Under the pieces are notes generated by a model. It did no database searches. It was not told the DNA's origin and saw nothing but the letters and a program-made list of their open reading frames with translations. From Minisyncoccota bacterium (GTDB lineage: Bacteria > Patescibacteriota > Minisyncoccia > Phycocordibacterales > CAIZLB01), in contig JAIPIA010000002.1 in NCBI GenBank assembly GCA_021734945.1, positions 194,829 to 258,828 of the forward strand: 64,000 nt of DNA, in the 5' to 3' direction. The position numbers and the translations under genes are program-made. Shown one piece after another: positions 1 to 64,000 of this stretch; positions within the stretch are counted from its first letter, which is position 1; each line of letters begins with the position of its first letter.

Positions 1-439
1 GCTACCTGTAGTTGATGCATGTATTGTTTCATTAGATCTAGACTGGCCAAAGATTCTTCCAAACCAACTAAACCATGGACGATTACTATTATTACCTCTC
101 TCTACGTTACCATTACTTTTAGTCTCAAATTCTCCTTTCGAATTGTAATTTGAGTTAGACTTTGTCTCCTCTCTTCTTTCTTCATTATCACGGTGCATAG
201 AAGATGAGGCTTCAAAATCTGATTTTGAATTAATATGAGCGTCTGAATCACCTAAATTAGATCTACCATGTATTTCTAATTCAGTATTATTTTTAAGTTC
301 AATATTACTCAGAACTGTTGTAGGGCCTAATAATGCAAATTTATGTGAATTGGAATCTGCATTTGCAGAAGCTGTTTGAAAACTCGAGAAGGCTACGACA
401 AGAAGGAATGCGGGGATGATGATTGTTTTGGTATTTTTC
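1..439 (-). CDS. Secreted protein, partial; N-terminus inside the window, rest runs off the window start
   Basis: Reverse-strand ATG at 437-439 followed by MKNTKTIIIPAFLLVVAFSSFQTASA, a signal-peptide-like N-terminus. The reading frame stays open to position 1. Confidence 0.4.
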
Positions 440-589
440 ATATAATTTATTTATTAAGGTTAATGCATGTAAATCTACTATGTAGCCTTATTACCCTATG
501 AGACGCCACAAGTTAATACCTCTTACCAAATACTGAATTGAATCAACTACCATTTTCATACTACTCAGTTATAAACCCCAACAAAAAAG

Positions 590-628
590 TGAGCGCTTTT
601 AAAAGTCAGCTCACTTTTTTGTTTTATC
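590..628. terminator. Bidirectional rho-independent terminator
   Basis: aaaaaAGTGAGCgcttttaaaagtcaGCTCACTttttt: 8-bp stem flanked by an A-run and a T-run, just downstream of the - strand gene 682..1341. Confidence 0.5.
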
Positions 629-681
629 AGTCAATTTTTCTTCATCGAACCTGTTTCTCAATACTCATCTCTCAGCACATG

Positions 682-1341
682 TTAGATAGCAGCAAAACTA
701 CCTTGAGTAGAAACAGAGACATTACCGGAAGCATCTGTTGACTGTGCAATGTAGTAATACATTACCCCTGGTGTTAAATCTGAAAGAGTTACAGTTTGAG
801 AGTTAGAGAAGTTCACACTCGCAGACGCATATGTTGAAGAAATTATAGGCGCAGCAAAACTGTGATTTGCTTCGTACGTCGCTAATGGTCGTGTGTCATA
901 GAACACTTTTGCAGAAGCTGCTTCATTTGTATTCCAACTTACAGTTGCTGAACGTGTCGCGAGTCTATTAACAACTGTTCCTGACATTTGTGGGGCGGAA
1001 ATATCAATACCCCTACCCGCTGCCATCACCTGATTCAATGTAGCCATTGTGAGAGGACCTACTCTACCAACATTTGGAAGATCATATGCAACCTGAAAAT
1101 TTTCTACAGCACGTTTAGTTAATTGACCAAAATATCCTGTCACCAATCCCTCTGGATAAATAGCTGGATTAGATGCAAGAAAGTTTTGTAAATTAGTTAC
1201 GTTCATACCGGATGAGCCAACTCCCATTTGAGATGAAATTGGTGCAGCTGCGAAAGCAACGCTGGTAGTTACAAACGAACATACTAGTATTAGTGAGAGC
1301 AAAAACAAACTTATTTTAGAATTCCATAATTTATTTTTCAT
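682..1341 (-). CDS. Secreted protein with a peptidoglycan-binding-like domain plus an Fn3/PAP-N-like beta domain
   Basis: Signal peptide MKNKLWNSKISLFLLSLILVCSFVTTSVAFA. The segment LQNFLASNPAIYPEGLVTGYFGQLTKRAVENFQ resembles the PG_binding_1 helix bundle. The C-terminal part is Ser/Thr-rich beta-like. Confidence 0.45.
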   Translation of the reverse strand: MKNKLWNSKISLFLLSLILVCSFVTTSVAFAAAPISSQMGVGSSGMNVTNLQNFLASNPAIYPEGLVTGYFGQLTKRAVENFQVAYDLPNVGRVGPLTMATLNQVMAAGRGIDISAPQMSGTVVNRLATRSATVSWNTNEAASAKVFYDTRPLATYEANHSFAAPIISSTYASASVNFSNSQTVTLSDLTPGVMYYYIAQSTDASGNVSVSTQGSFAAI

Positions 1342-1580
1342 AAGATATATTAGATTAGGGTTTAATAATCAATATTTGTTGTCATCATATTAATGACGAC
1401 CGACCTTTGCGACTATTAAGACGACACTTTAAATAGTTGCTTACCGGGAAATATAGAGTTACAGTTATAAGTAAGAAAGTTACTATCGAACTAGATACTA
1501 GGCCTAAATTACCTCGTTTTACTAGGTATATCTAGATATACTCACCCAGAAATAAGACTGAACTTTCTTCGTCTAATACT

Positions 1581-2096
1581 ATGGAAGACCTGCAAAACAA
1601 ATTTCTAGAAGCATACAATAGTTATTCAGAAGCAATATTTCGGTTCTGCTTTTTCAAACTGAATGACCGTGAACTTGCCAAGGATTTAATGCAGGATACT
1701 TTCGCAAAAGTATGGCTCACCTCTTCAAAGCAAGATATCCAAATACACAACATCAAGGCTCTCATTTATAAGATTGCAGGGAATTTAATTATTGATGAAT
1801 ATCGAAAGCGCGGGAGGAGAGATGTTGTGGCTTCCCTTGATGTGTTACATGAGGACGGTTTTGATCCATCATTTGACGACACAGACTCTGTCCGAAATAT
1901 AATAGACGGTAAGGAGGCTATAAACCTTATCTCGAAAATACGTGACCCTTACGGGGAATCTGTACTGATGAGATACGTTCAAGACTTGAGTATTTCTGAG
2001 ATAGCCGAAATTACCGGAGAGACAGAAAACACGATATCAGTAAGAATACATCGAGGAATATCTATACTTAAGAAACTCTACAATCATGAAAAATAA
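1581..2096 (+). CDS. ECF-type sigma-70 family RNA polymerase sigma factor
   Basis: Region-2-like DLMQDTFAKVWL and region-4 HTH LSISEIAEITGETENTISVRIHRGISILKKL. Length 171 aa. Confidence 0.7.
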   Translation: MEDLQNKFLEAYNSYSEAIFRFCFFKLNDRELAKDLMQDTFAKVWLTSSKQDIQIHNIKALIYKIAGNLIIDEYRKRGRRDVVASLDVLHEDGFDPSFDDTDSVRNIIDGKEAINLISKIRDPYGESVLMRYVQDLSISEIAEITGETENTISVRIHRGISILKKLYNHEK

Positions 2097-3282
2097 AGAA
2101 CAACATAACGAGATTGAAAATATTGAAATAAAAAATCCGCCAATTTTAACGGAAGAGATTAGCCACGTATTCGAAATAGCTTCTAAATTCAGTCTTACTG
2201 CCGAAGAGAAGTTAAAAGGCGAAAATGAATTTAGAACTCTTCTGGAGAAGGGCCTCCCTGTTGTTTCTGTCCCTAGTCCATATTCTCAATATATAATCTC
2301 AGCACAAAAGTTTTTTGAGGGGTTTAGTAAGCAATTTAATTCTCATAAAATATATGATTTTGCTTTAATAAACAAAAAGAAATTGTTTCAAATTGTGTTA
2401 ACTGCATGTTTTATTTTTGTGTGCGCAACAGGCACCACATACGCAGCAAATATGTCACTCCCAGGGGACCTTTTATACCCAATAAAAATAGGACTAAATG
2501 AACCTCTTGAAAGCATTTTTTCAATTAGCTCGGAAGCCAAAGCACAAGTTGCAGTTAGACACGCTGTCGAAAGAGTTAAAGAAGTAAGCAAATTGAGCAT
2601 GATGGACAAAATTAATCAAAATAATGAAATTAAACTTAGTGAGGCAATAGCTAAAAAGTCAGGAGAAGCAAGAGAAAGCATTATTAAGCTTGAAAGTACT
2701 GGCCACTTGAGCGCCGCAAATAATATCAGTGCCAATTTTGAGAATTCTGTAAATATATATAAAAAAGATATTGAAACTGTCTCAAGATTTAATTCTGAAT
2801 CAGGACATGGCGACACATTACAAAATGTACTTAATACTCTTAATGGAGAAATCCAAAAAATTTCGAAACCTCAGAATAAACAGAATGAAACTATAGATAC
2901 AAATACAGAAAGGAGTGAATATAATAAGAAGAACCCAAGATATAGAAATGACAAGAAATATAAACAAGACCGCACGTCAGATTATGAACACGCAAATATT
3001 AACAATCAGAATGGTGTTAATTTATTAATTCCAAGAAAAGAAGCTACTACTTCAGCACAGCCTGTTTACACAGGAGCACTACCCGCCACTTCCACAGAAG
3101 AAAAGTCTTCAGCAACAGAGATTCAGGTTTTAACTCCTGAGCACGTACAAATCCCTTCAACTTCAGCGGCATCTCAAATATCTGTTCCATCAACTCCAGT
3201 CCCCGACGTGTCTATACAAGTACAGGTACCTGTGTCTATCCCCTCAGTAGTCACACCAACAGTGCAAATCAATATTAAATAG
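2086..3282 (+). CDS. Putative anti-sigma factor: one TM helix, DUF5667-like domain, Pro/Ser/Thr/Val-rich tail
   Basis: Start overlaps the sigma-factor stop, suggesting translational coupling. TM segment LFQIVLTACFIFVCATG is followed by LPGDLLYPIKIGLNEPLE...VAVRHAVERVKE. The tail is low-complexity. Confidence 0.45.
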   Translation: MKNKEQHNEIENIEIKNPPILTEEISHVFEIASKFSLTAEEKLKGENEFRTLLEKGLPVVSVPSPYSQYIISAQKFFEGFSKQFNSHKIYDFALINKKKLFQIVLTACFIFVCATGTTYAANMSLPGDLLYPIKIGLNEPLESIFSISSEAKAQVAVRHAVERVKEVSKLSMMDKINQNNEIKLSEAIAKKSGEARESIIKLESTGHLSAANNISANFENSVNIYKKDIETVSRFNSESGHGDTLQNVLNTLNGEIQKISKPQNKQNETIDTNTERSEYNKKNPRYRNDKKYKQDRTSDYEHANINNQNGVNLLIPRKEATTSAQPVYTGALPATSTEEKSSATEIQVLTPEHVQIPSTSAASQISVPSTPVPDVSIQVQVPVSIPSVVTPTVQINIK

Positions 3283-3317
3283 ATATAAGAAGAAGAGAAT
3301 ACATTTCTAAAATGTTT

Positions 3318-4073
3318 TTAAATGGAAGCACTCCATACACTGTCAAACACAAACCTCTGTGTTTTTGCCATCTCAGCACTCTCGATAATAAGGGTAAATA
3401 TCTCCGTATCACTCATTGAAAAAATATAAATGCGATCTTTAATTATAAATTGGTCAGTCAGACCTGCCTTATTTTTATCATCAAGATACTTCACTTGGTG
3501 ATAGGGTCTCTTATTTTTACTAACACTGTCAACCCACTCTTTACTCTTAATTCCTCCAAAAATAATTTCTCTAATTTTATATTCCTTAAGATTTTTGAGC
3601 ACTCTGTTATATTCCTGCACTACCTCTGGAAATTTTTTTGATAAGAAGCCTATATTGCCCATCCAAAGGCCCTCTACTTCCTCTTGAAAAAGAACGTCAA
3701 ATGCTTCTTTATATGCTTGGCGTATTCCCTCTATACCCTCAAGCATTTGCACTTTTGGTTTACCTGATACAGATCCATATTTTGCAGTCAATTCAGGAAG
3801 AACATCATTAAACTGATTTTTTCTAAAATCCAAAATCTCACCTATTCGTTTTGGGTGGACAGCTGAATATACCTTTTTCTTTCCCTTTTTGATTTCTGAA
3901 ACAAGACCTAGTAATTGCAATTCATCGATAATGAGATACACCGTTGGACGCTTTAAAGATGCACGCTTTGCAACTTGAGTCATTTGTCCACTACCTAGTT
4001 CTAAAAGGGCGTTATAGACAACTGATTGCTTTTCAGTTAGCCCCAGCTTTTGAAGTATTAATTGATGTTCCAT
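3318..4073 (-). CDS. TrmB-family wHTH transcriptional regulator (paralog 1 of 8)
   Basis: N-terminus LGLTEKQSVVYNALLELGSGQMTQVAKRASLKRPTVYLIIDELQLLGLVSE matches the TrmB HTH signature. Divergent from the ABC operon at 4276..7626. Confidence 0.65.
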   Translation of the reverse strand: MEHQLILQKLGLTEKQSVVYNALLELGSGQMTQVAKRASLKRPTVYLIIDELQLLGLVSEIKKGKKKVYSAVHPKRIGEILDFRKNQFNDVLPELTAKYGSVSGKPKVQMLEGIEGIRQAYKEAFDVLFQEEVEGLWMGNIGFLSKKFPEVVQEYNRVLKNLKEYKIREIIFGGIKSKEWVDSVSKNKRPYHQVKYLDDKNKAGLTDQFIIKDRIYIFSMSDTEIFTLIIESAEMAKTQRFVFDSVWSASI

Positions 4074-4275
4074 GATTATATAGTAACAGAAGCAGGTATA
4101 TTATGTCAATATAACTGACGATATTTGTATATTATCTATATTTCCCCTTATATTTATATATATTGTTGATTTTATTATGAAATATATATTGACATATTTA
4201 ATATATCGTATTACAGTACTATAGATCGCTAAGTGAAATCTACAGAGGATTAAAATAATAACTTAATAAAAAAAT

Positions 4276-5289
4276 ATGAAAAAAATAATTATTACAACAA
4301 TTTGCATACTTATTCTAGGCTCTATTATCTATAGTTCATCAAACAGTCACAAGAATCCAACCGGAAACAAAGATGAATCTACTAAGAAACAAGAAGTTAC
4401 CATTGCAATGGTTACCTTCCCTGGTTATGGTCCGCTTTTTCTTGCAAAGGATAAGGGATTCTTTACTGATGTTGATGTAAATCTTGAAACTATTGAATCA
4501 CTGGGAGACATACGTGCTGCAGTAAATTCAGGAAATGCAGATGCATACATAGCAACATATGACATGTATCAATCAATAAAGGGACAAAAACCCTCAGGTA
4601 TAGGTTTTCTTGTTGTGGATGAATCACACGGAGGAGACGGTATAGTCGTATCAAAGAATATTAATTCGATAAAAGATTTTAAGGGTAAAAAAGTTGGTGC
4701 TGAACCTGGGTTTCCTCCTTACCTCATACTCCAGTATATGCTAAATAAAGAAGGTATGACCCTTAAAGATATTGATTTCAAAGATCTACCCACTACTGAT
4801 GCAGGCATTGCGTTTGTGGCAAACAAGCTTGATGCTGCGGCAATATTTGAACCTAGTCTCTCTGCAAGTTCTAAAGCAAGGTCCGACTCAAAAATACTTG
4901 TAACGAGTTCAGATCCTGAAATAAAAGGCCTTGTTCAAGATATCCTCTTTGCTAATGAGACATTTATTAAAGAACACCCAGAAGCGTTGACCAAAGTTGT
5001 TGAAGGGTATTTCAAAGCCCTCGAATACATAAAAACAAATCCGGAAGATGCATACACAATTATGGCTAAACACTTTAATGTGTCCCCTGCTGAAATGAAA
5101 GATTTTACTAGTGGTATTAGTTGGATTTCAAAAGAAGAGAATACTTCAATCTTCAATAAAAATTCAAATGTGAATGTATACAAAACATTTACATTGGTCG
5201 GAGATTTACTTGAAAAAAATGAAGAGACTGATGTACGCGTAAACTCATATGAAAAACTTACAGACTCTATTCTTAAAAATACAAAGTAA
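4276..5289 (+). CDS. ABC transporter substrate-binding protein, NMT1/SsuA/TauA (NitT/TauT) family
   Basis: N-terminal membrane anchor/signal MKKIIITTICILILGSIIYSS. NMT1-like fold (FPGYGPLFLAKDKGFF...GNADAYIATYDMY). Confidence 0.6.
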   Translation: MKKIIITTICILILGSIIYSSSNSHKNPTGNKDESTKKQEVTIAMVTFPGYGPLFLAKDKGFFTDVDVNLETIESLGDIRAAVNSGNADAYIATYDMYQSIKGQKPSGIGFLVVDESHGGDGIVVSKNINSIKDFKGKKVGAEPGFPPYLILQYMLNKEGMTLKDIDFKDLPTTDAGIAFVANKLDAAAIFEPSLSASSKARSDSKILVTSSDPEIKGLVQDILFANETFIKEHPEALTKVVEGYFKALEYIKTNPEDAYTIMAKHFNVSPAEMKDFTSGISWISKEENTSIFNKNSNVNVYKTFTLVGDLLEKNEETDVRVNSYEKLTDSILKNTK

Positions 5290-6067
5290 TATATCTTCGT
5301 CAAGAAAATGGCAAATTGATACCCACCGAAGTTCGACTTCTCTCTACCTGTCGATCCTTGTCTTGCTAGCAATATGGACTTTATTAACCTCCTCTCTCCA
5401 TCTCATTGATGCATTGTTCCTGCCATCCCCACTAGAGGTAATTAATTCATTCATAAAACTATTTACAGTAAATGATTTTGCTAAGGACATATTTGCCACC
5501 ACACTCCGTGTATTAGTTGCCTTCGTACTATCAATAGCATTTGCAATGCCATTCTCGATACTAGTTAATGAGTCTAAGACGACAAAAAAGATAGCATTAC
5601 CTTATATAGATTTCCTCCGGTATATACCTGTACCTATACTTATTCCACTCATGATTCTATTTTTTGGACTCGGTGAGAGCTCAAAAATAGCCCTCCTTTT
5701 CCTTGGGACCGTATTTCAACTTGTTCTCCTATTTATTCAGGATCTAGAAAATATTCCACAAGAATACGCTGATATGTCATTCACATTACATTTCACAAAA
5801 TTAAAAATTCTGACAACCAAGATACTCTCTGCATTGCCTAATATGTATGACAATACTCGAGTTTCTCTAAGTTTATGTTGGTCATATGTTATTTTTGCAG
5901 AACTTGTATCTGCACAGACTGGCATTGGACACATGATTAAGGACGCCCAGCGCTTCTCTAACACGGGAAATATTTATGCTGGAATTATAGTAATGGCTCT
6001 AATTGGCTTTGGGTCTGACTTTATTATGAGAAGACTATACACAGTTCTTTTCCCTTACAAATCATAA
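5249..6067 (+). CDS. ABC transporter permease (NitT/TauT family; BPD_transp_1)
   Basis: Multi-TM protein with the conserved EAA-like loop region. Its 5' end overlaps the SBP gene, so the true start may lie downstream of 5289. Confidence 0.55.
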   Translation: MKNLQTLFLKIQSNISSSRKWQIDTHRSSTSLYLSILVLLAIWTLLTSSLHLIDALFLPSPLEVINSFIKLFTVNDFAKDIFATTLRVLVAFVLSIAFAMPFSILVNESKTTKKIALPYIDFLRYIPVPILIPLMILFFGLGESSKIALLFLGTVFQLVLLFIQDLENIPQEYADMSFTLHFTKLKILTTKILSALPNMYDNTRVSLSLCWSYVIFAELVSAQTGIGHMIKDAQRFSNTGNIYAGIIVMALIGFGSDFIMRRLYTVLFPYKS

Positions 6068-7626
6068 TGAGCTATATAGAAATAAAAAAACTTAATAAAT
6101 CTTTTGCTTTAGATAATATATCAAGTATTCATTCACCTAAAAATGTTTTAAAGGATATTTCATTATCTATTGAAAAAGGAGAAATTGTATCACTTCTAGG
6201 CTCATCGGGTTGTGGTAAAACAACCCTGGCAAAATGTATCCTTGGTTTGGAAAAATATAATGGAGAGATTCTAATTGGTGGGGAAAATATCAATCAATAT
6301 CTCAAACACAATAGAATCGGATATGTACCTCAAAAATATGCAAATTTTGAGCACCTCACGGTATATCAAAACGCTCTTATTGCATTCGACAAACCATCTG
6401 AATCTGATAGAGAAAAAATTGACCACGCTTTGAAAGTCCTTGGAATATACAAATCTAAGGACATGTATCCCAAAGCTCTTTCAGGTGGAATGAAACAACG
6501 ACTAGCTATCGCCCGGGCATTATTAACTAACAGTGACATAATCGTATTTGACGAACCCCTTTCTGCGCTTGATATAGAAACAAAGCATCAAACGCAAGAA
6601 CTACTGCTTCAAATTTGGCAAGAGTATAATAAGACTTTTATTTTTATTACTCACGATATAGAGGAAGCATTATTTCTCTCTCATAAGGTAGTGATTCTCG
6701 AAACTAATCCAGGTAAAATACGTGAAGTAATTAGTAGTCCATTTGATTTTCCGAGAGTTTCCACTATTAGATATGAAAAAACATTCCAAGATATTAGAAA
6801 ATCTCTCTCATACATTATACGCTCTGAATCATTGAAAGGATTACTTTTTAGAGACTCACATGTTGAATCAACTACCAGTACAATAAGCAATTCAATTACA
6901 TTTGGTCTTTATGTATGGCCCGGGAATGCACCCTTCTACTATGCTGATGATAATGGGTGGCTTGGAGGAATGAATAAATCAATCAATCTGATATCTTTTT
7001 CTGACAACGCTCAAAAGAATGACTATTTCGAACAAGGAAAAATTGATGTACTTCATGTTACTCTAAACCAACTTGAAGATATACAGAAAAGACACAAAAA
7101 TATTTACGTGCTAGCAGAACTTGATAAGTCTTTTGGTGCGGATGGTATTGTCACTACCCTACCAATTAGAAATGTCTGTGAGTTAAAAGGTCAAAAAATT
7201 GCTGTCGAGAAAAATGAAGTCGGGCACTTCTTCTTAAAATATGTTTTGGCAAAAAATAATATGAATGAAGATGATATACAGATTGTAGACATGAAAACAG
7301 AAGAAATAGGAAGTGCCATTATTTCAAATAAAATTCAAACAGGTGTTCTTTGGGAACCATGGCTTTCTAAGGCTGTTGAACTTTCTGGCGCGACCATTCT
7401 TGCGGATACAATAATGTATGACGCTCCAATCGATAACATTTTAATCTGCAAAAAATCATTCTATCAGAATAATAAAATTGATTTAGATAAGGTAATTGAG
7501 CTTTTTAAGAGGGGTGCAAATGAATACAAATGTAACAAGGGAGCCTTTGCACACAAAACTGCACATATGGTTGGTATGACTGAAAATGAACTACTCAAAA
7601 CGCTTGCGAAGATATCTTTTAATTAG
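6067..7626 (+). CDS. ABC transporter ATP-binding protein fused to a C-terminal NMT1/SsuA-like periplasmic-binding-fold domain
   Basis: Walker A GSSGCGKTT, signature LSGGMKQRLAIARAL, Walker B IIVFDEPLSALD. Residues ~270-519 (FGLYVWPGNAPFYYADDNGW...) resemble an SBP fold and have no signal peptide. Confidence 0.6.
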   Translation: MSYIEIKKLNKSFALDNISSIHSPKNVLKDISLSIEKGEIVSLLGSSGCGKTTLAKCILGLEKYNGEILIGGENINQYLKHNRIGYVPQKYANFEHLTVYQNALIAFDKPSESDREKIDHALKVLGIYKSKDMYPKALSGGMKQRLAIARALLTNSDIIVFDEPLSALDIETKHQTQELLLQIWQEYNKTFIFITHDIEEALFLSHKVVILETNPGKIREVISSPFDFPRVSTIRYEKTFQDIRKSLSYIIRSESLKGLLFRDSHVESTTSTISNSITFGLYVWPGNAPFYYADDNGWLGGMNKSINLISFSDNAQKNDYFEQGKIDVLHVTLNQLEDIQKRHKNIYVLAELDKSFGADGIVTTLPIRNVCELKGQKIAVEKNEVGHFFLKYVLAKNNMNEDDIQIVDMKTEEIGSAIISNKIQTGVLWEPWLSKAVELSGATILADTIMYDAPIDNILICKKSFYQNNKIDLDKVIELFKRGANEYKCNKGAFAHKTAHMVGMTENELLKTLAKISFN

Positions 7627-7656
7627 TTCTTACATTTACGCCTTAATAATCTGCTA

Positions 7657-8145
7657 TTACTTTACCTCAGCGCTGTCTTTATGGTCATGCCCATTTTCAT
7701 GTCCGTGTACGTGTGGCTCATGAGCATCTTTATGATCCTTACCCACTGATGACTCCGCAGGCTTTGATTCTACTGATCCTGCTTCCGTCTTCTTTTCTCC
7801 ACGTCCAAAAACTTTTGCAAAGAAAAATAGATATATTAGCTCTAGTATCCCGAATGTATTTATAACCAAAAGTGCGACAAACCACCATTTTTCATTTCTC
7901 TTTGCAGCATGCCAAAGTGCATATCCTTTTATAGCGATAGTCCAAAGTAATGCCAAGAAAAACAATATAGACAGAACTGAAATAGTAAAAAGTGACACTG
8001 GTCCAAACCCGTCAAAACCTCCTCCAAAGTGATTTCCGAACATACTGCCGTGGTATCCTCTACCGTAACCCTCTGCCATCCATGTTCCTGATTGCATCAT
8101 ATGATTTTGCGAAATCACGTCGAGCGACTGAATCTGCTGATTCAT
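7657..8145 (-). CDS. Small membrane protein (DUF5652-like) with His-rich C-terminal tail
   Basis: Gly-rich N-terminus, two TM helices (WWFVALLVINTFGILELIYLFFFAK), tail HKDAHEPHVHGHENGHDHKD. Confidence 0.4.
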   Translation of the reverse strand: MNQQIQSLDVISQNHMMQSGTWMAEGYGRGYHGSMFGNHFGGGFDGFGPVSLFTISVLSILFFLALLWTIAIKGYALWHAAKRNEKWWFVALLVINTFGILELIYLFFFAKVFGRGEKKTEAGSVESKPAESSVGKDHKDAHEPHVHGHENGHDHKDSAEVK

Positions 8146-8220
8146 GTCGCGTCGAGGCTTCGTCCTATTGGACTCGACCTCTTAGCTCGACGCTTTTTCT
8201 GTTTTAATTAGTGTATTTAC
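8104..8220 (-). repeat. Leader repeat copy A: 5' UTR plus first codons of the DUF5652-like gene
   Basis: Reverse complement matches 14279..14372 at ~80% identity. A 29-nt block (aggtcgagtccaataggacgaagcctcga) is identical and contains stem GTCGAG/CTCGAC. Confidence 0.55.
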
Positions 8221-8310
8221 GAGTAATAGAGATATTATACACCTGCAAATTCAAGATTCAATAACAAACACTACGAGAATCTGTCCAGTTAAAATACAGT
8301 TCAAAAAAAC

Positions 8311-9312
8311 TTAAAAACCAAATATTTCAATTAATTCTCCCGAATAATAGAATTCATAAGCCAACCGCCCAAAAGTATATGTTTCCCCACCCACCGTTAC
8401 GATAGCTCCAGCCACCTTTGGATTATCTTTTGGTACGGATTTGCCAAACCCTAAGTTGAATATAGTAGCAACAATCTCAGGTCTATACGATAAGTCATAC
8501 CCTGCTTTTTTCCATTGTTCTATCACTTCTCGAGCAAAGAGAGCGGTATATAAATAAGAATAATAATGATCTTTTGAATCAGTAAGTCTTAAAAAGCGAA
8601 CTGAACTTGTACCATTGTTTGTTTCTTCACCCGGTGGTAAATCTAAAAGATGCTCATACTGTGGGCCTATATAATAAGAAGATGTTTTATCTTTCAGGTT
8701 CTTCTCTATTACTTCTGCAGTATCTTGTTTTACTCCGCTCACACCAAGTGAAAATTCTGACATCGTGCCGAGTATTTTGAGTGGCTCAAAGAATTTTTTG
8801 AATGATTCTCGGTCTGATGTAAAAAATCTAAGTTGCTCAGCAATCACGACGCCGACAAGCACACGCGGCGATATGCCCGCATCATATGCTGCTTTACGAA
8901 TAGTCTCACGATCTTTTGTAAGCGCAGCAGCAAGCACTTTCCACTCTTCACTATCTGCCCATGCAAAAGATGTATCTGGAAAAACTTTTTTCCGAGCACT
9001 CTTGATTCCATCCTTGAGGGAAAACTGCATTTCTGAAATAGCTTTCACTGAATCATCTTTTGTAAGACTTTCCGATGATGCATCTTTAAAAAATTGATTA
9101 CGCTGGTCTATTGAACCTCTCACTGTAAACAAATCAAGCTTCATACCAAAAAATACGACTATAAATAACACTCCCACAGCAGCTGATAAAGCTACTCCAA
9201 TTTCAAAAATGAAAGAAAAACGATTTTCCTTTAAAGTGTTGTATACACGATTTCGTATATGCGAATATGTATAAGATATTTTATAAAATATATTTTGAAT
9301 CAATTGAAACAT
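8311..9312 (-). CDS. Hypothetical membrane-anchored protein
   Basis: Long ORF with one N-terminal TM (FIFEIGVALSAAVGVLFIVVFFGM). No recognisable domain. Confidence 0.35.
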   Translation of the reverse strand: MFQLIQNIFYKISYTYSHIRNRVYNTLKENRFSFIFEIGVALSAAVGVLFIVVFFGMKLDLFTVRGSIDQRNQFFKDASSESLTKDDSVKAISEMQFSLKDGIKSARKKVFPDTSFAWADSEEWKVLAAALTKDRETIRKAAYDAGISPRVLVGVVIAEQLRFFTSDRESFKKFFEPLKILGTMSEFSLGVSGVKQDTAEVIEKNLKDKTSSYYIGPQYEHLLDLPPGEETNNGTSSVRFLRLTDSKDHYYSYLYTALFAREVIEQWKKAGYDLSYRPEIVATIFNLGFGKSVPKDNPKVAGAIVTVGGETYTFGRLAYEFYYSGELIEIFGF

Positions 9313-9418
9313 CGCTCTATATTGTGATTAAGCTATTGTATTTGGCACACACTCGTATATTGACGTCTAGTATGTATCTACATTTCCAACAAACACCAAT
9401 ATAGTATACTGAAAGCAT

Positions 9419-18544: not shown

Positions 18545-19432
18545 TTACACTCGATTCTTAAATACCATTATAAGACCATCCCAAGCAGGTACAAATGATG
18601 CCGTAAACCCGAAATTACATTCTTCAGCTGCTGTTCCTTTAAAGATCCAAGTATTAAAGTTTTTCATGTGTTCAGCACTATTATCATGTGAATTAGGATA
18701 CTGGACCAAACCTTTCCACAAAGTATTATCAATCAAAATCACACCTCCTGGCTTCAGTAACTTCATGGATTCTATAAAATAATGCTTATAGTTCTCTTTA
18801 TCTGCATCTATAAAAATAGCATCAAAAAAGTTTAAAGATGGTGTGTCAGAAGTAAGCTTTTCCAAAACTTTAGTAGCAATGCCAAATTCAAAATGAACTT
18901 TTCCTTCTATACCCATTGCTTGCCAAAATCTCCGTGCAGCAGGAATAGGTCTAGAATCTTCATCACATGAGAAGACTAGACCTCCCTCTTGGAGGCCTCT
19001 TGCAATAAATGCCGTACTGAAACCTCTAAAAGTACCTATCTCCAAAACATGCTTCGCGTTTATTGACCTCATAAAGACCTCAAGAAAACGAGCTTGTGAA
19101 AGTGGAACGCTGAGATATGAACGTTCACCTTTTTCAGTTGAACGAATAATGTAATTTGTTTCAGCAGATTCTGAAAATCTAATCAAAGAATCAACATATT
19201 CCTTGAGATTTTTATCAACATTAATATAACCCCCTCGAGAACGGGCAAGAGTATATTTTAAATCTCTTCGTATTGAAAGAGGGTGAATATTTTTGAATAA
19301 TCTAGCTAGCCTAATCTTTATAAATAGAAATATTTTTTTAATCTTTTTCTGAAGTTTCTGCATGTTGTATATTTGGTTACTGATGTCTGTATTACTTAAT
19401 TTACTGTGCCTGCGCGTATCTTTTATCTGCAA
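18545..19432 (-). CDS. Class I SAM-dependent O-methyltransferase (family 3, caffeoyl-CoA OMT-like) with N-terminal extension
   Basis: VLEIGTFRGFSTAFIA, FDAIFIDADKENYKHYFIESMKLLKPGGVILIDNTLWKG. Confidence 0.6.
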   Translation of the reverse strand: MQIKDTRRHSKLSNTDISNQIYNMQKLQKKIKKIFLFIKIRLARLFKNIHPLSIRRDLKYTLARSRGGYINVDKNLKEYVDSLIRFSESAETNYIIRSTEKGERSYLSVPLSQARFLEVFMRSINAKHVLEIGTFRGFSTAFIARGLQEGGLVFSCDEDSRPIPAARRFWQAMGIEGKVHFEFGIATKVLEKLTSDTPSLNFFDAIFIDADKENYKHYFIESMKLLKPGGVILIDNTLWKGLVQYPNSHDNSAEHMKNFNTWIFKGTAAEECNFGFTASFVPAWDGLIMVFKNRV

Positions 19433-19460
19433 GATTTCCTCTGAATATTATTTACTAAGA

Positions 19461-20951
19461 CTACTCAAGCACTACTGTCTCACCTTCTTCAGGATGGACA
19501 GCATTTACACCAAGATAGTCTCGAAGTCGCTGCGCTAAAAACAAAGATGATTTAGTCTCTCCCATTACTACGAATACTTTTTTGACTGTTGTGGCAGTGT
19601 CTTCCACAAAAGTGACTAGATGGTCCGAATCTTTGTGAGATGAATATCCATCAATTTTTTCTAGTCTTGCTCGGACATGTATCCTAGTTCCCATTATCTC
19701 TACATCTTTTGTGCCCTCTTGAATCACACGTCCTAATGTTCCCACAGCTTGGTATCCAATAAAAACTATAGTGTTGTTTGGGTCACCAAGATAATTTAAT
19801 TCATGATGTTGAATTCTACCTCCATTGGACATACCTGACCCTGCCATAATGATTTTTGCACCCGGTTCTCTAAAAATATTTTTTGATTCCTCTGCATTTT
19901 GGATCACATGCAAACCAGGGAAAGAGAATATATCATGGTGATGACCTTTGCGCGCATCAGCTTGAGCTGACTGATTGAAGTCAGCGATCATAGTTTTATA
20001 AATATCGGTTAACTTAATTGCCAAAGGCGAATCAAAATACACGTTTGTTCTAGGAAGCTTATTTTCATCAAAAAGTTTGTGGATTTCAAAAAGTATTTCT
20101 TGAGCTTTTTCAAGAGAAAAAATAGGCAGCAAAAGAACACCATTTCGAGCGTGATTGTCTTTAATAATGTTGCAGAGCTTCTCAATACGATGCTCTCTAT
20201 CTTCATGATTCTTGTCACCGTAGACACTTTCCATAAGGAGGTAATCTGCATCAGTAATAGGTTCAGTGTCTCTAAGAAGAGGTGTCGGACTGTTTCCAAG
20301 ATCGCCTGTAAACACAATCTTTCTTTTTTTGTCTTCCCCTTCAGCTGTATATGTTACTTCGAACATACATGAACCGAGCACGTGACCTGAATCTTTTAAA
20401 TACACAGAATATCCTGGTGATAATTGATGATTTTGGTGATATGGGATTGTTTGCCAAAGTCTAAAAGATTCTGACACATCCTCTTCTTCATACAAAGGAG
20501 GCACTCCATTACGCAGAGCACTCTGCGTTGTGAGCTTTAAGGCATCTGCCAACATAACTACTGCAAGCTTTTTTGTTTCTGGTGTTGAATAAATTACCCC
20601 TTTAAAACCATCACGAACAAGCTTTGGTACTCTACCTATGTGATCCATATGTGCATGGGTAATCAATAAAACATCAGCATTTATTGGATTATACAAAAAA
20701 TCTTTATGATTGTTTAAATCTGCGTCATGAGTACCTTGCTCCAATCCACAATCCACAAGTATTGAGAAAGTATCTTTATGTTGAATTTGAGCGGTAGAAT
20801 CTGCAATGCTCTGTGACACTGACTCTGCTTCATTTCTACTATTTTTTAGTAGTGGTCCTGTCAAAAGAAAGTTTGCACCAGTTACTGAGCCAACTCCCCC
20901 ACAAAAAGTAAGCTTTAATTTTTCTATTTTTGATTTGGTATTTTTTTCCAT
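19461..20951 (-). CDS. MBL-fold / beta-CASP family metallo-hydrolase (RNA-processing nuclease-like)
   Basis: HxHxDH motif (ITHAHMDHIG) and a downstream beta-CASP-like segment including GYSSHKDSDHL. Confidence 0.6.
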   Translation of the reverse strand: MEKNTKSKIEKLKLTFCGGVGSVTGANFLLTGPLLKNSRNEAESVSQSIADSTAQIQHKDTFSILVDCGLEQGTHDADLNNHKDFLYNPINADVLLITHAHMDHIGRVPKLVRDGFKGVIYSTPETKKLAVVMLADALKLTTQSALRNGVPPLYEEEDVSESFRLWQTIPYHQNHQLSPGYSVYLKDSGHVLGSCMFEVTYTAEGEDKKRKIVFTGDLGNSPTPLLRDTEPITDADYLLMESVYGDKNHEDREHRIEKLCNIIKDNHARNGVLLLPIFSLEKAQEILFEIHKLFDENKLPRTNVYFDSPLAIKLTDIYKTMIADFNQSAQADARKGHHHDIFSFPGLHVIQNAEESKNIFREPGAKIIMAGSGMSNGGRIQHHELNYLGDPNNTIVFIGYQAVGTLGRVIQEGTKDVEIMGTRIHVRARLEKIDGYSSHKDSDHLVTFVEDTATTVKKVFVVMGETKSSLFLAQRLRDYLGVNAVHPEEGETVVLE

Positions 20952-21298
20952 ATGTATATTGATATAAAACCTCCAATAGTGTCATCTAATAAGTCCTTAA
21001 CTGTGTCTATCCAATACCAAAAATTTAAAGTGTCTACTCTAAAATATACCTCTAAAATCTCCCACGATATACCGACAGCCATCACTCCTATAAAAGTATA
21101 CAGTAAAGTTTCTTTTAGACTAAGATATCTCAGAAAAACAAGAGTAAAAAGACCTGCCATTATTCCTCCCAGAATATGCATCGGTACATCTACCCATTTA
21201 TATGTCCAATATAGATATAGATTGAACGCAAGCATATGCACTGCTATCACAGATCCAGCAAACAATAGTGCAAAATAGAAACGTGCGTGATTACTCAT
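20924..21298 (-). CDS. Hypothetical small polytopic membrane protein
   Basis: Four predicted TM segments. No motif recognised. Confidence 0.3.
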   Translation of the reverse strand: MSNHARFYFALLFAGSVIAVHMLAFNLYLYWTYKWVDVPMHILGGIMAGLFTLVFLRYLSLKETLLYTFIGVMAVGISWEILEVYFRVDTLNFWYWIDTVKDLLDDTIGGFISIYIWKKIPNQK

Positions 21299-21700
21299 AT
21301 GACTAATATTATACAGGACTATAAAGTTAGGTCGAATATGCCATGTGTTCTATAAATATGGTGAAATGCTAAAGAAACGCTAGAAAATAGACTCACTTCG
21401 TATATTTTCGTCACTTACTCAGAAATGGAAATGCGGAGCACTTCCATTTCATTCACTGCGCTAGAAAATAAAAACACCCACCATTTCTGGTGAGTTTCTT
21501 TATAAGGCACCCTGCGTATCAAACCTAGACTTTAACCTAGGGTGGGTTCTCTGTGTATGAGACCAAGGTCACATACAACTCGAGATCCCTGATTTAATGT
21601 ATTGAAGTTGATACTACAAGACACCTTGAATTCATTATATACCTCTCTTTTATTTTGTGAGCTTTACATACTCACTGTGTGCGTTTCGTAATTATTTTTA

Positions 21701-22328
21701 CTATCCTAAAATATCCTTCATATCAGGCGCATAAAGAATTTCGTCAGAAATGATTGAGTAATCCACAAGTTCTTCATCTTTGAACCAATGTTTTATCTCA
21801 TCTTCTGCTTCTTTGACTGTACCAGAAGCGTGCACGAGATTTCTTATTGAACGATTGTCAATTTCAGACATCTGATATGAATCAAGTACATAGTCTCCTC
21901 GAATTGTACCTACATCAGAAGTAAGAGGTTCAGTTCCCCCAGTTATTTTTCGTACAATTTTTACAGCATGTGCACCTTGCCATACCATAGCAATAACTGG
22001 ACCTGAAGTAAGATACTTTTCAAGTCTATTTAAAATATCATTCGCAATCGCGAGAGGGTCTGTAGTAGGAGGAATCTGACCTTTGTCTACAAAACCCTTT
22101 ATACTCTTCTCCCCCACAGCTTGCATCCACCCTGCATCAAGAGTGTAATGCTGTCGAACCATGTCAGCGGTTGGGATCATGAGTTTCATTCCAACGAGCT
22201 TCAGACCAATTCGCTCATATCTACCAATTATTTCACCAATAAGAGTTCGCTGGATACCGTCTGGCTTGATAATAACAAATGTTCTTTCGTTTTTATGATG
22301 TGTTGGTGTTGATGATGTATGCGTCATG
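21701..22328 (-). CDS. ndk: Nucleoside diphosphate kinase with a ~40-aa internal insertion
   Basis: ERTFVIIKPDGIQRTLIGEIIGRYE...GPVIAMVWQGAHAVKIVRKITGGTEP...GTIRGDY. Start taken at internal Met MTHTSS because the ORF-track start overlaps the upstream gene. Confidence 0.75.
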
Positions 22329-22352
22329 CGACTACTATAACATGTTTGTTTA

Positions 22353-25300
22353 CTAAATCTGAGTTGATTGTTGAGGCTGTTGATTTGGTAGAGGTTTCGC
22401 CAATGGCGCAGCAGAAAACGCCGTAGAAGCTGCTGGTTTAGGCGCCATAGGTGGCATACCAAAAACAGATGCTGTTCCAGATGGACTTTGAGATGCAGGC
22501 GCCACAGCAGGTTCCTTCTTATATTTTTCCATAATCAAATCCTCAACGAGCGAACGATCCTGACCATACTTAAGGTATGAAAGTTCTTTTAGGTTTTCAA
22601 CCATATCTGGATTACCCTTACTTGGCCATGTAAATTCTACGTTGAATGGGCGGACGGGCTTACCTCCTGAAAGCATCTTTACATAACAATTCATATTATC
22701 AATATTCATAATATCGTTTGAGGTAAACACGGGCTCAAACTGCTTCTCTAGGAACTCCGCGTCTTCTGCACCCACTCGGAACACACTCATATTTCCTACG
22801 TTTCCAAAGACTGCATCTTTAATTTTTTCATCTAGCTGAGCAATAAACTGGTGAGCCATTGTGAGGGAAAGTTTGTATTTTCGTGCCTCAGAAAGAATAG
22901 TCGAAATAGATGGAGTTGTGATGTTTTGGAATTCATCTATATATAGATAAAATGGCGCCATATCTTTTCCAAATGAGTCCACTCTCGATAGAGCTGCCAT
23001 CAAAATTTTACCTACAAGGATAAGCCCGATAAGTGATGAGTTAATATCACCCAATCGCCCCTTTGCAAGATTTACCAACAAAATCTTTTTTGAATCCATT
23101 ATTTCTCGAAAATTGAAACTAGATTTTTCCTGCGCGATGATAGGTCGCATAATATCGTTTGCCAAGAACACATCGAACTTACTTGTGATATATGGCACCA
23201 TGTTCTGGAGTGAACCCTCCCCTCCTGCTTTCTCAGCAATATCTTTCCAGAATTGAACAACGATAGGATTTTTACATCGAGCAATCTTCATATCTCGGAA
23301 ACTCTTCACGGCCATTACTCGAGAGACATCAAGAAGCGTACATCCACTATCAGGATCCTCGATCACAAGCATTGTGGCATTTCGGAAATATTGTTCGAAC
23401 ATCGGACCCATAGATTCTGGCACACCACCGTAGAGTTTTTGGAAAATACTAAAGAGTTCGTTCACCACGAATGTTTTTTGTTCTGGATAGTCTCGATTAT
23501 ATTCGAGCATGTTCAAAGACATAGGCCGCTCAACATGACTTGGATCAAAGTAAATAACATCCTCGTATCTCTCTTTTGGAATATGAGCAAGAATATCCTG
23601 TACATCTGATCCGTGTGGGTCAATAAAACACACACCATCACCGTTGTTGATGTCCTGCATAATCATATTTCGAAGCATTGTAGATTTACCAGTTCCTGTC
23701 TGACCAATAACATAGAAGTGTCGAAGTCTATCTTCTGGCGTCACATATATAGGTGTATCTATATTTCGGTGTTTGTTTGTTCCGAGAAAAAGATTTTGTT
23801 TTGTGAGACCATCATGTCCTGTTATCATAGCGCCTGGTAAACCTAATGGAGCTGGAGCACTACCAGCTTTTGATTGTTTGAGTTGATGAGCGCCCGCGAC
23901 AGCCTCTGTCGGAAAGTGCATGATGGTTGTGAGTTCACGTGTTGAAATAGCTAAAGAATGAGACTTATCAAACAAACGATATGAATAGTTGTGAGTAAGC
24001 TCAGCAAGTGCAAAATCTTTTACTCGTTCAAATTTGAGTGCGTTTCCGAGAGAATTTTCAAATTGACCAAACGCAGATTCAATACCTGAAATAATATCTT
24101 CTGCTCGCGGACGACTTTCTGCAGATACTAGAACACGAATATTACTTTCAATAACAGGCGTCTGAATTTTTGTTGTAATTTGTTCTACAGCAATTGAATC
24201 AATGACTTTCGGCTCTTCTTTCTTCTCTTTATCACCTTTTGTGATTTCTTTATAAGTCTCTTTCGTCAATTCTTTGAATCCTTTTGTAAAATTACCCCAG
24301 AGAGTATGTCGTATATCTGTAGCCTTTTTGACAGCATCTCCTTTCTGAATAGCATCCAAAGCCTCTTTGTACTGTTTATTATAATAATCCCCCGCAGGAT
24401 TAAGCATAATCTGAATAGCTGCACCTTCACCATCTTTTTGAATTTTTGAAAGTGCGTTTAAAATAACGTTAAGTGGATCATAATCAAACTGCTCATATGT
24501 TTTTATTGGGAATATTTCGCGCCGAACTTGCTTTGCCGTTGAGCCGACTGAAATGCCTTCTTCATTAAAAATATTGTAATTATCTTTCTTCTCAGCGAGT
24601 TTTGCATTTGGAAAAATAGAGAGAAATTGTTTCTCAAAAATATCTCGCTTTTGGTCAGGTACTGCAACATAAAAAACAAACTCTTCCCCGCCGTTAGATA
24701 CAGCGAGCTCAATAGAAAACTGATTTTCAACCAAATCCGTACCATATGAAGCCTTTCCTCCTGTAGAAACAGAAAGCATACCAGCATAAAACTGTTCCAT
24801 CGATGAGATAAGTTCTTTGAGGTTTTTTCGCTTTTCATCAGCATCACCTTTTGGTTCAGGTAACGCTACTTCATACAAAGTTTGTTTGAGAGCTTTTGCA
24901 ACAGGTAATGTTTCTTTGAGTCCAGTGTACGGATATCCTTTTTTCAAATATTCAACAAGGAATCTATGAAAATCCCCATCTATATGAGGACTATTCATTC
25001 CTCGTGCAACTTGAATAGCATTAAGTACACCCTTTTCTTGCATAACCTCCATAAGACCCTCCATTCTTTTGTCATGCATTTCAGGCGCCAAGTCCAAGAT
25101 GATTTCCCATTGTTCCTGCGCAGGCATTTTGTAATGTTCGTGAAGTACCCTATCAGCATTCTGAACACTATAGTCTGCAATTTCTGAATCTATAATATTT
25201 GCCCGTTCCTGTTGACGAGCTTCAGACTCTGGATGTGATGTAAGATTTTGCTCTCGACTTTGTACTACTGTACGCAAATAGTCGAGCTCTTCTTGGAGTG

Positions 25301-25406
25301 ATGCAAATTGTTTACCTTCATATACGCCTGAGGGTTTTGCTTCTGTAGAGACACCAGATTGTGACTGTGCCTGCGATTGTACTTCTCTGAATTTTTCTTG
25401 TTCCAT
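22353..25406 (-). CDS. Large VirD4/TraG/TraD-like (FtsK-HerA superfamily) P-loop ATPase with ~550-aa non-ATPase N-terminal region
   Basis: Walker A GQTGTGKST and DPHG (residues ~565-600). C-terminal YLYIDEFQNI...LTMAHQFIAQL...FRVG block resembles the TrwB/TraG-D_C (TraM-recognition) region. No TM helices seen. Confidence 0.5.
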   Translation of the reverse strand: MEQEKFREVQSQAQSQSGVSTEAKPSGVYEGKQFASLQEELDYLRTVVQSREQNLTSHPESEARQQERANIIDSEIADYSVQNADRVLHEHYKMPAQEQWEIILDLAPEMHDKRMEGLMEVMQEKGVLNAIQVARGMNSPHIDGDFHRFLVEYLKKGYPYTGLKETLPVAKALKQTLYEVALPEPKGDADEKRKNLKELISSMEQFYAGMLSVSTGGKASYGTDLVENQFSIELAVSNGGEEFVFYVAVPDQKRDIFEKQFLSIFPNAKLAEKKDNYNIFNEEGISVGSTAKQVRREIFPIKTYEQFDYDPLNVILNALSKIQKDGEGAAIQIMLNPAGDYYNKQYKEALDAIQKGDAVKKATDIRHTLWGNFTKGFKELTKETYKEITKGDKEKKEEPKVIDSIAVEQITTKIQTPVIESNIRVLVSAESRPRAEDIISGIESAFGQFENSLGNALKFERVKDFALAELTHNYSYRLFDKSHSLAISTRELTTIMHFPTEAVAGAHQLKQSKAGSAPAPLGLPGAMITGHDGLTKQNLFLGTNKHRNIDTPIYVTPEDRLRHFYVIGQTGTGKSTMLRNMIMQDINNGDGVCFIDPHGSDVQDILAHIPKERYEDVIYFDPSHVERPMSLNMLEYNRDYPEQKTFVVNELFSIFQKLYGGVPESMGPMFEQYFRNATMLVIEDPDSGCTLLDVSRVMAVKSFRDMKIARCKNPIVVQFWKDIAEKAGGEGSLQNMVPYITSKFDVFLANDIMRPIIAQEKSSFNFREIMDSKKILLVNLAKGRLGDINSSLIGLILVGKILMAALSRVDSFGKDMAPFYLYIDEFQNITTPSISTILSEARKYKLSLTMAHQFIAQLDEKIKDAVFGNVGNMSVFRVGAEDAEFLEKQFEPVFTSNDIMNIDNMNCYVKMLSGGKPVRPFNVEFTWPSKGNPDMVENLKELSYLKYGQDRSLVEDLIMEKYKKEPAVAPASQSPSGTASVFGMPPMAPKPAASTAFSAAPLAKPLPNQQPQQSTQI

Positions 25407-25487
25407 ACTTCACATATTATACAGCGAGATACGAACAGCGTGAAGTTTTTCGAAGAATTTTATTCGTACATATACTTATTAATCTTT

Positions 25488-25928
25488 CTAATGGTCTTTT
25501 TTCTTTGCACTAATTTTCAAAGTTTTTCTCATACTCTTTTCCTCACTCTTTCGAGACGATTGAGCTGTACCCTTATGGTTCCTAGGATATGTAGGTAAAT
25601 ATTCCTCCAGAAGTGCCACTTTGTTCGCAAGAGTCATTTCTTTTTGTTCAAAAGCACCGTGTTCTCGATCGCACTTTTCCCAAGTCATATCAACCTTTTC
25701 GACTACAGTCGCTAGTCTCCATTGATATTCACCTGCAAGGACTGACATATGACGGACAACATCAGCATTGAATTCTTCTCTCTGCTTTTTGAGTAATTTC
25801 TCATAGAACTCTTCCATATCCTGGCGAAACTGATATCGCTGGATCTCTGACTCTCTTCTGAGTTCATTAATAAGAACAACCCTAGAATCTTCAAGCTCTC
25901 TATGAAGTTGTTCCGGTGTTATATGCAT
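25488..25928 (-). CDS. Hypothetical coiled-coil protein
   Basis: Charged heptad-like sequence. No motif recognised. Confidence 0.3.
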   Translation of the reverse strand: MHITPEQLHRELEDSRVVLINELRRESEIQRYQFRQDMEEFYEKLLKKQREEFNADVVRHMSVLAGEYQWRLATVVEKVDMTWEKCDREHGAFEQKEMTLANKVALLEEYLPTYPRNHKGTAQSSRKSEEKSMRKTLKISAKKKDH

Positions 25929-26137
25929 GCTCGCATAATATCACTCAGACATGAAGCGAAGTTCAAAAAGTTCTAAAGAAACTTGTGAATAAGTCATTTT
26001 TGGAGCCTTATATAAGTGTAGAAATATACAATAAAAATTAGTAGTGGGAAGTTGTCGGAGATGGAAATTTTAAATTTTACAAATAGTTTACGGATAGAAT
26101 AAAATCTTTTTCAGGCCAAAAATTATTCACCATCAAG

Positions 26138-26980
26138 CTAAACCTCCGTCAAAATTTCTGCACCCTCCTCTGTAATCACAATAGTATGTTCAAAGTGAAC
26201 ACTTCTCTTTCCATCTTTAGTCTTAATTGTATAACCATCAGTATCTAGGAAAATATTTGCTTTGCCTTCGTTTAGAATAGGCTCGATTGCAACAACACTA
26301 CCTGGAACAAGTACAGGACCCTGCCCTTTTTTACCAAAATTCGGAATGAATGGATCCTCGTGAACTGAAAAACCTACACCGTGTCCACCGAGATATTCTG
26401 CCATATGAAAACCGTATTTCTTTTTATAAAATTCATTAGCCTTTTCTATTTCAGCACCAATATCCCCTGTCTTGATTCCCTTTGGATATTCTTTTCGCCA
26501 ATTCTTACACGCTTCCATTGCAGCATCCAAACATTCACGTCCAGCTTGTAGAAGTTTTCTACCTTTCTCATCTGTCTTATCTTCACCTCCAGCACAAACC
26601 GTAATAGCACTATCAACAATTCTGCCTTTATAAGAAACACCCATATCGAGTGTAACTAGATCACCAGGCAATATCACTCGAATCTTTTCATTTGGAATAC
26701 CGTGTACAACTACGTCATTTATAGAGAGAACCAACGCTGCTGGAAATGGTCGATCAGCTCCCTCAGGGGTATATCCTAAGAATGCAGGAGTAGCCCCAGC
26801 TTCAGCTGTGAGCTTTCGAGCAAGGTTTTCGAGGTCGAGAGACGAGACCGTCTTACCCTCAGGTGCGTCGGACGAAAAAGCAGACTGCACTTCAGCATCC
26901 AAAGCAGCTAGAATATTAGCCAGGATTTTGCCTGCCTGTCGTAAGATTTCTATGTCCTGTTTTGACTTAGTTTGTAACAT
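26138..26980 (-). CDS. map: Methionine aminopeptidase type I (with insertion)
   Basis: Pita-bread fold metal ligands (DLVTLDMG, GGHGVG, VVAIEPIL, FEHTIVIT). Confidence 0.8.
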   Translation of the reverse strand: MLQTKSKQDIEILRQAGKILANILAALDAEVQSAFSSDAPEGKTVSSLDLENLARKLTAEAGATPAFLGYTPEGADRPFPAALVLSINDVVVHGIPNEKIRVILPGDLVTLDMGVSYKGRIVDSAITVCAGGEDKTDEKGRKLLQAGRECLDAAMEACKNWRKEYPKGIKTGDIGAEIEKANEFYKKKYGFHMAEYLGGHGVGFSVHEDPFIPNFGKKGQGPVLVPGSVVAIEPILNEGKANIFLDTDGYTIKTKDGKRSVHFEHTIVITEEGAEILTEV

Positions 26981-27038
26981 TACTGATACTGTACCTCTAA
27001 TTCGATTTTATTTCCACCCAACCTTCATAGTATAAGAA

Positions 27039-27647
27039 TTACCAATTCAACCCTTTTGTAATAGCTTGCGTCACTTGATCGATAGTCTGCTCACCATTTA
27101 CGTGCACGAAGTTATATCCTGGAGCTTTTTCGAAATATTTGAGAGCTGGCAATACGTCAGTATCAAACCAATTTAGGCGTCGTTCTATTTGCTCCAAACT
27201 TGAGTCGTCTTTTCGTCCTTCGATTTTACTACGAGTAAACAAATGCTTCTTTGACCATTCTCGACTTACATCAATATGTATAACGATCGGTTTGGCGCGA
27301 TTGTAAAAAGAGATAGCAGAATCAAATACGAGTGCTTCTTCGTATGAACGTGGCATACCATCCACAATGAGATGCTCCTCTCCTGTCATTTCCTCTATAA
27401 GTACATGTGCCCAATTCCACACAGCGAGAAAATCTGGTTGTCGTCCGCCTGTATCAGTAATATATGAGGCAAGCTTGTTTGTATATCCAGGAAGTTTAAT
27501 AAATTCCCGAAATCGTGGACCTGTTTCGAGGTACATGATTTTTCTTTTTTCGTTATCCATCTTTTCAATATATTCACGCAGAATTTTTGCTTGAGTTCCC
27601 TTTCCACATCCTGAACGTCCTATGAAAATAAAAGTCTTTGGTTGCAT
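27039..27647 (-). CDS. adk: Adenylate kinase
   Basis: P-loop FIFIGRSGCGKGTQA. LID-less short form. Confidence 0.75.
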   Translation of the reverse strand: MQPKTFIFIGRSGCGKGTQAKILREYIEKMDNEKRKIMYLETGPRFREFIKLPGYTNKLASYITDTGGRQPDFLAVWNWAHVLIEEMTGEEHLIVDGMPRSYEEALVFDSAISFYNRAKPIVIHIDVSREWSKKHLFTRSKIEGRKDDSSLEQIERRLNWFDTDVLPALKYFEKAPGYNFVHVNGEQTIDQVTQAITKGLNW

Positions 27648-28014
27648 TGTTATTTTTGAGTAATTTGTTTAACGAAAATATGCTAAATAAACTTATTTGT
27701 AAAATAATTATATCACACCAATGATGCCGACCTCGGTTGTGATGCGAGGTCGGTGTGGGAAATTAATTTCGAGAAACATGCACTGATAGTTTTTTCTTTC
27801 CGGCGAGAGAAAGTTTTCTATCAGAGATAAGAGATTGAAACGCAGCTCCCTTTGGCGCCCAAAACATTTCTTGTTCTAGTTTCTTGAGATAGATCCCCAT
27901 TTCGCGCCGAGACATAAATGAATCGACATACGCCATATGTGCAAGACTCATATTCAGAATGGAAGGTTCAAAACTTCCAACCTAATTATACCATTTATCT
28001 ATTAAATCAAAATT

Positions 28015-28578
28015 CTATAAAATTTCTTTTGGTAGAGACTGCAGATACAAAGCAGTACAAAAAGTGATAACCGCCATTGGAATAAACACTGATTCGTAAC
28101 CATAATATTTAATAGCAAATCCTCCTGTTACTGAAGCGAGTCCTGAGGCTATAGAAGTGAGACCTTCCCATCCTCCCCAATCAGAAATTGCCTGTTCCTC
28201 TGAAGTGTGTTTTGTAAACATCGCATCATATGAAGGATTAACTAGAGCAATAGAGATACCAATCAAAATTTGGACTATTATTAAATCAAAAAAGCTGGTA
28301 ATGAAAAGAAACAGGACAAAAGCAAAAGAACGAAGAAACAAACCGCCTATCATTATTCTTCTTTTTTGATGAATAGTTGATTCCCAAGACCTAAAAAGTA
28401 AAATCATCAAACCTGAAACAATCGAAAAAACTGCCCAGGAAGCTCCTGCTATTTCGATTCCTCCACCTAGTTTTCCGACGAACAGTGCATAAAAGGGTGC
28501 AAAAAGACCTGTAAGAAAAGTAAGGAGAGTACTCACGGTTATAAGAATTCGTATACTTTTTTTGTGAATTTGTTCCAT
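28015..28578 (-). CDS. 6-TM membrane protein resembling one half of an MFS transporter
   Basis: Six hydrophobic helices. No room upstream for a second half, because livF ends 88 nt away. Confidence 0.35.
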   Translation of the reverse strand: MEQIHKKSIRILITVSTLLTFLTGLFAPFYALFVGKLGGGIEIAGASWAVFSIVSGLMILLFRSWESTIHQKRRIMIGGLFLRSFAFVLFLFITSFFDLIIVQILIGISIALVNPSYDAMFTKHTSEEQAISDWGGWEGLTSIASGLASVTGGFAIKYYGYESVFIPMAVITFCTALYLQSLPKEIL

Positions 28579-28666
28579 ATTTTTTGATTTGATGTAACTT
28601 TTGGTCGATACTTTTATTTATTTTGCTAACAATGTCATTTTGACATTGCACCAAGTACGAACTGTA

Positions 28667-29485
28667 TTATTCTAGTGCTCCCAAAAACACTTTTTTAAAT
28701 ATTCCGCTATCTACTATATCTTGTCCTTTCCCTTCTGCCACAACCTTTCCCTTATCAAGTACATAAGCTCGATCTACAATTGGTAAAAGAGATTTTAGAT
28801 TATGTTCAACGACGACTATTGCCATACCTTTTTTCTGATTGATTTCGTGAATTTTTTCAAAAACTTCTTGTACTACTTTTGGAGCAAGCCCGAGTGATGG
28901 TTCGTCGAGAAGAAGTATTCGAGGGTCTGTTATGAGACCTCGTGCAATAGCAACCATTTGTTGTTGTCCACCAGAAAGCTCTCGTGACTTTTGCTTGAGT
29001 TTAGAACGCAATGCAGGAAAAAGACCAAGAACCTCTTCGACTCGTTCTTTTAGAACACTTTTATCTTTGAGTGTGATACCACCAATTTCCAAATTTTCTT
29101 TTACAGTCAAATTTCCAAATACACGCTTCCCTTGTGGAACAAGGGTAATACCCATAGGCACCATATGATGAGGCTGACGTAATTCCTCACTGATTTTATT
29201 TTGTCGCCAATAAACACCGCTATCAGTATTACCGTTATTTTTGCGATTAAGATTTTCTAAACTTTTTTCTAAATTTTCATGATGTTCACTCGAGACAATA
29301 GGAGCAAGACCAAAAATTGCTTTAAGGATAGTAGACTTACCAGCGCCATTTGGACCCATAAGAGCAACAACCTCACCCTCTTTGAAATGAACATTCACGG
29401 AATCTAGAGCCTTTACTCCGCCATAGGTAACACTCACATTTTTGAGCTCGATGAGAGTTTCACTTTCGTTAGAACTTTTAGTCAT
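28667..29485 (-). CDS. livF: Branched-chain amino acid ABC transporter ATP-binding protein LivF-like, with a ~30-aa insertion after Walker A
   Basis: GPNGAGKST, LSGGQQQMVAIARGL, LLLDEPSLGLAP. Extra segment SSEHHENLEKSLENLNRKNNGNTDSG. Confidence 0.65.
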   Translation of the reverse strand: MTKSSNESETLIELKNVSVTYGGVKALDSVNVHFKEGEVVALMGPNGAGKSTILKAIFGLAPIVSSEHHENLEKSLENLNRKNNGNTDSGVYWRQNKISEELRQPHHMVPMGITLVPQGKRVFGNLTVKENLEIGGITLKDKSVLKERVEEVLGLFPALRSKLKQKSRELSGGQQQMVAIARGLITDPRILLLDEPSLGLAPKVVQEVFEKIHEINQKKGMAIVVVEHNLKSLLPIVDRAYVLDKGKVVAEGKGQDIVDSGIFKKVFLGALE

Positions 29486-29582
29486 ATAGATTTAATACCC
29501 TAAGTATACAATAAAAGATACTCTATCCCATGGCACCTGTACAAAACATCACCTCAGAGTATACTTCGATTCTAGATACCCT

Positions 29583-30251
29583 ATGGTATTCCCTTGTCAG
29601 AAAATCAGCTCACATCCACCCTTCAGTCACCCCCCCCACATCAACTCAGTACCTAATAGTCCTATGACAACAATCACACTCACCCCCGAACAGGTTTCAT
29701 TAAACCTGTTCTATTTCGGCATTACGTTCCTCCTTCTCGGCTCAATCGCCCGCAGGTGGGCTGAACTCAAGAAGGTCAGATTCGGCGTCATGCAAGTACC
29801 TCCCATTGACGGAAGACACGGCAAGCTTGAAAAAGCTCTCATGTATCCACTCAAAATAATTGGCTATGTCCTCGCAGTAAGCGCGATTTGGGTCCATGTG
29901 TCGTACACCCCTATTACGTACGGACTTCTCATCTCTTACGTCCTAGTCATCTGTGTCTACGTTGGAATACCATTCTGCTTTAAACCGGACAAAGACTTTT
30001 CGGTCAAAGACAATTGGCAAATTCAAAGAGAAAGATTGATTGCTGCAAGAGGAATGTACGCAATCACAATTCTTTTTGTTCCAACTTCGATTTTTGGGAA
30101 TTGGTGTTTCGGAAGCTTTGTACTCCTCTCTGTTTTTTTGTATGAGGTATTCGTTTTCTCAAACAAAGAACAAAAAAACTGGGAGGAATACGCCGATTTC
30201 GACATCGATCACTCAGAAGAGATTCCTCGGCCAACACCATCGACAGAGTGA
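29583..30251 (+). CDS. Polytopic membrane protein on GC-rich islet 2; N-terminal region contains a poly-C (8-9 nt) tract
   Basis: ORF-track frame encodes ...SHPPH... across the C-run. An alternative start MTTITLTPEQ lies just downstream. Four or five TM helices. GC well above the flanks. Confidence 0.4.
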   Translation: MVFPCQKISSHPPFSHPPHINSVPNSPMTTITLTPEQVSLNLFYFGITFLLLGSIARRWAELKKVRFGVMQVPPIDGRHGKLEKALMYPLKIIGYVLAVSAIWVHVSYTPITYGLLISYVLVICVYVGIPFCFKPDKDFSVKDNWQIQRERLIAARGMYAITILFVPTSIFGNWCFGSFVLLSVFLYEVFVFSNKEQKNWEEYADFDIDHSEEIPRPTPSTE

Positions 30252-30265
30252 CCCCCGTCTGTCTG

Positions 30266-30302
30266 CTTCGCGCCGCCCTACTCCAAGGGCGGCGCTTTTT
30301 TT
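30266..30302 (+). terminator. GC-rich rho-independent terminator of islet 2
   Basis: GCGCCGCCCtactccaaGGGCGGCGC followed by tttttttc. Confidence 0.6.
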
Positions 30303-30319
30303 CTTAGACTGAGTACAAA

Positions 30320-30637
30320 TTAAATAACAACAGCAGTACCACTCACATTCACCATCAACATCCCTCCATGTGAGCCAACAGTTTCATAATCGAGATCAAC
30401 ACCAACGACAGCGTTTGCACCAAGAGCTGCAGCATTTTGCATAATTTCTGCAAGCGCTGCTTCACGAGCTTTTTTCAATTCACCTTCATACATTCCAGAA
30501 CGTCCACCAAAGAAGTCAGTGAATCCTGCAAATATGTCTTTTACAACATTTGCACCCATAATAACCTCTCCTGTTACAAGACCTTTATATTCTTTGATTG
30601 GCTTACCCTCAATAGTATTTGTTGTTGTGATTATCAT
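30320..30637 (-). CDS. YbjQ/UPF0145 (DUF74) family protein
   Basis: [48 protein letters not shown]...[13 protein letters not shown]. The ORF-track 5' extension was discarded. Confidence 0.6.
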
Positions 30638-30756
30638 ATTTTCATTATACCAATATATGAGCACTCTATAAATAGTAATGACATCAATCAAGAAAACGCT
30701 GACAGAGTTACCTGTCAGCGTCGAATTTATCACTTCTATATTACTTATATTTTGGT

Positions 30757-31683
30757 TTACCGATGTCGCTCGATCCATTGAACAATTTCCTTCACCCTAC
30801 TTTCGTGAGCAAGTATCTCTATGTAATCTTTCTGCACGACCTTCAAAGGAAGCTGCGGATTGAATTCATGGATTTCAAGGGTTTGAGGATTCAGCTTGAG
30901 ATGTTTGATTCCCAAAGCTTTATTCATACCGATGATTGGAGTGTTGTCCCAAGGAGTATCGAAACCATTTGGTCGTATGACCAACATACCGATTTCACCT
31001 TTCCACAGACGAGCGACCGTGATGCCAATACTACCGCTTGTAACCTCCATGTCTTTAAACACTCCTCCTTTCTTTTTACGAACCATCTTCCGTAAGACGG
31101 CTGGATAATCGTCAGGGGGATTCGTAAGAAGTACATACATCTCACCCAATGGAGTTTTGGTGTCAGGCTGAAGCAAACTCTTCACTCCAAAACGAGTACG
31201 TGTCGGAGGAAGTCCTTGTGCAAATTGGTATATCTCACCTGTGTTAACGTCCCCGATGCATACTGCGTCAACCTTACCTTTATTAACATGTGCGAGCATA
31301 GTACCCACACCAGTCGACTGTCTCCGGCCAAAAGCTCTTGTTCCATCGATTGGATCGTCAGTAAAGTAATCGCCGAGAGCAAAGCCTTTTTTAGGTTTAA
31401 GCATCAAAGCCTTTTCTTCACCAATGAGACCTACATTTGGATTCCACTTTAGAATCTCATTAACATGGTACTTCTGGACCTTGAGATCGCCACTTGTTAC
31501 CAAGTCAGCATCCACACCATTGTAGTGCAACTTAACAATCCGACTGAAATGAGCAGCTTCTTTTTGTGCAATCTTTATTGCTTTAGTGACAATTCGAAGC
31601 ATGAACTCATCAAGTTTTTCCTTCTGAACGTGAGTCCGAGGAATCCTTATATTTTTGCTTGCCTTTATATTGTGTCTTTTCAT
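30757..31683 (-). CDS. Inositol monophosphatase / FBPase-family (IMPase-like) protein
   Basis: DPIDGT metal-binding motif ([12 protein letters not shown]). LIGEEKA. Start set at internal Met MKRHNIK. Confidence 0.55.
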
Positions 31684-31896
31684 GGTATTTCTCTTTCCTT
31701 TTTGTTGTTTTGTACTGATCTGACTACAGTATGTTCGGAAAAAGTCATGTACGCTGAAAAAACACTCACTTATGTACACTTAATTTTGGAATAACCATTT
31801 AAAGCTTGTTTTATATTGTTTTTTTAGATAATATAAGTGTACAAAAATTAGTACAGTTTAATTAAAAATAAGTAAATATATACTAATAATAATTTC

Positions 31897-32625
31897 ATGA
31901 AAAAAACTAACGGTACTTCTACATTTTTAAAACAACTAGGTCTGACTGACGCAGAAATAAAAGTTTATACTTCTCTCTTAAGCATAGAAGAGTCATTAAT
32001 TGTAGATATTACGAAGACGACAGACCTGTACCGACCAGCAGTATACAAAGCAATCGAAGGTTTAAAAGAAAAAGGCTTGATAAGGATTTCATCAAAAGGA
32101 AAAAGACAAACTTACACAGCAGAGGCGCCAGATAGATTAGAAATACTTTTTAAAAACTTTGAGCAAACTTTTTTTAATAATATTGAGGACTTACATCAAA
32201 CATATGAGACAAGTAAAACAAAGCTAAATGTGTCTATGGCTGAAGGTGAAGATGCTATTACAGACGCATATAGTGATGTTATTCATTCGCTTAATAAAGG
32301 TGAGACTTACTATAGATATAGTTCTCTACATAATTTCCTAAAGAAAAAATATATTCCAAAAGATTATGAATATCTTAGAGATAAAAAAGGACTTGAGAGA
32401 TTAATAATAACTGGCAAGAAGACACCACACCAAAAACTTTTAGGGAGAAGTATTAAAATTATTCCGCCTGAATTTGATTTATTTCAAGATGAAATCAATG
32501 TAATTTTATACAAAGATAAAGTAGCGATTATTGACTACCCCTCAAAAACAACTATGACAATCAAGCATGCAAAATTTGCAGAATTTCAAAAGAAATTATT
32601 TAAACTGCTTTATTCAAAATTATAA
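31897..32625 (+). CDS. TrmB-family wHTH transcriptional regulator (paralog 2)
   Basis: LKQLGLTDAEIKVYTSLLSIEESLIVDITKTTDLYRPAVYKAIEGLKEKGLIRI. Confidence 0.6.
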   Translation: MKKTNGTSTFLKQLGLTDAEIKVYTSLLSIEESLIVDITKTTDLYRPAVYKAIEGLKEKGLIRISSKGKRQTYTAEAPDRLEILFKNFEQTFFNNIEDLHQTYETSKTKLNVSMAEGEDAITDAYSDVIHSLNKGETYYRYSSLHNFLKKKYIPKDYEYLRDKKGLERLIITGKKTPHQKLLGRSIKIIPPEFDLFQDEINVILYKDKVAIIDYPSKTTMTIKHAKFAEFQKKLFKLLYSKL

Positions 32626-32640
32626 TCTTTCCCTTAAAAT

Positions 32641-33443
32641 CTACTCCCCCAAATAAGCCTCTACCACATCATGTCGAGCTAGGACCTCATGAACAGGACC
32701 CTCTGCAAGTAATTCCCCACTATCCATCACAATAACTCTATCTGAAAGTTCTCGTATCAAATCCATATTATGTTCAATTAAAACAATAGTTGCACCCTCT
32801 CTTCGTAATTCTTTCATTATCTCAGATACGAGTTTAACCATTTCAGGGAAAAGTCCAGCATACGGTTCATCAAAAAATATTATCTGTGCTTTACCAATTT
32901 CTCGCATAGCGAGTACGCGTGCAATCTCCAAAAGCTTACGTTGACCATATGAAAGATTCACCGCTAACTTATCACGAAATTGCCAAATACCAACTCGATG
33001 CAGAACCTTCTCGGCGATAGCCAAGGATATCCTCTATGTTTCTCGAAAATCCCCTTAAACCAACCTCGACATGTTGTAACGACAAGAATATTATCGAGCA
33101 CTGTCATTTGTTCAAATAAACGCACCTCTTGAAACGTTCGTGTAATTCCATAGACAGGCATGTCACTTGCATTCACTCGCTTTAATCCAACCTTGCCAGC
33201 TACCACTATTTCGCCAGATGTTACGGGAATAAGACCTGTCAGGACATTCACCAATGTAGATTTTCCTGAACCATTTGGACCAATAACACCAGTAATTTTC
33301 CCCTCCTCAAAATGAATAGATAGATCGTGAATTGCCCTCACAGTTTCAAACTGTTTTGTTAATGTGTGCGTTTTGAGGGCTGGAGTTGTTGTTTCTGTAG
33401 TAGTCATGTAGTTTCGCTGATATAGTATATCAAATAAAGCCAT
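32641..33443 (-). pseudogene. livG: Frameshifted LivG-like ABC ATPase
   Basis: Walker A/Q-loop part (GPNGSGKST...TFQEVRLF...DNILVV) lies in ORF 32964..33443. Signature/Walker B/H-loop part (LSYGQRKLLEIARVL...FFDEPYAGL...LIEHNM) lies in ORF 32641..33024. The two overlap in different frames. Confidence 0.55.
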
Positions 33444-33725
33444 GTCAAAACCAACTCATAAAAAGATAACCCGCAGTCATACAAGCGCCATTGGAAAAGC
33501 CGAGGAGGTTGTTGCTCTTATACAAAAGATACCTGCTGTGACAAAAATATCACTGGGCATCATCAAGCATATAGGTGTCGGTAAACCAACTGTAAAATTC
33601 CATGTAATTACAGGTGGATGCAAAGCAGTCATACGTGGAAATATTTCTATTCAAGAGATATTTGTCTACACAAAAGAAGTTGAGTTTGTGCAGAATAAGA
33701 TTAAGGGTTGTTTTAAGTAATGAAA

Positions 33726-34898
33726 CTACTTAACAATCTCAAACTTTGAACCCCTTACCTCCTTCACATATATAGGTACCTCCTTACTTAGATCACCATT
33801 CTGATCAAAACCAAAGTAACCCGTAAGTGTAACTGAAGCAGTATCCCCTTTCAAAACACATTCTTTCAATCCTTCTCCTATTTTAGAAGAGCAAGTTTTA
33901 TAATTATTTGATAGTTTATTTATCAAATCATATGCATAAGCACCGTATTGTTGAGGCTCACGACCATTAAACTTAGCCTTATATTCTTTACAGTATTGTT
34001 CAGTAGCACTATTTGATTCACATGAAAATGGAACTGCGGTAACCACAACTCCCTCATTTACGCCTTTAGTAATTTTCAAAAATTCATCACTATCTATACC
34101 TGAAAAACCAGCAACTAAACCTTTAAAGCCTAGTTCTCGAATACTTTTAATAACAGGACCTGCTGTTTTATCTACCCCCAGAACATAAATACTATCTGGT
34201 TTCGAGCTCAAAACTTTTGTCACAATTGTATTATATTCAACATCTTTTTTATAACCTTCTGTGTCAACGACCACTCCTCCACGAGAGGTAAAGTCTTCTG
34301 CAAATTGTTTTGTACCTGTAGTTAAAGTATCACTGCCAGAATCATATATGACTGCGACTTTATTTAGTTTTTCACCGTACATTGATGATCTAGACGCAAG
34401 AAATTCACTCATACGAGTTACCTCCCGTGTAATAGAAGGTTGTAGTGTAAGCGCAAAATCATCCTTACCCATCAACATAGGAGTAGCTGAGATAGCAAAA
34501 AATGGCACTTTAGATCTTTCTGAGACCGCAGACATTGCTATATTCACAGTGCTTCCTGGACCTGTAATAACAGCTTGTACCTTTTTATTTTGGATTAAAT
34601 TTTGAATTGCAGATATTCCCTTTTGTGGTTCACTAGCAGAATCTTCAATCCAAATACTTACAGAGTTGCCAACTTTTTCTTGGGCAAGTGCAATAGCGTT
34701 TTGTATGTCCTCACTTATTCCAGCAAAATTTCCAGTAATAGGAAGAACTACACCGATTTTTATTTGATTTGGATTAATCTGACTGCTGATTTGGTTATTA
34801 TGTTTGAAGTCACCTACTTCATAAATTCCCCATACCAGTACAAGCAGTGCGAGCGAAACATATATTGTTTTTTTATACATAGACATATTTAGAAACAT
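33726..34898 (-). CDS. LivJ/LivK-family periplasmic substrate-binding protein (Peripla_BP_6)
   Basis: Membrane anchor followed by IKIGVVLPITGNFAGISEDIQNAIALAQEKVG, typical of branched-chain amino acid/amide SBPs. Confidence 0.65.
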   Translation of the reverse strand: MFLNMSMYKKTIYVSLALLVLVWGIYEVGDFKHNNQISSQINPNQIKIGVVLPITGNFAGISEDIQNAIALAQEKVGNSVSIWIEDSASEPQKGISAIQNLIQNKKVQAVITGPGSTVNIAMSAVSERSKVPFFAISATPMLMGKDDFALTLQPSITREVTRMSEFLASRSSMYGEKLNKVAVIYDSGSDTLTTGTKQFAEDFTSRGGVVVDTEGYKKDVEYNTIVTKVLSSKPDSIYVLGVDKTAGPVIKSIRELGFKGLVAGFSGIDSDEFLKITKGVNEGVVVTAVPFSCESNSATEQYCKEYKAKFNGREPQQYGAYAYDLINKLSNNYKTCSSKIGEGLKECVLKGDTASVTLTGYFGFDQNGDLSKEVPIYVKEVRGSKFEIVK

Positions 34899-35087
34899 TT
34901 AATTAATTTTTAATCGAATTAGCAGAATTCCAATAGTCTAGTCTTATAAGCGTCTATAAGCCATACTTTTAGTTATATATGTATAGTAATTGCAAAATAT
35001 CCTTATTTGTATTAGTATTAAGCCTGTATAAATAACGCCGTAAAAGTCGGCATATATGTAAATTAAGTCTCAAATTAACTAAATCAT

Positions 35088-35849
35088 ATGTCTACACATC
35101 AACATAATCCCCTTCAGTCTTTGATTCAGTACGGCCTAACAGAGCGACAAGCCAAGGTATATATGGTCTGTCTAGAGTTTGGTGTTGCTTCAATCCAGCA
35201 GATCAGCAAGCGGCTACAGGTCGCACGGAGTTCATGTGAGGCTACACTTGGACAGCTCCAAGCAAAAGGCTTTATATCTGTTCACAAAAATAAGACAGTT
35301 AGAAAATATTCACCAGAAGATCCAAAACACGTACTCAAAAGTGCTGAGCAGAAGGTAAAGGCACTGTCCTCCTCCCTTCCTGATCTCACTGGTATATTTT
35401 TAAAAAATCGAACAATACCATCAGTTCGAATGTATGAAGGTAAAAATGGATTATGGTCAGTACTCGAAGAAATACTATCCGAGGCTAAAATTTTGTATGG
35501 ATTTGGTTCAGCAGATGCATTATTTGATACTATCGGTGAAACATTTCCAGAGTTTCGAAGACAGCGTATCCAAAAGAAAATATTAATTAAAATTATTTTA
35601 AAGGATAGTGTAAAAGCAAGACAACGACAAGAAGCTGGACCAAGTGAACTTCGAGACGTACGTATTATTAAGGATACAGGTAATTTTGCTAGTCTTATGT
35701 TTATGTGGAATTCTAAGATTGCTTCCTTTTCACTTGGAGACGAAATTGTAGCTGTAATAATTGAGAGTAAGGAAATCGCAGAGGGACAAATGGCTATGTT
35801 CAACTTTACATGGAATGGTTTGCCCGCGCATAGAGCTACGAATGTGTAA
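35088..35849 (+). CDS. TrmB-family wHTH transcriptional regulator (paralog 3)
   Basis: LIQYGLTERQAKVYMVCLEFGVASIQQISKRLQVARSSCEATLGQLQAKGFISV. Confidence 0.6.
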   Translation: MSTHQHNPLQSLIQYGLTERQAKVYMVCLEFGVASIQQISKRLQVARSSCEATLGQLQAKGFISVHKNKTVRKYSPEDPKHVLKSAEQKVKALSSSLPDLTGIFLKNRTIPSVRMYEGKNGLWSVLEEILSEAKILYGFGSADALFDTIGETFPEFRRQRIQKKILIKIILKDSVKARQRQEAGPSELRDVRIIKDTGNFASLMFMWNSKIASFSLGDEIVAVIIESKEIAEGQMAMFNFTWNGLPAHRATNV

Positions 35850-35923
35850 CCACACATTTTAAACGTGCGGGGAATTTTTAATATAAATTTCCCATCAATT
35901 TTTTATAAAATTCCCAAGATTCT

Positions 35924-36790
35924 CTAAAGCTTAAACTCCCCCAACATACCCTGTGGTCTATAAAGCATAAGAGCAATTAGAAGTCCGCCATACACAACCT
36001 GTCTCATTTGCGCAGCTATATCTGTTGGAAAACCAACGAACCGAAGAATTTCTGGCAAAAGGATAAGGAATAAGGCACCTAGAACAGCACCACGAACATT
36101 TGAAAGTCCTCCAAGAATAATCATTGCAAGTATAAAGATTGATTCGTTGAGTGTGAACGTAGATGGATCAATAAAAGTAATGTATGAAGCAAAGAGTGAA
36201 CCACCAATAGCTGCCATTCCTGCAGAAATAACAAAGATGACCAACTTGTACGTTTTTGTATTGTAACCAAATACACTTATAGCTTTTTCATCTTCACGAA
36301 TAGCTTTGAGGACACGACCAAACGATGAATTCACTATAAATCGGGCGATTCCATATACAATAAGCATCATTACAATAGCTAGAACTAAAAATTGTAGAGT
36401 AGATGAGAATGTATATCCAAAGATTTCAGGCTTCCCTATTCCTGGTATACCAAGAGGACCACGAGTTAAATCCTGCCAATTTAAAAATATACTGAAGACA
36501 ATAATGTTGAATCCGAATGATACCAATGCATAATAGTCATCTTTAAATCGTGCAAGTACGAAACCAATGAGAAGGGCGCATAGCATTGATACGACTATGC
36601 CTACCAGTACCGAAGTAAAAAAATTGAAACCATATACAGTCATAAGGATAGCTGTTGCATATGCACCGAAGCCATAAAATGCTGCGTGAGTTACAGAGAG
36701 GAGTCCTGTATAACCAACTACGAGATCAAGCGAGATAGCTAGACCAGCGTAGATAGTGAAGAGTACAGCGAGGTGATAAAGGTATTCCAT
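35924..36790 (-). CDS. livM: Branched-chain amino acid ABC transporter permease LivM-like
   Basis: GYTGLLSVTHAAFYGFGAYATAIL and the C-terminal conserved loop. Confidence 0.7.
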   Translation of the reverse strand: MEYLYHLAVLFTIYAGLAISLDLVVGYTGLLSVTHAAFYGFGAYATAILMTVYGFNFFTSVLVGIVVSMLCALLIGFVLARFKDDYYALVSFGFNIIVFSIFLNWQDLTRGPLGIPGIGKPEIFGYTFSSTLQFLVLAIVMMLIVYGIARFIVNSSFGRVLKAIREDEKAISVFGYNTKTYKLVIFVISAGMAAIGGSLFASYITFIDPSTFTLNESIFILAMIILGGLSNVRGAVLGALFLILLPEILRFVGFPTDIAAQMRQVVYGGLLIALMLYRPQGMLGEFKL

Positions 36791-36955
36791 GAGATTTTAT
36801 ACTCTTATATTATGCCGTAAATATGTATTTTGTGAAAGTTTGACAGACAATCAGTTTTAGATAAAATATAGATACTTTTGGGATTTCCCACGACCCCGCT
36901 CGAGAGAGCGGGGATAATTTTTTCTAAAGGCCTAGTAGGATTTGTAATTTTCTCT

Positions 36956-37324
36956 TTAATTGTATGAATATTTTTCGTCAATTTCACCATGTTTGTTAAC
37001 TAACCTTCGATAGTCGAACATTCTTATTTGCGAAAGATTGGCGGTAATGAACTTATTTTTATATAAGAATGAATAAAACCAAGTCCCCTCTTTAAACTTA
37101 GTAGTAAAAGGTATTCCGATAAACACTGTAGCGCTAAGTTTCTTTAATACAAGTATAGGTCTTGCAAACAAATCACCCTTACCATTAATTTCTACTCCAA
37201 TATTTTTGCCAACGCTACACCACCAAATTTCGCATTCTTTTAAAAAAGGAGGTTTATTATCCCTTGAATCAATTTGTTTTTTCTTTTCACTCCACTCTAA
37301 AAACGTATTCTCCACATCTCTCAT
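36956..37324 (-). CDS. MazF/PemK-like toxin-fold protein (orphan; paralog 1)
   Basis: CEIWWCSVGKNIGVEINGKGDLFARPILVLKKLSATVFIGIPFTT parallels MazF GDLIWVDFDPTKGSEQAGHRPAVVLS...CVPCTT. Confidence 0.45.
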   Translation of the reverse strand: MRDVENTFLEWSEKKKQIDSRDNKPPFLKECEIWWCSVGKNIGVEINGKGDLFARPILVLKKLSATVFIGIPFTTKFKEGTWFYSFLYKNKFITANLSQIRMFDYRRLVNKHGEIDEKYSYN

Positions 37325-37389
37325 GTTACTGAAAGGGAATAAAATACAGATAAATTAATTCTAAAAAAAATTAAAGGGTTCTAAATATA

Positions 37390-38526
37390 CTAAATACTCA
37401 CCAATTTACCTCCTCTCACCTCTTTCATCATAATTGCCGTACTACTTGAGACTACACCACCAATAGAATCAAACTTAATTGGACCGTATGTTTGCGTATC
37501 AAATTTTGTACTTAGCATATAAGCATTCAAGTCTTCGGCAGTATGAGGAGCGGGGTTATCTTTTAAATACTTTGCCAATACGTAAACAGTATCGTACGTA
37601 TTAATAGCACTAAACATAGGTTCTACACCAAATCTAGTTTTATACTTAGCAACAAAATCTGCTTTTGGATCTGAAGGTACATAGTATTTCGCTCCCTCAA
37701 CCCATTTTGCATCTACTTTTTTAGCTTGAATACTTTGTTCCAGAAATTCATCGGCAAATAGAGCAATATCCTTTTTAGTTAATTCATTCCATCTTTTTGG
37801 AAAATCTACTGAAAGCTTTTCATCATACGCACCAAAAAATACAGCATCAGGATTTGCACTTTGAACTTTAGAAATAACTGTTCTTACATCAGAACCGCTA
37901 TTCATAAACTCAGATCCAACAATTTTTATTCCCCTATTTTCAACCTCTTTTTTCAAAAATTGCACAAGGGTCGAATAATAAGAATCATTTTGAGTAACTA
38001 TATATAGTGTTTTTACACCAGATTTAATCATTTCATCTATTGTCACATTTGCTTTTGAAGATGTTCTGTACCAAAGTGAAAATACATTCTTATGGTTCTT
38101 GGGAATATTTACTGACTCAATTGCGGCATCTTGTGATATGAGTGGAATATTCTCTGACACAACAGACTCTGAACCCTGATATGAATCAAGCCACGTAATC
38201 ATTACAGCATTTACTTTATCTACATTTACAAGCTTTGACATCGCGTTCACAGAATCTTTAGAAGTACTCTTCATGTCTTCAATTACGATTTCAAGCTTCT
38301 TTCCATCAATACCACCTTTTGCATTTATCTCATCCTGAGCAAGTAAAATAGCGTTTCGTGAAGCCTCACCCCAGGCTGATGCATCGCCCGTAAGACCAAG
38401 TGCCGCACCAATTTTAAAAGAAGACACCGTTTGATTATTAGTATTTATACGGTACTTTTCGTTATATTTTGACAGCACCAACAATAAGCACACCAAAACA
38501 ATCAATGTAATAATTACTTTTTTCAT
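37390..38526 (-). CDS. LivJ-family periplasmic substrate-binding protein
   Basis: Signal anchor followed by FKIGAALGLTGDASAWGEASRNAILLAQDEINAKGGIDGKKLEIVIED. Confidence 0.65.
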   Translation of the reverse strand: MKKVIITLIVLVCLLLVLSKYNEKYRINTNNQTVSSFKIGAALGLTGDASAWGEASRNAILLAQDEINAKGGIDGKKLEIVIEDMKSTSKDSVNAMSKLVNVDKVNAVMITWLDSYQGSESVVSENIPLISQDAAIESVNIPKNHKNVFSLWYRTSSKANVTIDEMIKSGVKTLYIVTQNDSYYSTLVQFLKKEVENRGIKIVGSEFMNSGSDVRTVISKVQSANPDAVFFGAYDEKLSVDFPKRWNELTKKDIALFADEFLEQSIQAKKVDAKWVEGAKYYVPSDPKADFVAKYKTRFGVEPMFSAINTYDTVYVLAKYLKDNPAPHTAEDLNAYMLSTKFDTQTYGPIKFDSIGGVVSSSTAIMMKEVRGGKLVSI

Positions 38527-38676
38527 ATTGTATATTCTATACTTTTGAGGATTTTAGTAAACAGCTTGTCGGACCACCATAGGTCTCTCTGCCCTCACTA
38601 TCACAATTTTAATCAAATATAAAAGGCATATCCTACAAGGATATGCCTTTTATACCTTTTCACATGCAACTTTATA

Positions 38677-39759
38677 TTATTGTATTTCGCTCAGAACTCC
38701 TCCTTTGATTATTTTCATACCAAACTCAGGCTGGCGTAATCCTTCTTTGTTGAATGATATATTACCAGTAACGCCCTTAAGAGATAAAGATTTCATATTA
38801 TTACTCATAACCTTTGAGTCAGCGTCATATCCGGCCACAAACGTATTGAATGCGTCATATCCGTATCCGGCAAATATAGATGGTTCTGCACCGTATCTGG
38901 CTTTGTATTTTTCAACAAAGACAGGATCCATTTTTGATTTAAGTGACATTACATATGAACCATCAAGCACCGATAGGTCTGGAAACGCACCTGTATATTC
39001 GACACTGTCATAGATAAGATCAAATACGATTGTGGGCTTGTTTGGATATTTTTGAATTTCTTTTAACACTCTCGCTCCATTTGATGAATATGCACTAAGA
39101 ACAACAATCTTTGGGTTATGAGCCATTGCCTTTGCAACTATAGTGGCATATTCTTTTTGATTTTGATCGAGTTTAAATTCTTCAACAAAAGGATTACTGT
39201 ATCCTTTCTTTATGTTGCTCACAAACTTCATCACCGTTGAATCATTTGTATAAAACAACACAGTATCATTTCCATTACTCATTTTCTTTACAAATTCCCC
39301 CGTTGCAACTTCAGGCGCATCTTGCGTTGGGTAGACCTGGTACACAGTGTCGTCAGCAGGATCTCTATCTTGTTCACCAAGTTGAATCACCGGTAACTTC
39401 GAGTTTGTTACGGAATCATACACAATACTAATAGTTGGGCTACTCAAGTTAATTAATCCATCTATTTTATTGAATGACACTAATTTATTGTATGCACTAA
39501 GTCCTTTTTTACTTTCACTTCCATCATCTTCAACACTGAGAGAGATTTGAGCATCAGGATTACTCTTAGTATATTCTTCATGAGCAAACTTAATACCTTG
39601 TGAAAAAGCCTGTCCGAGTGCAGCAAAGGCACCTGTTTCACTCGATATAACTCCTACACTCAACTTCGTCGGTTCGATTTTGTTATTCTTGTTAGCAAAT
39701 GAAAATACTATTACTAGTACAATCAATACACCTAAGAAACCATATGCAATCTTTTTCAT
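38677..39759 (-). CDS. LivJ-family periplasmic substrate-binding protein (divergent paralog)
   Basis: Signal anchor followed by LSVGVISSETGAFAALGQAFSQGIKFAHEEY. Confidence 0.55.
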   Translation of the reverse strand: MKKIAYGFLGVLIVLVIVFSFANKNNKIEPTKLSVGVISSETGAFAALGQAFSQGIKFAHEEYTKSNPDAQISLSVEDDGSESKKGLSAYNKLVSFNKIDGLINLSSPTISIVYDSVTNSKLPVIQLGEQDRDPADDTVYQVYPTQDAPEVATGEFVKKMSNGNDTVLFYTNDSTVMKFVSNIKKGYSNPFVEEFKLDQNQKEYATIVAKAMAHNPKIVVLSAYSSNGARVLKEIQKYPNKPTIVFDLIYDSVEYTGAFPDLSVLDGSYVMSLKSKMDPVFVEKYKARYGAEPSIFAGYGYDAFNTFVAGYDADSKVMSNNMKSLSLKGVTGNISFNKEGLRQPEFGMKIIKGGVLSEIQ

Positions 39760-39942
39760 TTAAGTAATTTATTATGTTATTTTTAACGTACAACATTATT
39801 CAATCAATTTGTTATATGGTCAATTTTGATAGGTATCGTTGTCGTTATTAAGTATTAATATATTGTTTTAAATAAGGTTTAAATCTAAATATTGATAAAA
39901 TCGCCAGTTTTATTGACTAATTTGCCATTTAGTTTACTATAA

Positions 39943-40692
39943 GTGTATATGAATAAATTGGTAGAGTCGCTTAAAACACTAGGATATTCGGATAAAGAGG
40001 CTTTGACATACGTCTCCCTGCTCGAACTTGGTCGCGCAACAGCATATTCTGTATCCGAAAAGTCAGGTCTCAAGAAACCAACTACTCACGTCATTCTGGG
40101 TGAACTCCTCAAAAAAGGTGCAGTTATTACAATTCCAGGCGCTAAAAAGAAGATATTTACAGTAAGATCTCCTGAGGAGCTATTCGCACGAGCCGAGGAA
40201 AGTTTAATAAGAGCAAAAAAGTCCCTTCCAGATTTATTGTCTATGGCTTTAGAGAGTCGTTCTGAATTTAAGACTCTCTACTACGAAGGAATCCAAGGAC
40301 TAAAAGATTCTTTGTATTATAAAATGAAGACAGTCAAAAAGAAGGAGCTTATAGGTTTTTATGCACTCGTAACAAAGGATGTAGATCCTGTAGTACTACG
40401 CATGTTTGATGTTTGGGGTAAAGATTTAAAGGAAAATTCAATAAGAATGAGAGGTTTCACTCCAGAACATTCCTCGACTGAAAGATACAAACCTGCGTCT
40501 AATGATCCATATCGAGATTTGCGTTTTCTTCCTTTAGAAAATTATTCTTCTGAAATATCTATAGAGGCACTCGATGATTTTGTTAGAATTACAGATATTA
40601 GACATCTCCAAATAGTAATTATAGACAATCCACATATCGCTAGGACACTTAGACAAATATTTGAAATGATGTGGCAAGTACTTCCAAGATAG
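39943..40692 (+). CDS. TrmB-family wHTH transcriptional regulator (paralog 4)
   Basis: LKTLGYSDKEALTYVSLLELGRATAYSVSEKSGLKKPTTHVILGELLKKGAVI. Confidence 0.6.
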   Translation: MYMNKLVESLKTLGYSDKEALTYVSLLELGRATAYSVSEKSGLKKPTTHVILGELLKKGAVITIPGAKKKIFTVRSPEELFARAEESLIRAKKSLPDLLSMALESRSEFKTLYYEGIQGLKDSLYYKMKTVKKKELIGFYALVTKDVDPVVLRMFDVWGKDLKENSIRMRGFTPEHSSTERYKPASNDPYRDLRFLPLENYSSEISIEALDDFVRITDIRHLQIVIIDNPHIARTLRQIFEMMWQVLPR

Positions 40693-40735
40693 ACTTTGAA
40701 GTAATTTAATTTAAACTATCCGAACTTTAATCTAA

Positions 40736-41665
40736 CTAAGCAAGCTTCAACGCAGGAATAATCTGCTTCTTTCGAGATACGATTCCAGGAAGCACTTCTG
40801 TATCACCATCAACTTGAACGCCAAAAGATGCACTGATAACACCTTTCAAGAAATCATTGTATGTGAACACTGTAGCCTCTTCTCGTAGAATATCTACCAC
40901 AAAGAAAAGTACATCGTCGATATCACCATCTTGAGCAATAACTTCACCAATAGCTTTTACAATCCCCTCTTTTCGGACAAGTACTGATGCTGGATCTGTA
41001 GTTTCAACAACAGAAACTCGGATGTTTTTATCACCTACTTCGAACTTCTTACTATCGAGGTGAATAAGCCCTATGTCTGTAAAATCTGAAACATCTGACT
41101 TTGCTTTGAACATTTCATTTGCATACTCTGTGATATTTAGACCAAGTCGAGCCGCCAACTTTTCCGCAATTGCTTTATCATGTGGAGTTGTTGTAGGAGA
41201 ACGAAACTCAAGTGTGTCAGAGAGAATACATGAAAGCATTACTCCAGCGATATCTTCTGGCATAGTTTCAGCGTGAGTACCCATGAGGTCGTGCATAACT
41301 GTAGCAGTTGATGCCACTGGTCGAATAGTCATCTCAATAGGACCTTTTGTCATGAGACCTCCTATAAGCTTGTGATGATCTATGATCTGGAGAATATCTG
41401 CTTCATTCACCCCAGAGAGGAGTTCTTGGGGATTGTTTGTATCTACAATCACCACTTTGTCTTCTGCATCTACTTTTTCGAGAAGTGTAGGTTCAGTCTG
41501 TCTCCATCGTCCGAGAACAAACTTTGTCTCCTTGTTAAGTTCACCAAGTACATATGCCTCTGCTTTGTGAGTAGTGTGAGTGTTGAGGTACCAAGCCCAA
41601 ATAATAGCGCAGCTAGTAGCGTCTGTGTCAGGTGAAATGTGCCCAAAAACTTTGATTGTTGTCAT
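40736..41665 (-). CDS. ppaC: Manganese-dependent inorganic pyrophosphatase, family II (DHH-DHHA2)
   Basis: MTTIKVFGHISPDTDATSCAI, VIVDTNNPQEL, IIDHHKL, DHHA2 region. Own sigma70-like promoter (TTGTCA-16-TATGAT) at 41676-41703. Confidence 0.7.
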   Translation of the reverse strand: MTTIKVFGHISPDTDATSCAIIWAWYLNTHTTHKAEAYVLGELNKETKFVLGRWRQTEPTLLEKVDAEDKVVIVDTNNPQELLSGVNEADILQIIDHHKLIGGLMTKGPIEMTIRPVASTATVMHDLMGTHAETMPEDIAGVMLSCILSDTLEFRSPTTTPHDKAIAEKLAARLGLNITEYANEMFKAKSDVSDFTDIGLIHLDSKKFEVGDKNIRVSVVETTDPASVLVRKEGIVKAIGEVIAQDGDIDDVLFFVVDILREEATVFTYNDFLKGVISASFGVQVDGDTEVLPGIVSRKKQIIPALKLA

Positions 41666-42127
41666 AATGCGTACATCATACAAAAATTTGGTCGTTTGAC
41701 AAAGGGGTTTTGTATTCAAACCCTTAGGTACCACTCCCATAATTAACCTGATTAAAGCATCTTTGATTGACCTAAATTCTCCAGATTCAACACTCCTTAT
41801 TTTCCTAAGAAATCTTTTAGTACTTATCAGACGTATTTGTGAAAGTAGAATGGAGTATGTATCACCTTTAAAATAAATCGTATAATAGAAAATTCCTTCT
41901 TTAACTTTAGTAGTAATTGGCAGGACTAAACAAACTCTCTTATTAAACTTTTTTAAGACTAAAACTGGTCTCTCATATAATGAATTGACACCATTCTGTT
42001 CATCTCCAACATTTAGACCCAAAGAGCACCACCATATTTCTCTTTCTAAGATGGCATGTTTTAATTCACCTTCAATTACTTTATCAATTTCTATTTTTAG
42101 TCTATTCCAATCATTATAATCCTTCAT
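41666..42127 (-). CDS. MazF/PemK-like toxin-fold domain (paralog 2), in frame with ppaC with no intervening stop
   Basis: REIWWCSLGLNVGDEQNGVNSLYERPVLVLKKFNKRVCLVLPITT is homologous to 36956..37324. The ORF 40736..42127 reads through into ppaC. Confidence 0.45.
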
Positions 42128-42247
42128 AGATACATATTTATATATTTAACCTACTGAATTTTTCATCAATATTTTATAAAAATACTTATACACCTATAAT
42201 TAGCGAAATATTTGACAAGAAATTATTTTTAAAATAATATGTATCTA

Positions 42248-42347
42248 CAAATGGGTTGTGTGTGAAGAATCACAACCGCCGGAGATAGTGTTCGTAAGGA
42301 CACTAATCGTATATTAAAGAGACCAGCAAAAACTGGTTTTTTTAATT
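42248..42347 (+). ncRNA. Candidate small RNA with three hairpins and an intrinsic terminator
   Basis: Promoter-like TTGACA(42213)-17-TAATAT. Hairpins GGTTGTG...CACAACC, AGTGT...ACACT, ACCAGcaaaaaCTGGT followed by ttttttt. Confidence 0.25.
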
Positions 42348-42390
42348 GGGCAGACTAGTTGATAATATCAGCCACTATAAACATAATTCC

Positions 42391-43311
42391 CTATCTCTTC
42401 AAAATTCCCTGTGGACGTACAAGTAAAAATACGATCAATAATGTGAAGGCAATGGCATCTTTCCATTCACCTGATATCTTCCAAATACCAAAGTTCTCAA
42501 CAAAGCCGAGCAAGAATGCACCAAGTACTCCACCGTATACGTTTCCGATTCCACCAATAATAGAAGCAATAACACCCTTGAGCAGTAGTGCCATTCCCAT
42601 AGTTGGCTCAAGGCCTGTGTCATATCCGACGAACACACCAGCAAGCCCTGCAATAGCCGATCCAATTACGCAAACTATAGCAATTGTTTTTTCTGTATTG
42701 ATACCTACAATTTTAGCGACTTGTTCGTTATCACTAATAGCTTCAACAGATTTTCCAAAAAGCGAACGCTTTAAGTACACACCGAGCGCAATCATAATAA
42801 CGAATACTGAAATGATTATAGCAAGCTGGACCTGAGTAATAATTCCTCCAAAAACATTAAACGTAACAATATCCCCTGCTCCAGAACTGAGTGTTTGAAA
42901 TTGACTTGTAAAAAGGATTGCAAGAAAAGCCTGAAGACAAGTGAATGCACCAAGTGAAGCAACTAAAAAAACCATTTGTGAAGCTTTTCGTTCTCGAAGT
43001 TTTTTAAATAGGAAACGATTGAGTAACCAACCAACAGAAGCTGCAACAACAACGCCTATAATAGTAGTAACTATGATTCCTAAAGTACCAGAGTTAAAGA
43101 AATCTCCAAGAGGTTGTATCGAAGCACCCAAACCAGGAAGTTTCTTTGTAAGAAAATATACTGTGTAACCACCAATAGCGGCAACAACACCATGAGTTAA
43201 GTTAAAAAACTTTGTTGTTCCATATATAAGATTGAAACCAAGAGCAACAAGAGCATAGATAGCTCCCGCAATAAGACTATTCGCAATGAGTTGTGGGATT
43301 ATACTGTCCAT
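42391..43311 (-). CDS. livH: Branched-chain amino acid ABC transporter permease LivH-like
   Basis: AIYALVALGFNLIYGTTKFFNLTHG and the conserved C-terminal region. Confidence 0.7.
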   Translation of the reverse strand: MDSIIPQLIANSLIAGAIYALVALGFNLIYGTTKFFNLTHGVVAAIGGYTVYFLTKKLPGLGASIQPLGDFFNSGTLGIIVTTIIGVVVAASVGWLLNRFLFKKLRERKASQMVFLVASLGAFTCLQAFLAILFTSQFQTLSSGAGDIVTFNVFGGIITQVQLAIIISVFVIMIALGVYLKRSLFGKSVEAISDNEQVAKIVGINTEKTIAIVCVIGSAIAGLAGVFVGYDTGLEPTMGMALLLKGVIASIIGGIGNVYGGVLGAFLLGFVENFGIWKISGEWKDAIAFTLLIVFLLVRPQGILKR

Positions 43312-43313
43312 TT

Positions 43314-43553
43314 TTATTCCAATTCTTTTATAAATATAAATCTCGGACCTTTGTAATTGAGTTCAGGTTTATCTACACTCTCGATAAACATTTCTAATGG
43401 TCTTATATAAAGTTTAAAGTCCCCATACAGCGCCCGATATGCAACCATTTTTTCTTCAGTCTCTGTATGCATTCCAACGCCAATTACCTCATAAATCATC
43501 GACTTATCTTTGAAATGTTGATAAATTCCCCGCTTTAGAGTTTCATTATTCAT
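43314..43553 (-). CDS. DUF1653-domain protein
   Basis: YQHFKDKSMIYEVIGVGMHTETEEKMVAYRALYGDFKLYIRPLEMF. Confidence 0.5.
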   Translation of the reverse strand: MNNETLKRGIYQHFKDKSMIYEVIGVGMHTETEEKMVAYRALYGDFKLYIRPLEMFIESVDKPELNYKGPRFIFIKELE

Positions 43554-43565
43554 AGAGGTATTTTA

Positions 43566-43608
43566 CCACAAAACAAAACCGCCTATGCATTTCAGCTAGG
43601 TGGTTTTT
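43566..43608. repeat. Terminator-like repeated element, copy 1
   Basis: caaaaccGcctatgcatttcagctaggtggtttttt. Copy 2 at 44384..44430 shares ...tcagctaggtggtttt and the upstream aaaacc.cc. Confidence 0.4.
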
Positions 43609-43616
43609 TAATACAC

Positions 43617-44348
43617 CTACTTTTTAAGTAAGACAGCGAAAGGATGAACTATCTCCAACAAATGATCTCCATTTCGTTCAATGATTTCTTGTACAGCTGC
43701 AAACTCAGCATCTATACGAGCTTGATCAAGAGGTAACTCCTCCACTTCCGCAAAACCTACTTCAATAGCCATTCTTTTAACGTACTCCGCAGTAACAAAC
43801 TGATCTTCTGTAAAACCATTATTATACACAACAGTTCCATCAGGCTTTTGCATTTTATCGTAACCGAAGCTACTTATAAGAAATTGACCTGTTGGTTTTA
43901 AAACCCTATGTGCTTCCGCAAGTATTTGCTCAGCGCTTTTTTCAATAGGTGCATTTATAAGATTAATAGACAAAGCAAAAGCCACTGACTCATTTTTAAA
44001 AGGTGTATCTGTTACATCAGCAGTAACCGGCCTTACGACGGTTTCATTCTCTCTTCTTTGGTGATAAGGGTGAAGCATCCAACTTTCCAAACGTTCAACA
44101 GTGTCGTCAATAGGAATTAGAATTAATCCCCTATCTTCAAGCTGATGTGTATAAGAATGATCTTCAAGTACGTGAATATAGCCTGCACCAAGATCAAGCA
44201 CTGTATCACCCGCTTTCAAATCTGCGGCATCAAATATTTGTCCATATGTTTCTGGAGCGACAAAATCAGGGTGGTTAAGTATCTTTCCTTCAAGACCTTT
44301 AAGTATTTCTTTTTGATAGGGTTCAAATCCGTTAAGAGCTTCACTCAT
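43617..44348 (-). CDS. Class I SAM-dependent methyltransferase-like protein
   Basis: Motif I DTVLDLGAG. Remainder is atypical. Confidence 0.45.
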   Translation of the reverse strand: MSEALNGFEPYQKEILKGLEGKILNHPDFVAPETYGQIFDAADLKAGDTVLDLGAGYIHVLEDHSYTHQLEDRGLILIPIDDTVERLESWMLHPYHQRRENETVVRPVTADVTDTPFKNESVAFALSINLINAPIEKSAEQILAEAHRVLKPTGQFLISSFGYDKMQKPDGTVVYNNGFTEDQFVTAEYVKRMAIEVGFAEVEELPLDQARIDAEFAAVQEIIERNGDHLLEIVHPFAVLLKK

Positions 44349-44383
44349 ATGCTGTGATTATATCAGTTCGATTCCCTTTAGTC

Positions 44384-44430
44384 CTTAAACAACAAAACCA
44401 CCCAGACATTCTCAGCTAGGTGGTTTTGCA
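44384..44430. repeat. Terminator-like repeated element, copy 2
   Basis: caaaaccAcccagacattctcagctaggtggttttg. Stem CCACC/GGTGG flanked by A- and T-runs, so it can terminate in both directions. Confidence 0.4.
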
Positions 44431-44466
44431 TATTTTTCTCTGCGGTTTCTAGATAATTTTCTGACC

Positions 44467-45591
44467 CTAATCCTCAATCCTCACCGGTTTACCATTCTGT
44501 ATAATCTTTGTAACAGCCTTAGTCAAAACGAATCCATCTTTATCAATTTTCAAATGCCCTAGTGCTCCTTGGATATCTACATTATATAGAGCATCTTTGA
44601 TATTTGAACTTGAAACTTCTTTTCCAGGATTAGCTTTACTTGCTCGTTCAGCTGAATCAATAATCATCTTTGTGATGTCATATGCATTTGCTGTAGCAAT
44701 CACTTGTTCTTTTCCATACATATTTTTATATGCAGTTCTAAATTCATCAGATGAATCAGCAGCATTTACATACCAGTATCCTTCGAACAAATCTGGTCGA
44801 TCTGTAAGTTCAAAACCTTCAAGTGAAGTTAGTGGCTTTCCAATATTTGCATCTTTAAGTTGTTTTGAAAGAGTTTCAAGCTCTGGTGAAAATGCAATAG
44901 GTACATATATATCTGGATTTGTAGCTTTTGCTTTTGCAACAATTGTACGGAAATCAGTTGTTCCAAAGTTGAACACGTCTTTACTCACAATTTGAATATC
45001 TGTTCCCTGCACTTGTTTCTCAAGTTCATCAATCACAGCAGTAATACCTTGAATATTCGCACCAAACACAGCAACTTTCTTTATATGTCGCTTTTGCAAT
45101 TCCTCAATAAAGAGTCGCACTTCTTCAAATGGAGGTGTCCAATGTATGAAGTTGTAATCCCCTTTTGCAATATTTGGGTCTGAGGCAATACCCATGTGAA
45201 CGATTTGATTCTTTTCAGCAATAGGGTTTGCAATATTTCCAGCGGCTGACGCAAATGTCATGAGAGCGCTAACCTTATCTACTGAAATTAATTTGTTTAA
45301 TGCAGAGGCTGTTCTTTTCGGATCAAAACCATCGTCTTCCATTACAACCTTGTACGAGTTCTTTGAAGTCGGGTTTGCCTTTTCAAATTCATGAATAGCA
45401 AGTTCAGCACCATTTCTTATTCCTTCACCAGCAAAGGCCAAGCTACCTGAAAGCGGCCCAGAAATACCAATCTTAATCACCTGACCTGTAGAAGCAGTCT
45501 GACTAGTGCTATTTGATTTTGAATATGATGAGATACCCCAAACAGCTAGCAATACAGCGACTATTACAATAATAATTTTTGTTTTGTTCAT
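44467..45591 (-). CDS. LivJ-family periplasmic substrate-binding protein
   Basis: IKIGISGPLSGSLAFAGEGIRNGAELAIHEF. Confidence 0.65.
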   Translation of the reverse strand: MNKTKIIIVIVAVLLAVWGISSYSKSNSTSQTASTGQVIKIGISGPLSGSLAFAGEGIRNGAELAIHEFEKANPTSKNSYKVVMEDDGFDPKRTASALNKLISVDKVSALMTFASAAGNIANPIAEKNQIVHMGIASDPNIAKGDYNFIHWTPPFEEVRLFIEELQKRHIKKVAVFGANIQGITAVIDELEKQVQGTDIQIVSKDVFNFGTTDFRTIVAKAKATNPDIYVPIAFSPELETLSKQLKDANIGKPLTSLEGFELTDRPDLFEGYWYVNAADSSDEFRTAYKNMYGKEQVIATANAYDITKMIIDSAERASKANPGKEVSSSNIKDALYNVDIQGALGHLKIDKDGFVLTKAVTKIIQNGKPVRIED

Positions 45592-45789
45592 ATAATATAT
45601 ACGGATTACGCTCCGTGTCAGCGCTTACATTTAATAACTCCACTACTATGCAACACATCTAGTGTTCTGTGTAATATTGGAACAATATTTAACTGTATAG
45701 TACCTATTTTATAAGGATATTCTGTATATTATAAAAATATTGTCCGTTTAGAGTGACATTTTAAAGCAGATATTGTATGCTACTTATAT

Positions 45790-46644
45790 ATGAAACAAAG
45801 CCACCTAAACGAGCAACTAAAACACATAGGTTTAACTGATAAAGAAGCCTTGATCTATGGTTCCCTCTTAGAGTTGGGTGGTAGTGGCTTTCCATCATCT
45901 ATTGCTGAAAAGGCGGGTATCAAACGAAGTACTGCTTACAAGATTCTGCTTGGTCTCAGTATAAAAGGTCTTGTAAATGAGATTCAGAAAAGAAATAAGA
46001 TATTCTACCAAGTAGAAAAACCGGAGCGTCTTATACGGCACGCAAAAAGTCAGATACAAATAGCTGAAGATAATCTTGAAAAAGCAGAACGCCTATTCCC
46101 TGAACTTCAAGGTCTCTACGCTCTCACAGCTGGAAAACCTAAGGTGAGATTCTTCGAAGGGACTGAGGAAGTTAACTCCATCTACTTAGAAATGGTAACT
46201 CCGGACCAAAAACCTTATGAAATGATTGCCTTCGCGAATGCCAAAGCTTTCAAAAACAATATGACATTTGAGCAAGTGAGATATTTTGTGAAAGAAAAGG
46301 AAAAGCTTGATATCCCCGTTCGTGCAATTGTGCCAGATACAGCTGAGGACCGACAATTTAATCCAACAGTTTTCGACGGAATACATAAGAAATATTGGCC
46401 TAAACTACGATATATACCTGCAGACATGTTTCCTTTTGAAACTGAAATTACTTTATACAGTACTGACAAAGTAGCTATCGCTAAATTTGGAAACAAACAT
46501 CCAATAGCTGTTATCATCGAAGATGCTGTGATTTACGGAACTATCAAATTAATGTTTGAACTTGCATGGCTTGGAGCAGAGAGATTCGATAATAGTCACA
46601 GCGATAGTCCAACATCAATTGATCATATATACAAAAACCACTAG
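45790..46644 (+). CDS. TrmB-family wHTH transcriptional regulator (paralog 5)
   Basis: LKHIGLTDKEALIYGSLLELGGSGFPSSIAEKAGIKRSTAYKILLGLSIKGLVNE. Confidence 0.6.
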   Translation: MKQSHLNEQLKHIGLTDKEALIYGSLLELGGSGFPSSIAEKAGIKRSTAYKILLGLSIKGLVNEIQKRNKIFYQVEKPERLIRHAKSQIQIAEDNLEKAERLFPELQGLYALTAGKPKVRFFEGTEEVNSIYLEMVTPDQKPYEMIAFANAKAFKNNMTFEQVRYFVKEKEKLDIPVRAIVPDTAEDRQFNPTVFDGIHKKYWPKLRYIPADMFPFETEITLYSTDKVAIAKFGNKHPIAVIIEDAVIYGTIKLMFELAWLGAERFDNSHSDSPTSIDHIYKNH

Positions 46645-46694
46645 CCTCAGTGGGACCAGCGGTTTTGCGTGAATCTATTTAAATCAAATCCTAA

Positions 46695-47852
46695 TTACCT
46701 CAAATCCACCAACGTATTATTCTCAACTTTTTTAAAGCTGAAACCTACACCTTTTACGTCACCAGTATTGTCGAATGAAAAATCTCCAATAACACCACTG
46801 TACGAATCGAGACCATTTAGATATTTTTTATTTGCCTCTACGCCAGTACCAGTCTTTTCAATAGTCTGCTTGAGTAAGTATGCATAGTCGTACATCTCCC
46901 CTGCCACGAATGGGTAATTTATTGTTCCACCAAATTGAGCCTTATAATTAGTCACAAAACGCGCAGACTGTGGTCGATTAGAATTTAGAGAAGGTACATC
47001 AAGAATAACGGCACCGTTTACAGCAGAATTTGCTTTTACAAACTCATCTCCAGTCATAAAGAATTCTACAAACTGTGCCTTGATCCCCATATCACGCGCT
47101 TGTTTTGCAATAAGCGCACCCGCAGACCCAACTTGTGGGTTTATAAATAGAACCTCTGGATTTGTTAATTTAATCTTAGTTAGAATTGTCTTAAAATCTT
47201 TCATATCACCATTGAATGTTTCTAAGGCAATAACCTCTCCTCCAAGATCACGGACACTTTGAATAAAAGTTTTTTCAAGGGCTACAGCATAATCCGTTTT
47301 TTCTGTAATAGTCGCAACCTTCTTATATTTTGGAACAAGATATTCTGCGAGAGCTCTTCCTGAAAGTGCATCACTTGGAAATGTTCTAAAGAAATATTTA
47401 CCTTTACCTGTTATATCAGGACTTGTACCCTGACCAAGAAATATCACCGGCTTCTGTTCTGTAAGTGGCAAGATAGCAAGTACCTCACTACTACACATTG
47501 CTCCAACAATATATTGGACCCCATCTGTATTAATGAGTTTTTGTGCAGCATTCAATGCATCTTTACCACTACACTTTGAATCTTCATACACAGCCTCAAT
47601 CTGCCGACCATTTATTCCTCCAATTTTATTTATTTCATCAACGGCTATTGCGAAACCATTTTTACCAGCTTCACCATATGGGGCAGCACCACCTGTTAAA
47701 GGTTCAACTACTCCTATTTTTATTGGACCCTTAGACGTTGTGCTATCAGAGACAGAAGTTACAGATGGAGATTTTGACCAAAAAGATGTACAAACAAGCC
47801 CGAGTATCACTACTATACCTATAGTGTATATGCCTTTTTTCGTTGGATTCAT
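46695..47852 (-). CDS. LivJ-family periplasmic substrate-binding protein
   Basis: IKIGVVEPLTGGAAPYGEAGKNGFAIAVDEINKIGGINGRQIEAVYED. Confidence 0.65.
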   Translation of the reverse strand: MNPTKKGIYTIGIVVILGLVCTSFWSKSPSVTSVSDSTTSKGPIKIGVVEPLTGGAAPYGEAGKNGFAIAVDEINKIGGINGRQIEAVYEDSKCSGKDALNAAQKLINTDGVQYIVGAMCSSEVLAILPLTEQKPVIFLGQGTSPDITGKGKYFFRTFPSDALSGRALAEYLVPKYKKVATITEKTDYAVALEKTFIQSVRDLGGEVIALETFNGDMKDFKTILTKIKLTNPEVLFINPQVGSAGALIAKQARDMGIKAQFVEFFMTGDEFVKANSAVNGAVILDVPSLNSNRPQSARFVTNYKAQFGGTINYPFVAGEMYDYAYLLKQTIEKTGTGVEANKKYLNGLDSYSGVIGDFSFDNTGDVKGVGFSFKKVENNTLVDLR

Positions 47853-47979
47853 AAAATTGTGTTTAATTTATTAATTTAGCAACAGTATCTTACACATCTA
47901 TATTTATGTAAAACTGTTGACACGCTTTGACAACTAACACAGGTTTGAGCTACCATATTGATATAGATAGGTTGGTAAT

Positions 47980-48747
47980 GTGAATCGTAATAATAATTTT
48001 ATGGAACTTATAAACGACAAGGAGCGGCGGGTAATGGAAGCTCTTTTTAAACTTGGGAATTGTACGGTCAATCAAATATCTAAGGAAACCCTCATAAATC
48101 GTACCGCCCTCTATCACACACTGGGGCTTTTGATTAAAAAAGGGTTAGTGACACAAGTCGAGAAAGATAAGATCTCATACTATGAAGCAATATCCATTGA
48201 ACAATACGAGAAATGGGTGGAATCAAAAATCGAGACACTTAAACAAACCTCAAAGAAAGATGTGGCTATTTTTTCAACCGTTAAAAAAGACAAGAAGCTT
48301 TCACTCTACGCGGACGTAAAATACTTTGAAGGACCTGAAGGTATCAGAAACTTTTTTGCTGATAGCATTTATAATAATAAAGAAAAGCAGATTCTAACTA
48401 TTACTGACTATGAAAGTGGTTATGCAAAACTTGGTGACTGGTTTACTGAAGTATATTTACCTGAACGAGTACGAAAAGGTGTGCGAGTAAGGAGTGTATT
48501 GCCAGACTCCCCTATTGGGCGAAGTTATGTAAAATCTGCAAAGGAGCTTTTACGTGACATGTGCTTTGTAGATATTTTTAAAGATTTAGGGATAGAAATG
48601 GCAGTATATGATTCAAAAGTAACTATTACAGTATTCGATAAAAAGCATCCAATTGGCGTAATTATCAAAAACGATATTATTGCGAATGCATTTCGAGAGA
48701 TATTTACGTATATTTGGAAGACTGGGGAGAAAGTTAATATAAAGTAG
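47980..48747 (+). CDS. TrmB-like wHTH transcriptional regulator (paralog 6, more divergent)
   Basis: MEALFKLGNCTVNQISKETLINRTALYHTLGLLIKKGLVTQVE. Confidence 0.5.
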   Translation: MNRNNNFMELINDKERRVMEALFKLGNCTVNQISKETLINRTALYHTLGLLIKKGLVTQVEKDKISYYEAISIEQYEKWVESKIETLKQTSKKDVAIFSTVKKDKKLSLYADVKYFEGPEGIRNFFADSIYNNKEKQILTITDYESGYAKLGDWFTEVYLPERVRKGVRVRSVLPDSPIGRSYVKSAKELLRDMCFVDIFKDLGIEMAVYDSKVTITVFDKKHPIGVIIKNDIIANAFREIFTYIWKTGEKVNIK

Positions 48748-48845
48748 TTTCAATCGATTGAGGACGGTCATTAAAAAAAACCAATAAAAAAAACACCCAC
48801 ACATTTAAGCGAGGTGTTTTATATTAGTCCTATCTTGTTGTTAAA

Positions 48846-50000
48846 TTACTTTAAATCCTGAACCTTACCATCCTTGAAAACTCTTGCCTTATGACCTCCA
48901 ACAAGATCCCCATTAGCACCTATAGTTACAGAACCTGAAGCACCATTCCAATTTGCAATACGATGGCCGAAATCAGCAATCTTTGTACCGTCATATCCAA
49001 CCTTAGTAATTGCATCTTTTACGATATATATAGCATCGTATACTGTCTGTCCATAACTCTGGTACGGCATATCTTTTCCGTACTTAGTTTTATACACTTC
49101 AAGCAAGTGTGCAAAAGTCTTGTTTGATGAATCAGTGCTAAATTCAGCTCCCACCATACCATTTAATGCGTCCTTATATTTTGAGAGTACATCAGTAGCA
49201 CCAAGAGTAATATCATTTGTAAACAATGATACGTTCCACTTGAGAGCAATCATTTGAGCAGTTATAGCATCTGCTGAAGCAGGAATATTTGAATCAATAA
49301 ACAAAGCATCTGCTTTCTGTGACTGAAGTTTAGAGAGTTGTGTTCTAAAATCTTTAGTTGCAGGAGCATACTCCTCTTTGATAACCTGACCACCTAAACT
49401 TGTAAATTTATCTGCAAATGCTTTATAAATACCAGCAGTATAATCTGTCTGTTCTTGTATAAAGGCAACCTTTCTCTTTCCCATGTCATGCGCCATTTGA
49501 GCTAATACAGAACCCTGACTACTATCACTTGGAAAGTTTCTAAAGAAATATGAGCTTTTACCTGTAAGACTAGGATTGCTTGATGCAGCTGAGATCAAGG
49601 CAACTTTTGCAGTCTCTGCTACTGGAAGTGCAGCCAGTGTTTCAGCACTACAAAAACCTCCAATAATTACTTGCACCTTATCAACATTCACGAGCTTCTG
49701 AGCAGCATTAACAGCACCTTCTCCATTGCATTTTCCATCTTCAATAATTACTTCAACTCTTTTTCCACTTATTCCCCCTGAAGAGTTTATTTCATCTGCA
49801 GCAATTTGAAGTGTATTTCGAACAAGCTCACCATATGTAGCAGCATCACCAGTAAGTGGTGCAATAGCTCCCACTTTGTAAGTAGATAGTGTATCCACAG
49901 TCTTTTGTACTTCATCAACTTTACTACTTTTACCGGACAGAGAAGACAGTCCCCAGACAACCAACACAATAATCACAATCCAACCAATAGCTTTATTCAT
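48846..50000 (-). CDS. LivJ-family periplasmic substrate-binding protein
   Basis: YKVGAIAPLTGDAATYGELVRNTLQIAADEINSSGGISGKRVEVIIED. Confidence 0.65.
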   Translation of the reverse strand: MNKAIGWIVIIVLVVWGLSSLSGKSSKVDEVQKTVDTLSTYKVGAIAPLTGDAATYGELVRNTLQIAADEINSSGGISGKRVEVIIEDGKCNGEGAVNAAQKLVNVDKVQVIIGGFCSAETLAALPVAETAKVALISAASSNPSLTGKSSYFFRNFPSDSSQGSVLAQMAHDMGKRKVAFIQEQTDYTAGIYKAFADKFTSLGGQVIKEEYAPATKDFRTQLSKLQSQKADALFIDSNIPASADAITAQMIALKWNVSLFTNDITLGATDVLSKYKDALNGMVGAEFSTDSSNKTFAHLLEVYKTKYGKDMPYQSYGQTVYDAIYIVKDAITKVGYDGTKIADFGHRIANWNGASGSVTIGANGDLVGGHKARVFKDGKVQDLK

Positions 50001-50153
50001 AATTGTTGTAAATATTTATAATATCTACAATCGTAGCATCAACTTTACTTATGTCAACTATATTCGTCAATACATATATAAAATTAGCCATATTTATAGG
50101 CGTATTATTGTACATTAATTAAAATTGTGGATGTTATTTGACACAAATATACA

Positions 50154-50957
50154 TTGCAATATATACTTAAAATAATGAAATCAAATAATTCTCAAATAAA
50201 AATAAATCTGCAATCTTTCGGCTTTAGTGAGAAGGAGGTGGATGTATATATTGCGTTATTAGAGTTAGGAAAAGGGACTGTTTCTGAAATTTCACGAAAA
50301 GCTGGAATAAACAGAACAACTGGATATGACATTCTTGGATCACTAGCTACAAAAGGTGTTGTGAATGTATCAGGAAAAGAACCTAAACAAGAATATGCAG
50401 CAGAGTCCCCAGCTTCAATAACACAGTATTTAAAAAGAATAGCTGCTGAGACTGCAGAGCATATTAAAAAATCTGAGGAAATTATCCCCGAACTAGAAGT
50501 TCTTCATGCACTCAAAAATAGACCTAAAATTAGATTTTATGAAGGTAAAGAAGGCTTGCAACATGTATACGAAGATACACTTACATCTTCTGAACCTATT
50601 CGTGCATACGCGACAATCGACGACATGTATAAAGCACTTCCCAACTACTTTCCTGAATACTATAAAAGAAGAGCTAAGAAAGGTATTACAATAAGAGGTA
50701 TTGTTCCAAAGACAGCTGCTGGAATAGATAGAAAAAAATATGACAAGGAAGAGAAGAGAGAAATTGCTTTTGTACCTGCAGATAAATATTATTTTTCACC
50801 TGAAATAAACATATATGACAACAAAGTAATGATTGCTTCTTGGCGAGAAAATCTAGGCATTATCATCGAAAGTGCTGAGATTGCTGATGTTATGAAGAAA
50901 ATGTATGAATTGGCTTGGACTGAGGCTAAGAGGTTGGATAAGGAAGGTGATAAATAA
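50154..50957 (+). CDS. TrmB-family wHTH transcriptional regulator (paralog 7)
   Basis: LQSFGFSEKEVDVYIALLELGKGTVSEISRKAGINRTTGYDILGSLATKGVVN. Confidence 0.6.
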   Translation: MQYILKIMKSNNSQIKINLQSFGFSEKEVDVYIALLELGKGTVSEISRKAGINRTTGYDILGSLATKGVVNVSGKEPKQEYAAESPASITQYLKRIAAETAEHIKKSEEIIPELEVLHALKNRPKIRFYEGKEGLQHVYEDTLTSSEPIRAYATIDDMYKALPNYFPEYYKRRAKKGITIRGIVPKTAAGIDRKKYDKEEKREIAFVPADKYYFSPEINIYDNKVMIASWRENLGIIIESAEIADVMKKMYELAWTEAKRLDKEGDK

Positions 50958-51080
50958 AAAAATTTAAAATTCATACAAAATAAAACCAGCGACCCCTCTG
51001 TAGGAATCGCCGGCGATTTGCGTCTATATGTACGCACTGAATATTTTAAACACCTCAAATACAAGCTACCACAGCATGTA

Positions 51081-51989
51081 TTAAAGCATCGCACTGAACT
51101 TCGTGCCAGTGAGAGCAAGACCCCAGAAACCTTTTGTTCTGACCAATTTCTGAGTATCTTCCCCATCGAAGCTGTTTGGGAGATGTGTCAGAAACATCTT
51201 ACTTTTTGCATCGACAGGCAGAGTGACAAGTGAATCAAATGGCGCATGTACTGGATCATTAGGAAACGGTGATGCATCATGAATCATCACTTTACAACGT
51301 GGAGCATACGACTTGATCAGACCCGCGTCGAAGCGAGTGTCACCTGAAATCCAGATCAAATCATTAATCAGAACTCCAGTGCTCCAAGCTGATTCTTGCC
51401 ATGATGAAGCGACAGCCGGTGTGTGCATGGTTCGGAAAGCCTCGATCTTGAAACTTCCTTTTTTGAACTGATAGATATCTCTGTCTGCGAAGGAACTGTC
51501 CTCCGTAGGCAAAAGAATGTCGTACCAGCGGTTTGAGGGCAAAGTTTTGAGGTCGTCTCCACCTTCATCCTTCGAGGACCTCAACGAATCGTGTGAGGAC
51601 AATCCGCCTGATAGACTATTGTTCCACAGATCTTGTGCCCAAGTGCGAGGAGCCCACAATGTGGCTTTGGCACCAGGGACATTACCGCGGAAATAGCGGT
51701 TATCGATGAGCATCCGATCGAGACCACCTATGTGATCTCCATGAGCATGAGTGATAAAGAAGTTTGAAATCGAAGCAGGATTGATTCCAAACCGAGTGAA
51801 CGACGCAGGAACGTTGTAGCCGCAGTCGATAAGTAAAGATTCCTTACCGAGAACAGCAATGAAACTCGTGTGCGTGTTTGCCTGCGCGGCCCCGTGACCA
51901 ATAGCATAGACTTCGAGCTGACTGCCGTCGTTTTGAAGCGAGACAGCACTAAACTGCGTAACTTTAACATGGGCTGGTTTGATTTTCAT
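51081..51989 (-). CDS. MBL-fold metallo-hydrolase
   Basis: FITHAHGDHIGGL (HxHxDH) and additional His/Asp ligands. Confidence 0.55.
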   Translation of the reverse strand: MKIKPAHVKVTQFSAVSLQNDGSQLEVYAIGHGAAQANTHTSFIAVLGKESLLIDCGYNVPASFTRFGINPASISNFFITHAHGDHIGGLDRMLIDNRYFRGNVPGAKATLWAPRTWAQDLWNNSLSGGLSSHDSLRSSKDEGGDDLKTLPSNRWYDILLPTEDSSFADRDIYQFKKGSFKIEAFRTMHTPAVASSWQESAWSTGVLINDLIWISGDTRFDAGLIKSYAPRCKVMIHDASPFPNDPVHAPFDSLVTLPVDAKSKMFLTHLPNSFDGEDTQKLVRTKGFWGLALTGTKFSAML

Positions 51990-52278
51990 AGAACTATGAG
52001 CTTTCGCTCGGGTTGGTTGGTTTGGATTTTCTGAATAGAATGGAGTCTAGTTGCACCAGACTTTTCTAAATTGTGTTGTCTGAGGTTCTTCTAGACGTCA
52101 CCCTGACGTCACCTCTATATCTGTATTTCTAACTATAATTCTAGTACCTGCGTAGTTTGGCGCAATAATTTATGTCGAACTTTTCGTCTAAAATTATTGA
52201 TTTAACAATAGTGAGGCGTATAATAAAGTAAGTACTGAAAGGTGGCGAATTCAATAAAAAATTAAATACAATAAAAAT

Positions 52279-53028
52279 ATGACTGAACTTATTGAACTAA
52301 TTAAAAACAGTGGGTTAACAGAGAAAGAATCAAAAATATATCTTGCGGCTTTAGAACTGGGAGAAGGAACAGTACAAGATATATCTAAAAAATCTGGAGT
52401 TGTTCGTACTTCCCTATACTATATTATCGAACGACTTGTGAGAGAAGGCTTTCTTATTGAAACAAAAAGAAACCGTAAAAACTTTTACATGGCTTGCCCA
52501 CCAATGGATGTAGCAACAAAACTTCGTCAGAGAATTCGTGAATTTGAGACGCACATAAATATTCTCGAAGCGCGACGTGGTGCTCTATATAAGAGACCAC
52601 GTATGTATTTCTTGCATGGTCCGAGTGGTTTCAAAGAAGCTTGGAATATTATTTTTAAATCTGATCCACGCGAATATTCTATAATCACGGAGGGACTCAA
52701 CTTTCTCGATTATGTGAAGGCAAAGTATATTGTGACTGAAATAATTTCTCAGAAGAAAAAACTCGGAGTACGCAGTAAACAAATGATCATCGATTCACCT
52801 TATGCACGTGAACATATTTTACCTAAAGATAAATTGGAAAATAGAAAAAGCCGACTACTCCCCCGAGGTATGAGACTTGGTTTTACAGAAGTAATATGTC
52901 CGAAGCTTGTTGCTTTTATTTCACCAAAATACAATGATAGTATTTTTATAATCGAAGATGCAGTGTTCGCTGAAACACGTAAGGTACTGTTTGATCAGTT
53001 GTGGTATACGTTGCCGGAGGTGAAGTAA
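52279..53028 (+). CDS. TrmB-family wHTH transcriptional regulator (paralog 8)
   Basis: IKNSGLTEKESKIYLAALELGEGTVQDISKKSGVVRTSLYYIIERLVREGFLIE. Confidence 0.6.
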   Translation: MTELIELIKNSGLTEKESKIYLAALELGEGTVQDISKKSGVVRTSLYYIIERLVREGFLIETKRNRKNFYMACPPMDVATKLRQRIREFETHINILEARRGALYKRPRMYFLHGPSGFKEAWNIIFKSDPREYSIITEGLNFLDYVKAKYIVTEIISQKKKLGVRSKQMIIDSPYAREHILPKDKLENRKSRLLPRGMRLGFTEVICPKLVAFISPKYNDSIFIIEDAVFAETRKVLFDQLWYTLPEVK

Positions 53029-53069
53029 GAAACAGCAGGTGGAAAAGGAGAGAATATTGATAAAATAAA

Positions 53070-53102
53070 AACCGCCAACCTTTGAGATTGGCGGTTTTTT
53101 AA
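53070..53102. terminator. Bidirectional terminator between convergent TrmB-8 and the oxygenase-like gene
   Basis: aaaaCCGCCAAcctttgagaTTGGCGGtttttt. Confidence 0.5.
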
Positions 53103-53126
53103 TGCAAATTGAAAAGATATGAGAAA

Positions 53127-53969
53127 TTATTTAAACTGCTTCACAACCTCTTCAAAAGGCATACCATAGTTGAAACCAGGATCCTGATCTTGAAGTCTCC
53201 CTCGGCTACTTTTATCGTATTTCGGGTGATTCTTGAGTGAGAAAAAAACCACCATTGAGTAGCGACCTGCATTCGCCGTTTCTTGATTTGCTACAACACG
53301 GTGACAGAGAGCATTGATTTTACCTTCAGAAACATACTGAAGTTGGTAACCTGGAAAGATTACCGTCTCAGTCTCAGACACCGGTGTGTCAAACCACTCT
53401 TTATCACCATAACTTAGACCTTGGAGCCCTGGGGCACTTTCGAACAAGTGAAATGTAAAAGCACTCTTATCAATATGAGACACAGCAGTACTCTCACCTA
53501 CCTTACGCTCACCTGGATAGTACAGAAACCGTACAAACCAAGTACCCATACTTGCCGAAACTTCATTCATAAAATTGTCGATACCGAAGTGAGTTTCAAC
53601 ATCATGTGCAAATGACAAGACTGAAGGAGAAAGACGGCCGATCAACTCTCCTGCCGCATCGACAAGAGTACGCGACACCCCTTGCAGCTCAGTATTTTCA
53701 AGTCCACAAATTGCATCATTCAAAACATCGGCACCATCAAACGTAAAATGAAAATCTTTCTTTCGGTCATCTGTTGGTCCAGTTCCTTGTTGATGTTCAT
53801 AGCCAACTCCATTTTTGTATGGAAATTGATCAGTGACTGAATCAGAAAGACTAACAAATTTCTTCCAAGATTCCAGAGCTTTTTTTACAGCAGTACGCAA
53901 ATCTGTAGGATAAGCCAATCTGTACAGCCCATTAGTTCTGAATCCTTCAATTGATTGTTTTGTTTCCAT
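53127..53969 (-). CDS. 2-oxoglutarate/Fe(II)-dependent oxygenase-like protein
   Basis: HxD (VSHIDKS) ... H (LCHRVV) ... RxS (RYSMVVF), spaced as in the 2OG-FeII_Oxy fold. Confidence 0.4.
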   Translation of the reverse strand: METKQSIEGFRTNGLYRLAYPTDLRTAVKKALESWKKFVSLSDSVTDQFPYKNGVGYEHQQGTGPTDDRKKDFHFTFDGADVLNDAICGLENTELQGVSRTLVDAAGELIGRLSPSVLSFAHDVETHFGIDNFMNEVSASMGTWFVRFLYYPGERKVGESTAVSHIDKSAFTFHLFESAPGLQGLSYGDKEWFDTPVSETETVIFPGYQLQYVSEGKINALCHRVVANQETANAGRYSMVVFFSLKNHPKYDKSSRGRLQDQDPGFNYGMPFEEVVKQFK

Positions 53970-54083
53970 ATTAAAGTTTGTTTTAAGTTTGTTTGTTTAA
54001 ATATTGAGGCAACGATAAGAGTCACTTATTAGGGTCACTAACAAGAACTAATTGTTCCGCGGGAATAGTAACTTGTAAACAAA

Positions 54084-54110
54084 AGCAAAAAAAGCGAGGA
54101 CTTCCTCGGT
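54084..54110 (-). terminator. Rho-independent terminator after the secY-Nudix transcription unit
   Basis: On - strand: GCGAGGAagtCCTCGC followed by tttttttgctttt. Confidence 0.5.
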
Positions 54111-54173
54111 AAAAATAGTCATATTTTAGAACACTAAATAGAATAAATAAGGTGTCTATTTTCAATCTAACAC

Positions 54174-54923
54174 CTAGGGCTGCTTTTCGCCTTTTTTCTC
54201 AACTTCACTGTATAAGAAAGGTAAATCGTATATAGTTCCATCTTTTACTGCTTGTATTACCATAGCAATCATTTCGATACAATCGAAAGTATCATATGCT
54301 TCATTTTCTAAAGCTTTTTCAATAGGTACCCACATATTTTCCCCAAACTCTGTTGAGATAAGCTCACCACCTGTTATACAGTCTGAATATGCAATTGGGA
54401 AAAATAAATCTGAAAATAATTCATCTTTCACATACATTATTCTTCGTTCAATCCCGATAAGTTTAAACTCTGCCTCAAGTCCTGTTTCTTGCTTTAGTTT
54501 TCGGGAAGCTGCAGTTAAGGTATTCTCACCTTTCCAAATAACACCTCCCATTACGCCAATCTTTCCATACGATGGGTTTGATTTTCGAAGTTGATTGAGA
54601 ATTTCAATTTTTCCATCTACAACTCGCGATACTATTGTAATTACATTTGCCTTGAATAAACTTGTAATAACCTTACTGTCTGAAAGAATAGGATCTGCCA
54701 TATGCTTAACACCCAACTCCGAAAGAGCATAACCTTCTGACTCGCCTGTCTTTCCGAGCTTTTCTATAAAACCTTTTTTTACCAAAAACTGGAGATGATA
54801 ATTAAAGAGGTCATTTTGAATACGATACTCCGGCATAAGTTCACTGTATCTTAAAGATTTTGCATTCTTTAGCTTTGAAAGAATATGATTTTGAATTGGA
54901 GAAAATCCGCTATTAATAGACAT
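54174..54923 (-). CDS. wHTH-Nudix hydrolase fusion protein
   Basis: N-terminal winged helix (YHLQFLVKKGFIEKLGK). Nudix box GGVIWKGENTLTAASRKLKQETGLEAEF. Start set at internal Met MSINSG. Confidence 0.5.
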   Translation of the reverse strand: MSINSGFSPIQNHILSKLKNAKSLRYSELMPEYRIQNDLFNYHLQFLVKKGFIEKLGKTGESEGYALSELGVKHMADPILSDSKVITSLFKANVITIVSRVVDGKIEILNQLRKSNPSYGKIGVMGGVIWKGENTLTAASRKLKQETGLEAEFKLIGIERRIMYVKDELFSDLFFPIAYSDCITGGELISTEFGENMWVPIEKALENEAYDTFDCIEMIAMVIQAVKDGTIYDLPFLYSEVEKKGEKQP

Positions 54924-55069
54924 AAGTGTCCTAAAATTAACATAATATAGACTTATAACAAAGCTGTTTCCTTCACAAAAAAAACACCCATTTCTGGGTA
55001 TTTTTTCATCTATCAAAATCAAGATCTGATTGGAGTAGGTTGAGCCTGAGCTTCGGCTTTGTATAGAGA

Positions 55070-56341
55070 CTAGTACTCTCTCATAGACAACTGAGCGTCT
55101 ACTTTCTTTACGATATCGAGAACTACTGATACTACGATAAGAAGTCCTGTACCACCAACAGTAAGGTATGAAATACCTGTAATAGCCTTGAGAACCGGTG
55201 GAAGCACCGCCACAAGTGCTAGGAAGAGCGCACCAACGAGAGTGATACGAGTTACCACCTTACCAAGATACGCCTCTGTAGACTCACCAGGACGCACGCC
55301 AGGGATAAATGCTCCACCCTTCTGAAGATTCTCAGATATAGACTTTGGGTCGAACGTAACTGCTGTATAGAAGAATGTGAAGAAGAATACAAGTACAAAG
55401 TAAGCGCCAGCGTAGAACCATGGGTTAGCCATCAAATCAGTAACAATAAGAGCTAACTTATCTATTGCAGGATAATGCAAATATGTAAGGAAGTTCAATA
55501 CCATCTGTGGAAGCAAGAGAAGTGAGAGAGCAAAGATGATAGGGATAACTCCAGCTTGGTTAAGTCGAAGTGGAAGGTATGTAGAAGTACCACCATGAGT
55601 CTGACCACCTCGTATCTGCTTTGCATATGTTACTGGAATAGGTCGTTCTGCTTCTGTAATATATACAACCAAAAGCACCATAAGGAGCGCTAGTGCACCA
55701 AGTGCGATATATGTAAACAAATCTTCAATCTGGAATGCATAGAAAATCTGAGATGCAACTTGTGGGACAACAGCAACGATACCAGCAAAGATAATCATTG
55801 AGAGACCGTTACCGATACCGAACTCTGTCATAACCTCACCAAGCCACATGAGGAATACTGAACCAGCTACGATAACTAGTACGTTTGTAAGAAGAGAAAA
55901 TGAATCAAGTGAGGCTACGATACCTTGTCGCTGTAAGAGTACGATGAATCCGAAAGCCTGTGCAAATGCAAGAGGAACAGAAAGGAGTCGTGAATACTGT
56001 GAAAACTTTTTTCGCCCAATAGCACCCTCTTCCTGGTACATAGACTTAAGCTTTGGAGACATCATAGTCAAAAGCTGCATAATAATAGAAGCAGTAATGT
56101 ATGGGCCTACACCGAGCATTACGATAGAGAGAGTAGAAAGTCCTCCTCCTGAGAAAATATTTAAAAGACCGAAAAATTGGTTACTATCTAAAAACTGTGA
56201 AAGAGCAGTTTGGTCTACTCCAGGGATTGGGATAACTGAAAGAACACGGAATGCTGCAAGAATACCCAAAACAAAAAGAACCTGTTTTCGTAAGGCTGAA
56301 TCCTGAAAAATGTGCTTTATTTTCTGTATGAAATTTGACAT
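55070..56341 (-). CDS. secY: Preprotein translocase subunit SecY
   Basis: 10-TM protein. LSVIPIPGVD, GVGPYITASIIMQLL motifs. Confidence 0.85.
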   Translation of the reverse strand: MSNFIQKIKHIFQDSALRKQVLFVLGILAAFRVLSVIPIPGVDQTALSQFLDSNQFFGLLNIFSGGGLSTLSIVMLGVGPYITASIIMQLLTMMSPKLKSMYQEEGAIGRKKFSQYSRLLSVPLAFAQAFGFIVLLQRQGIVASLDSFSLLTNVLVIVAGSVFLMWLGEVMTEFGIGNGLSMIIFAGIVAVVPQVASQIFYAFQIEDLFTYIALGALALLMVLLVVYITEAERPIPVTYAKQIRGGQTHGGTSTYLPLRLNQAGVIPIIFALSLLLLPQMVLNFLTYLHYPAIDKLALIVTDLMANPWFYAGAYFVLVFFFTFFYTAVTFDPKSISENLQKGGAFIPGVRPGESTEAYLGKVVTRITLVGALFLALVAVLPPVLKAITGISYLTVGGTGLLIVVSVVLDIVKKVDAQLSMREY

Positions 56342-56424
56342 AGTAGGTTAATTAACTGAACCGTTGTAAGAAGCTTATAGAAAAATATCTGCTAACTTTA
56401 CATAGTTTAACCACTATGCGAAGA

Positions 56425-56865
56425 CTACGCCTCTATCTTTCCACCAGCCTTTTCAATCTTTGCTTTTGCAGGAGCTGAGACTTCACAATCTCGGAACCGA
56501 AGCGCAACTGATACTTCACCGAGTGATAGAATTTTAACACGAGGATACCGTCCGTGAACAGTAGACAAAATACCCTTATCTACAATAGTTTTTGGAGATA
56601 CAATATCGTTTGCTTTGAAATCTGCAAACATAGAAAGATTTAGAGGTACAGCATCTTTCTGAATAGACTTGTTTGAGTTGACACCACGACCTCGAAGCTT
56701 TGGAAGTCGTTTGATCATATCTCGAATCTCAGGTCGAATCTTGTGACCAGCTCGAGCTTTCTGACCTTTTGTTCCTCGTCCAGAAGTTTTACCACGCTTG
56801 CCACCTCGGCCAACTTGGATCTTCTTCATATTTTCAGTTTTTCGTTTTAGGTTGTGGTTTTGCAT
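56425..56865 (-). CDS. rplO: 50S ribosomal protein L15
   Basis: Gly/Arg-rich N-terminus. KRLPKLRGRGVN. Confidence 0.8.
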   Translation of the reverse strand: MQNHNLKRKTENMKKIQVGRGGKRGKTSGRGTKGQKARAGHKIRPEIRDMIKRLPKLRGRGVNSNKSIQKDAVPLNLSMFADFKANDIVSPKTIVDKGILSTVHGRYPRVKILSLGEVSVALRFRDCEVSAPAKAKIEKAGGKIEA

Positions 56866-56900
56866 GGCAATTTTTAAAAAATCTTTTAATAGATACTGGA

Positions 56901-57617
56901 TTATTTACTATAAGTTCGAGGTTTCTTGAGCATCTTCAATGCCTCAATAGCTACTCGCGCGTTATTGAGTTTGTTTTTTGTACCTGATCGGAGTTTTGCA
57001 GTAATGTTTTTGATACCTGCAAGTTCGATAACATCTCGTACAGAACTTCCTGCTACTACACCCTTACCAGGAGCTGGCATCATGTGTACAACTGAAGCAC
57101 CAAACTTCTTTACAACTTCGTGAGGAATACTATGAGTCTTTGTAAGTGAAAGAGTGATCATGTTCTTCTTTGCACTTCGGAGAGCTTTGTCTACAGCAAG
57201 AGATGTATCACCTCCCTTTCCTGTTCCTACTCCTACTTTACCTTTTCGGTCTCCAGCAACAAGAGATACAGCAAAACTAAATCGTCGTCCTCCTGATGCC
57301 ACTCGAGTTACTCGTCGAATGTCGATAATCTTCTGATCAAATTCTGGCTTAGCTCGTGGTTCTCGTCGTGGGCCACCTCGTCGGTCTCCACCTGCTCCAG
57401 GTGCTCCTCGTCCAGGACCTCGTGAATCATTAGAGCCTCGTCCTCCAGGTGCATTTCGTCGTGGGCCGTTTGAAAAAGTTCTAGGAGCAAAACCAGCAGA
57501 TGCAGGCTTAGCAACAGGTGCTGTTGATGCAACAACAGGCGCAGCTGTAGCCTCAGTAGCTTCTACTACTGCTTCTTTTATAATTTCTTCGTTTGTATCT
57601 TTAATTTGATCAGACAT
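56901..57617 (-). CDS. rpsE: 30S ribosomal protein S5 with ~90-aa Ala/Pro/Gly/Arg-rich N-terminal extension
   Basis: IDIRRVTRVASGGRRFSFAVSLVAGDRKGKVGVGTGKGGD...VVKKFGASVVHMMPAPGKGVVAGSSVRDVIELAGI. No L30 gene between S5 and L15. Confidence 0.8.
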   Translation of the reverse strand: MSDQIKDTNEEIIKEAVVEATEATAAPVVASTAPVAKPASAGFAPRTFSNGPRRNAPGGRGSNDSRGPGRGAPGAGGDRRGGPRREPRAKPEFDQKIIDIRRVTRVASGGRRFSFAVSLVAGDRKGKVGVGTGKGGDTSLAVDKALRSAKKNMITLSLTKTHSIPHEVVKKFGASVVHMMPAPGKGVVAGSSVRDVIELAGIKNITAKLRSGTKNKLNNARVAIEALKMLKKPRTYSK

Positions 57618-57626
57618 ATATGTGTA

Positions 57627-57971
57627 TTAAAATTGTAGTCCACCTTCTCGAGCACCATCTGCTAGAGCCTTAATTCGACCTGTGTAAATAAATCCTCCTC
57701 GGTCAAACACTACTTTAGCAATATTTTTAGCCTGAGCCAATTTTGCTATTTCGATACCTACAGCATGAGCTGAGGTTGTTTTGTTACCCTTTATTTCAGC
57801 CGATGAAGCAGCAGCCAAAGTAACAGCATGTTCATCATCGATGAGCTGAGCATAAGTTGCTGTATTTGACTTGTACACTGAAAGACGTGGGCAAAGTGCT
57901 GTACCCGAAATCTTTGATCGGATTCGCTTTCGTCGTCTGTCTCTTGGTGTTGAAATTATTGACTGCTTCAT
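57627..57971 (-). CDS. rplR: 50S ribosomal protein L18
   Basis: PRLSVYKSNTATYAQLIDDEHAVTLAAASS...DRGGFIYTGRIKALADGAREGGLQF. Confidence 0.8.
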   Translation of the reverse strand: MKQSIISTPRDRRRKRIRSKISGTALCPRLSVYKSNTATYAQLIDDEHAVTLAAASSAEIKGNKTTSAHAVGIEIAKLAQAKNIAKVVFDRGGFIYTGRIKALADGAREGGLQF

Positions 57972-58002
57972 GATGATAAATTTATCTAATTATAGCTATT
58001 GA

Positions 58003-58539
58003 TTATGCTGCTTTCTTACCCTGCTTTCGCTTGATAACTTCCTTCTCATATCGGAAACCTTTACCCTTGTATGGTTCTGGCTTCTTCAATGCTCGAATCT
58101 GTGATGCGAACTGAGTTACTTTTTCTTTGTCAGCTCCTGTTATAGTTACGATACCCTTTTCAGATGTAGCGGCTACTCCAGCAGGAATCTCTACCTTTAC
58201 AGGATGAGAGAAACCAAGAGCAAGATTTATAGTTGAACCAACTACATCTGCCTTGTATCCAATACCTTCGAGAATTAGTTTTTCAGTGTATCCCTCAGTA
58301 ACACCCTTGATCATGTTTGAGATGTGAGAAGAGTAAGTTCCCCAAAGAGCTGAAGTAGCGATGTCTTTTTTCTGTGGAACAAGAGTAATCTCGTTACCAT
58401 TGATATTGATAGCAATAACAGTTTTGAAAGCTCGCTTAAGTTCTGCTTTAGGTCCTTTTACAGTCAAAACACCATCAGAAGCAAGTGTGACTTCTGTTTT
58501 TGCTGGTATTTCGATTGTTCGTTTTCCTACTCGTGACAT
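58003..58539 (-). CDS. rplF: 50S ribosomal protein L6
   Basis: MSRVGKRTIEIPAKTEVT...VKGPKAELK...GYKADV. Confidence 0.8.
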   Translation of the reverse strand: MSRVGKRTIEIPAKTEVTLASDGVLTVKGPKAELKRAFKTVIAININGNEITLVPQKKDIATSALWGTYSSHISNMIKGVTEGYTEKLILEGIGYKADVVGSTINLALGFSHPVKVEIPAGVAATSEKGIVTITGADKEKVTQFASQIRALKKPEPYKGKGFRYEKEVIKRKQGKKAA

Positions 58540-58586
58540 GATGGTTGAATGAATTTATTAAATATTACTGATTGCTTCTGATTCTG

Positions 58587-58979
58587 TTACCAGATTTTGA
58601 AGAGTGCTTCTCCTCCGATTTTTGCCTTTCGAGCGTCTCGGTCTGTCATAACTCCACTTGGAGTAGTGAGGATGAGAAGTCCGTAGCCATTTCGTACAGA
58701 GTGAACATCGTCAGCTTTGAAATAAAGCTTTCGAGAACCTTTAGAAACAAGCTGGACGCCTTCAATTTTAGGCTTACCATCTGCTTCATAAGCAAGTTCT
58801 ACTTCTATAGTCTTGATTACTTTTTTTCCTTTCTTTGCAAAAGACTTGATGAAACCTTCCTTTTGTAAAACTGTGAAGATAGCTTCACGGAATTTTGAAT
58901 GAGGAAAAGTTACAATCTCCTTCTTTGCAAGATTTGAAACTTTTAAATTATTTGCGAGTGATGCGATTACGTCTACCAT
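58587..58979 (-). CDS. rpsH: 30S ribosomal protein S8
   Basis: DVIASLANNLKVSNLAKKEIVTFPHSKFREAIFTVLQKEGFIKSF. Confidence 0.8.
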   Translation of the reverse strand: MVDVIASLANNLKVSNLAKKEIVTFPHSKFREAIFTVLQKEGFIKSFAKKGKKVIKTIEVELAYEADGKPKIEGVQLVSKGSRKLYFKADDVHSVRNGYGLLILTTPSGVMTDRDARKAKIGGEALFKIW

Positions 58980-59158
58980 GATGCTTTTTTAATACCTGGA
59001 ATTAAACCTTCGTTTGCTGCCTCTCTGAAACAGATACGGCACATGTCGAAGTCTCTCATGTAGCCACGACCACGACCACATCTAAAACATCGTCGAGTTA
59101 CTCGACTCTTGAATTTAGGTGTTTTTTTAGATCTTGCTACTGTTGATGTTTTGGCCAT
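58973..59158 (-). CDS. rpsN: 30S ribosomal protein S14, Zn-ribbon (type Z) form
   Basis: 61 aa. CFRCGRGRGYMRDFDMCRICFRE. Confidence 0.8.
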   Translation of the reverse strand: MAKTSTVARSKKTPKFKSRVTRRCFRCGRGRGYMRDFDMCRICFREAANEGLIPGIKKASW

Positions 59159-59185
59159 ATAAGTTGTTCGTTGATGCTAACAATT

Positions 59186-59740
59186 CTACTTCACTGTGTC
59201 AATCTTTTTGAATAAAAATCCGAGTTGTTTCATCACTTCTTCTGTTTCTGCTTTTGTTTTTGAAGTAGTAACGATAGTCACTGCGAAACCGAATACGTCT
59301 TTGATATCTTCATCTGAAGTCTCTGGGAACACTGTGTGTTCTTTGATACCAAGAGTATAGTTACCCATAGCGTCAATTGACTTAAGTTCAATACCTCGGA
59401 AGTCTCGAGTTCGAGGGAGTGCAATGTTTACAAGCTTCTCAAGGAAACTCCACATTCGCTCACCTCGAAGTGTAACCTGCCAACCCACAGGATCACCCTG
59501 TCGAACTTTGAAACTCGCCACGGACTTCTTTGCAGCTTTGACAGTTGCCTTCTGGCCTGCGATCTTGTTAATTCGGTCACCGATGAGAGCTTTTCGCTTT
59601 GGATCCTTGATAGAGCCTGTTGTAGATGAAAGGATAACCTTTTCAATACGAGGAGCCTGAAGCATGTTCTTGTAACCGAACTTGCCCTTCATAGCTTCAA
59701 ATAGACCATTTTGTTTTTGTTTTGCTGTATCGTGTTTCAT
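59186..59740 (-). CDS. rplE: 50S ribosomal protein L5
   Basis: NMLQAPRIEKVILSSTTGS...DFRGI...GNYTLGIKEHTVFPE. Confidence 0.8.
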   Translation of the reverse strand: MKHDTAKQKQNGLFEAMKGKFGYKNMLQAPRIEKVILSSTTGSIKDPKRKALIGDRINKIAGQKATVKAAKKSVASFKVRQGDPVGWQVTLRGERMWSFLEKLVNIALPRTRDFRGIELKSIDAMGNYTLGIKEHTVFPETSDEDIKDVFGFAVTIVTTSKTKAETEEVMKQLGFLFKKIDTVK

Positions 59741-59766
59741 GACAATTTGATTAATTATTTGATAGC

Positions 59767-59982
59767 TTAGATGGCTTTAACATTAGAAGCGTTCATAGGA
59801 GCTGAAATCTCAATAAGTTGACCTTTCTTATCTTTTGAAACAGCCTTTTTGTGCTTCTTTCGAAGATTCAAACCTTCAACAACAACAAGATTCTCCTTTG
59901 GCATAGCCTTAAGAATTTTTCCTGTCTTGCCTTTGTCCTTTCCGGCAATTACTTTTACGTTGTCTCCTTTTTTGATCTTCAT
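59767..59982 (-). CDS. rplX: 50S ribosomal protein L24 (short, KOW-only form)
   Basis: MKIKKGDNVKVIAGKDKGKTGKILKAMPKENLVVVEGLN. Confidence 0.75.
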   Translation of the reverse strand: MKIKKGDNVKVIAGKDKGKTGKILKAMPKENLVVVEGLNLRKKHKKAVSKDKKGQLIEISAPMNASNVKAI

Positions 59983-60027
59983 GTTATTTTTGTTAATTAT
60001 TGATTGGTTTAAATATCCTAAAATCGA

Positions 60028-60408
60028 CTATACGATTTCTGGTGCAAGTGAAGCAATCTTCTGATAACCTCGTTCTGCGAGTTCTCGTGGGATTGGACCG
60101 AAGATACGACCAGCCAATGGTTCTGTCTTATCCTTTCCACCTTTTGTAAGTACAACAACTGCATTTTCATCAAATCGAACATATGATCCGTCCTTTCGTC
60201 GATATGCTTTTCGCTGTCGAACTACTACACCAGTGAGGACGTCCTTTTTCTTTACAGCTTTTCGTGGCTGAGCCTTCTGTACTGAAAAAATTACCATATC
60301 ACCAATTTCAGCATATCGCTTCTTTGAACTTCCAAGCACTTTGAAAACTCGGCCAATTGTTGCCCCTGAGTTGTCTGCTATTGATACTAATGTTCGGTCT
60401 TGAATCAT
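60028..60408 (-). CDS. rplN: 50S ribosomal protein L14
   Basis: MIQDRTLVSIADNSGATIGRVFKVLGSSKKRYAEIGDMVIFSVQKA. Confidence 0.85.
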   Translation of the reverse strand: MIQDRTLVSIADNSGATIGRVFKVLGSSKKRYAEIGDMVIFSVQKAQPRKAVKKKDVLTGVVVRQRKAYRRKDGSYVRFDENAVVVLTKGGKDKTEPLAGRIFGPIPRELAERGYQKIASLAPEIV

Positions 60409-60453
60409 GTTGGTTTTGTTAATTTACGAAAGTATTACTAACGTAGTTTGTAT

Positions 60454-60723
60454 TTATTCAATTACTATAAAATGTTTATCCTTAGAAATTGGAGCACACT
60501 CTTGAATTGTTGCTTTGTCTCCAATTTTCTTCGTGTTTCCAGGATTGTGAGCTTTATATTTCTTTGCTCGTTTTACGTACTTATTGTACTTTGGAGCCTT
60601 AATAAATCGTTCAACCAATACTGTAGCTGTATCCTTCATTTTATCAGATACTACAACACCTGTTAGAACTTGTTTCTTTGAAGGCATTGTTGAAGTTTTA
60701 GGAGTTGTTTGTGTTTTTGTCAT
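60454..60723 (-). CDS. rpsQ: 30S ribosomal protein S17
   Basis: VLTGVVVSDKMKDTATVLVERFIKAPKYNKYVKRAKKYKAHN. Confidence 0.8.
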   Translation of the reverse strand: MTKTQTTPKTSTMPSKKQVLTGVVVSDKMKDTATVLVERFIKAPKYNKYVKRAKKYKAHNPGNTKKIGDKATIQECAPISKDKHFIVIE

Positions 60724-60743
60724 ATACGTAGCTTATTTATACT

Positions 60744-60941
60744 TTATTTCTTCGCAGAGTCAATGATAGACATAATCTGAGCGATTTCCTTTCGAGTTGT
60801 TCGACCCTCTTTCACGTTCTTTGTTTTAGACCGTGTATTTCCAAGTCGGAAACTTTGAAGTGAGTCCTTCTTCTCAGCAAGAAGCTTAATTAATTCTTTC
60901 TGTGACTTTGCAGCTAATTTTGTGAATGATGATTCTTTCAT
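60744..60941 (-). CDS. rpmC: 50S ribosomal protein L29
   Basis: 65 aa. ELIKLLAEKKDSLQSFRLGNTRSKTKNVKEGRTTRKEIAQI. Confidence 0.7.
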   Translation of the reverse strand: MKESSFTKLAAKSQKELIKLLAEKKDSLQSFRLGNTRSKTKNVKEGRTTRKEIAQIMSIIDSAKK

Positions 60942-60967
60942 GTTGGTATATAAAATTAGTGTAAGAA

Positions 60968-61390
60968 TTAATGAGCTCGACTTACAACCTTTCCTTTAAG
61001 AGGAAGTTTTGTACCTGCCTTTCGGAGAGCTTCTCGAGCGTCAGCCTCAGGAATACCATCCACTTCGAAGATAACTCGACCTGGTCGTATCTCCACACAG
61101 AAACCCTGTGGATCACCTTTACCCTTACCCATCGGTACTTCGGCAGCTTTCTGTGTCCAAGGTCGGTCAGGGAAAACTCGAATCCAAACTCGGCCAGTTT
61201 TACCCACAGAACGAGCGATCACTTTTCGAGCAGCTTCAATTTGATTTGAAGTGATGTGGTTATAAGTAACAGCTTTAAATCCGAAAGATCCAAAACTAAG
61301 ATCTGTACCTCGTGTTTCAGGTGCCAAGAACTTTGGGTTCTGTCGGTTCTTTTGCCATTTTCGGTATTTTACTTTTTTTGGATATAACAT
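60968..61390 (-). CDS. rplP: 50S ribosomal protein L16
   Basis: MLYPKKVKYRKWQKNRQ...GRVWIRVFPDRPWTQKAAEVPMGKGKGDPQGF. Confidence 0.85.
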   Translation of the reverse strand: MLYPKKVKYRKWQKNRQNPKFLAPETRGTDLSFGSFGFKAVTYNHITSNQIEAARKVIARSVGKTGRVWIRVFPDRPWTQKAAEVPMGKGKGDPQGFCVEIRPGRVIFEVDGIPEADAREALRKAGTKLPLKGKVVSRAH

Positions 61391-61420
61391 GGTAGTAGGG
61401 TTAGATAAAAATTAGAATAC

Positions 61421-62077
61421 TTACTTATTAAATACCTCACCTGTATAAATCCATACTTTGATACCGATGTTACCGTATGGCAAATGAGCTTCGTATCGTT
61501 TGAAGTCGATATTAGCACGGAATGTTTGTAGTGGAATTCGACCCCTTTTTAGATCCTCTTGTCGAGCCATTTCTGCTCCTCCGAGACGTCCTGACAAGAA
61601 AATTCGAACTCCTTGTACATCACGACACGCCATAACTTTTTCGATCATAGACTTCATAACTCGTCGGAAAGGCATTCGCTTTTCGAGGCCTTCCGCAATC
61701 ATTTGAGCTACGATAGCTGCACTAGCTTCTGGAGTTTTGACTTCCTCAATTTCAATCTTAATATCAGTCTTTGTGTCAGCTTTGATATTCTTCATGAAAT
61801 CAATAACATCTGCCTTTAGCTTTGTTACACCTTCACCGTTTCGTCCAATAATAAGACCTGGTCGTGAAGTTTTGATAATAACTCGAAAATGCTTATCATT
61901 TCGTTCAATATCAACATCAGCAACATACATACCTCGCATTCGTTTAGCGAGCCATTCTCGTAGAAGAATATCGCACTTCAAGTTCTTTCGATATTCTGCA
62001 TTAGTAGAAAACCATCGAGATCTCCATCCCTTGATGATTCCTAGTCTATGAGCGTATGGGTGTACTGTATGTGTCAT
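61421..62077 (-). CDS. rpsC: 30S ribosomal protein S3
   Basis: MTHTVHPYAHRLGIIKGWRSRWF...KH domain...GRLGGAEMARQE. Confidence 0.85.
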   Translation of the reverse strand: MTHTVHPYAHRLGIIKGWRSRWFSTNAEYRKNLKCDILLREWLAKRMRGMYVADVDIERNDKHFRVIIKTSRPGLIIGRNGEGVTKLKADVIDFMKNIKADTKTDIKIEIEEVKTPEASAAIVAQMIAEGLEKRMPFRRVMKSMIEKVMACRDVQGVRIFLSGRLGGAEMARQEDLKRGRIPLQTFRANIDFKRYEAHLPYGNIGIKVWIYTGEVFNK

Positions 62078-62100
62078 TGTAGTTTTATATTAGTAAATTA

Positions 62101-62544
62101 TTATTTTGCAGCTTTTTTAGCTTTTGTAACTTTAGGTGCTTTTGCAACTTTTGCATCTGTAGAAGCAACTTCTTTTGAAGCATCTTTCTTAGCTTTCTTT
62201 GCAGCATTCTTACTAAGCTTACCTTCGCCAAGTGTTAGAATAACGTGACTTGATCGCTTCAAGATACGTGCACCTGAACCTCGTGCTCGTGGCATCATTC
62301 GCTTGAGAGTAACACCTTGGTCAACTCGAAACTCTTGGATAGTAAGACCCTCTGGATTAGCAACACCTTGACTTCGTGCGTTTGAAAGAGCACTTTCGAT
62401 AAGTTTGATCAATGGGAGAGAAGCTCGCTTTGTAGCAAACTTAAGTTGAGTAATAGCAACTCCTGCTGTCTTACCACGTACTAGTGCTGCAGCAAGTGCA
62501 ACTTTTCGTGGTGACTGTCGATAATTTCTTAGTATAGCTTTCAT
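62101..62544 (-). CDS. rplV: 50S ribosomal protein L22 with Lys/Ala-rich C-terminal tail
   Basis: MKAILRNYRQSPRKVALAAALVRGKTAGVAITQLKFATKRAS. Confidence 0.8.
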   Translation of the reverse strand: MKAILRNYRQSPRKVALAAALVRGKTAGVAITQLKFATKRASLPLIKLIESALSNARSQGVANPEGLTIQEFRVDQGVTLKRMMPRARGSGARILKRSSHVILTLGEGKLSKNAAKKAKKDASKEVASTDAKVAKAPKVTKAKKAAK

Positions 62545-62570
62545 GGTAAGACGTTAATTATATGAGTGAA

Positions 62571-62918
62571 TTATTTTTTCTTTGGATCTGCAACAGTAGC
62601 TTTAGCAGATTTTGCTGAATCGATCTCAGCCTGCTTCTTAGCCTGGTCAAGCTCCTTCTGCATCTTTCCTCCGTGTCGGATGAATTTTCGAGTTGGTGAG
62701 AACTCACCGAGTCTGTGACCTACCATTTCTTCTGAGACAAGAACTTCAACAAAAATCTTTCCGTTGTATACACCAAAAGTGAAACCTACCATTTCAGGAG
62801 AGATCTGACTTCGTCGGTACCAAGTCTTAATAACCCCAGTTTCCTGTGGTTTTTTGCCTTCAATCTTTTTCAAGAGTCTAGCTTCTACGTATGGGCCTTT
62901 TTTGAGTGATCGTGTCAT
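62571..62918 (-). CDS. rpsS: 30S ribosomal protein S19 (with C-terminal extension)
   Basis: [20 protein letters not shown]...[38 protein letters not shown]. Confidence 0.85.
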
Positions 62919-63273
62919 TTGATTTGGTTGCAGAGTCTCGTCTAACTCTATGCGAAAAATAATAGCCCTAACAGAGCTTGTGGTGACATAGTATCAAAAA
63001 ATAAAATAGTGTCAAATGGTTTTGTGTGGTGTTTTGATGAAATGAGCTTGTTTGAGGCAATACCATTGACGTACTACTTATATGGTGGTACTTTTTGCGC
63101 AGATTATGCACCTGGTATTGCCTTAGAGATTTGTTTATTAGTTGAGTTTTAGTTGCTTTTTATTGGATAAATTTGGTTTAAGCATCTGATTAAGCGTTTA
63201 AATTTTATACAATCAAAACTAATGAATAATTCTCTACGGCAATACCCTACAACAAATAGGAATTGACCGTGGT

Positions 63274-63600
63274 TTGACAGATCAATCCTTCACCACTACC
63301 CTCATGCCTACCAACATCCCCTTAACCACTGTCGCTGCAAAACGTCGTGTCGTCACAACGATCGCAAAACTCAGCAAGCTCTGTATCACAGGATACACTA
63401 TTACGATGGCATACCACGGAGAAGAACTCCACGTTATTGCCTTGGTCAATTCCAGGGTCAATTTGCTCAAGACCAAGACGGATAAGCCTTCAGCTTGTCG
63501 TTGCCGCTGTGCGTATCTCGTCACCCCAGGAGGCGACATAGGAGAAAAGATCAAGTCCAAAAAAATTGACCTCAACAATGATGGTCGCTGGACTTGGTAA
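63274..63600 (+). CDS. Hypothetical small ORF inside the GC-richer insertion between rpsS and rplB
   Basis: 108-aa ORF, with an antisense 98-aa ORF at 63282..63578. No motif recognised. Coding status uncertain. Confidence 0.2.
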   Translation: MTDQSFTTTLMPTNIPLTTVAAKRRVVTTIAKLSKLCITGYTITMAYHGEELHVIALVNSRVNLLKTKTDKPSACRCRCAYLVTPGGDIGEKIKSKKIDLNNDGRWTW

Positions 63601-63743
63601 AATCGACAGCGCCTGGAACTTTCTCATTATTTACAGCCGCCTATCGCATCTCAAAGCGACGGGTGGCTGTTCATTTTCAATAAAATTGCATTAAGCTAGA
63701 ACTTCTCAGTTTTTCTATTAAAGGAGCGAGTAAACAAAAACAC

Positions 63744-63786
63744 GCATGTATGGATGAAATCCCGGATACATGCGTGTTTTTGCTTT
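63744..63786. terminator. Strong bidirectional rho-independent terminator immediately downstream of rplB
   Basis: aaaaACACGCATGTAtggatgaaatcccggaTACATGCGTGTtttt: 11-bp stem with U-tracts in both orientations. Confidence 0.55.
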
Positions 63787-63803
63787 ACGAGCGACTGTCT
63801 TAT

Positions 63804-64000
63804 TTATTCTTCCCTACTTTTCGTCGTGAAACGATGAGTCGGTTTGAATATTTCTTTGGTCGTCGTGATTTCTGTCCCTTACCTGTTGGTTTACCGTAGA
63901 TAGAGATAGCTCGTCGTCGTCCTCGTCCTTGTCGGCCTTCACCTCCTCCGTGTGGATGATCCACAGGGTTCATGGCTGTACCTCGAACTGTAGGGCGAAT
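63804..64000 (-). CDS. rplB: 50S ribosomal protein L2, C-terminal part (gene continues beyond window end)
   Basis: Reverse translation gives ...[39 protein letters not shown]...; the HPHGGGEG motif is L2-specific. Confidence 0.8.

Follow-up and report, generated by a model that had tools for sequence, protein, structure and literature searches.

In the window, by which we mean the whole stretch of 64,000 nucleotides that was analysed, a single open reading frame (ORF B, 40736-42127, 463 aa) joins a MazF/PemK-like domain to the family II pyrophosphatase PpaC. From sequence comparison we favour the view that ORF B is a genuine and evolutionarily maintained MazF-PpaC translational fusion. Its MazF domain belongs to a subfamily that appears to be partnered by a small RNA, and we hold this reading, together with the history and function proposed below, to be rather probable. 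The features considered are as follows.

41738..42127, minus strand: MazF/PemK-like domain of ORF B, aa 1-130 (Pfam, AlphaFold2, Foldseek, PDB profile, dN/dS)
41666..41737, minus strand: linker of 24 codons, GVVPKGLNTKPLCQTTKFLYDVRI (ends of homologues, dN/dS)
41675..41702, minus strand: putative ppaC promoter TTGTCA-16-TATGAT (10/12 match, conservation)
40736..41665, minus strand: ppaC, family II (DHH-DHHA2) manganese-dependent inorganic pyrophosphatase (NF003877, Pfam)
42212..42344, plus strand: candidate small-RNA gene B, divergent from ORF B (promoter, fold, conservation)
36956..37324, minus strand: ORF A, stand-alone MazF/PemK-like gene (PF02452, NCBI name, orthologues)
36971..36975, minus strand: A5 run, one A short of the A6 in an orthologue (DNA alignment with L108)
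36840..36923, plus strand: candidate small-RNA gene A, convergent with ORF A (promoter, terminator call, covariance model)

The two parts of ORF B

The N-terminal domain of ORF B is an endoribonuclease domain of the MazF/PemK fold. Pfam PF02452 scores 47.5 bits over aa 30-128 (cutoff 23.1) and the family profile matches solved MazF structures in the PDB with E 6e-8. The AlphaFold2 model of aa 1-135 has a pLDDT of 91.4. Its best Foldseek matches are MoxT, S. aureus MazF and B. subtilis YdcE/EndoA, and the best 50 of the 113 PDB matches (E <= 0.001) are all MazF, MoxT or EndoA structures; TM values to the matches listed are 0.65-0.80, normalised to the target. The agreement of Pfam, profile match and model bears out the fold that the preliminary description had assigned. 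R53 and T72 align with residues 25 and 48 of B. subtilis MazF, that is with the catalytic R25 and T48. R53 is invariant across 94 family sequences, and the motifs RP..L and P-x-(T/S)-(T/S) are kept in 6/6 fusions. The subfamily, with over 1,000 clusters when grouped at 50% identity, has a specific N-terminal helix (aa 4-16) in which W7 and K11 are invariant. In the fusions the MazF domain shows a dN/dS of 0.07-0.12 at a dS of 0.6-0.95, similar to ppaC, and to judge from these values the MazF domain of ORF B is under purifying selection.

Without an intervening stop codon, as had been described, the frame continues into ppaC. The match of aa 155-463 to NF003877 is at the equivalog level (346 bits against a cutoff of 283), and DHH (PF01368) and DHHA2 (PF02833) domains are found together with the DHH motif IDHHKL. 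Translation from its own ATG at 41665-41663 would yield a PpaC of 309 aa. Among the 120 best-scoring homologues listed, about 116 are stand-alone proteins of 306-370 aa, nearly all of them 306-316 aa, and only four carry a MazF N-terminus. ORF B departs from the stand-alone form (306-316 aa, starting M-x-x-I-K-V-F-G-H) by an N-terminal extension of 154 aa, and the standard start codon and promoter are still present inside the extended reading frame.

Promoter-like matches across the region are no commoner than in shuffled sequences. The promoter TTGTCA-16-TATGAT, already noticed in the preliminary description, has been retained 5' of ppaC by all close relatives: L001-L004, L096, L100-L102, L105 and L107 share the block CTTTGTCAAA..TGTATGATGTA, both with mazF and without it. 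This conservation supports the earlier suggestion that ppaC can be expressed by itself. Since 9 nt separate the end of the -10 hexamer from the ATG, the ppaC mRNA should have little or no leader. The hairpin GGGTTT..AAACCC in the linker had been taken for a possible terminator. The sequence is indeed there, but a terminator scan of the region did not call it, its folding is at chance level (z 0.09 against shuffles), and it was not found in the nearest relatives L096 and L100.

Stand-alone homologues of the MazF domain terminate where ORF B has aa 129-135; all 80 of 80 stop 0-23 codons (mostly 0-7) past the position of aa 129. In the linker that follows, dN/dS is 0.4-1.0 with lowered synonymous change, and at the protein level it evolves almost neutrally. 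We take the linker to consist of the ppaC promoter and of what is left of an antisense small-RNA gene.

Distribution of the fusion

The fusion was sought in related genomes and found. Stop-free in-frame reading frames are present in the window (463 aa), in P0122 (463 aa), P0123 (463 aa), P0124 (443 aa), L001 (480 aa) and L002 (478 aa). The P0122 version alone is represented by five contigs, and the NCBI, JGI and Logan assemblies together contribute no fewer than nine contigs with the fusion; their sequences diverge, and the versions stem from different samples and assemblers. At least six versions can be distinguished. They fall into three linker types and four divergent MazF alleles, and every one of them is in frame. 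The indels between linker types (3, 48 and 51-54 nt) are all multiples of three, and the two other frames of the linkers contain 0-3 stops. The right half is common to the b and c linkers, so the independent frame evidence reduces to a few in-frame indels, for which the rough chance is 0.01-0.04 and thus not overwhelming. Among the relatives we found neither a mazF-stop-ppaC arrangement nor a broken or stop-separated version of the fusion, and the close unfused ppaC genes that were checked have no mazF upstream. The fusion is seen in a small clade of Paceibacteria (Patescibacteria). A full-text literature search for an N-terminal MazF domain on a family II pyrophosphatase found no such protein.

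The preliminary description had left the choice between a genuine fusion and a decaying toxin gene that lost its stop. Six independent stop-free in-frame versions and the low dN/dS of the MazF domain favour the former for ORF B; decay is at odds with the purifying selection on ORF B and fits ORF A with its 1-nt deletion.

A convergent small-RNA gene accompanies the subfamily

About 70 loci of the MazF-like subfamily share one layout: 3' of the toxin gene, and convergent with it, lies a small-RNA gene of ~55-60 nt. This gene consists of a consensus promoter, 5'-ACAAAUGG, hairpin P2, CCGAGA, hairpin P1 and a U-tract. The terminator comes right up to the stop codon of the toxin, and in most loci the 3' tail of the RNA gene overlaps this codon by 1-10 nt. 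The RNA gene is a single-copy element on the strand opposite to the toxin. In the alignment 95.3% of the cells pair, with compensatory change at 9 of the 11 pairs, and the observed value was reached by none of 500 shuffles. The single-stranded motifs ACAAAUGG and CCGAGA are conserved in sequence. The covariance model yields 79 matches, all on the strand opposite to mazF; 70 of the 73 distinct matches lie at most 120 nt from the end of a MazF-like ORF, and in 63 of 73 a promoter scoring 9/12 or better stands at a constant spacing, which is true of 5.5% of control windows. When G.U is counted against A.C in the seed alignment, the proposed strand leads by no more than 10 to 5.

The module of mazF and small RNA is also seen in a Bacteroidota MAG and in a viral contig. 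Not every member has the RNA, an example being the intact MazF-like gene of L114, and in L035 an RNA copy lies 3' of an unrelated 116-aa membrane protein. About 15% of the stand-alone members read 27-75 nt into the RNA gene before they stop. L001, L002 and L101 have linkers of the b and c types, which include the small-RNA gene in antisense orientation within the ORF; the copy is intact in L001 and L002 and divergent in L101. It appears that a convergent small-RNA partner is almost always present next to members of the subfamily, and we regard this RNA as a candidate RNA antitoxin.

No protein antitoxin ORF was found adjoining ORF A or ORF B. In ~75 family loci the neighbours vary in size and orientation with no recurrent family, which argues against a protein antitoxin. 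Both genes had been called orphans. This holds with respect to a protein antitoxin, which the subfamily lacks, but not with respect to the conserved convergent small-RNA gene, of which the window appears to have divergent copies. As to the established classes, the adjoining co-oriented gene for a small protein antitoxin that defines type II is absent at ORF A and ORF B, a search for type III tandem repeats near both genes found none, and in place of the small, usually hydrophobic peptide of type I there is a soluble toxin of ~130 aa with the MazF fold. PADLOC gave no match.

ORF A and the candidate small-RNA genes of the window

ORF A scores 25.0 bits with PemK_toxin (PF02452; cutoff 23.1) and bears the NCBI name PemK/MazF family toxin (entry P0241). 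With 46% identity over 82 aa (E 1e-23) to the MazF domain of ORF B, it is the paralog that the preliminary description had recognised. A DNA alignment with L108, where the 92%-identical orthologue has 133 aa, reveals a 1-nt deletion in an A-run, and in the protein alignment with P0242-P0247 the last 16 residues are swapped for YSYN. The residues lost form the second half of the C-terminal helix, which is thereby truncated. At present ORF A has 122 aa; without the frameshift it would have 133 aa and end at the TAG at 36926-36924, and its orthologues have 128-137 aa. We regard ORF A as a typical subfamily member, with a candidate small-RNA gene downstream, that is truncated by a homopolymer frameshift; the frameshift is either an inactivation or a sequencing error.

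Small-RNA gene A has the position and orientation seen in ~70 family loci. Its promoter TTGACA-16-TAAAAT (36840-36867) is with 11/12 the best match in the region, transcription is predicted to start at ~36874 (ACUUUUGGG), and a hairpin at 36894-36913 (z -1.8) is followed by a T-run to 36923 and called as a terminator on the plus strand. The 3' end abuts the stop codon of ORF A in the family frame, and the hairpin and its 3' flank are conserved in L108 over the aligned part. The covariance model matches weakly (9.4 bits, E 0.031, the best in a targeted search of 201 nt), on the right strand and at the right place. ORF A therefore has a candidate divergent copy of the family small RNA downstream.

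The linker of ORF B seems to have lost its copy, and a candidate related gene, the conserved gene B, lies upstream. Gene B has a promoter TTGACA-17-TAATAT (42212-42240), a predicted start at ~42247 (ACAAAUGGG) and two hairpins, of which the terminator hairpin (42322-42337) is followed by a T7 run. It folds with -33.5 kcal/mol (z -5.7). In L096-L100 and L002 it is 95-97% identical while the flanking genes have a dS of 0.4-1.0, and L001 retains the promoter and a shortened first stem. The match to the covariance model is again weak (7.5 bits, E 0.12, best in a targeted 201-nt search), the architecture being like that of the family RNA. No compensatory changes were found in the gene B alignment because the sequences are too similar. 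In a covariance-model search of the whole window neither gene A nor gene B was found at a useful E-value.

Discussion

We suggest that the fusion arose in the following steps. In the ancestor a module of mazF and small RNA would have been placed directly upstream of ppaC, and the promoters of the small RNA and of ppaC may have shared a palindromic -35 box TTTGTCAAA. Then the mazF stop would have been lost, so that the ORF ran through the antisense small-RNA gene into ppaC. In the lineage of the window the body of the RNA would subsequently have been deleted in frame, leaving the linker of 24 codons. Two products could be made: PpaC by itself, driven by the internal promoter and probably translated from a leaderless mRNA, and the 463-aa MazF-PpaC from an upstream promoter. 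Outside the fusion, this lineage would have no means of making the selected MazF domain. We cannot name a benefit of joining MazF to PpaC. The small RNA might be the missing antitoxin or a regulator. Type I-like, it could pair with a toxin transcript running on into the small-RNA gene; type III-like, it could bind the nuclease, which would explain the strongly conserved gene B where no mRNA overlaps. The conserved single-stranded motifs are another indirect hint of such binding.

The fusion could also be a neutral read-through, that is a chance loss of the mazF stop with a tolerated, functionless extension whose frame is not yet broken. The linkers have few off-frame stops, which makes an open frame not very improbable, they are unconstrained at the protein level, and the b and c types share their right half; moreover, the reading of some stand-alone members into the RNA gene shows that the stop position is loose. 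We nevertheless think this unlikely, since three linker types and four diverged MazF alleles are all in frame, since MazF is under strong purifying selection and the a-type can make it only fused, and since no broken version turned up among the relatives checked. It is distinctly improbable that the fusion is rarely or never completed, with transcripts ending or being cut in the linker at a hairpin or by small-RNA pairing and RNase III, so that a stopless mazF message gives a product that is tmRNA-tagged and degraded and the toxin is silenced. Such an arrangement is suggested by L001 and L002, with a strong hairpin (z -2.3) and the full antisense small-RNA gene and no stop before them, and the same hairpin lies 3' of the normal stop in the second MazF-like gene of L100. 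However, the open in-register frame right into ppaC would be left unexplained, the window-type linker has neither a significant hairpin nor an antisense RNA gene, the hairpins on the mazF strand have no U-tract, and there is no tmRNA within the window.

We also considered that the MazF-like protein is not a toxin but an RNA-processing or RNA-binding factor with the adjoining small RNA as substrate or partner. More than 70 loci are without a protein antitoxin, but the genes have been retained, often at unremarkable places in the chromosome; the subfamily-specific helix with W7 and K11, the lack of a PADLOC match and the conservation of ACAAAUGG and CCGAGA, which a pure antisense RNA does not require, point the same way. 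On the other hand, the MazF catalytic Arg and Ser/Thr positions are conserved, MazF alleles turn over fast and leave cassette remnants beside the slow ppaC, which we judge typical of toxin or defence genes, and some members reside in mobile contexts (integrase, RepO and methyltransferase genes; a viral contig). We therefore regard this proposal as improbable. Hardly credible is an assembly or sequencing artefact, with a missed stop or a chimeric join: the window comes from a metagenome-assembled genome and the homopolymer difference in ORF A resembles a sequencing error, but the same architecture in independent, divergent assemblies from different samples effectively refutes such an origin for ORF B.

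With MazEF, PemIK and Kid-Kis the subfamily shares the toxin fold, PF02452, the equivalents of the catalytic Arg and Thr and a length of ~110-135 aa. In contrast to MazEF and PemIK, no member examined has an adjoining MazE/PemI-type antitoxin gene, an extra conserved N-terminal helix and a convergent small-RNA partner are present, and the Paceibacteria clade has the toxin joined to a housekeeping enzyme. The fold of ToxN is Kid/MazF-like. The type III systems ToxIN, CptIN and TenpIN likewise combine an endoribonuclease toxin with a non-coding RNA gene, but their antitoxins are same-strand upstream tandem repeat arrays with a terminator in between (PMC3401426, PMC5086642). The subfamily RNA, however, is single-copy and convergent with its own consensus promoter and no tandem repeats, and the toxin is a true PF02452 member and not ToxN, CptN or TenpN. 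In the convergent, 3'-overlapping type I systems par Fst/RNA II of pAD1 and txpA/RatA and bsrG/SR4 of B. subtilis, the toxin gene and an RNA of ~60 nt converge on a common hairpin or terminator. Our toxin and RNA genes similarly converge and meet at a terminator, and the transcripts would overlap. Small hydrophobic peptides predominate among type I toxins, and SymE/SymR illustrates that a nuclease-like protein can also serve as one. The subfamily differs from type I by a MazF-family nuclease as toxin and by an RNA with conserved single-stranded motifs not needed for antisense alone.

The accessory CBS/DRTGG domains of PpaC variants sit inserted within the DHH domain, whereas ORF B, whose DHH-DHHA2 part is an equivalog-level family II PpaC, carries its accessory MazF domain at the N-terminus. 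The pemK RNA motif is a structured RNA candidate named after its association with pemK genes. It exists as an Rfam family (PMC11507696), but the Rfam 15 models, this one included, gave no match to our element in the window or the family loci at E up to 10. EzeT unites a toxin domain and its cognate antitoxin domain in a single polypeptide (PMC4826407). Similarly, the MazF domain of ORF B is covalently joined to a second domain which may modulate it in cis; unlike in EzeT, this partner is an intact housekeeping pyrophosphatase, probably also made alone, and not a cognate antitoxin.

In summary, we propose tentatively, as a possibility and somewhat short of an expectation, a widespread subfamily of true MazF/PemK nucleases ruled by a dedicated convergent small RNA of ~55-60 nt in place of a protein antitoxin, together with the capture of such a toxin as the N-terminal domain of PpaC in one Paceibacteria clade. 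If true, this would be an undescribed toxin-antitoxin class in which a toxin of a type II family is combined with type I or type III logic, and one clade of Paceibacteria would make the toxin domain solely within an essential pyrophosphatase.

MazF-like genes and their subfamily

Among type II toxins MazF is the textbook case, and MazF genes called "orphan" tend to be discounted as decaying or cross-regulated. Two homologous MazF/PemK-like genes had been described in the window. Both reading frames are present as claimed, and their MazF-like parts share 46% identity (E = 1e-23).

36956-37324, minus strand: ORF A, 122 aa, stand-alone MazF/PemK-like gene
40736-42127, minus strand: ORF B, 463 aa, MazF-like domain and PpaC (family II pyrophosphatase) in one frame
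ORF B, aa 1-130: MazF-like domain, then a 24-codon linker and PpaC of 309 aa
41665-41663, inside ORF B: ATG of the usual ppaC start (MTTIKVFGH)

ORF A and ORF B both pass the Pfam gathering score for PemK_toxin. ORF B additionally carries the Pfam domains DHH and DHHA2 and from residue 156 matches the NCBIfam equivalog of manganese-dependent inorganic pyrophosphatase (346 bits, cutoff 283); the stretch of the predicted fusion product spanning the linker includes GLNTKPLCQTTK. ORF A has no NCBIfam match, and a PADLOC search gave no match. By homology, the database entries of the window proteins are P0121 and P0241 (P-numbers denote homologous proteins, L-numbers loci or contigs of relatives); P0121, the window's own fusion protein, is named pyrophosphatase by NCBI and comes from a 'Candidatus Pacebacteria' MAG. 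Compared with a 92%-identical orthologue of 133 aa, ORF A lacks one A in the A-run 36971-36975, and its C-terminal helix is therefore truncated; the missing A may be a true frameshift or a sequencing error. The orthologue has the frame KIFIQLKRKLQILLGL with a normal stop, which rules out reading the frameshift as the frame with KLTKNIHTIKEKI and a 50-aa read-through.

The MazF/PemK fold proposed earlier was recovered by Pfam, by a profile match to solved structures, by AlphaFold2 and by Foldseek. A profile of 94 subfamily members matches the solved structures of MazF, EndoA and MoxT (E = 6e-8) and places the ORF B residues R53 and T72 opposite positions 25 and 48 of Bacillus subtilis MazF, which we take to be the catalytic Arg25 and Thr48. 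The AlphaFold2 model of aa 1-135 of ORF B is confident (pLDDT 91.4), and 50 of the 50 PDB matches listed by Foldseek are MazF-family toxins. The window proteins are members of the MazF/PemK family. Their subfamily has an extra N-terminal helix (aa 4-16, with W7 and K11 invariant) and comprises 1,054 cluster representatives in an exhaustive search (E ≤ 1e-10), mostly of 126-175 aa. It is common in the candidate phyla radiation and also present in Bacteroidota.

Several members carry extra domains: a C-terminal HNH endonuclease, NUDIX hydrolase or nucleotidyltransferase, or an N-terminal GNAT acetyltransferase (P0278, P0366, P0383, P0286). In L093 and L094 (~4001-4384) and in L074 (229-693), otherwise intact homologues have a single in-frame stop at a conserved Arg or Ser, which could reflect pseudogenisation or an alternative genetic code of the host.

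Both genes of the window lie inside an array of repeated Peripla_BP_6 solute-binding, TrmB-family regulator and branched-chain amino-acid permease genes (33726-50000). Since ppaC immediately follows secY in relatives, the array seems to have expanded between these two genes.

A predicted small-RNA gene downstream of the MazF-like genes

The neighbours of about 75 subfamily members share no protein family and vary in size and orientation, so the missing protein antitoxin is a property of the whole family. In this respect the designation "orphan" stands; it needs revision in another: nearly every member is immediately followed by a conserved element of about 100 nt, which reads on the opposite strand from mazF.

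Parts of the family RNA element
Promoter: TTGACa, spacer of 16-17 nt, TATAnT, then 6 nt
5' end: ACAAAUGG
Hairpin P2: GGCC...GGCC or GGC-UUCG-GCC
Between the hairpins: nCCGAGa
Hairpin P1: 7-10 bp, with GCAA as a frequent loop, then CG and a U-tract

The structure was evaluated on 42 copies aligned by sequence only with MAFFT. Pairing is possible in 95.3% of the cells, 9 of the 11 pairs have compensatory changes (59 cells), none of 500 shuffles attains the observed values, and in slid registers pairing falls to 32-68%. A covariance model built from this alignment gave 79 matches in 550 kb of family loci, all of them on the strand opposite to mazF. Among the distinct matches, 70 of 73 lie at most 120 nt from the end of a MazF-like ORF, and in most cases the stop codon of the toxin gene reaches 1-10 nt into the 3' tail of the RNA. 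A promoter match of at least 9/12 accompanies 63 of the 73, against 5.5% of control windows, and the -10 hexamer stands at a fixed distance. In several stems an A.C mismatch on the mazF strand becomes a G.U pair on the proposed strand. At the level of sequence, these comparisons establish a small-RNA gene across the family, predicted from its covariation, promoter and terminator. Neither the family loci nor the two small-RNA loci of the window match any Rfam 15 family.

Other readings of the element were set aside. An integron attC-like or other recombination site was dismissed, the conserved positions being precisely a -35/-10 pair, a fixed start at constant spacing from it and a U-tract terminator. 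A small ORF from the conserved AUG of the RNA was rejected because the stems covary and the terminator follows within 45 nt. In about 15% of the members the toxin ORF reads through the RNA gene, which yields "tails" resembling a peptide motif (ETPxFxGESRxP); these are actually translated GC-rich hairpins of the small RNA. In the NUDIX and nucleotidyltransferase fusions (P0366, P0383) the linkers resemble such translated hairpins as well, so read-through fusion may recur in the subfamily.

Further occurrences of the module are in a Segetibacter MAG and on a contig predicted to be viral. In L035 (4963-5383) a copy of 35 bits is convergent with the gene of a 116-aa multi-pass membrane protein and not with a MazF-like gene; the module may serve other cargo genes too. 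The Bacteroidia MAG locus L114 has a MazF-like gene and a separate small-RNA copy (2501-2941 and 3987-4295): integrase, RepO-like and N6-methyltransferase genes surround the intact MazF-like gene, which is followed by a plain terminator only, and the strong RNA copy (46 bits) follows, 1 kb off, an 83-aa ORF resembling a decayed MazF-like C-terminus. On metagenomic contigs, the Rfam RNAs LOOT (83.6 bits, L017 607-728) and RT-16 (79.4 bits, L053 897-1097) were met near MazF-like loci.

The window itself has two candidate small-RNA genes.

36840-36867, plus strand: promoter of candidate RNA gene A (TTGACA-16-TAAAAT), the best match of the region
36894-36913 and T-run, plus strand: terminator of candidate RNA gene A
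42212-42240, plus strand: promoter of candidate RNA gene B
42247-42344, plus strand: candidate RNA gene B, about 85 nt upstream of ORF B

The promoter and terminator of gene A bound a predicted RNA of about 50 nt, with its start at about 36874, which is transcribed towards ORF A and occupies the position of the family RNA; in a targeted search the best, though weak, model match lies there (9.4 bits, E = 0.031). Gene B, divergent from ORF B, has the architecture of the family RNA and is strongly structured (z = -5.7), and its match to the family model is weak (7.5 bits, E = 0.12). Its sequence is conserved at 95-97% identity between contigs that show a dS of 0.4-1.0 in their coding genes; L001 keeps its promoter and a shortened first stem.

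The MazF-PpaC fusion

Stand-alone homologues end at positions corresponding to aa 129-135 of ORF B, and the 24 codons preceding ppaC are therefore extra. The fusion is not confined to the window. Among species-representative genomes, two further Patescibacteria contigs carry a mazF-like::ppaC ORF that is in frame and free of stops (480 and 478 aa), and the protein database contains P0122 and P0123 (463 aa, 87-88% identical) and P0124 (443 aa), P0122 being present on five contigs. Unfused close ppaC genes have no mazF upstream, and the order mazF, stop, ppaC was found in no case. Together with the recurrence of the fusion this excludes an assembly artefact.

The linkers are of three types, a (24 codons; window, L096, L100), b (41-42 codons; L001, L002) and c (40 codons; L101). 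Frame 0 is open throughout in all three, with 0-3 stops in the other frames. The b-type linkers hold a complete antisense small-RNA gene, the c-type linker holds a divergent copy with a weak model match (8.9 bits, E = 0.046), and in the a-type linker of the window the RNA body appears to have been deleted in frame.

Substitution rates in the fusion genes
MazF domain, among a-type genes: dN/dS 0.07-0.12, dS 0.6-0.95
ppaC, among a-type genes: dN/dS 0.05-0.07, dS 0.57-1.07
Linker, all pairs: dN/dS 0.4-1.0 (up to 1.14 for the window against b/c), dS lowered
MazF domain, between linker types: dN 0.4-0.7 (saturated), dS saturated
ppaC, between linker types: dN 0.004-0.08, dS not saturated

The MazF domain is thus under purifying selection. 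The preliminary description had also considered a decaying toxin gene that lost its stop; with a selected domain and no stop-separated case found, this has no support for ORF B. Between linker types, the saturated dN of the MazF domain against the low dN of ppaC indicates that different mazF alleles were swapped beside a conserved ppaC. In both L096 and L002, a 16-aa leftover of a c-type MazF C-terminus persists upstream. The repeat GACGAGGCAAGCCCGAAGGCACT(T)GTA and the 16-aa c-type remnant lie upstream of RNA gene B (L096 ~2500-2640, L100 3700-3820, L002 5650-5780), with a further occurrence in the L101 linker. These loci look like hotspots of exchange and decay of mazF/small-RNA cassettes.

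An internal promoter was expected from TTGTCA-16-TATGAT, and this sequence is present and conserved upstream of ppaC. Every close relative keeps the block CTTTGTCAAA-N-TTTTGTATGATGTA(C)CCATTATG there, also where secY, livH or another gene with a normal stop precedes. On this conservation, the fusion ORF contains a predicted internal ppaC promoter. The accompanying "terminator-like hairpin" did not hold up: the scan makes no call, the z-score against shuffles is 0.09, and the nearest relatives lack it. The ppaC -35 TTGTCA is the reverse complement of the small RNA's perfect TTGACA. The palindrome TTTGTCAAA (window 41697-41705, with equivalents in L001, L002 and L101) forms a -35 box for both strands, a hexamer shared by back-to-back promoters in which TTGTCA serves ppaC and TTGACA the antisense small RNA.

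The -10 hexamer ends 6-9 nt ahead of the ppaC ATG and no Shine-Dalgarno sequence is visible, so ppaC is probably translated from a leaderless mRNA. As the internal ATG lacks a ribosome-binding site, a read-through transcript would yield PpaC solely as part of the fusion. The mazF-like genes have the same promoter-to-ATG layout. Hexamers resembling a -10 box, often TGnTAAAAT, end 6-9 nt before mazF-like and ppaC ATGs upstream of 42127 and 41665 in the window and at many loci, which suggests that leaderless mRNAs are widespread in these Patescibacteria.

Possible mechanism and meaning

We suggest that the small RNA is the antitoxin or a regulator of the toxin. It could act as antisense on toxin transcripts that extend into the small-RNA gene, in a type I-like manner, or it could bind the toxin protein, in a type III-like manner. 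The near-invariant convergent geometry argues for the former; the conserved single-stranded motifs, and the survival of RNA gene B without mRNA overlap, argue for the latter. Pairing of RNA gene B with the mazF::ppaC mRNA, as predicted by RNAduplex, is not above that of shuffles. The loci differ from type II systems in that the defining protein antitoxin was not found, and from type III systems in that no same-strand repeat-array RNA was found; type I systems are alike in geometry only. As a rival, the MazF-like protein might have a non-toxin role in RNA processing.

The fusion ORF and its conservation are observed directly, and the safest inference is that, in the lineage of the window, MazF-PpaC is the sole form of the selected MazF domain. 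It could be favoured for attenuation, tethering or co-regulation once the cis-antisense RNA had been lost. Rival explanations of the fusion ORF are neutral read-through and silencing by a non-stop or tmRNA route. By a rough estimate, the probability that the frame survived the observed in-frame indels by chance alone is 0.01-0.04, which is only suggestive and not conclusive since the right half is common to the b and c linkers.

Full-text paper searches gave no report of a MazF-pyrophosphatase fusion; literature searches likewise turned up neither a dedicated small RNA for a PF02452 toxin nor anything specific on a solitary MazF. We consider the interest of these loci to exceed that of the original finding, all support being computational. 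If a subfamily of more than 1,000 clusters is indeed partnered by RNA, the boundary between toxin-antitoxin types would blur, annotation pipelines would mislabel these MazF-like genes as type II, and experiments would gain a new family of structured RNA that shows strong covariation and has a consensus promoter. The MazF-PpaC fusion offers a natural test of a nuclease toxin tamed by, or exploiting, its link to an essential enzyme, and it presents an ORF that has a predicted promoter inside it and that, in some relatives, also encloses a complete antisense gene.

Follow-up and report, generated by a model that had tools for sequence, protein, structure and literature searches.

The S10 operon of the genome studied here is interrupted between rplB (ribosomal protein L2) and rpsS (S19) by a spacer of 881 bp. 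We read this spacer, with a probability of about 0.7, as marking where one transcription unit truly ends and another begins, a division inherited from an ancestor of a large clade of Paceibacteria (Parcubacteria-type CPR bacteria). This reading is drawn from the anatomy of the spacer and from comparison of DNA sequences among relatives.

Few gene adjacencies in bacteria are as conserved as that of rplB and rpsS, and blocks of ribosomal-protein genes are used as syntenic markers in the binning and phylogeny of uncultured lineages. A clade-wide break at this point, with a promoter of its own, would mean that the reduced genomes of CPR bacteria have re-partitioned the S10 operon. To our knowledge, almost no transcription signals have been described for these organisms, and the small, defined promoter-plus-leader element reported here is testable in vitro. 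Furthermore, the junction is a single insertion-tolerant site that holds unrelated cargo in genomes with S19 identities of 89-97%, and is useful for studying the gain and loss of orphan genes.

Anatomy of the rplB-rpsS junction

The cluster of ribosomal-protein genes lies on the minus strand of the window (the whole stretch of DNA that was analysed, 64 kb in length). A Logan contig of 103 kb (L001), in SRR12088351, carries the same sequence and encodes the full L2 protein of 280 amino acids, with the Pfam domains Ribosomal_L2_N and Ribosomal_L2_C; its gene order is L4, L23, L2, an 881-nt gap, S19, L22, S3 and onwards to SecY. An earlier interpretation of the window, made from its sequence alone (the sequence-only reading), had described an 885-bp insertion that splits rplB from rpsS. 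The separation is confirmed, with a length of 881 bp between the rplB stop and the rpsS start (62919-63799); the idea of an insertion peculiar to this genome did not withstand comparison with relatives. The features of the junction are listed in Table 1.

Table 1. Positions and strands of features at the rplB-rpsS junction, numbered from the first nucleotide of the window.
Feature	Position	Strand	Details
rpsS (S19)	62571-62918	-	ATG at 62918; heads the downstream unit running to secY; from ORF and Pfam of L001
Conserved rpsS promoter-plus-leader block	62944-63018	-	Covariance-model match, 98 bits
Predicted transcript start, hairpin and U-tract	62955-62981	-	Predicted start A 62981; terminator-like match in scan
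Predicted rpsS promoter	62988-63015	-	-35 TTGACA (63015-63010), 16-nt spacer ending in TG, -10 TACTAT (62993-62988)
Motif GGCAATACC	63056-63064	+	Further copies at 63114-63122 (reverse) and 63238-63246
Predicted promoter of antisense unit	63066-63094	+	TTGACG-17-TACTTT, regex match; predicted start near 63101
Long AT-rich hairpin	63114-63246	+	133 nt, 30-nt arms; inverted repeat in predicted 5′ UTR of antisense unit
Variable segment	63253-63632	+	380 bp, GC ~0.48; unrelated sequence in L167
ORF108 (orphan)	63274-63600	+	108 aa; TTG start, internal ATGs at 63304 and 63406
ORF98 (antisense partner of ORF108)	63282-63578	-	98 aa; codon score -0.083; no Pfam family
T1, second hairpin and T-rich tail	63633-63679	+ only	Hairpin 63633-63670; predicted terminator of antisense unit; from fold
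T2, predicted two-way intrinsic terminator	63732-63785	both	A-run, 12-bp GC-containing core stem plus A:U pairs, T-run
rplB (L2) 3′ end	63800-64000	-	Stop codon 63800-63802; from ORF and translation

Base composition varies along the spacer. GC content reaches 0.46-0.49 at 63300-63700, against ~0.37 in the window, and this GC-richer stretch does contain the overlapping ORFs of 108 and 98 amino acids that had been described, on opposite strands. The AT-rich DNA before rpsS, previously put at ~350 bp, measures 355 bp (62919-63273, GC ~0.33). The spacer had also been called the third GC-rich islet of the window; GC-richer stretches are indeed present elsewhere, near 13-16 kb and near 51-52 kb, and have no sequence in common with it.

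Searches for familiar elements returned little. Neither tRNAs nor known RNA families were found in the window, in the spacer or in 16 relatives, the ORFs of the spacer all lacked a Pfam match, and no second copy of spacer sequence is present elsewhere in the 64-kb window. Apart from a 32-nt chance match, the spacer has no phage, plasmid or viral similarity. The motif GGCAATACC has four matches in the window, three of them in the spacer, against 0.16 expected. Its copies at 63114-63122 and 63238-63246 form the base of the long hairpin; the first copy, at 63056-63064, is not kept in L167, a close relative with 96% identity in S19.

Predicted terminators downstream of rplB

The first element past rplB is T2, which ends 14 nt from the stop codon. 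A hairpin with U-tracts on both strands had been noted at this place, and the fold bears it out. The two arms (63732-63751 and 63766-63785) are 20 nt long and 95% complementary, with a perfect 12-bp core, and are accompanied by U-runs of UUUUUGC on the plus strand and UUUUUGUUU on the minus strand. Folding energies are -34.3 kcal/mol on the plus strand (z-score -8.2) and -32.2 kcal/mol on the minus strand (z-score -7.1), and none of 200 shuffles folded as well. In L167, CACGCATGTAT/ATACATGCGTG is replaced by GACGTGTGTAT/ATACACACGTC, with both sides altered at three stem positions and pairing kept. A strong two-way terminator, its stem preserved by compensatory changes, is consistent with the proposal of the sequence-only reading that transcription would end after rplB.

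The second hairpin, T1, is followed by a T-rich tail on the plus strand and would terminate transcription directed against the ribosomal-protein genes. L167 keeps it, the T-rich tail pointing the same way, and an analogous antisense-oriented terminator is found in a further relative, L163.

The predicted rpsS promoter and leader

Upstream of rpsS, a promoter with sigma-70-type spacing is predicted with a scan score of 10/12 plus a TG before the -10 box (TGaTACTAT). Together with the leader it forms a block of ~70-80 nt, which is the only intergenic DNA that can be aligned with L002, L162, L163, L167, L168, L170, L171 and L174. The block is 74-92% identical in these comparisons, against 72-77% for the upstream ribosomal-protein genes. 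Even the nearest species-level relative, L002 (L2 88% identical), has only 79 nt in common with the rplB-rpsS spacer (window positions 62944-63022). The aligned block consists of TTGACA, a variable stretch of 16-17 nt, TG-n-TA(C/A/G)TAT and 7 nt that end in a conserved A-C; the promoter hexamers are invariant or nearly so in the 8 relatives while the DNA between them varies. The sequence-only reading had held that a new promoter would be required for rpsS-secY, and the predicted promoter, conserved as well as coding DNA, fits that expectation.

The conserved A lies 7 nt past the -10 box and corresponds to the predicted start at 62981, which would place a hairpin at the extreme 5′ end of the mRNA. 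This hairpin, AGCUCU-GUU-AGGGCU (62978-62964), has 6 bp and is followed by the U-tract AUUAUUUUU (62963-62955). The corresponding 3′ part of the aligned block reads AGCUCU-nUU-AGGGCU and then AUUAUUUUUCGC. In near relatives CAAGCTCTnTTAGGGCTATTATTTTTCGC is nearly invariant, and 30 nt, including loop and tail, are near-invariant while the promoter spacer varies. The distance from leader to AUG ranges from 30 to 130 nt among relatives.

The arrangement recurs in the clade. A hairpin of at least 5 bp with a T-rich tail, 3-15 nt past the -10 box, accompanies 15 of 23 clade rpsS promoters, against an expectation of 0.18 from shuffles and a background of 0.9% at arbitrary positions of the same loci. 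The stem starts 4-9 nt past the -10 box, or about -2 to +3 from the predicted start. In distant relatives, whose stems were read by hand (AGCUC/GAGCU, CGCUC/GAGCG, AGCCC/GGGCU, CCCGC/GCGGG, ACGCC/GGCGU and UUGCCG/CGGCAA), sequences differ and complementarity stays. A covariance model built from near relatives has one strong match in the 64-kb window, the rpsS leader, and also matches the leaders of L004, L016, L089, L091 and L005. In the resulting alignment, which is biased by sequence, 1 of 6 pairs is changed on both sides. The model recovered only sequence-similar leaders and hence adds little covariation; the argument from covariation therefore rests on the hand-read distant relatives. For the distant leaders, whose stems fall out of register, MAFFT with RNAalifold predicted no structure, and Rfam gave no gathering-score match in the window or in 16 relatives and nothing at the leader even at E<=10. 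The hairpin itself is weak, at about -6 kcal/mol, and the fold of the whole leader has a z-score of -0.4.

The same succession of promoter, hairpin and U-tract is found ahead of tuf in L002, L004, L007, L008, L011 and L021, genomes in which tuf adjoins rpsJ on its upstream side. Within a genome, the stem before tuf has no sequence relationship to the one before rpsS. The hairpin and U-tract were also considered as a general promoter feature, and this was rejected: other promoter-like sites in the window lack them, and among the sites scanned they recur only before tuf. In many of these promoter-like sites an ATG follows after 6-8 nt, suggesting that the mRNAs are leaderless, and a Shine-Dalgarno-like motif was found in 2 of 57 genes.

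The leader hairpin is most likely a stem-loop that stabilises the 5′ end of the transcript, and less likely a weak promoter-proximal attenuator. A more elaborate role may be envisaged, in which the hairpin and U-tract after the rpsS and tuf promoters form a regulatory attenuator, or a leader bound by a ribosomal protein, that would couple both operons to ribosome supply. The invariable position of the U-tract after the stem, the near-invariance of loop and tail beside a variable promoter spacer, and the recurrence of the layout before tuf in the six genomes named above all speak for such a role, and the variable distance to the AUG fits a transcriptional rather than a translational one. However, the stems are short and weak, those of tuf and rpsS are unrelated within a genome, and their differences among distant relatives argue against a sequence-specific protein site. 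Moreover, no Rfam leader matches, and termination ~25 nt or less from the start would be unusual. We regard regulation of this kind as possible and rather doubtful. Stabilisation of the 5′ end is the simplest account of the element, with some room for attenuation or factor binding in view of a U-tract that is always present and of 30 nt that hardly vary.

The junction in relatives

The distribution of the break was surveyed in one genome per species and in metagenome contigs, which were scanned with L2 before the L2-S19 distance was measured. Loci with an L2 identity of at least 57% (n=27) constitute the clade group, and 116 other bacteria were used for comparison; relatives were selected by L2 and S19 similarity, not by phylogeny, and all sequences come from metagenome assemblies. 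Closer relatives were obtained by an S19 protein search and subsequent contig look-ups, the best match in the L2 metagenome scan being 69%.

A gap of at least 130 nt separates the two genes at 22 of the 27 clade loci (median 691 nt), against 1 of the 116 other bacteria (median 37 nt). A promoter under a strict definition (TTGACn-N16-18-TAnnnT within 160 nt upstream of rpsS) is present in 21/27 and 0/116, respectively. The clade loci that bear names are all Patescibacteria, with Paceibacterota, Kaiserbacteria, Zambryskiibacteriota, Taylorbacteria and Minisyncoccia among the names. At two further clade loci (L007 and L010), S19 is not found within 4 kb of rplB.

The contents of the enlarged junctions are diverse, and the gap sequences of relatives are not mutually homologous. 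The cargo comprises YkuD, L10, L7/L12, an HTH protein and an MscS-like protein in L005, rplJ-rplL among other genes in L010, DUF5674 in L006, SAICAR synthetase in L009, MazEF in L012, DUF3298 in L015 and L018, and diacylglycerol kinase in L016. In L162, which is 97% identical in S19, the promoter block is similar up to its upstream limit, and similarity then stops; a PMT_2 gene stands there instead. Many cargo ORFs have no Pfam family, and in several relatives the cargo ORFs are GC-richer than the host. On the question of whether the same spacer is conserved in all relatives, which the sequence-only reading had raised as a check, the outcome is mixed: break and promoter block are conserved, and the content of the spacer is not.

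The break is not universal in the clade, since four or five members have tight junctions of 31-66 nt, in which read-through may matter. In L014 and L023, with junctions of 54-60 nt, the promoter is still present within the junction, and in L084 and L090 a TTGGAA-17-TATAGT can be seen by eye, overlapping the end of rplB. Promoters in tight junctions suggest an order of events in which the promoter arose within a still intact operon and tight linkage was lost later. These promoters without a terminator also lend some credit to the view that the operon is not functionally split at all, with a leaky terminator and an rpsS promoter that acts as an internal booster atop read-through, as in other long operons. 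For the genome studied here we consider this unlikely, given that T2 combines 20-bp arms at -34 kcal/mol with U-runs, that 700 nt with a predicted opposing transcription unit lie beyond it, and that in almost every relative with a large gap rplB is directly followed by an A-run, a hairpin and a T-run.

A predicted antisense unit with a replaceable segment

Between the rpsS promoter and T2, the plus strand carries a small predicted transcription unit, which was compared with L167 in detail. L167 conserves T2, T1, the arms of the 133-nt hairpin, the antisense promoter and the rpsS promoter-leader block, the last of which differs by one base; its 5′ UTR has 33 nt extra. In the pairwise alignment these flanks are 80-100% identical, and positions 63253-63632 are at random level. 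The segment with the GC-richer ORF is thus a replaceable piece between conserved flanks; neither blastn nor tblastx matched it to a relative.

In the antisense promoter the hexamers and their 17-nt spacing are kept in L167 and 7 of the first 11 spacer bases differ; its -10 box, TACTTT, is poor. The long hairpin folds at -44 kcal/mol on the plus strand (z-score -6.5), against -32.5 kcal/mol on the minus strand. Both of its arms are kept in L167, and 61 nt of the apical part are missing.

In place of this segment, L167 has a similarly oriented ORF of 100-111 amino acids, whose codon score (0.18-0.19) is native-like and whose length is rarely reached by chance (p = 0.01). L163 (S19 92% identical) has a two-way terminator and a third, unrelated antisense ORF of 81-94 amino acids, and its antisense promoter stands back-to-back with the rpsS promoter. 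A MITE or insertion sequence was considered and rejected: there is no Pfam match and no other copy in the 64 kb, and the inverted repeat with its 30-nt arms does not enclose the variable segment but falls within the conserved flank.

These comparisons bear on the proposal that foreign or mobile DNA was recently inserted into an otherwise intact S10 operon as one 881-bp piece that brought its own terminator and ORF. The ORF segment does have some marks of foreign DNA: it is GC-richer (0.48 vs 0.37; GC3 0.55 vs 0.29), as cargo ORFs of several relatives also are in comparison with their hosts, has no counterpart in any relative, and is replaced in L167. However, the part specific to this genome amounts to only 380 of 881 bp, the terminators, antisense promoter, hairpin and rpsS promoter being common to L167, and the break is clade-wide. 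Transposase and integrase genes, flanking direct repeats, a second copy in the 64 kb and phage or plasmid similarity are all absent. The notion of a recent insertion peculiar to this genome is contradicted by the recurrence of the enlarged junction, terminator and promoter across Paceibacteria-type relatives. Recent insertion into an intact operon is therefore improbable, and for the spacer as a whole it is already refuted.

Coding status of ORF108

The evidence that ORF108 encodes a protein is divided. A homology search, as recommended by the sequence-only reading, recovered only ORF108 itself, both from 5.8 billion protein clusters and from 1.84 billion representatives searched in full with HMMER, and lends no support to its coding status. 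The sole match, a 64-aa protein called by NCBI on this very sequence, comes from a 'Candidatus Pacebacteria' metagenome-assembled genome; no viral match and no Pfam family were found. Homology to the syntenic ORF of L167 was considered and rejected (BLASTP E 0.62, global z ~1).

At -0.034, the codon score of ORF108 falls in the range of shadow ORFs and is lower than that of any of the 46 long genes. Such a score is compatible with coding, however, since the PMT_2 gene of L162, a genuine foreign gene, scores as low, at -0.063. When 63250-63720 is shuffled with its dinucleotides preserved, 11% of the shuffles have a stop-free run as long as this one (p = 0.11), so that length by itself gives weak support to a gene; 1% have long runs on both strands at once. 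The TTG start has an unrecognisable context, as this genome has almost no Shine-Dalgarno sites. AlphaFold, run on the single sequence without an alignment, gave a mean pLDDT of 41 and a pTM of 0.25. The opposing ORF98 has no promoter or terminator in its orientation and is most likely a shadow ORF.

ORF108 may nevertheless be a real small protein gene, recently acquired or newly arisen, with its expression driven from the antisense slot. The ORF takes up nearly all of a segment that has a conserved promoter and 5′ hairpin on one side and a conserved terminator on the other, and the same slot holds similarly oriented ORFs in L167, where the ORF is a credible gene with native-like codon usage, and in L163; the low score of PMT_2 in L162 further softens the objection from codon usage. 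Against this stand the want of a homologue anywhere, including the L167 ORF, a length within chance, a codon score among shadow ORFs, the low pLDDT and the unrecognisable TTG start. On balance we put its being a gene at somewhat short of even odds.

Two proposed transcription units at a freed junction

Taken as a boundary of two transcription units, the spacer can be described as follows. Transcription of tuf-rpsJ...rplB would end at T2, and rpsS...secY would be transcribed from a sigma-70-type promoter of its own, with a transcript that probably begins at the conserved A and folds almost immediately into the short hairpin, with the U-tract next. Since the two halves would no longer need co-transcription, the DNA between terminator and promoter would be free to turn over. 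Under little constraint, this ground may be subject to rapid turnover and gather unrelated cargo lineage by lineage. In the present genome the cargo would be one small divergent unit on the opposite strand, consisting of the antisense promoter, its 5′ hairpin and the swappable 380 bp with ORF108, and ending at its own terminator, T1, followed by the shared two-way terminator.

A bolder extension of this model may be considered, which we think not very likely as a whole. The clade would have re-wired the S10 operon at rplB/rpsS, and the promoter-proximal hairpin and U-tract shared by the tuf-S10 and rpsS-spc units would be an undescribed control element of translation genes. With its back-to-back promoter and with terminators already in place, the freed junction would then serve as an expression-ready landing pad on which orphan genes, some perhaps newly arisen, turn over.

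Comparison with known systems

The individual parts of the junction (terminator, sigma-70 promoter and 5′ stem-loop) are ordinary. T2 resembles the two-way intrinsic (Rho-independent) terminators of convergent genes in its A-run, GC-containing stem and T-run between converging units, and nothing about it is unusual but its location. Stem-loops that stabilise the 5′ end of mRNAs are known from the ompA type in Escherichia coli and from the RNase J-blocking 5′ stem-loops of Bacillus. The rpsS leader is like these in that a hairpin lies ~0-3 nt from the 5′ end, here a predicted one, of a highly expressed mRNA; it differs in that a U-tract always follows and in that the element occurs in the tuf and rpsS operons across a clade.

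Leaders of ribosomal-protein operons offer a second comparison. The S10 leader of E. coli is an attenuator dependent on L4 and NusA, and ribosomal-protein leaders are represented by r-leader families in Rfam (PMC3616713). The rpsS leader has in common with them a conserved structured RNA at the start of an operon, with a hairpin and then a U-tract. In contrast to them, it has no Rfam match, consists of a single 5-6-bp stem at the extreme 5′ end, and has a stem sequence that is not conserved across the clade.

At the level of gene order, the known kind of event is operon fission with an internal promoter. Our literature search turned up no account of an S10 operon broken internally at rplB/rpsS in CPR bacteria, or of the rpsS leader. 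Fission of the S10-spc-alpha cluster by insertions between operons has been described in Gammaproteobacteria and Bacilli (PMC6735719, PMC8046335). In the portions of these two papers drawn on here, a translation cluster is likewise broken by lineage-specific insertions, with a promoter of its own for each part. The insertions described there lie between operons, whereas the rplB/rpsS break lies inside the S10 operon; unlike those fissions, moreover, it is common to a CPR clade and comes with a conserved new promoter-leader block. What sets this junction apart is the place of the break, its fixation across a large uncultured clade and its behaviour as a hotspot for orphan cargo.

Gene content and order around the ribosomal protein genes

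The junction between rplB and rpsS captures translation genes as well as unrelated cargo, since rplJ-rplL, encoding L10 and L7/L12, are found there in two relatives, L005 and L010. The cargo ORFs at this junction in six loci of relatives (L002, L163, L168, L171, L174 and L162) tend towards a GC content of 0.47-0.57, and the host ribosomal protein genes lie below them at ~0.42-0.44. Cargo in the window is likewise GC-richer. Within the window, GC content peaks at 0.47 in the kilobase that encodes a metallo-beta-lactamase-fold protein, for which no sequence relation to the rplB-rpsS spacer was found.

In most bacteria, secY is followed by adk, map, infA, rpmJ, rpsM and further genes. This continuation is absent after secY in the window and in L001, a 103-kb Logan contig with the same sequence (L001 gene table). 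The spc-alpha linkage is thus also broken in this genome, because NUDIX, 2OG-Fe(II) oxygenase and TrmB genes follow secY instead.

Coordinates of the features discussed (window positions unless a locus handle is given)
Feature	Position	Strand	Remarks
Inverted duplicate, ~85 nt	8105-8192	-	copy of 14293-14380 (+)
Inverted duplicate, ~85 nt	14293-14380	+	copy of 8105-8192 (-)
Consensus-like promoter and hairpin	36840-36910	+	TTGACA-N16-GATAAAAT
MazF-like gene	36956-37324	-	adjoins promoter-hairpin
Metallo-beta-lactamase-fold protein gene	51081-51989	-	top Pfam match: anti-Pycsar Apyc1 family
Region past secY	55070-53127 (L001:9981-13751)		NUDIX, 2OG-Fe(II) oxygenase, TrmB genes
rplJ-rplL between rplB and rpsS	L005:4840-8080		with unrelated genes
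rplJ-rplL between rplB and rpsS	L010:4840-8837		with unrelated genes
Example gene starts	4073, 9419, 25406, 38526, 39943		from the whole window

Promoter-hairpin elements and gene starts

In L002, L004, L007, L008, L011 and L021, where tuf precedes rpsJ, a consensus promoter is located ~150-200 nt 5′ of tuf and, as at rpsS, is followed immediately by a short hairpin and U-tract. Beyond these, the tuf leaders extend for 130-280 nt and contain no tRNA. In the window, a consensus-like promoter beside the MazF-like gene is followed after 26 nt by the hairpin CCCCGCTC-GAGA-GAGCGGGG and then by ATAATTTTTT, with no plus-strand ORF downstream; this element could give rise to a very short transcript or act as a shared terminator.

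Across the whole window, a Shine-Dalgarno-like motif is present in only 2 of 57 genes. Judged from sequence, leaderless mRNAs are suggested to be widespread in this genome, because many genes carry a -10 box ~6-8 nt 5′ of the ATG.

A candidate ribosomal protein leader

The inverted duplicate has the core GGTCGAGTCCAATAGGACGAAGCCTCGAC...GAATCnGCAGATTC...GTGATTTCGCnAAATCA and gave no Rfam match, even at E <= 1. One copy lies directly 5′ of a DUF5652 gene and overlaps the gene start; the other is flanked by infC and rpmI-rplT. The duplicate is a candidate for a new ribosomal protein leader, and the infC to rpmI-rplT interval is the site of L20-binding leaders in other bacteria.
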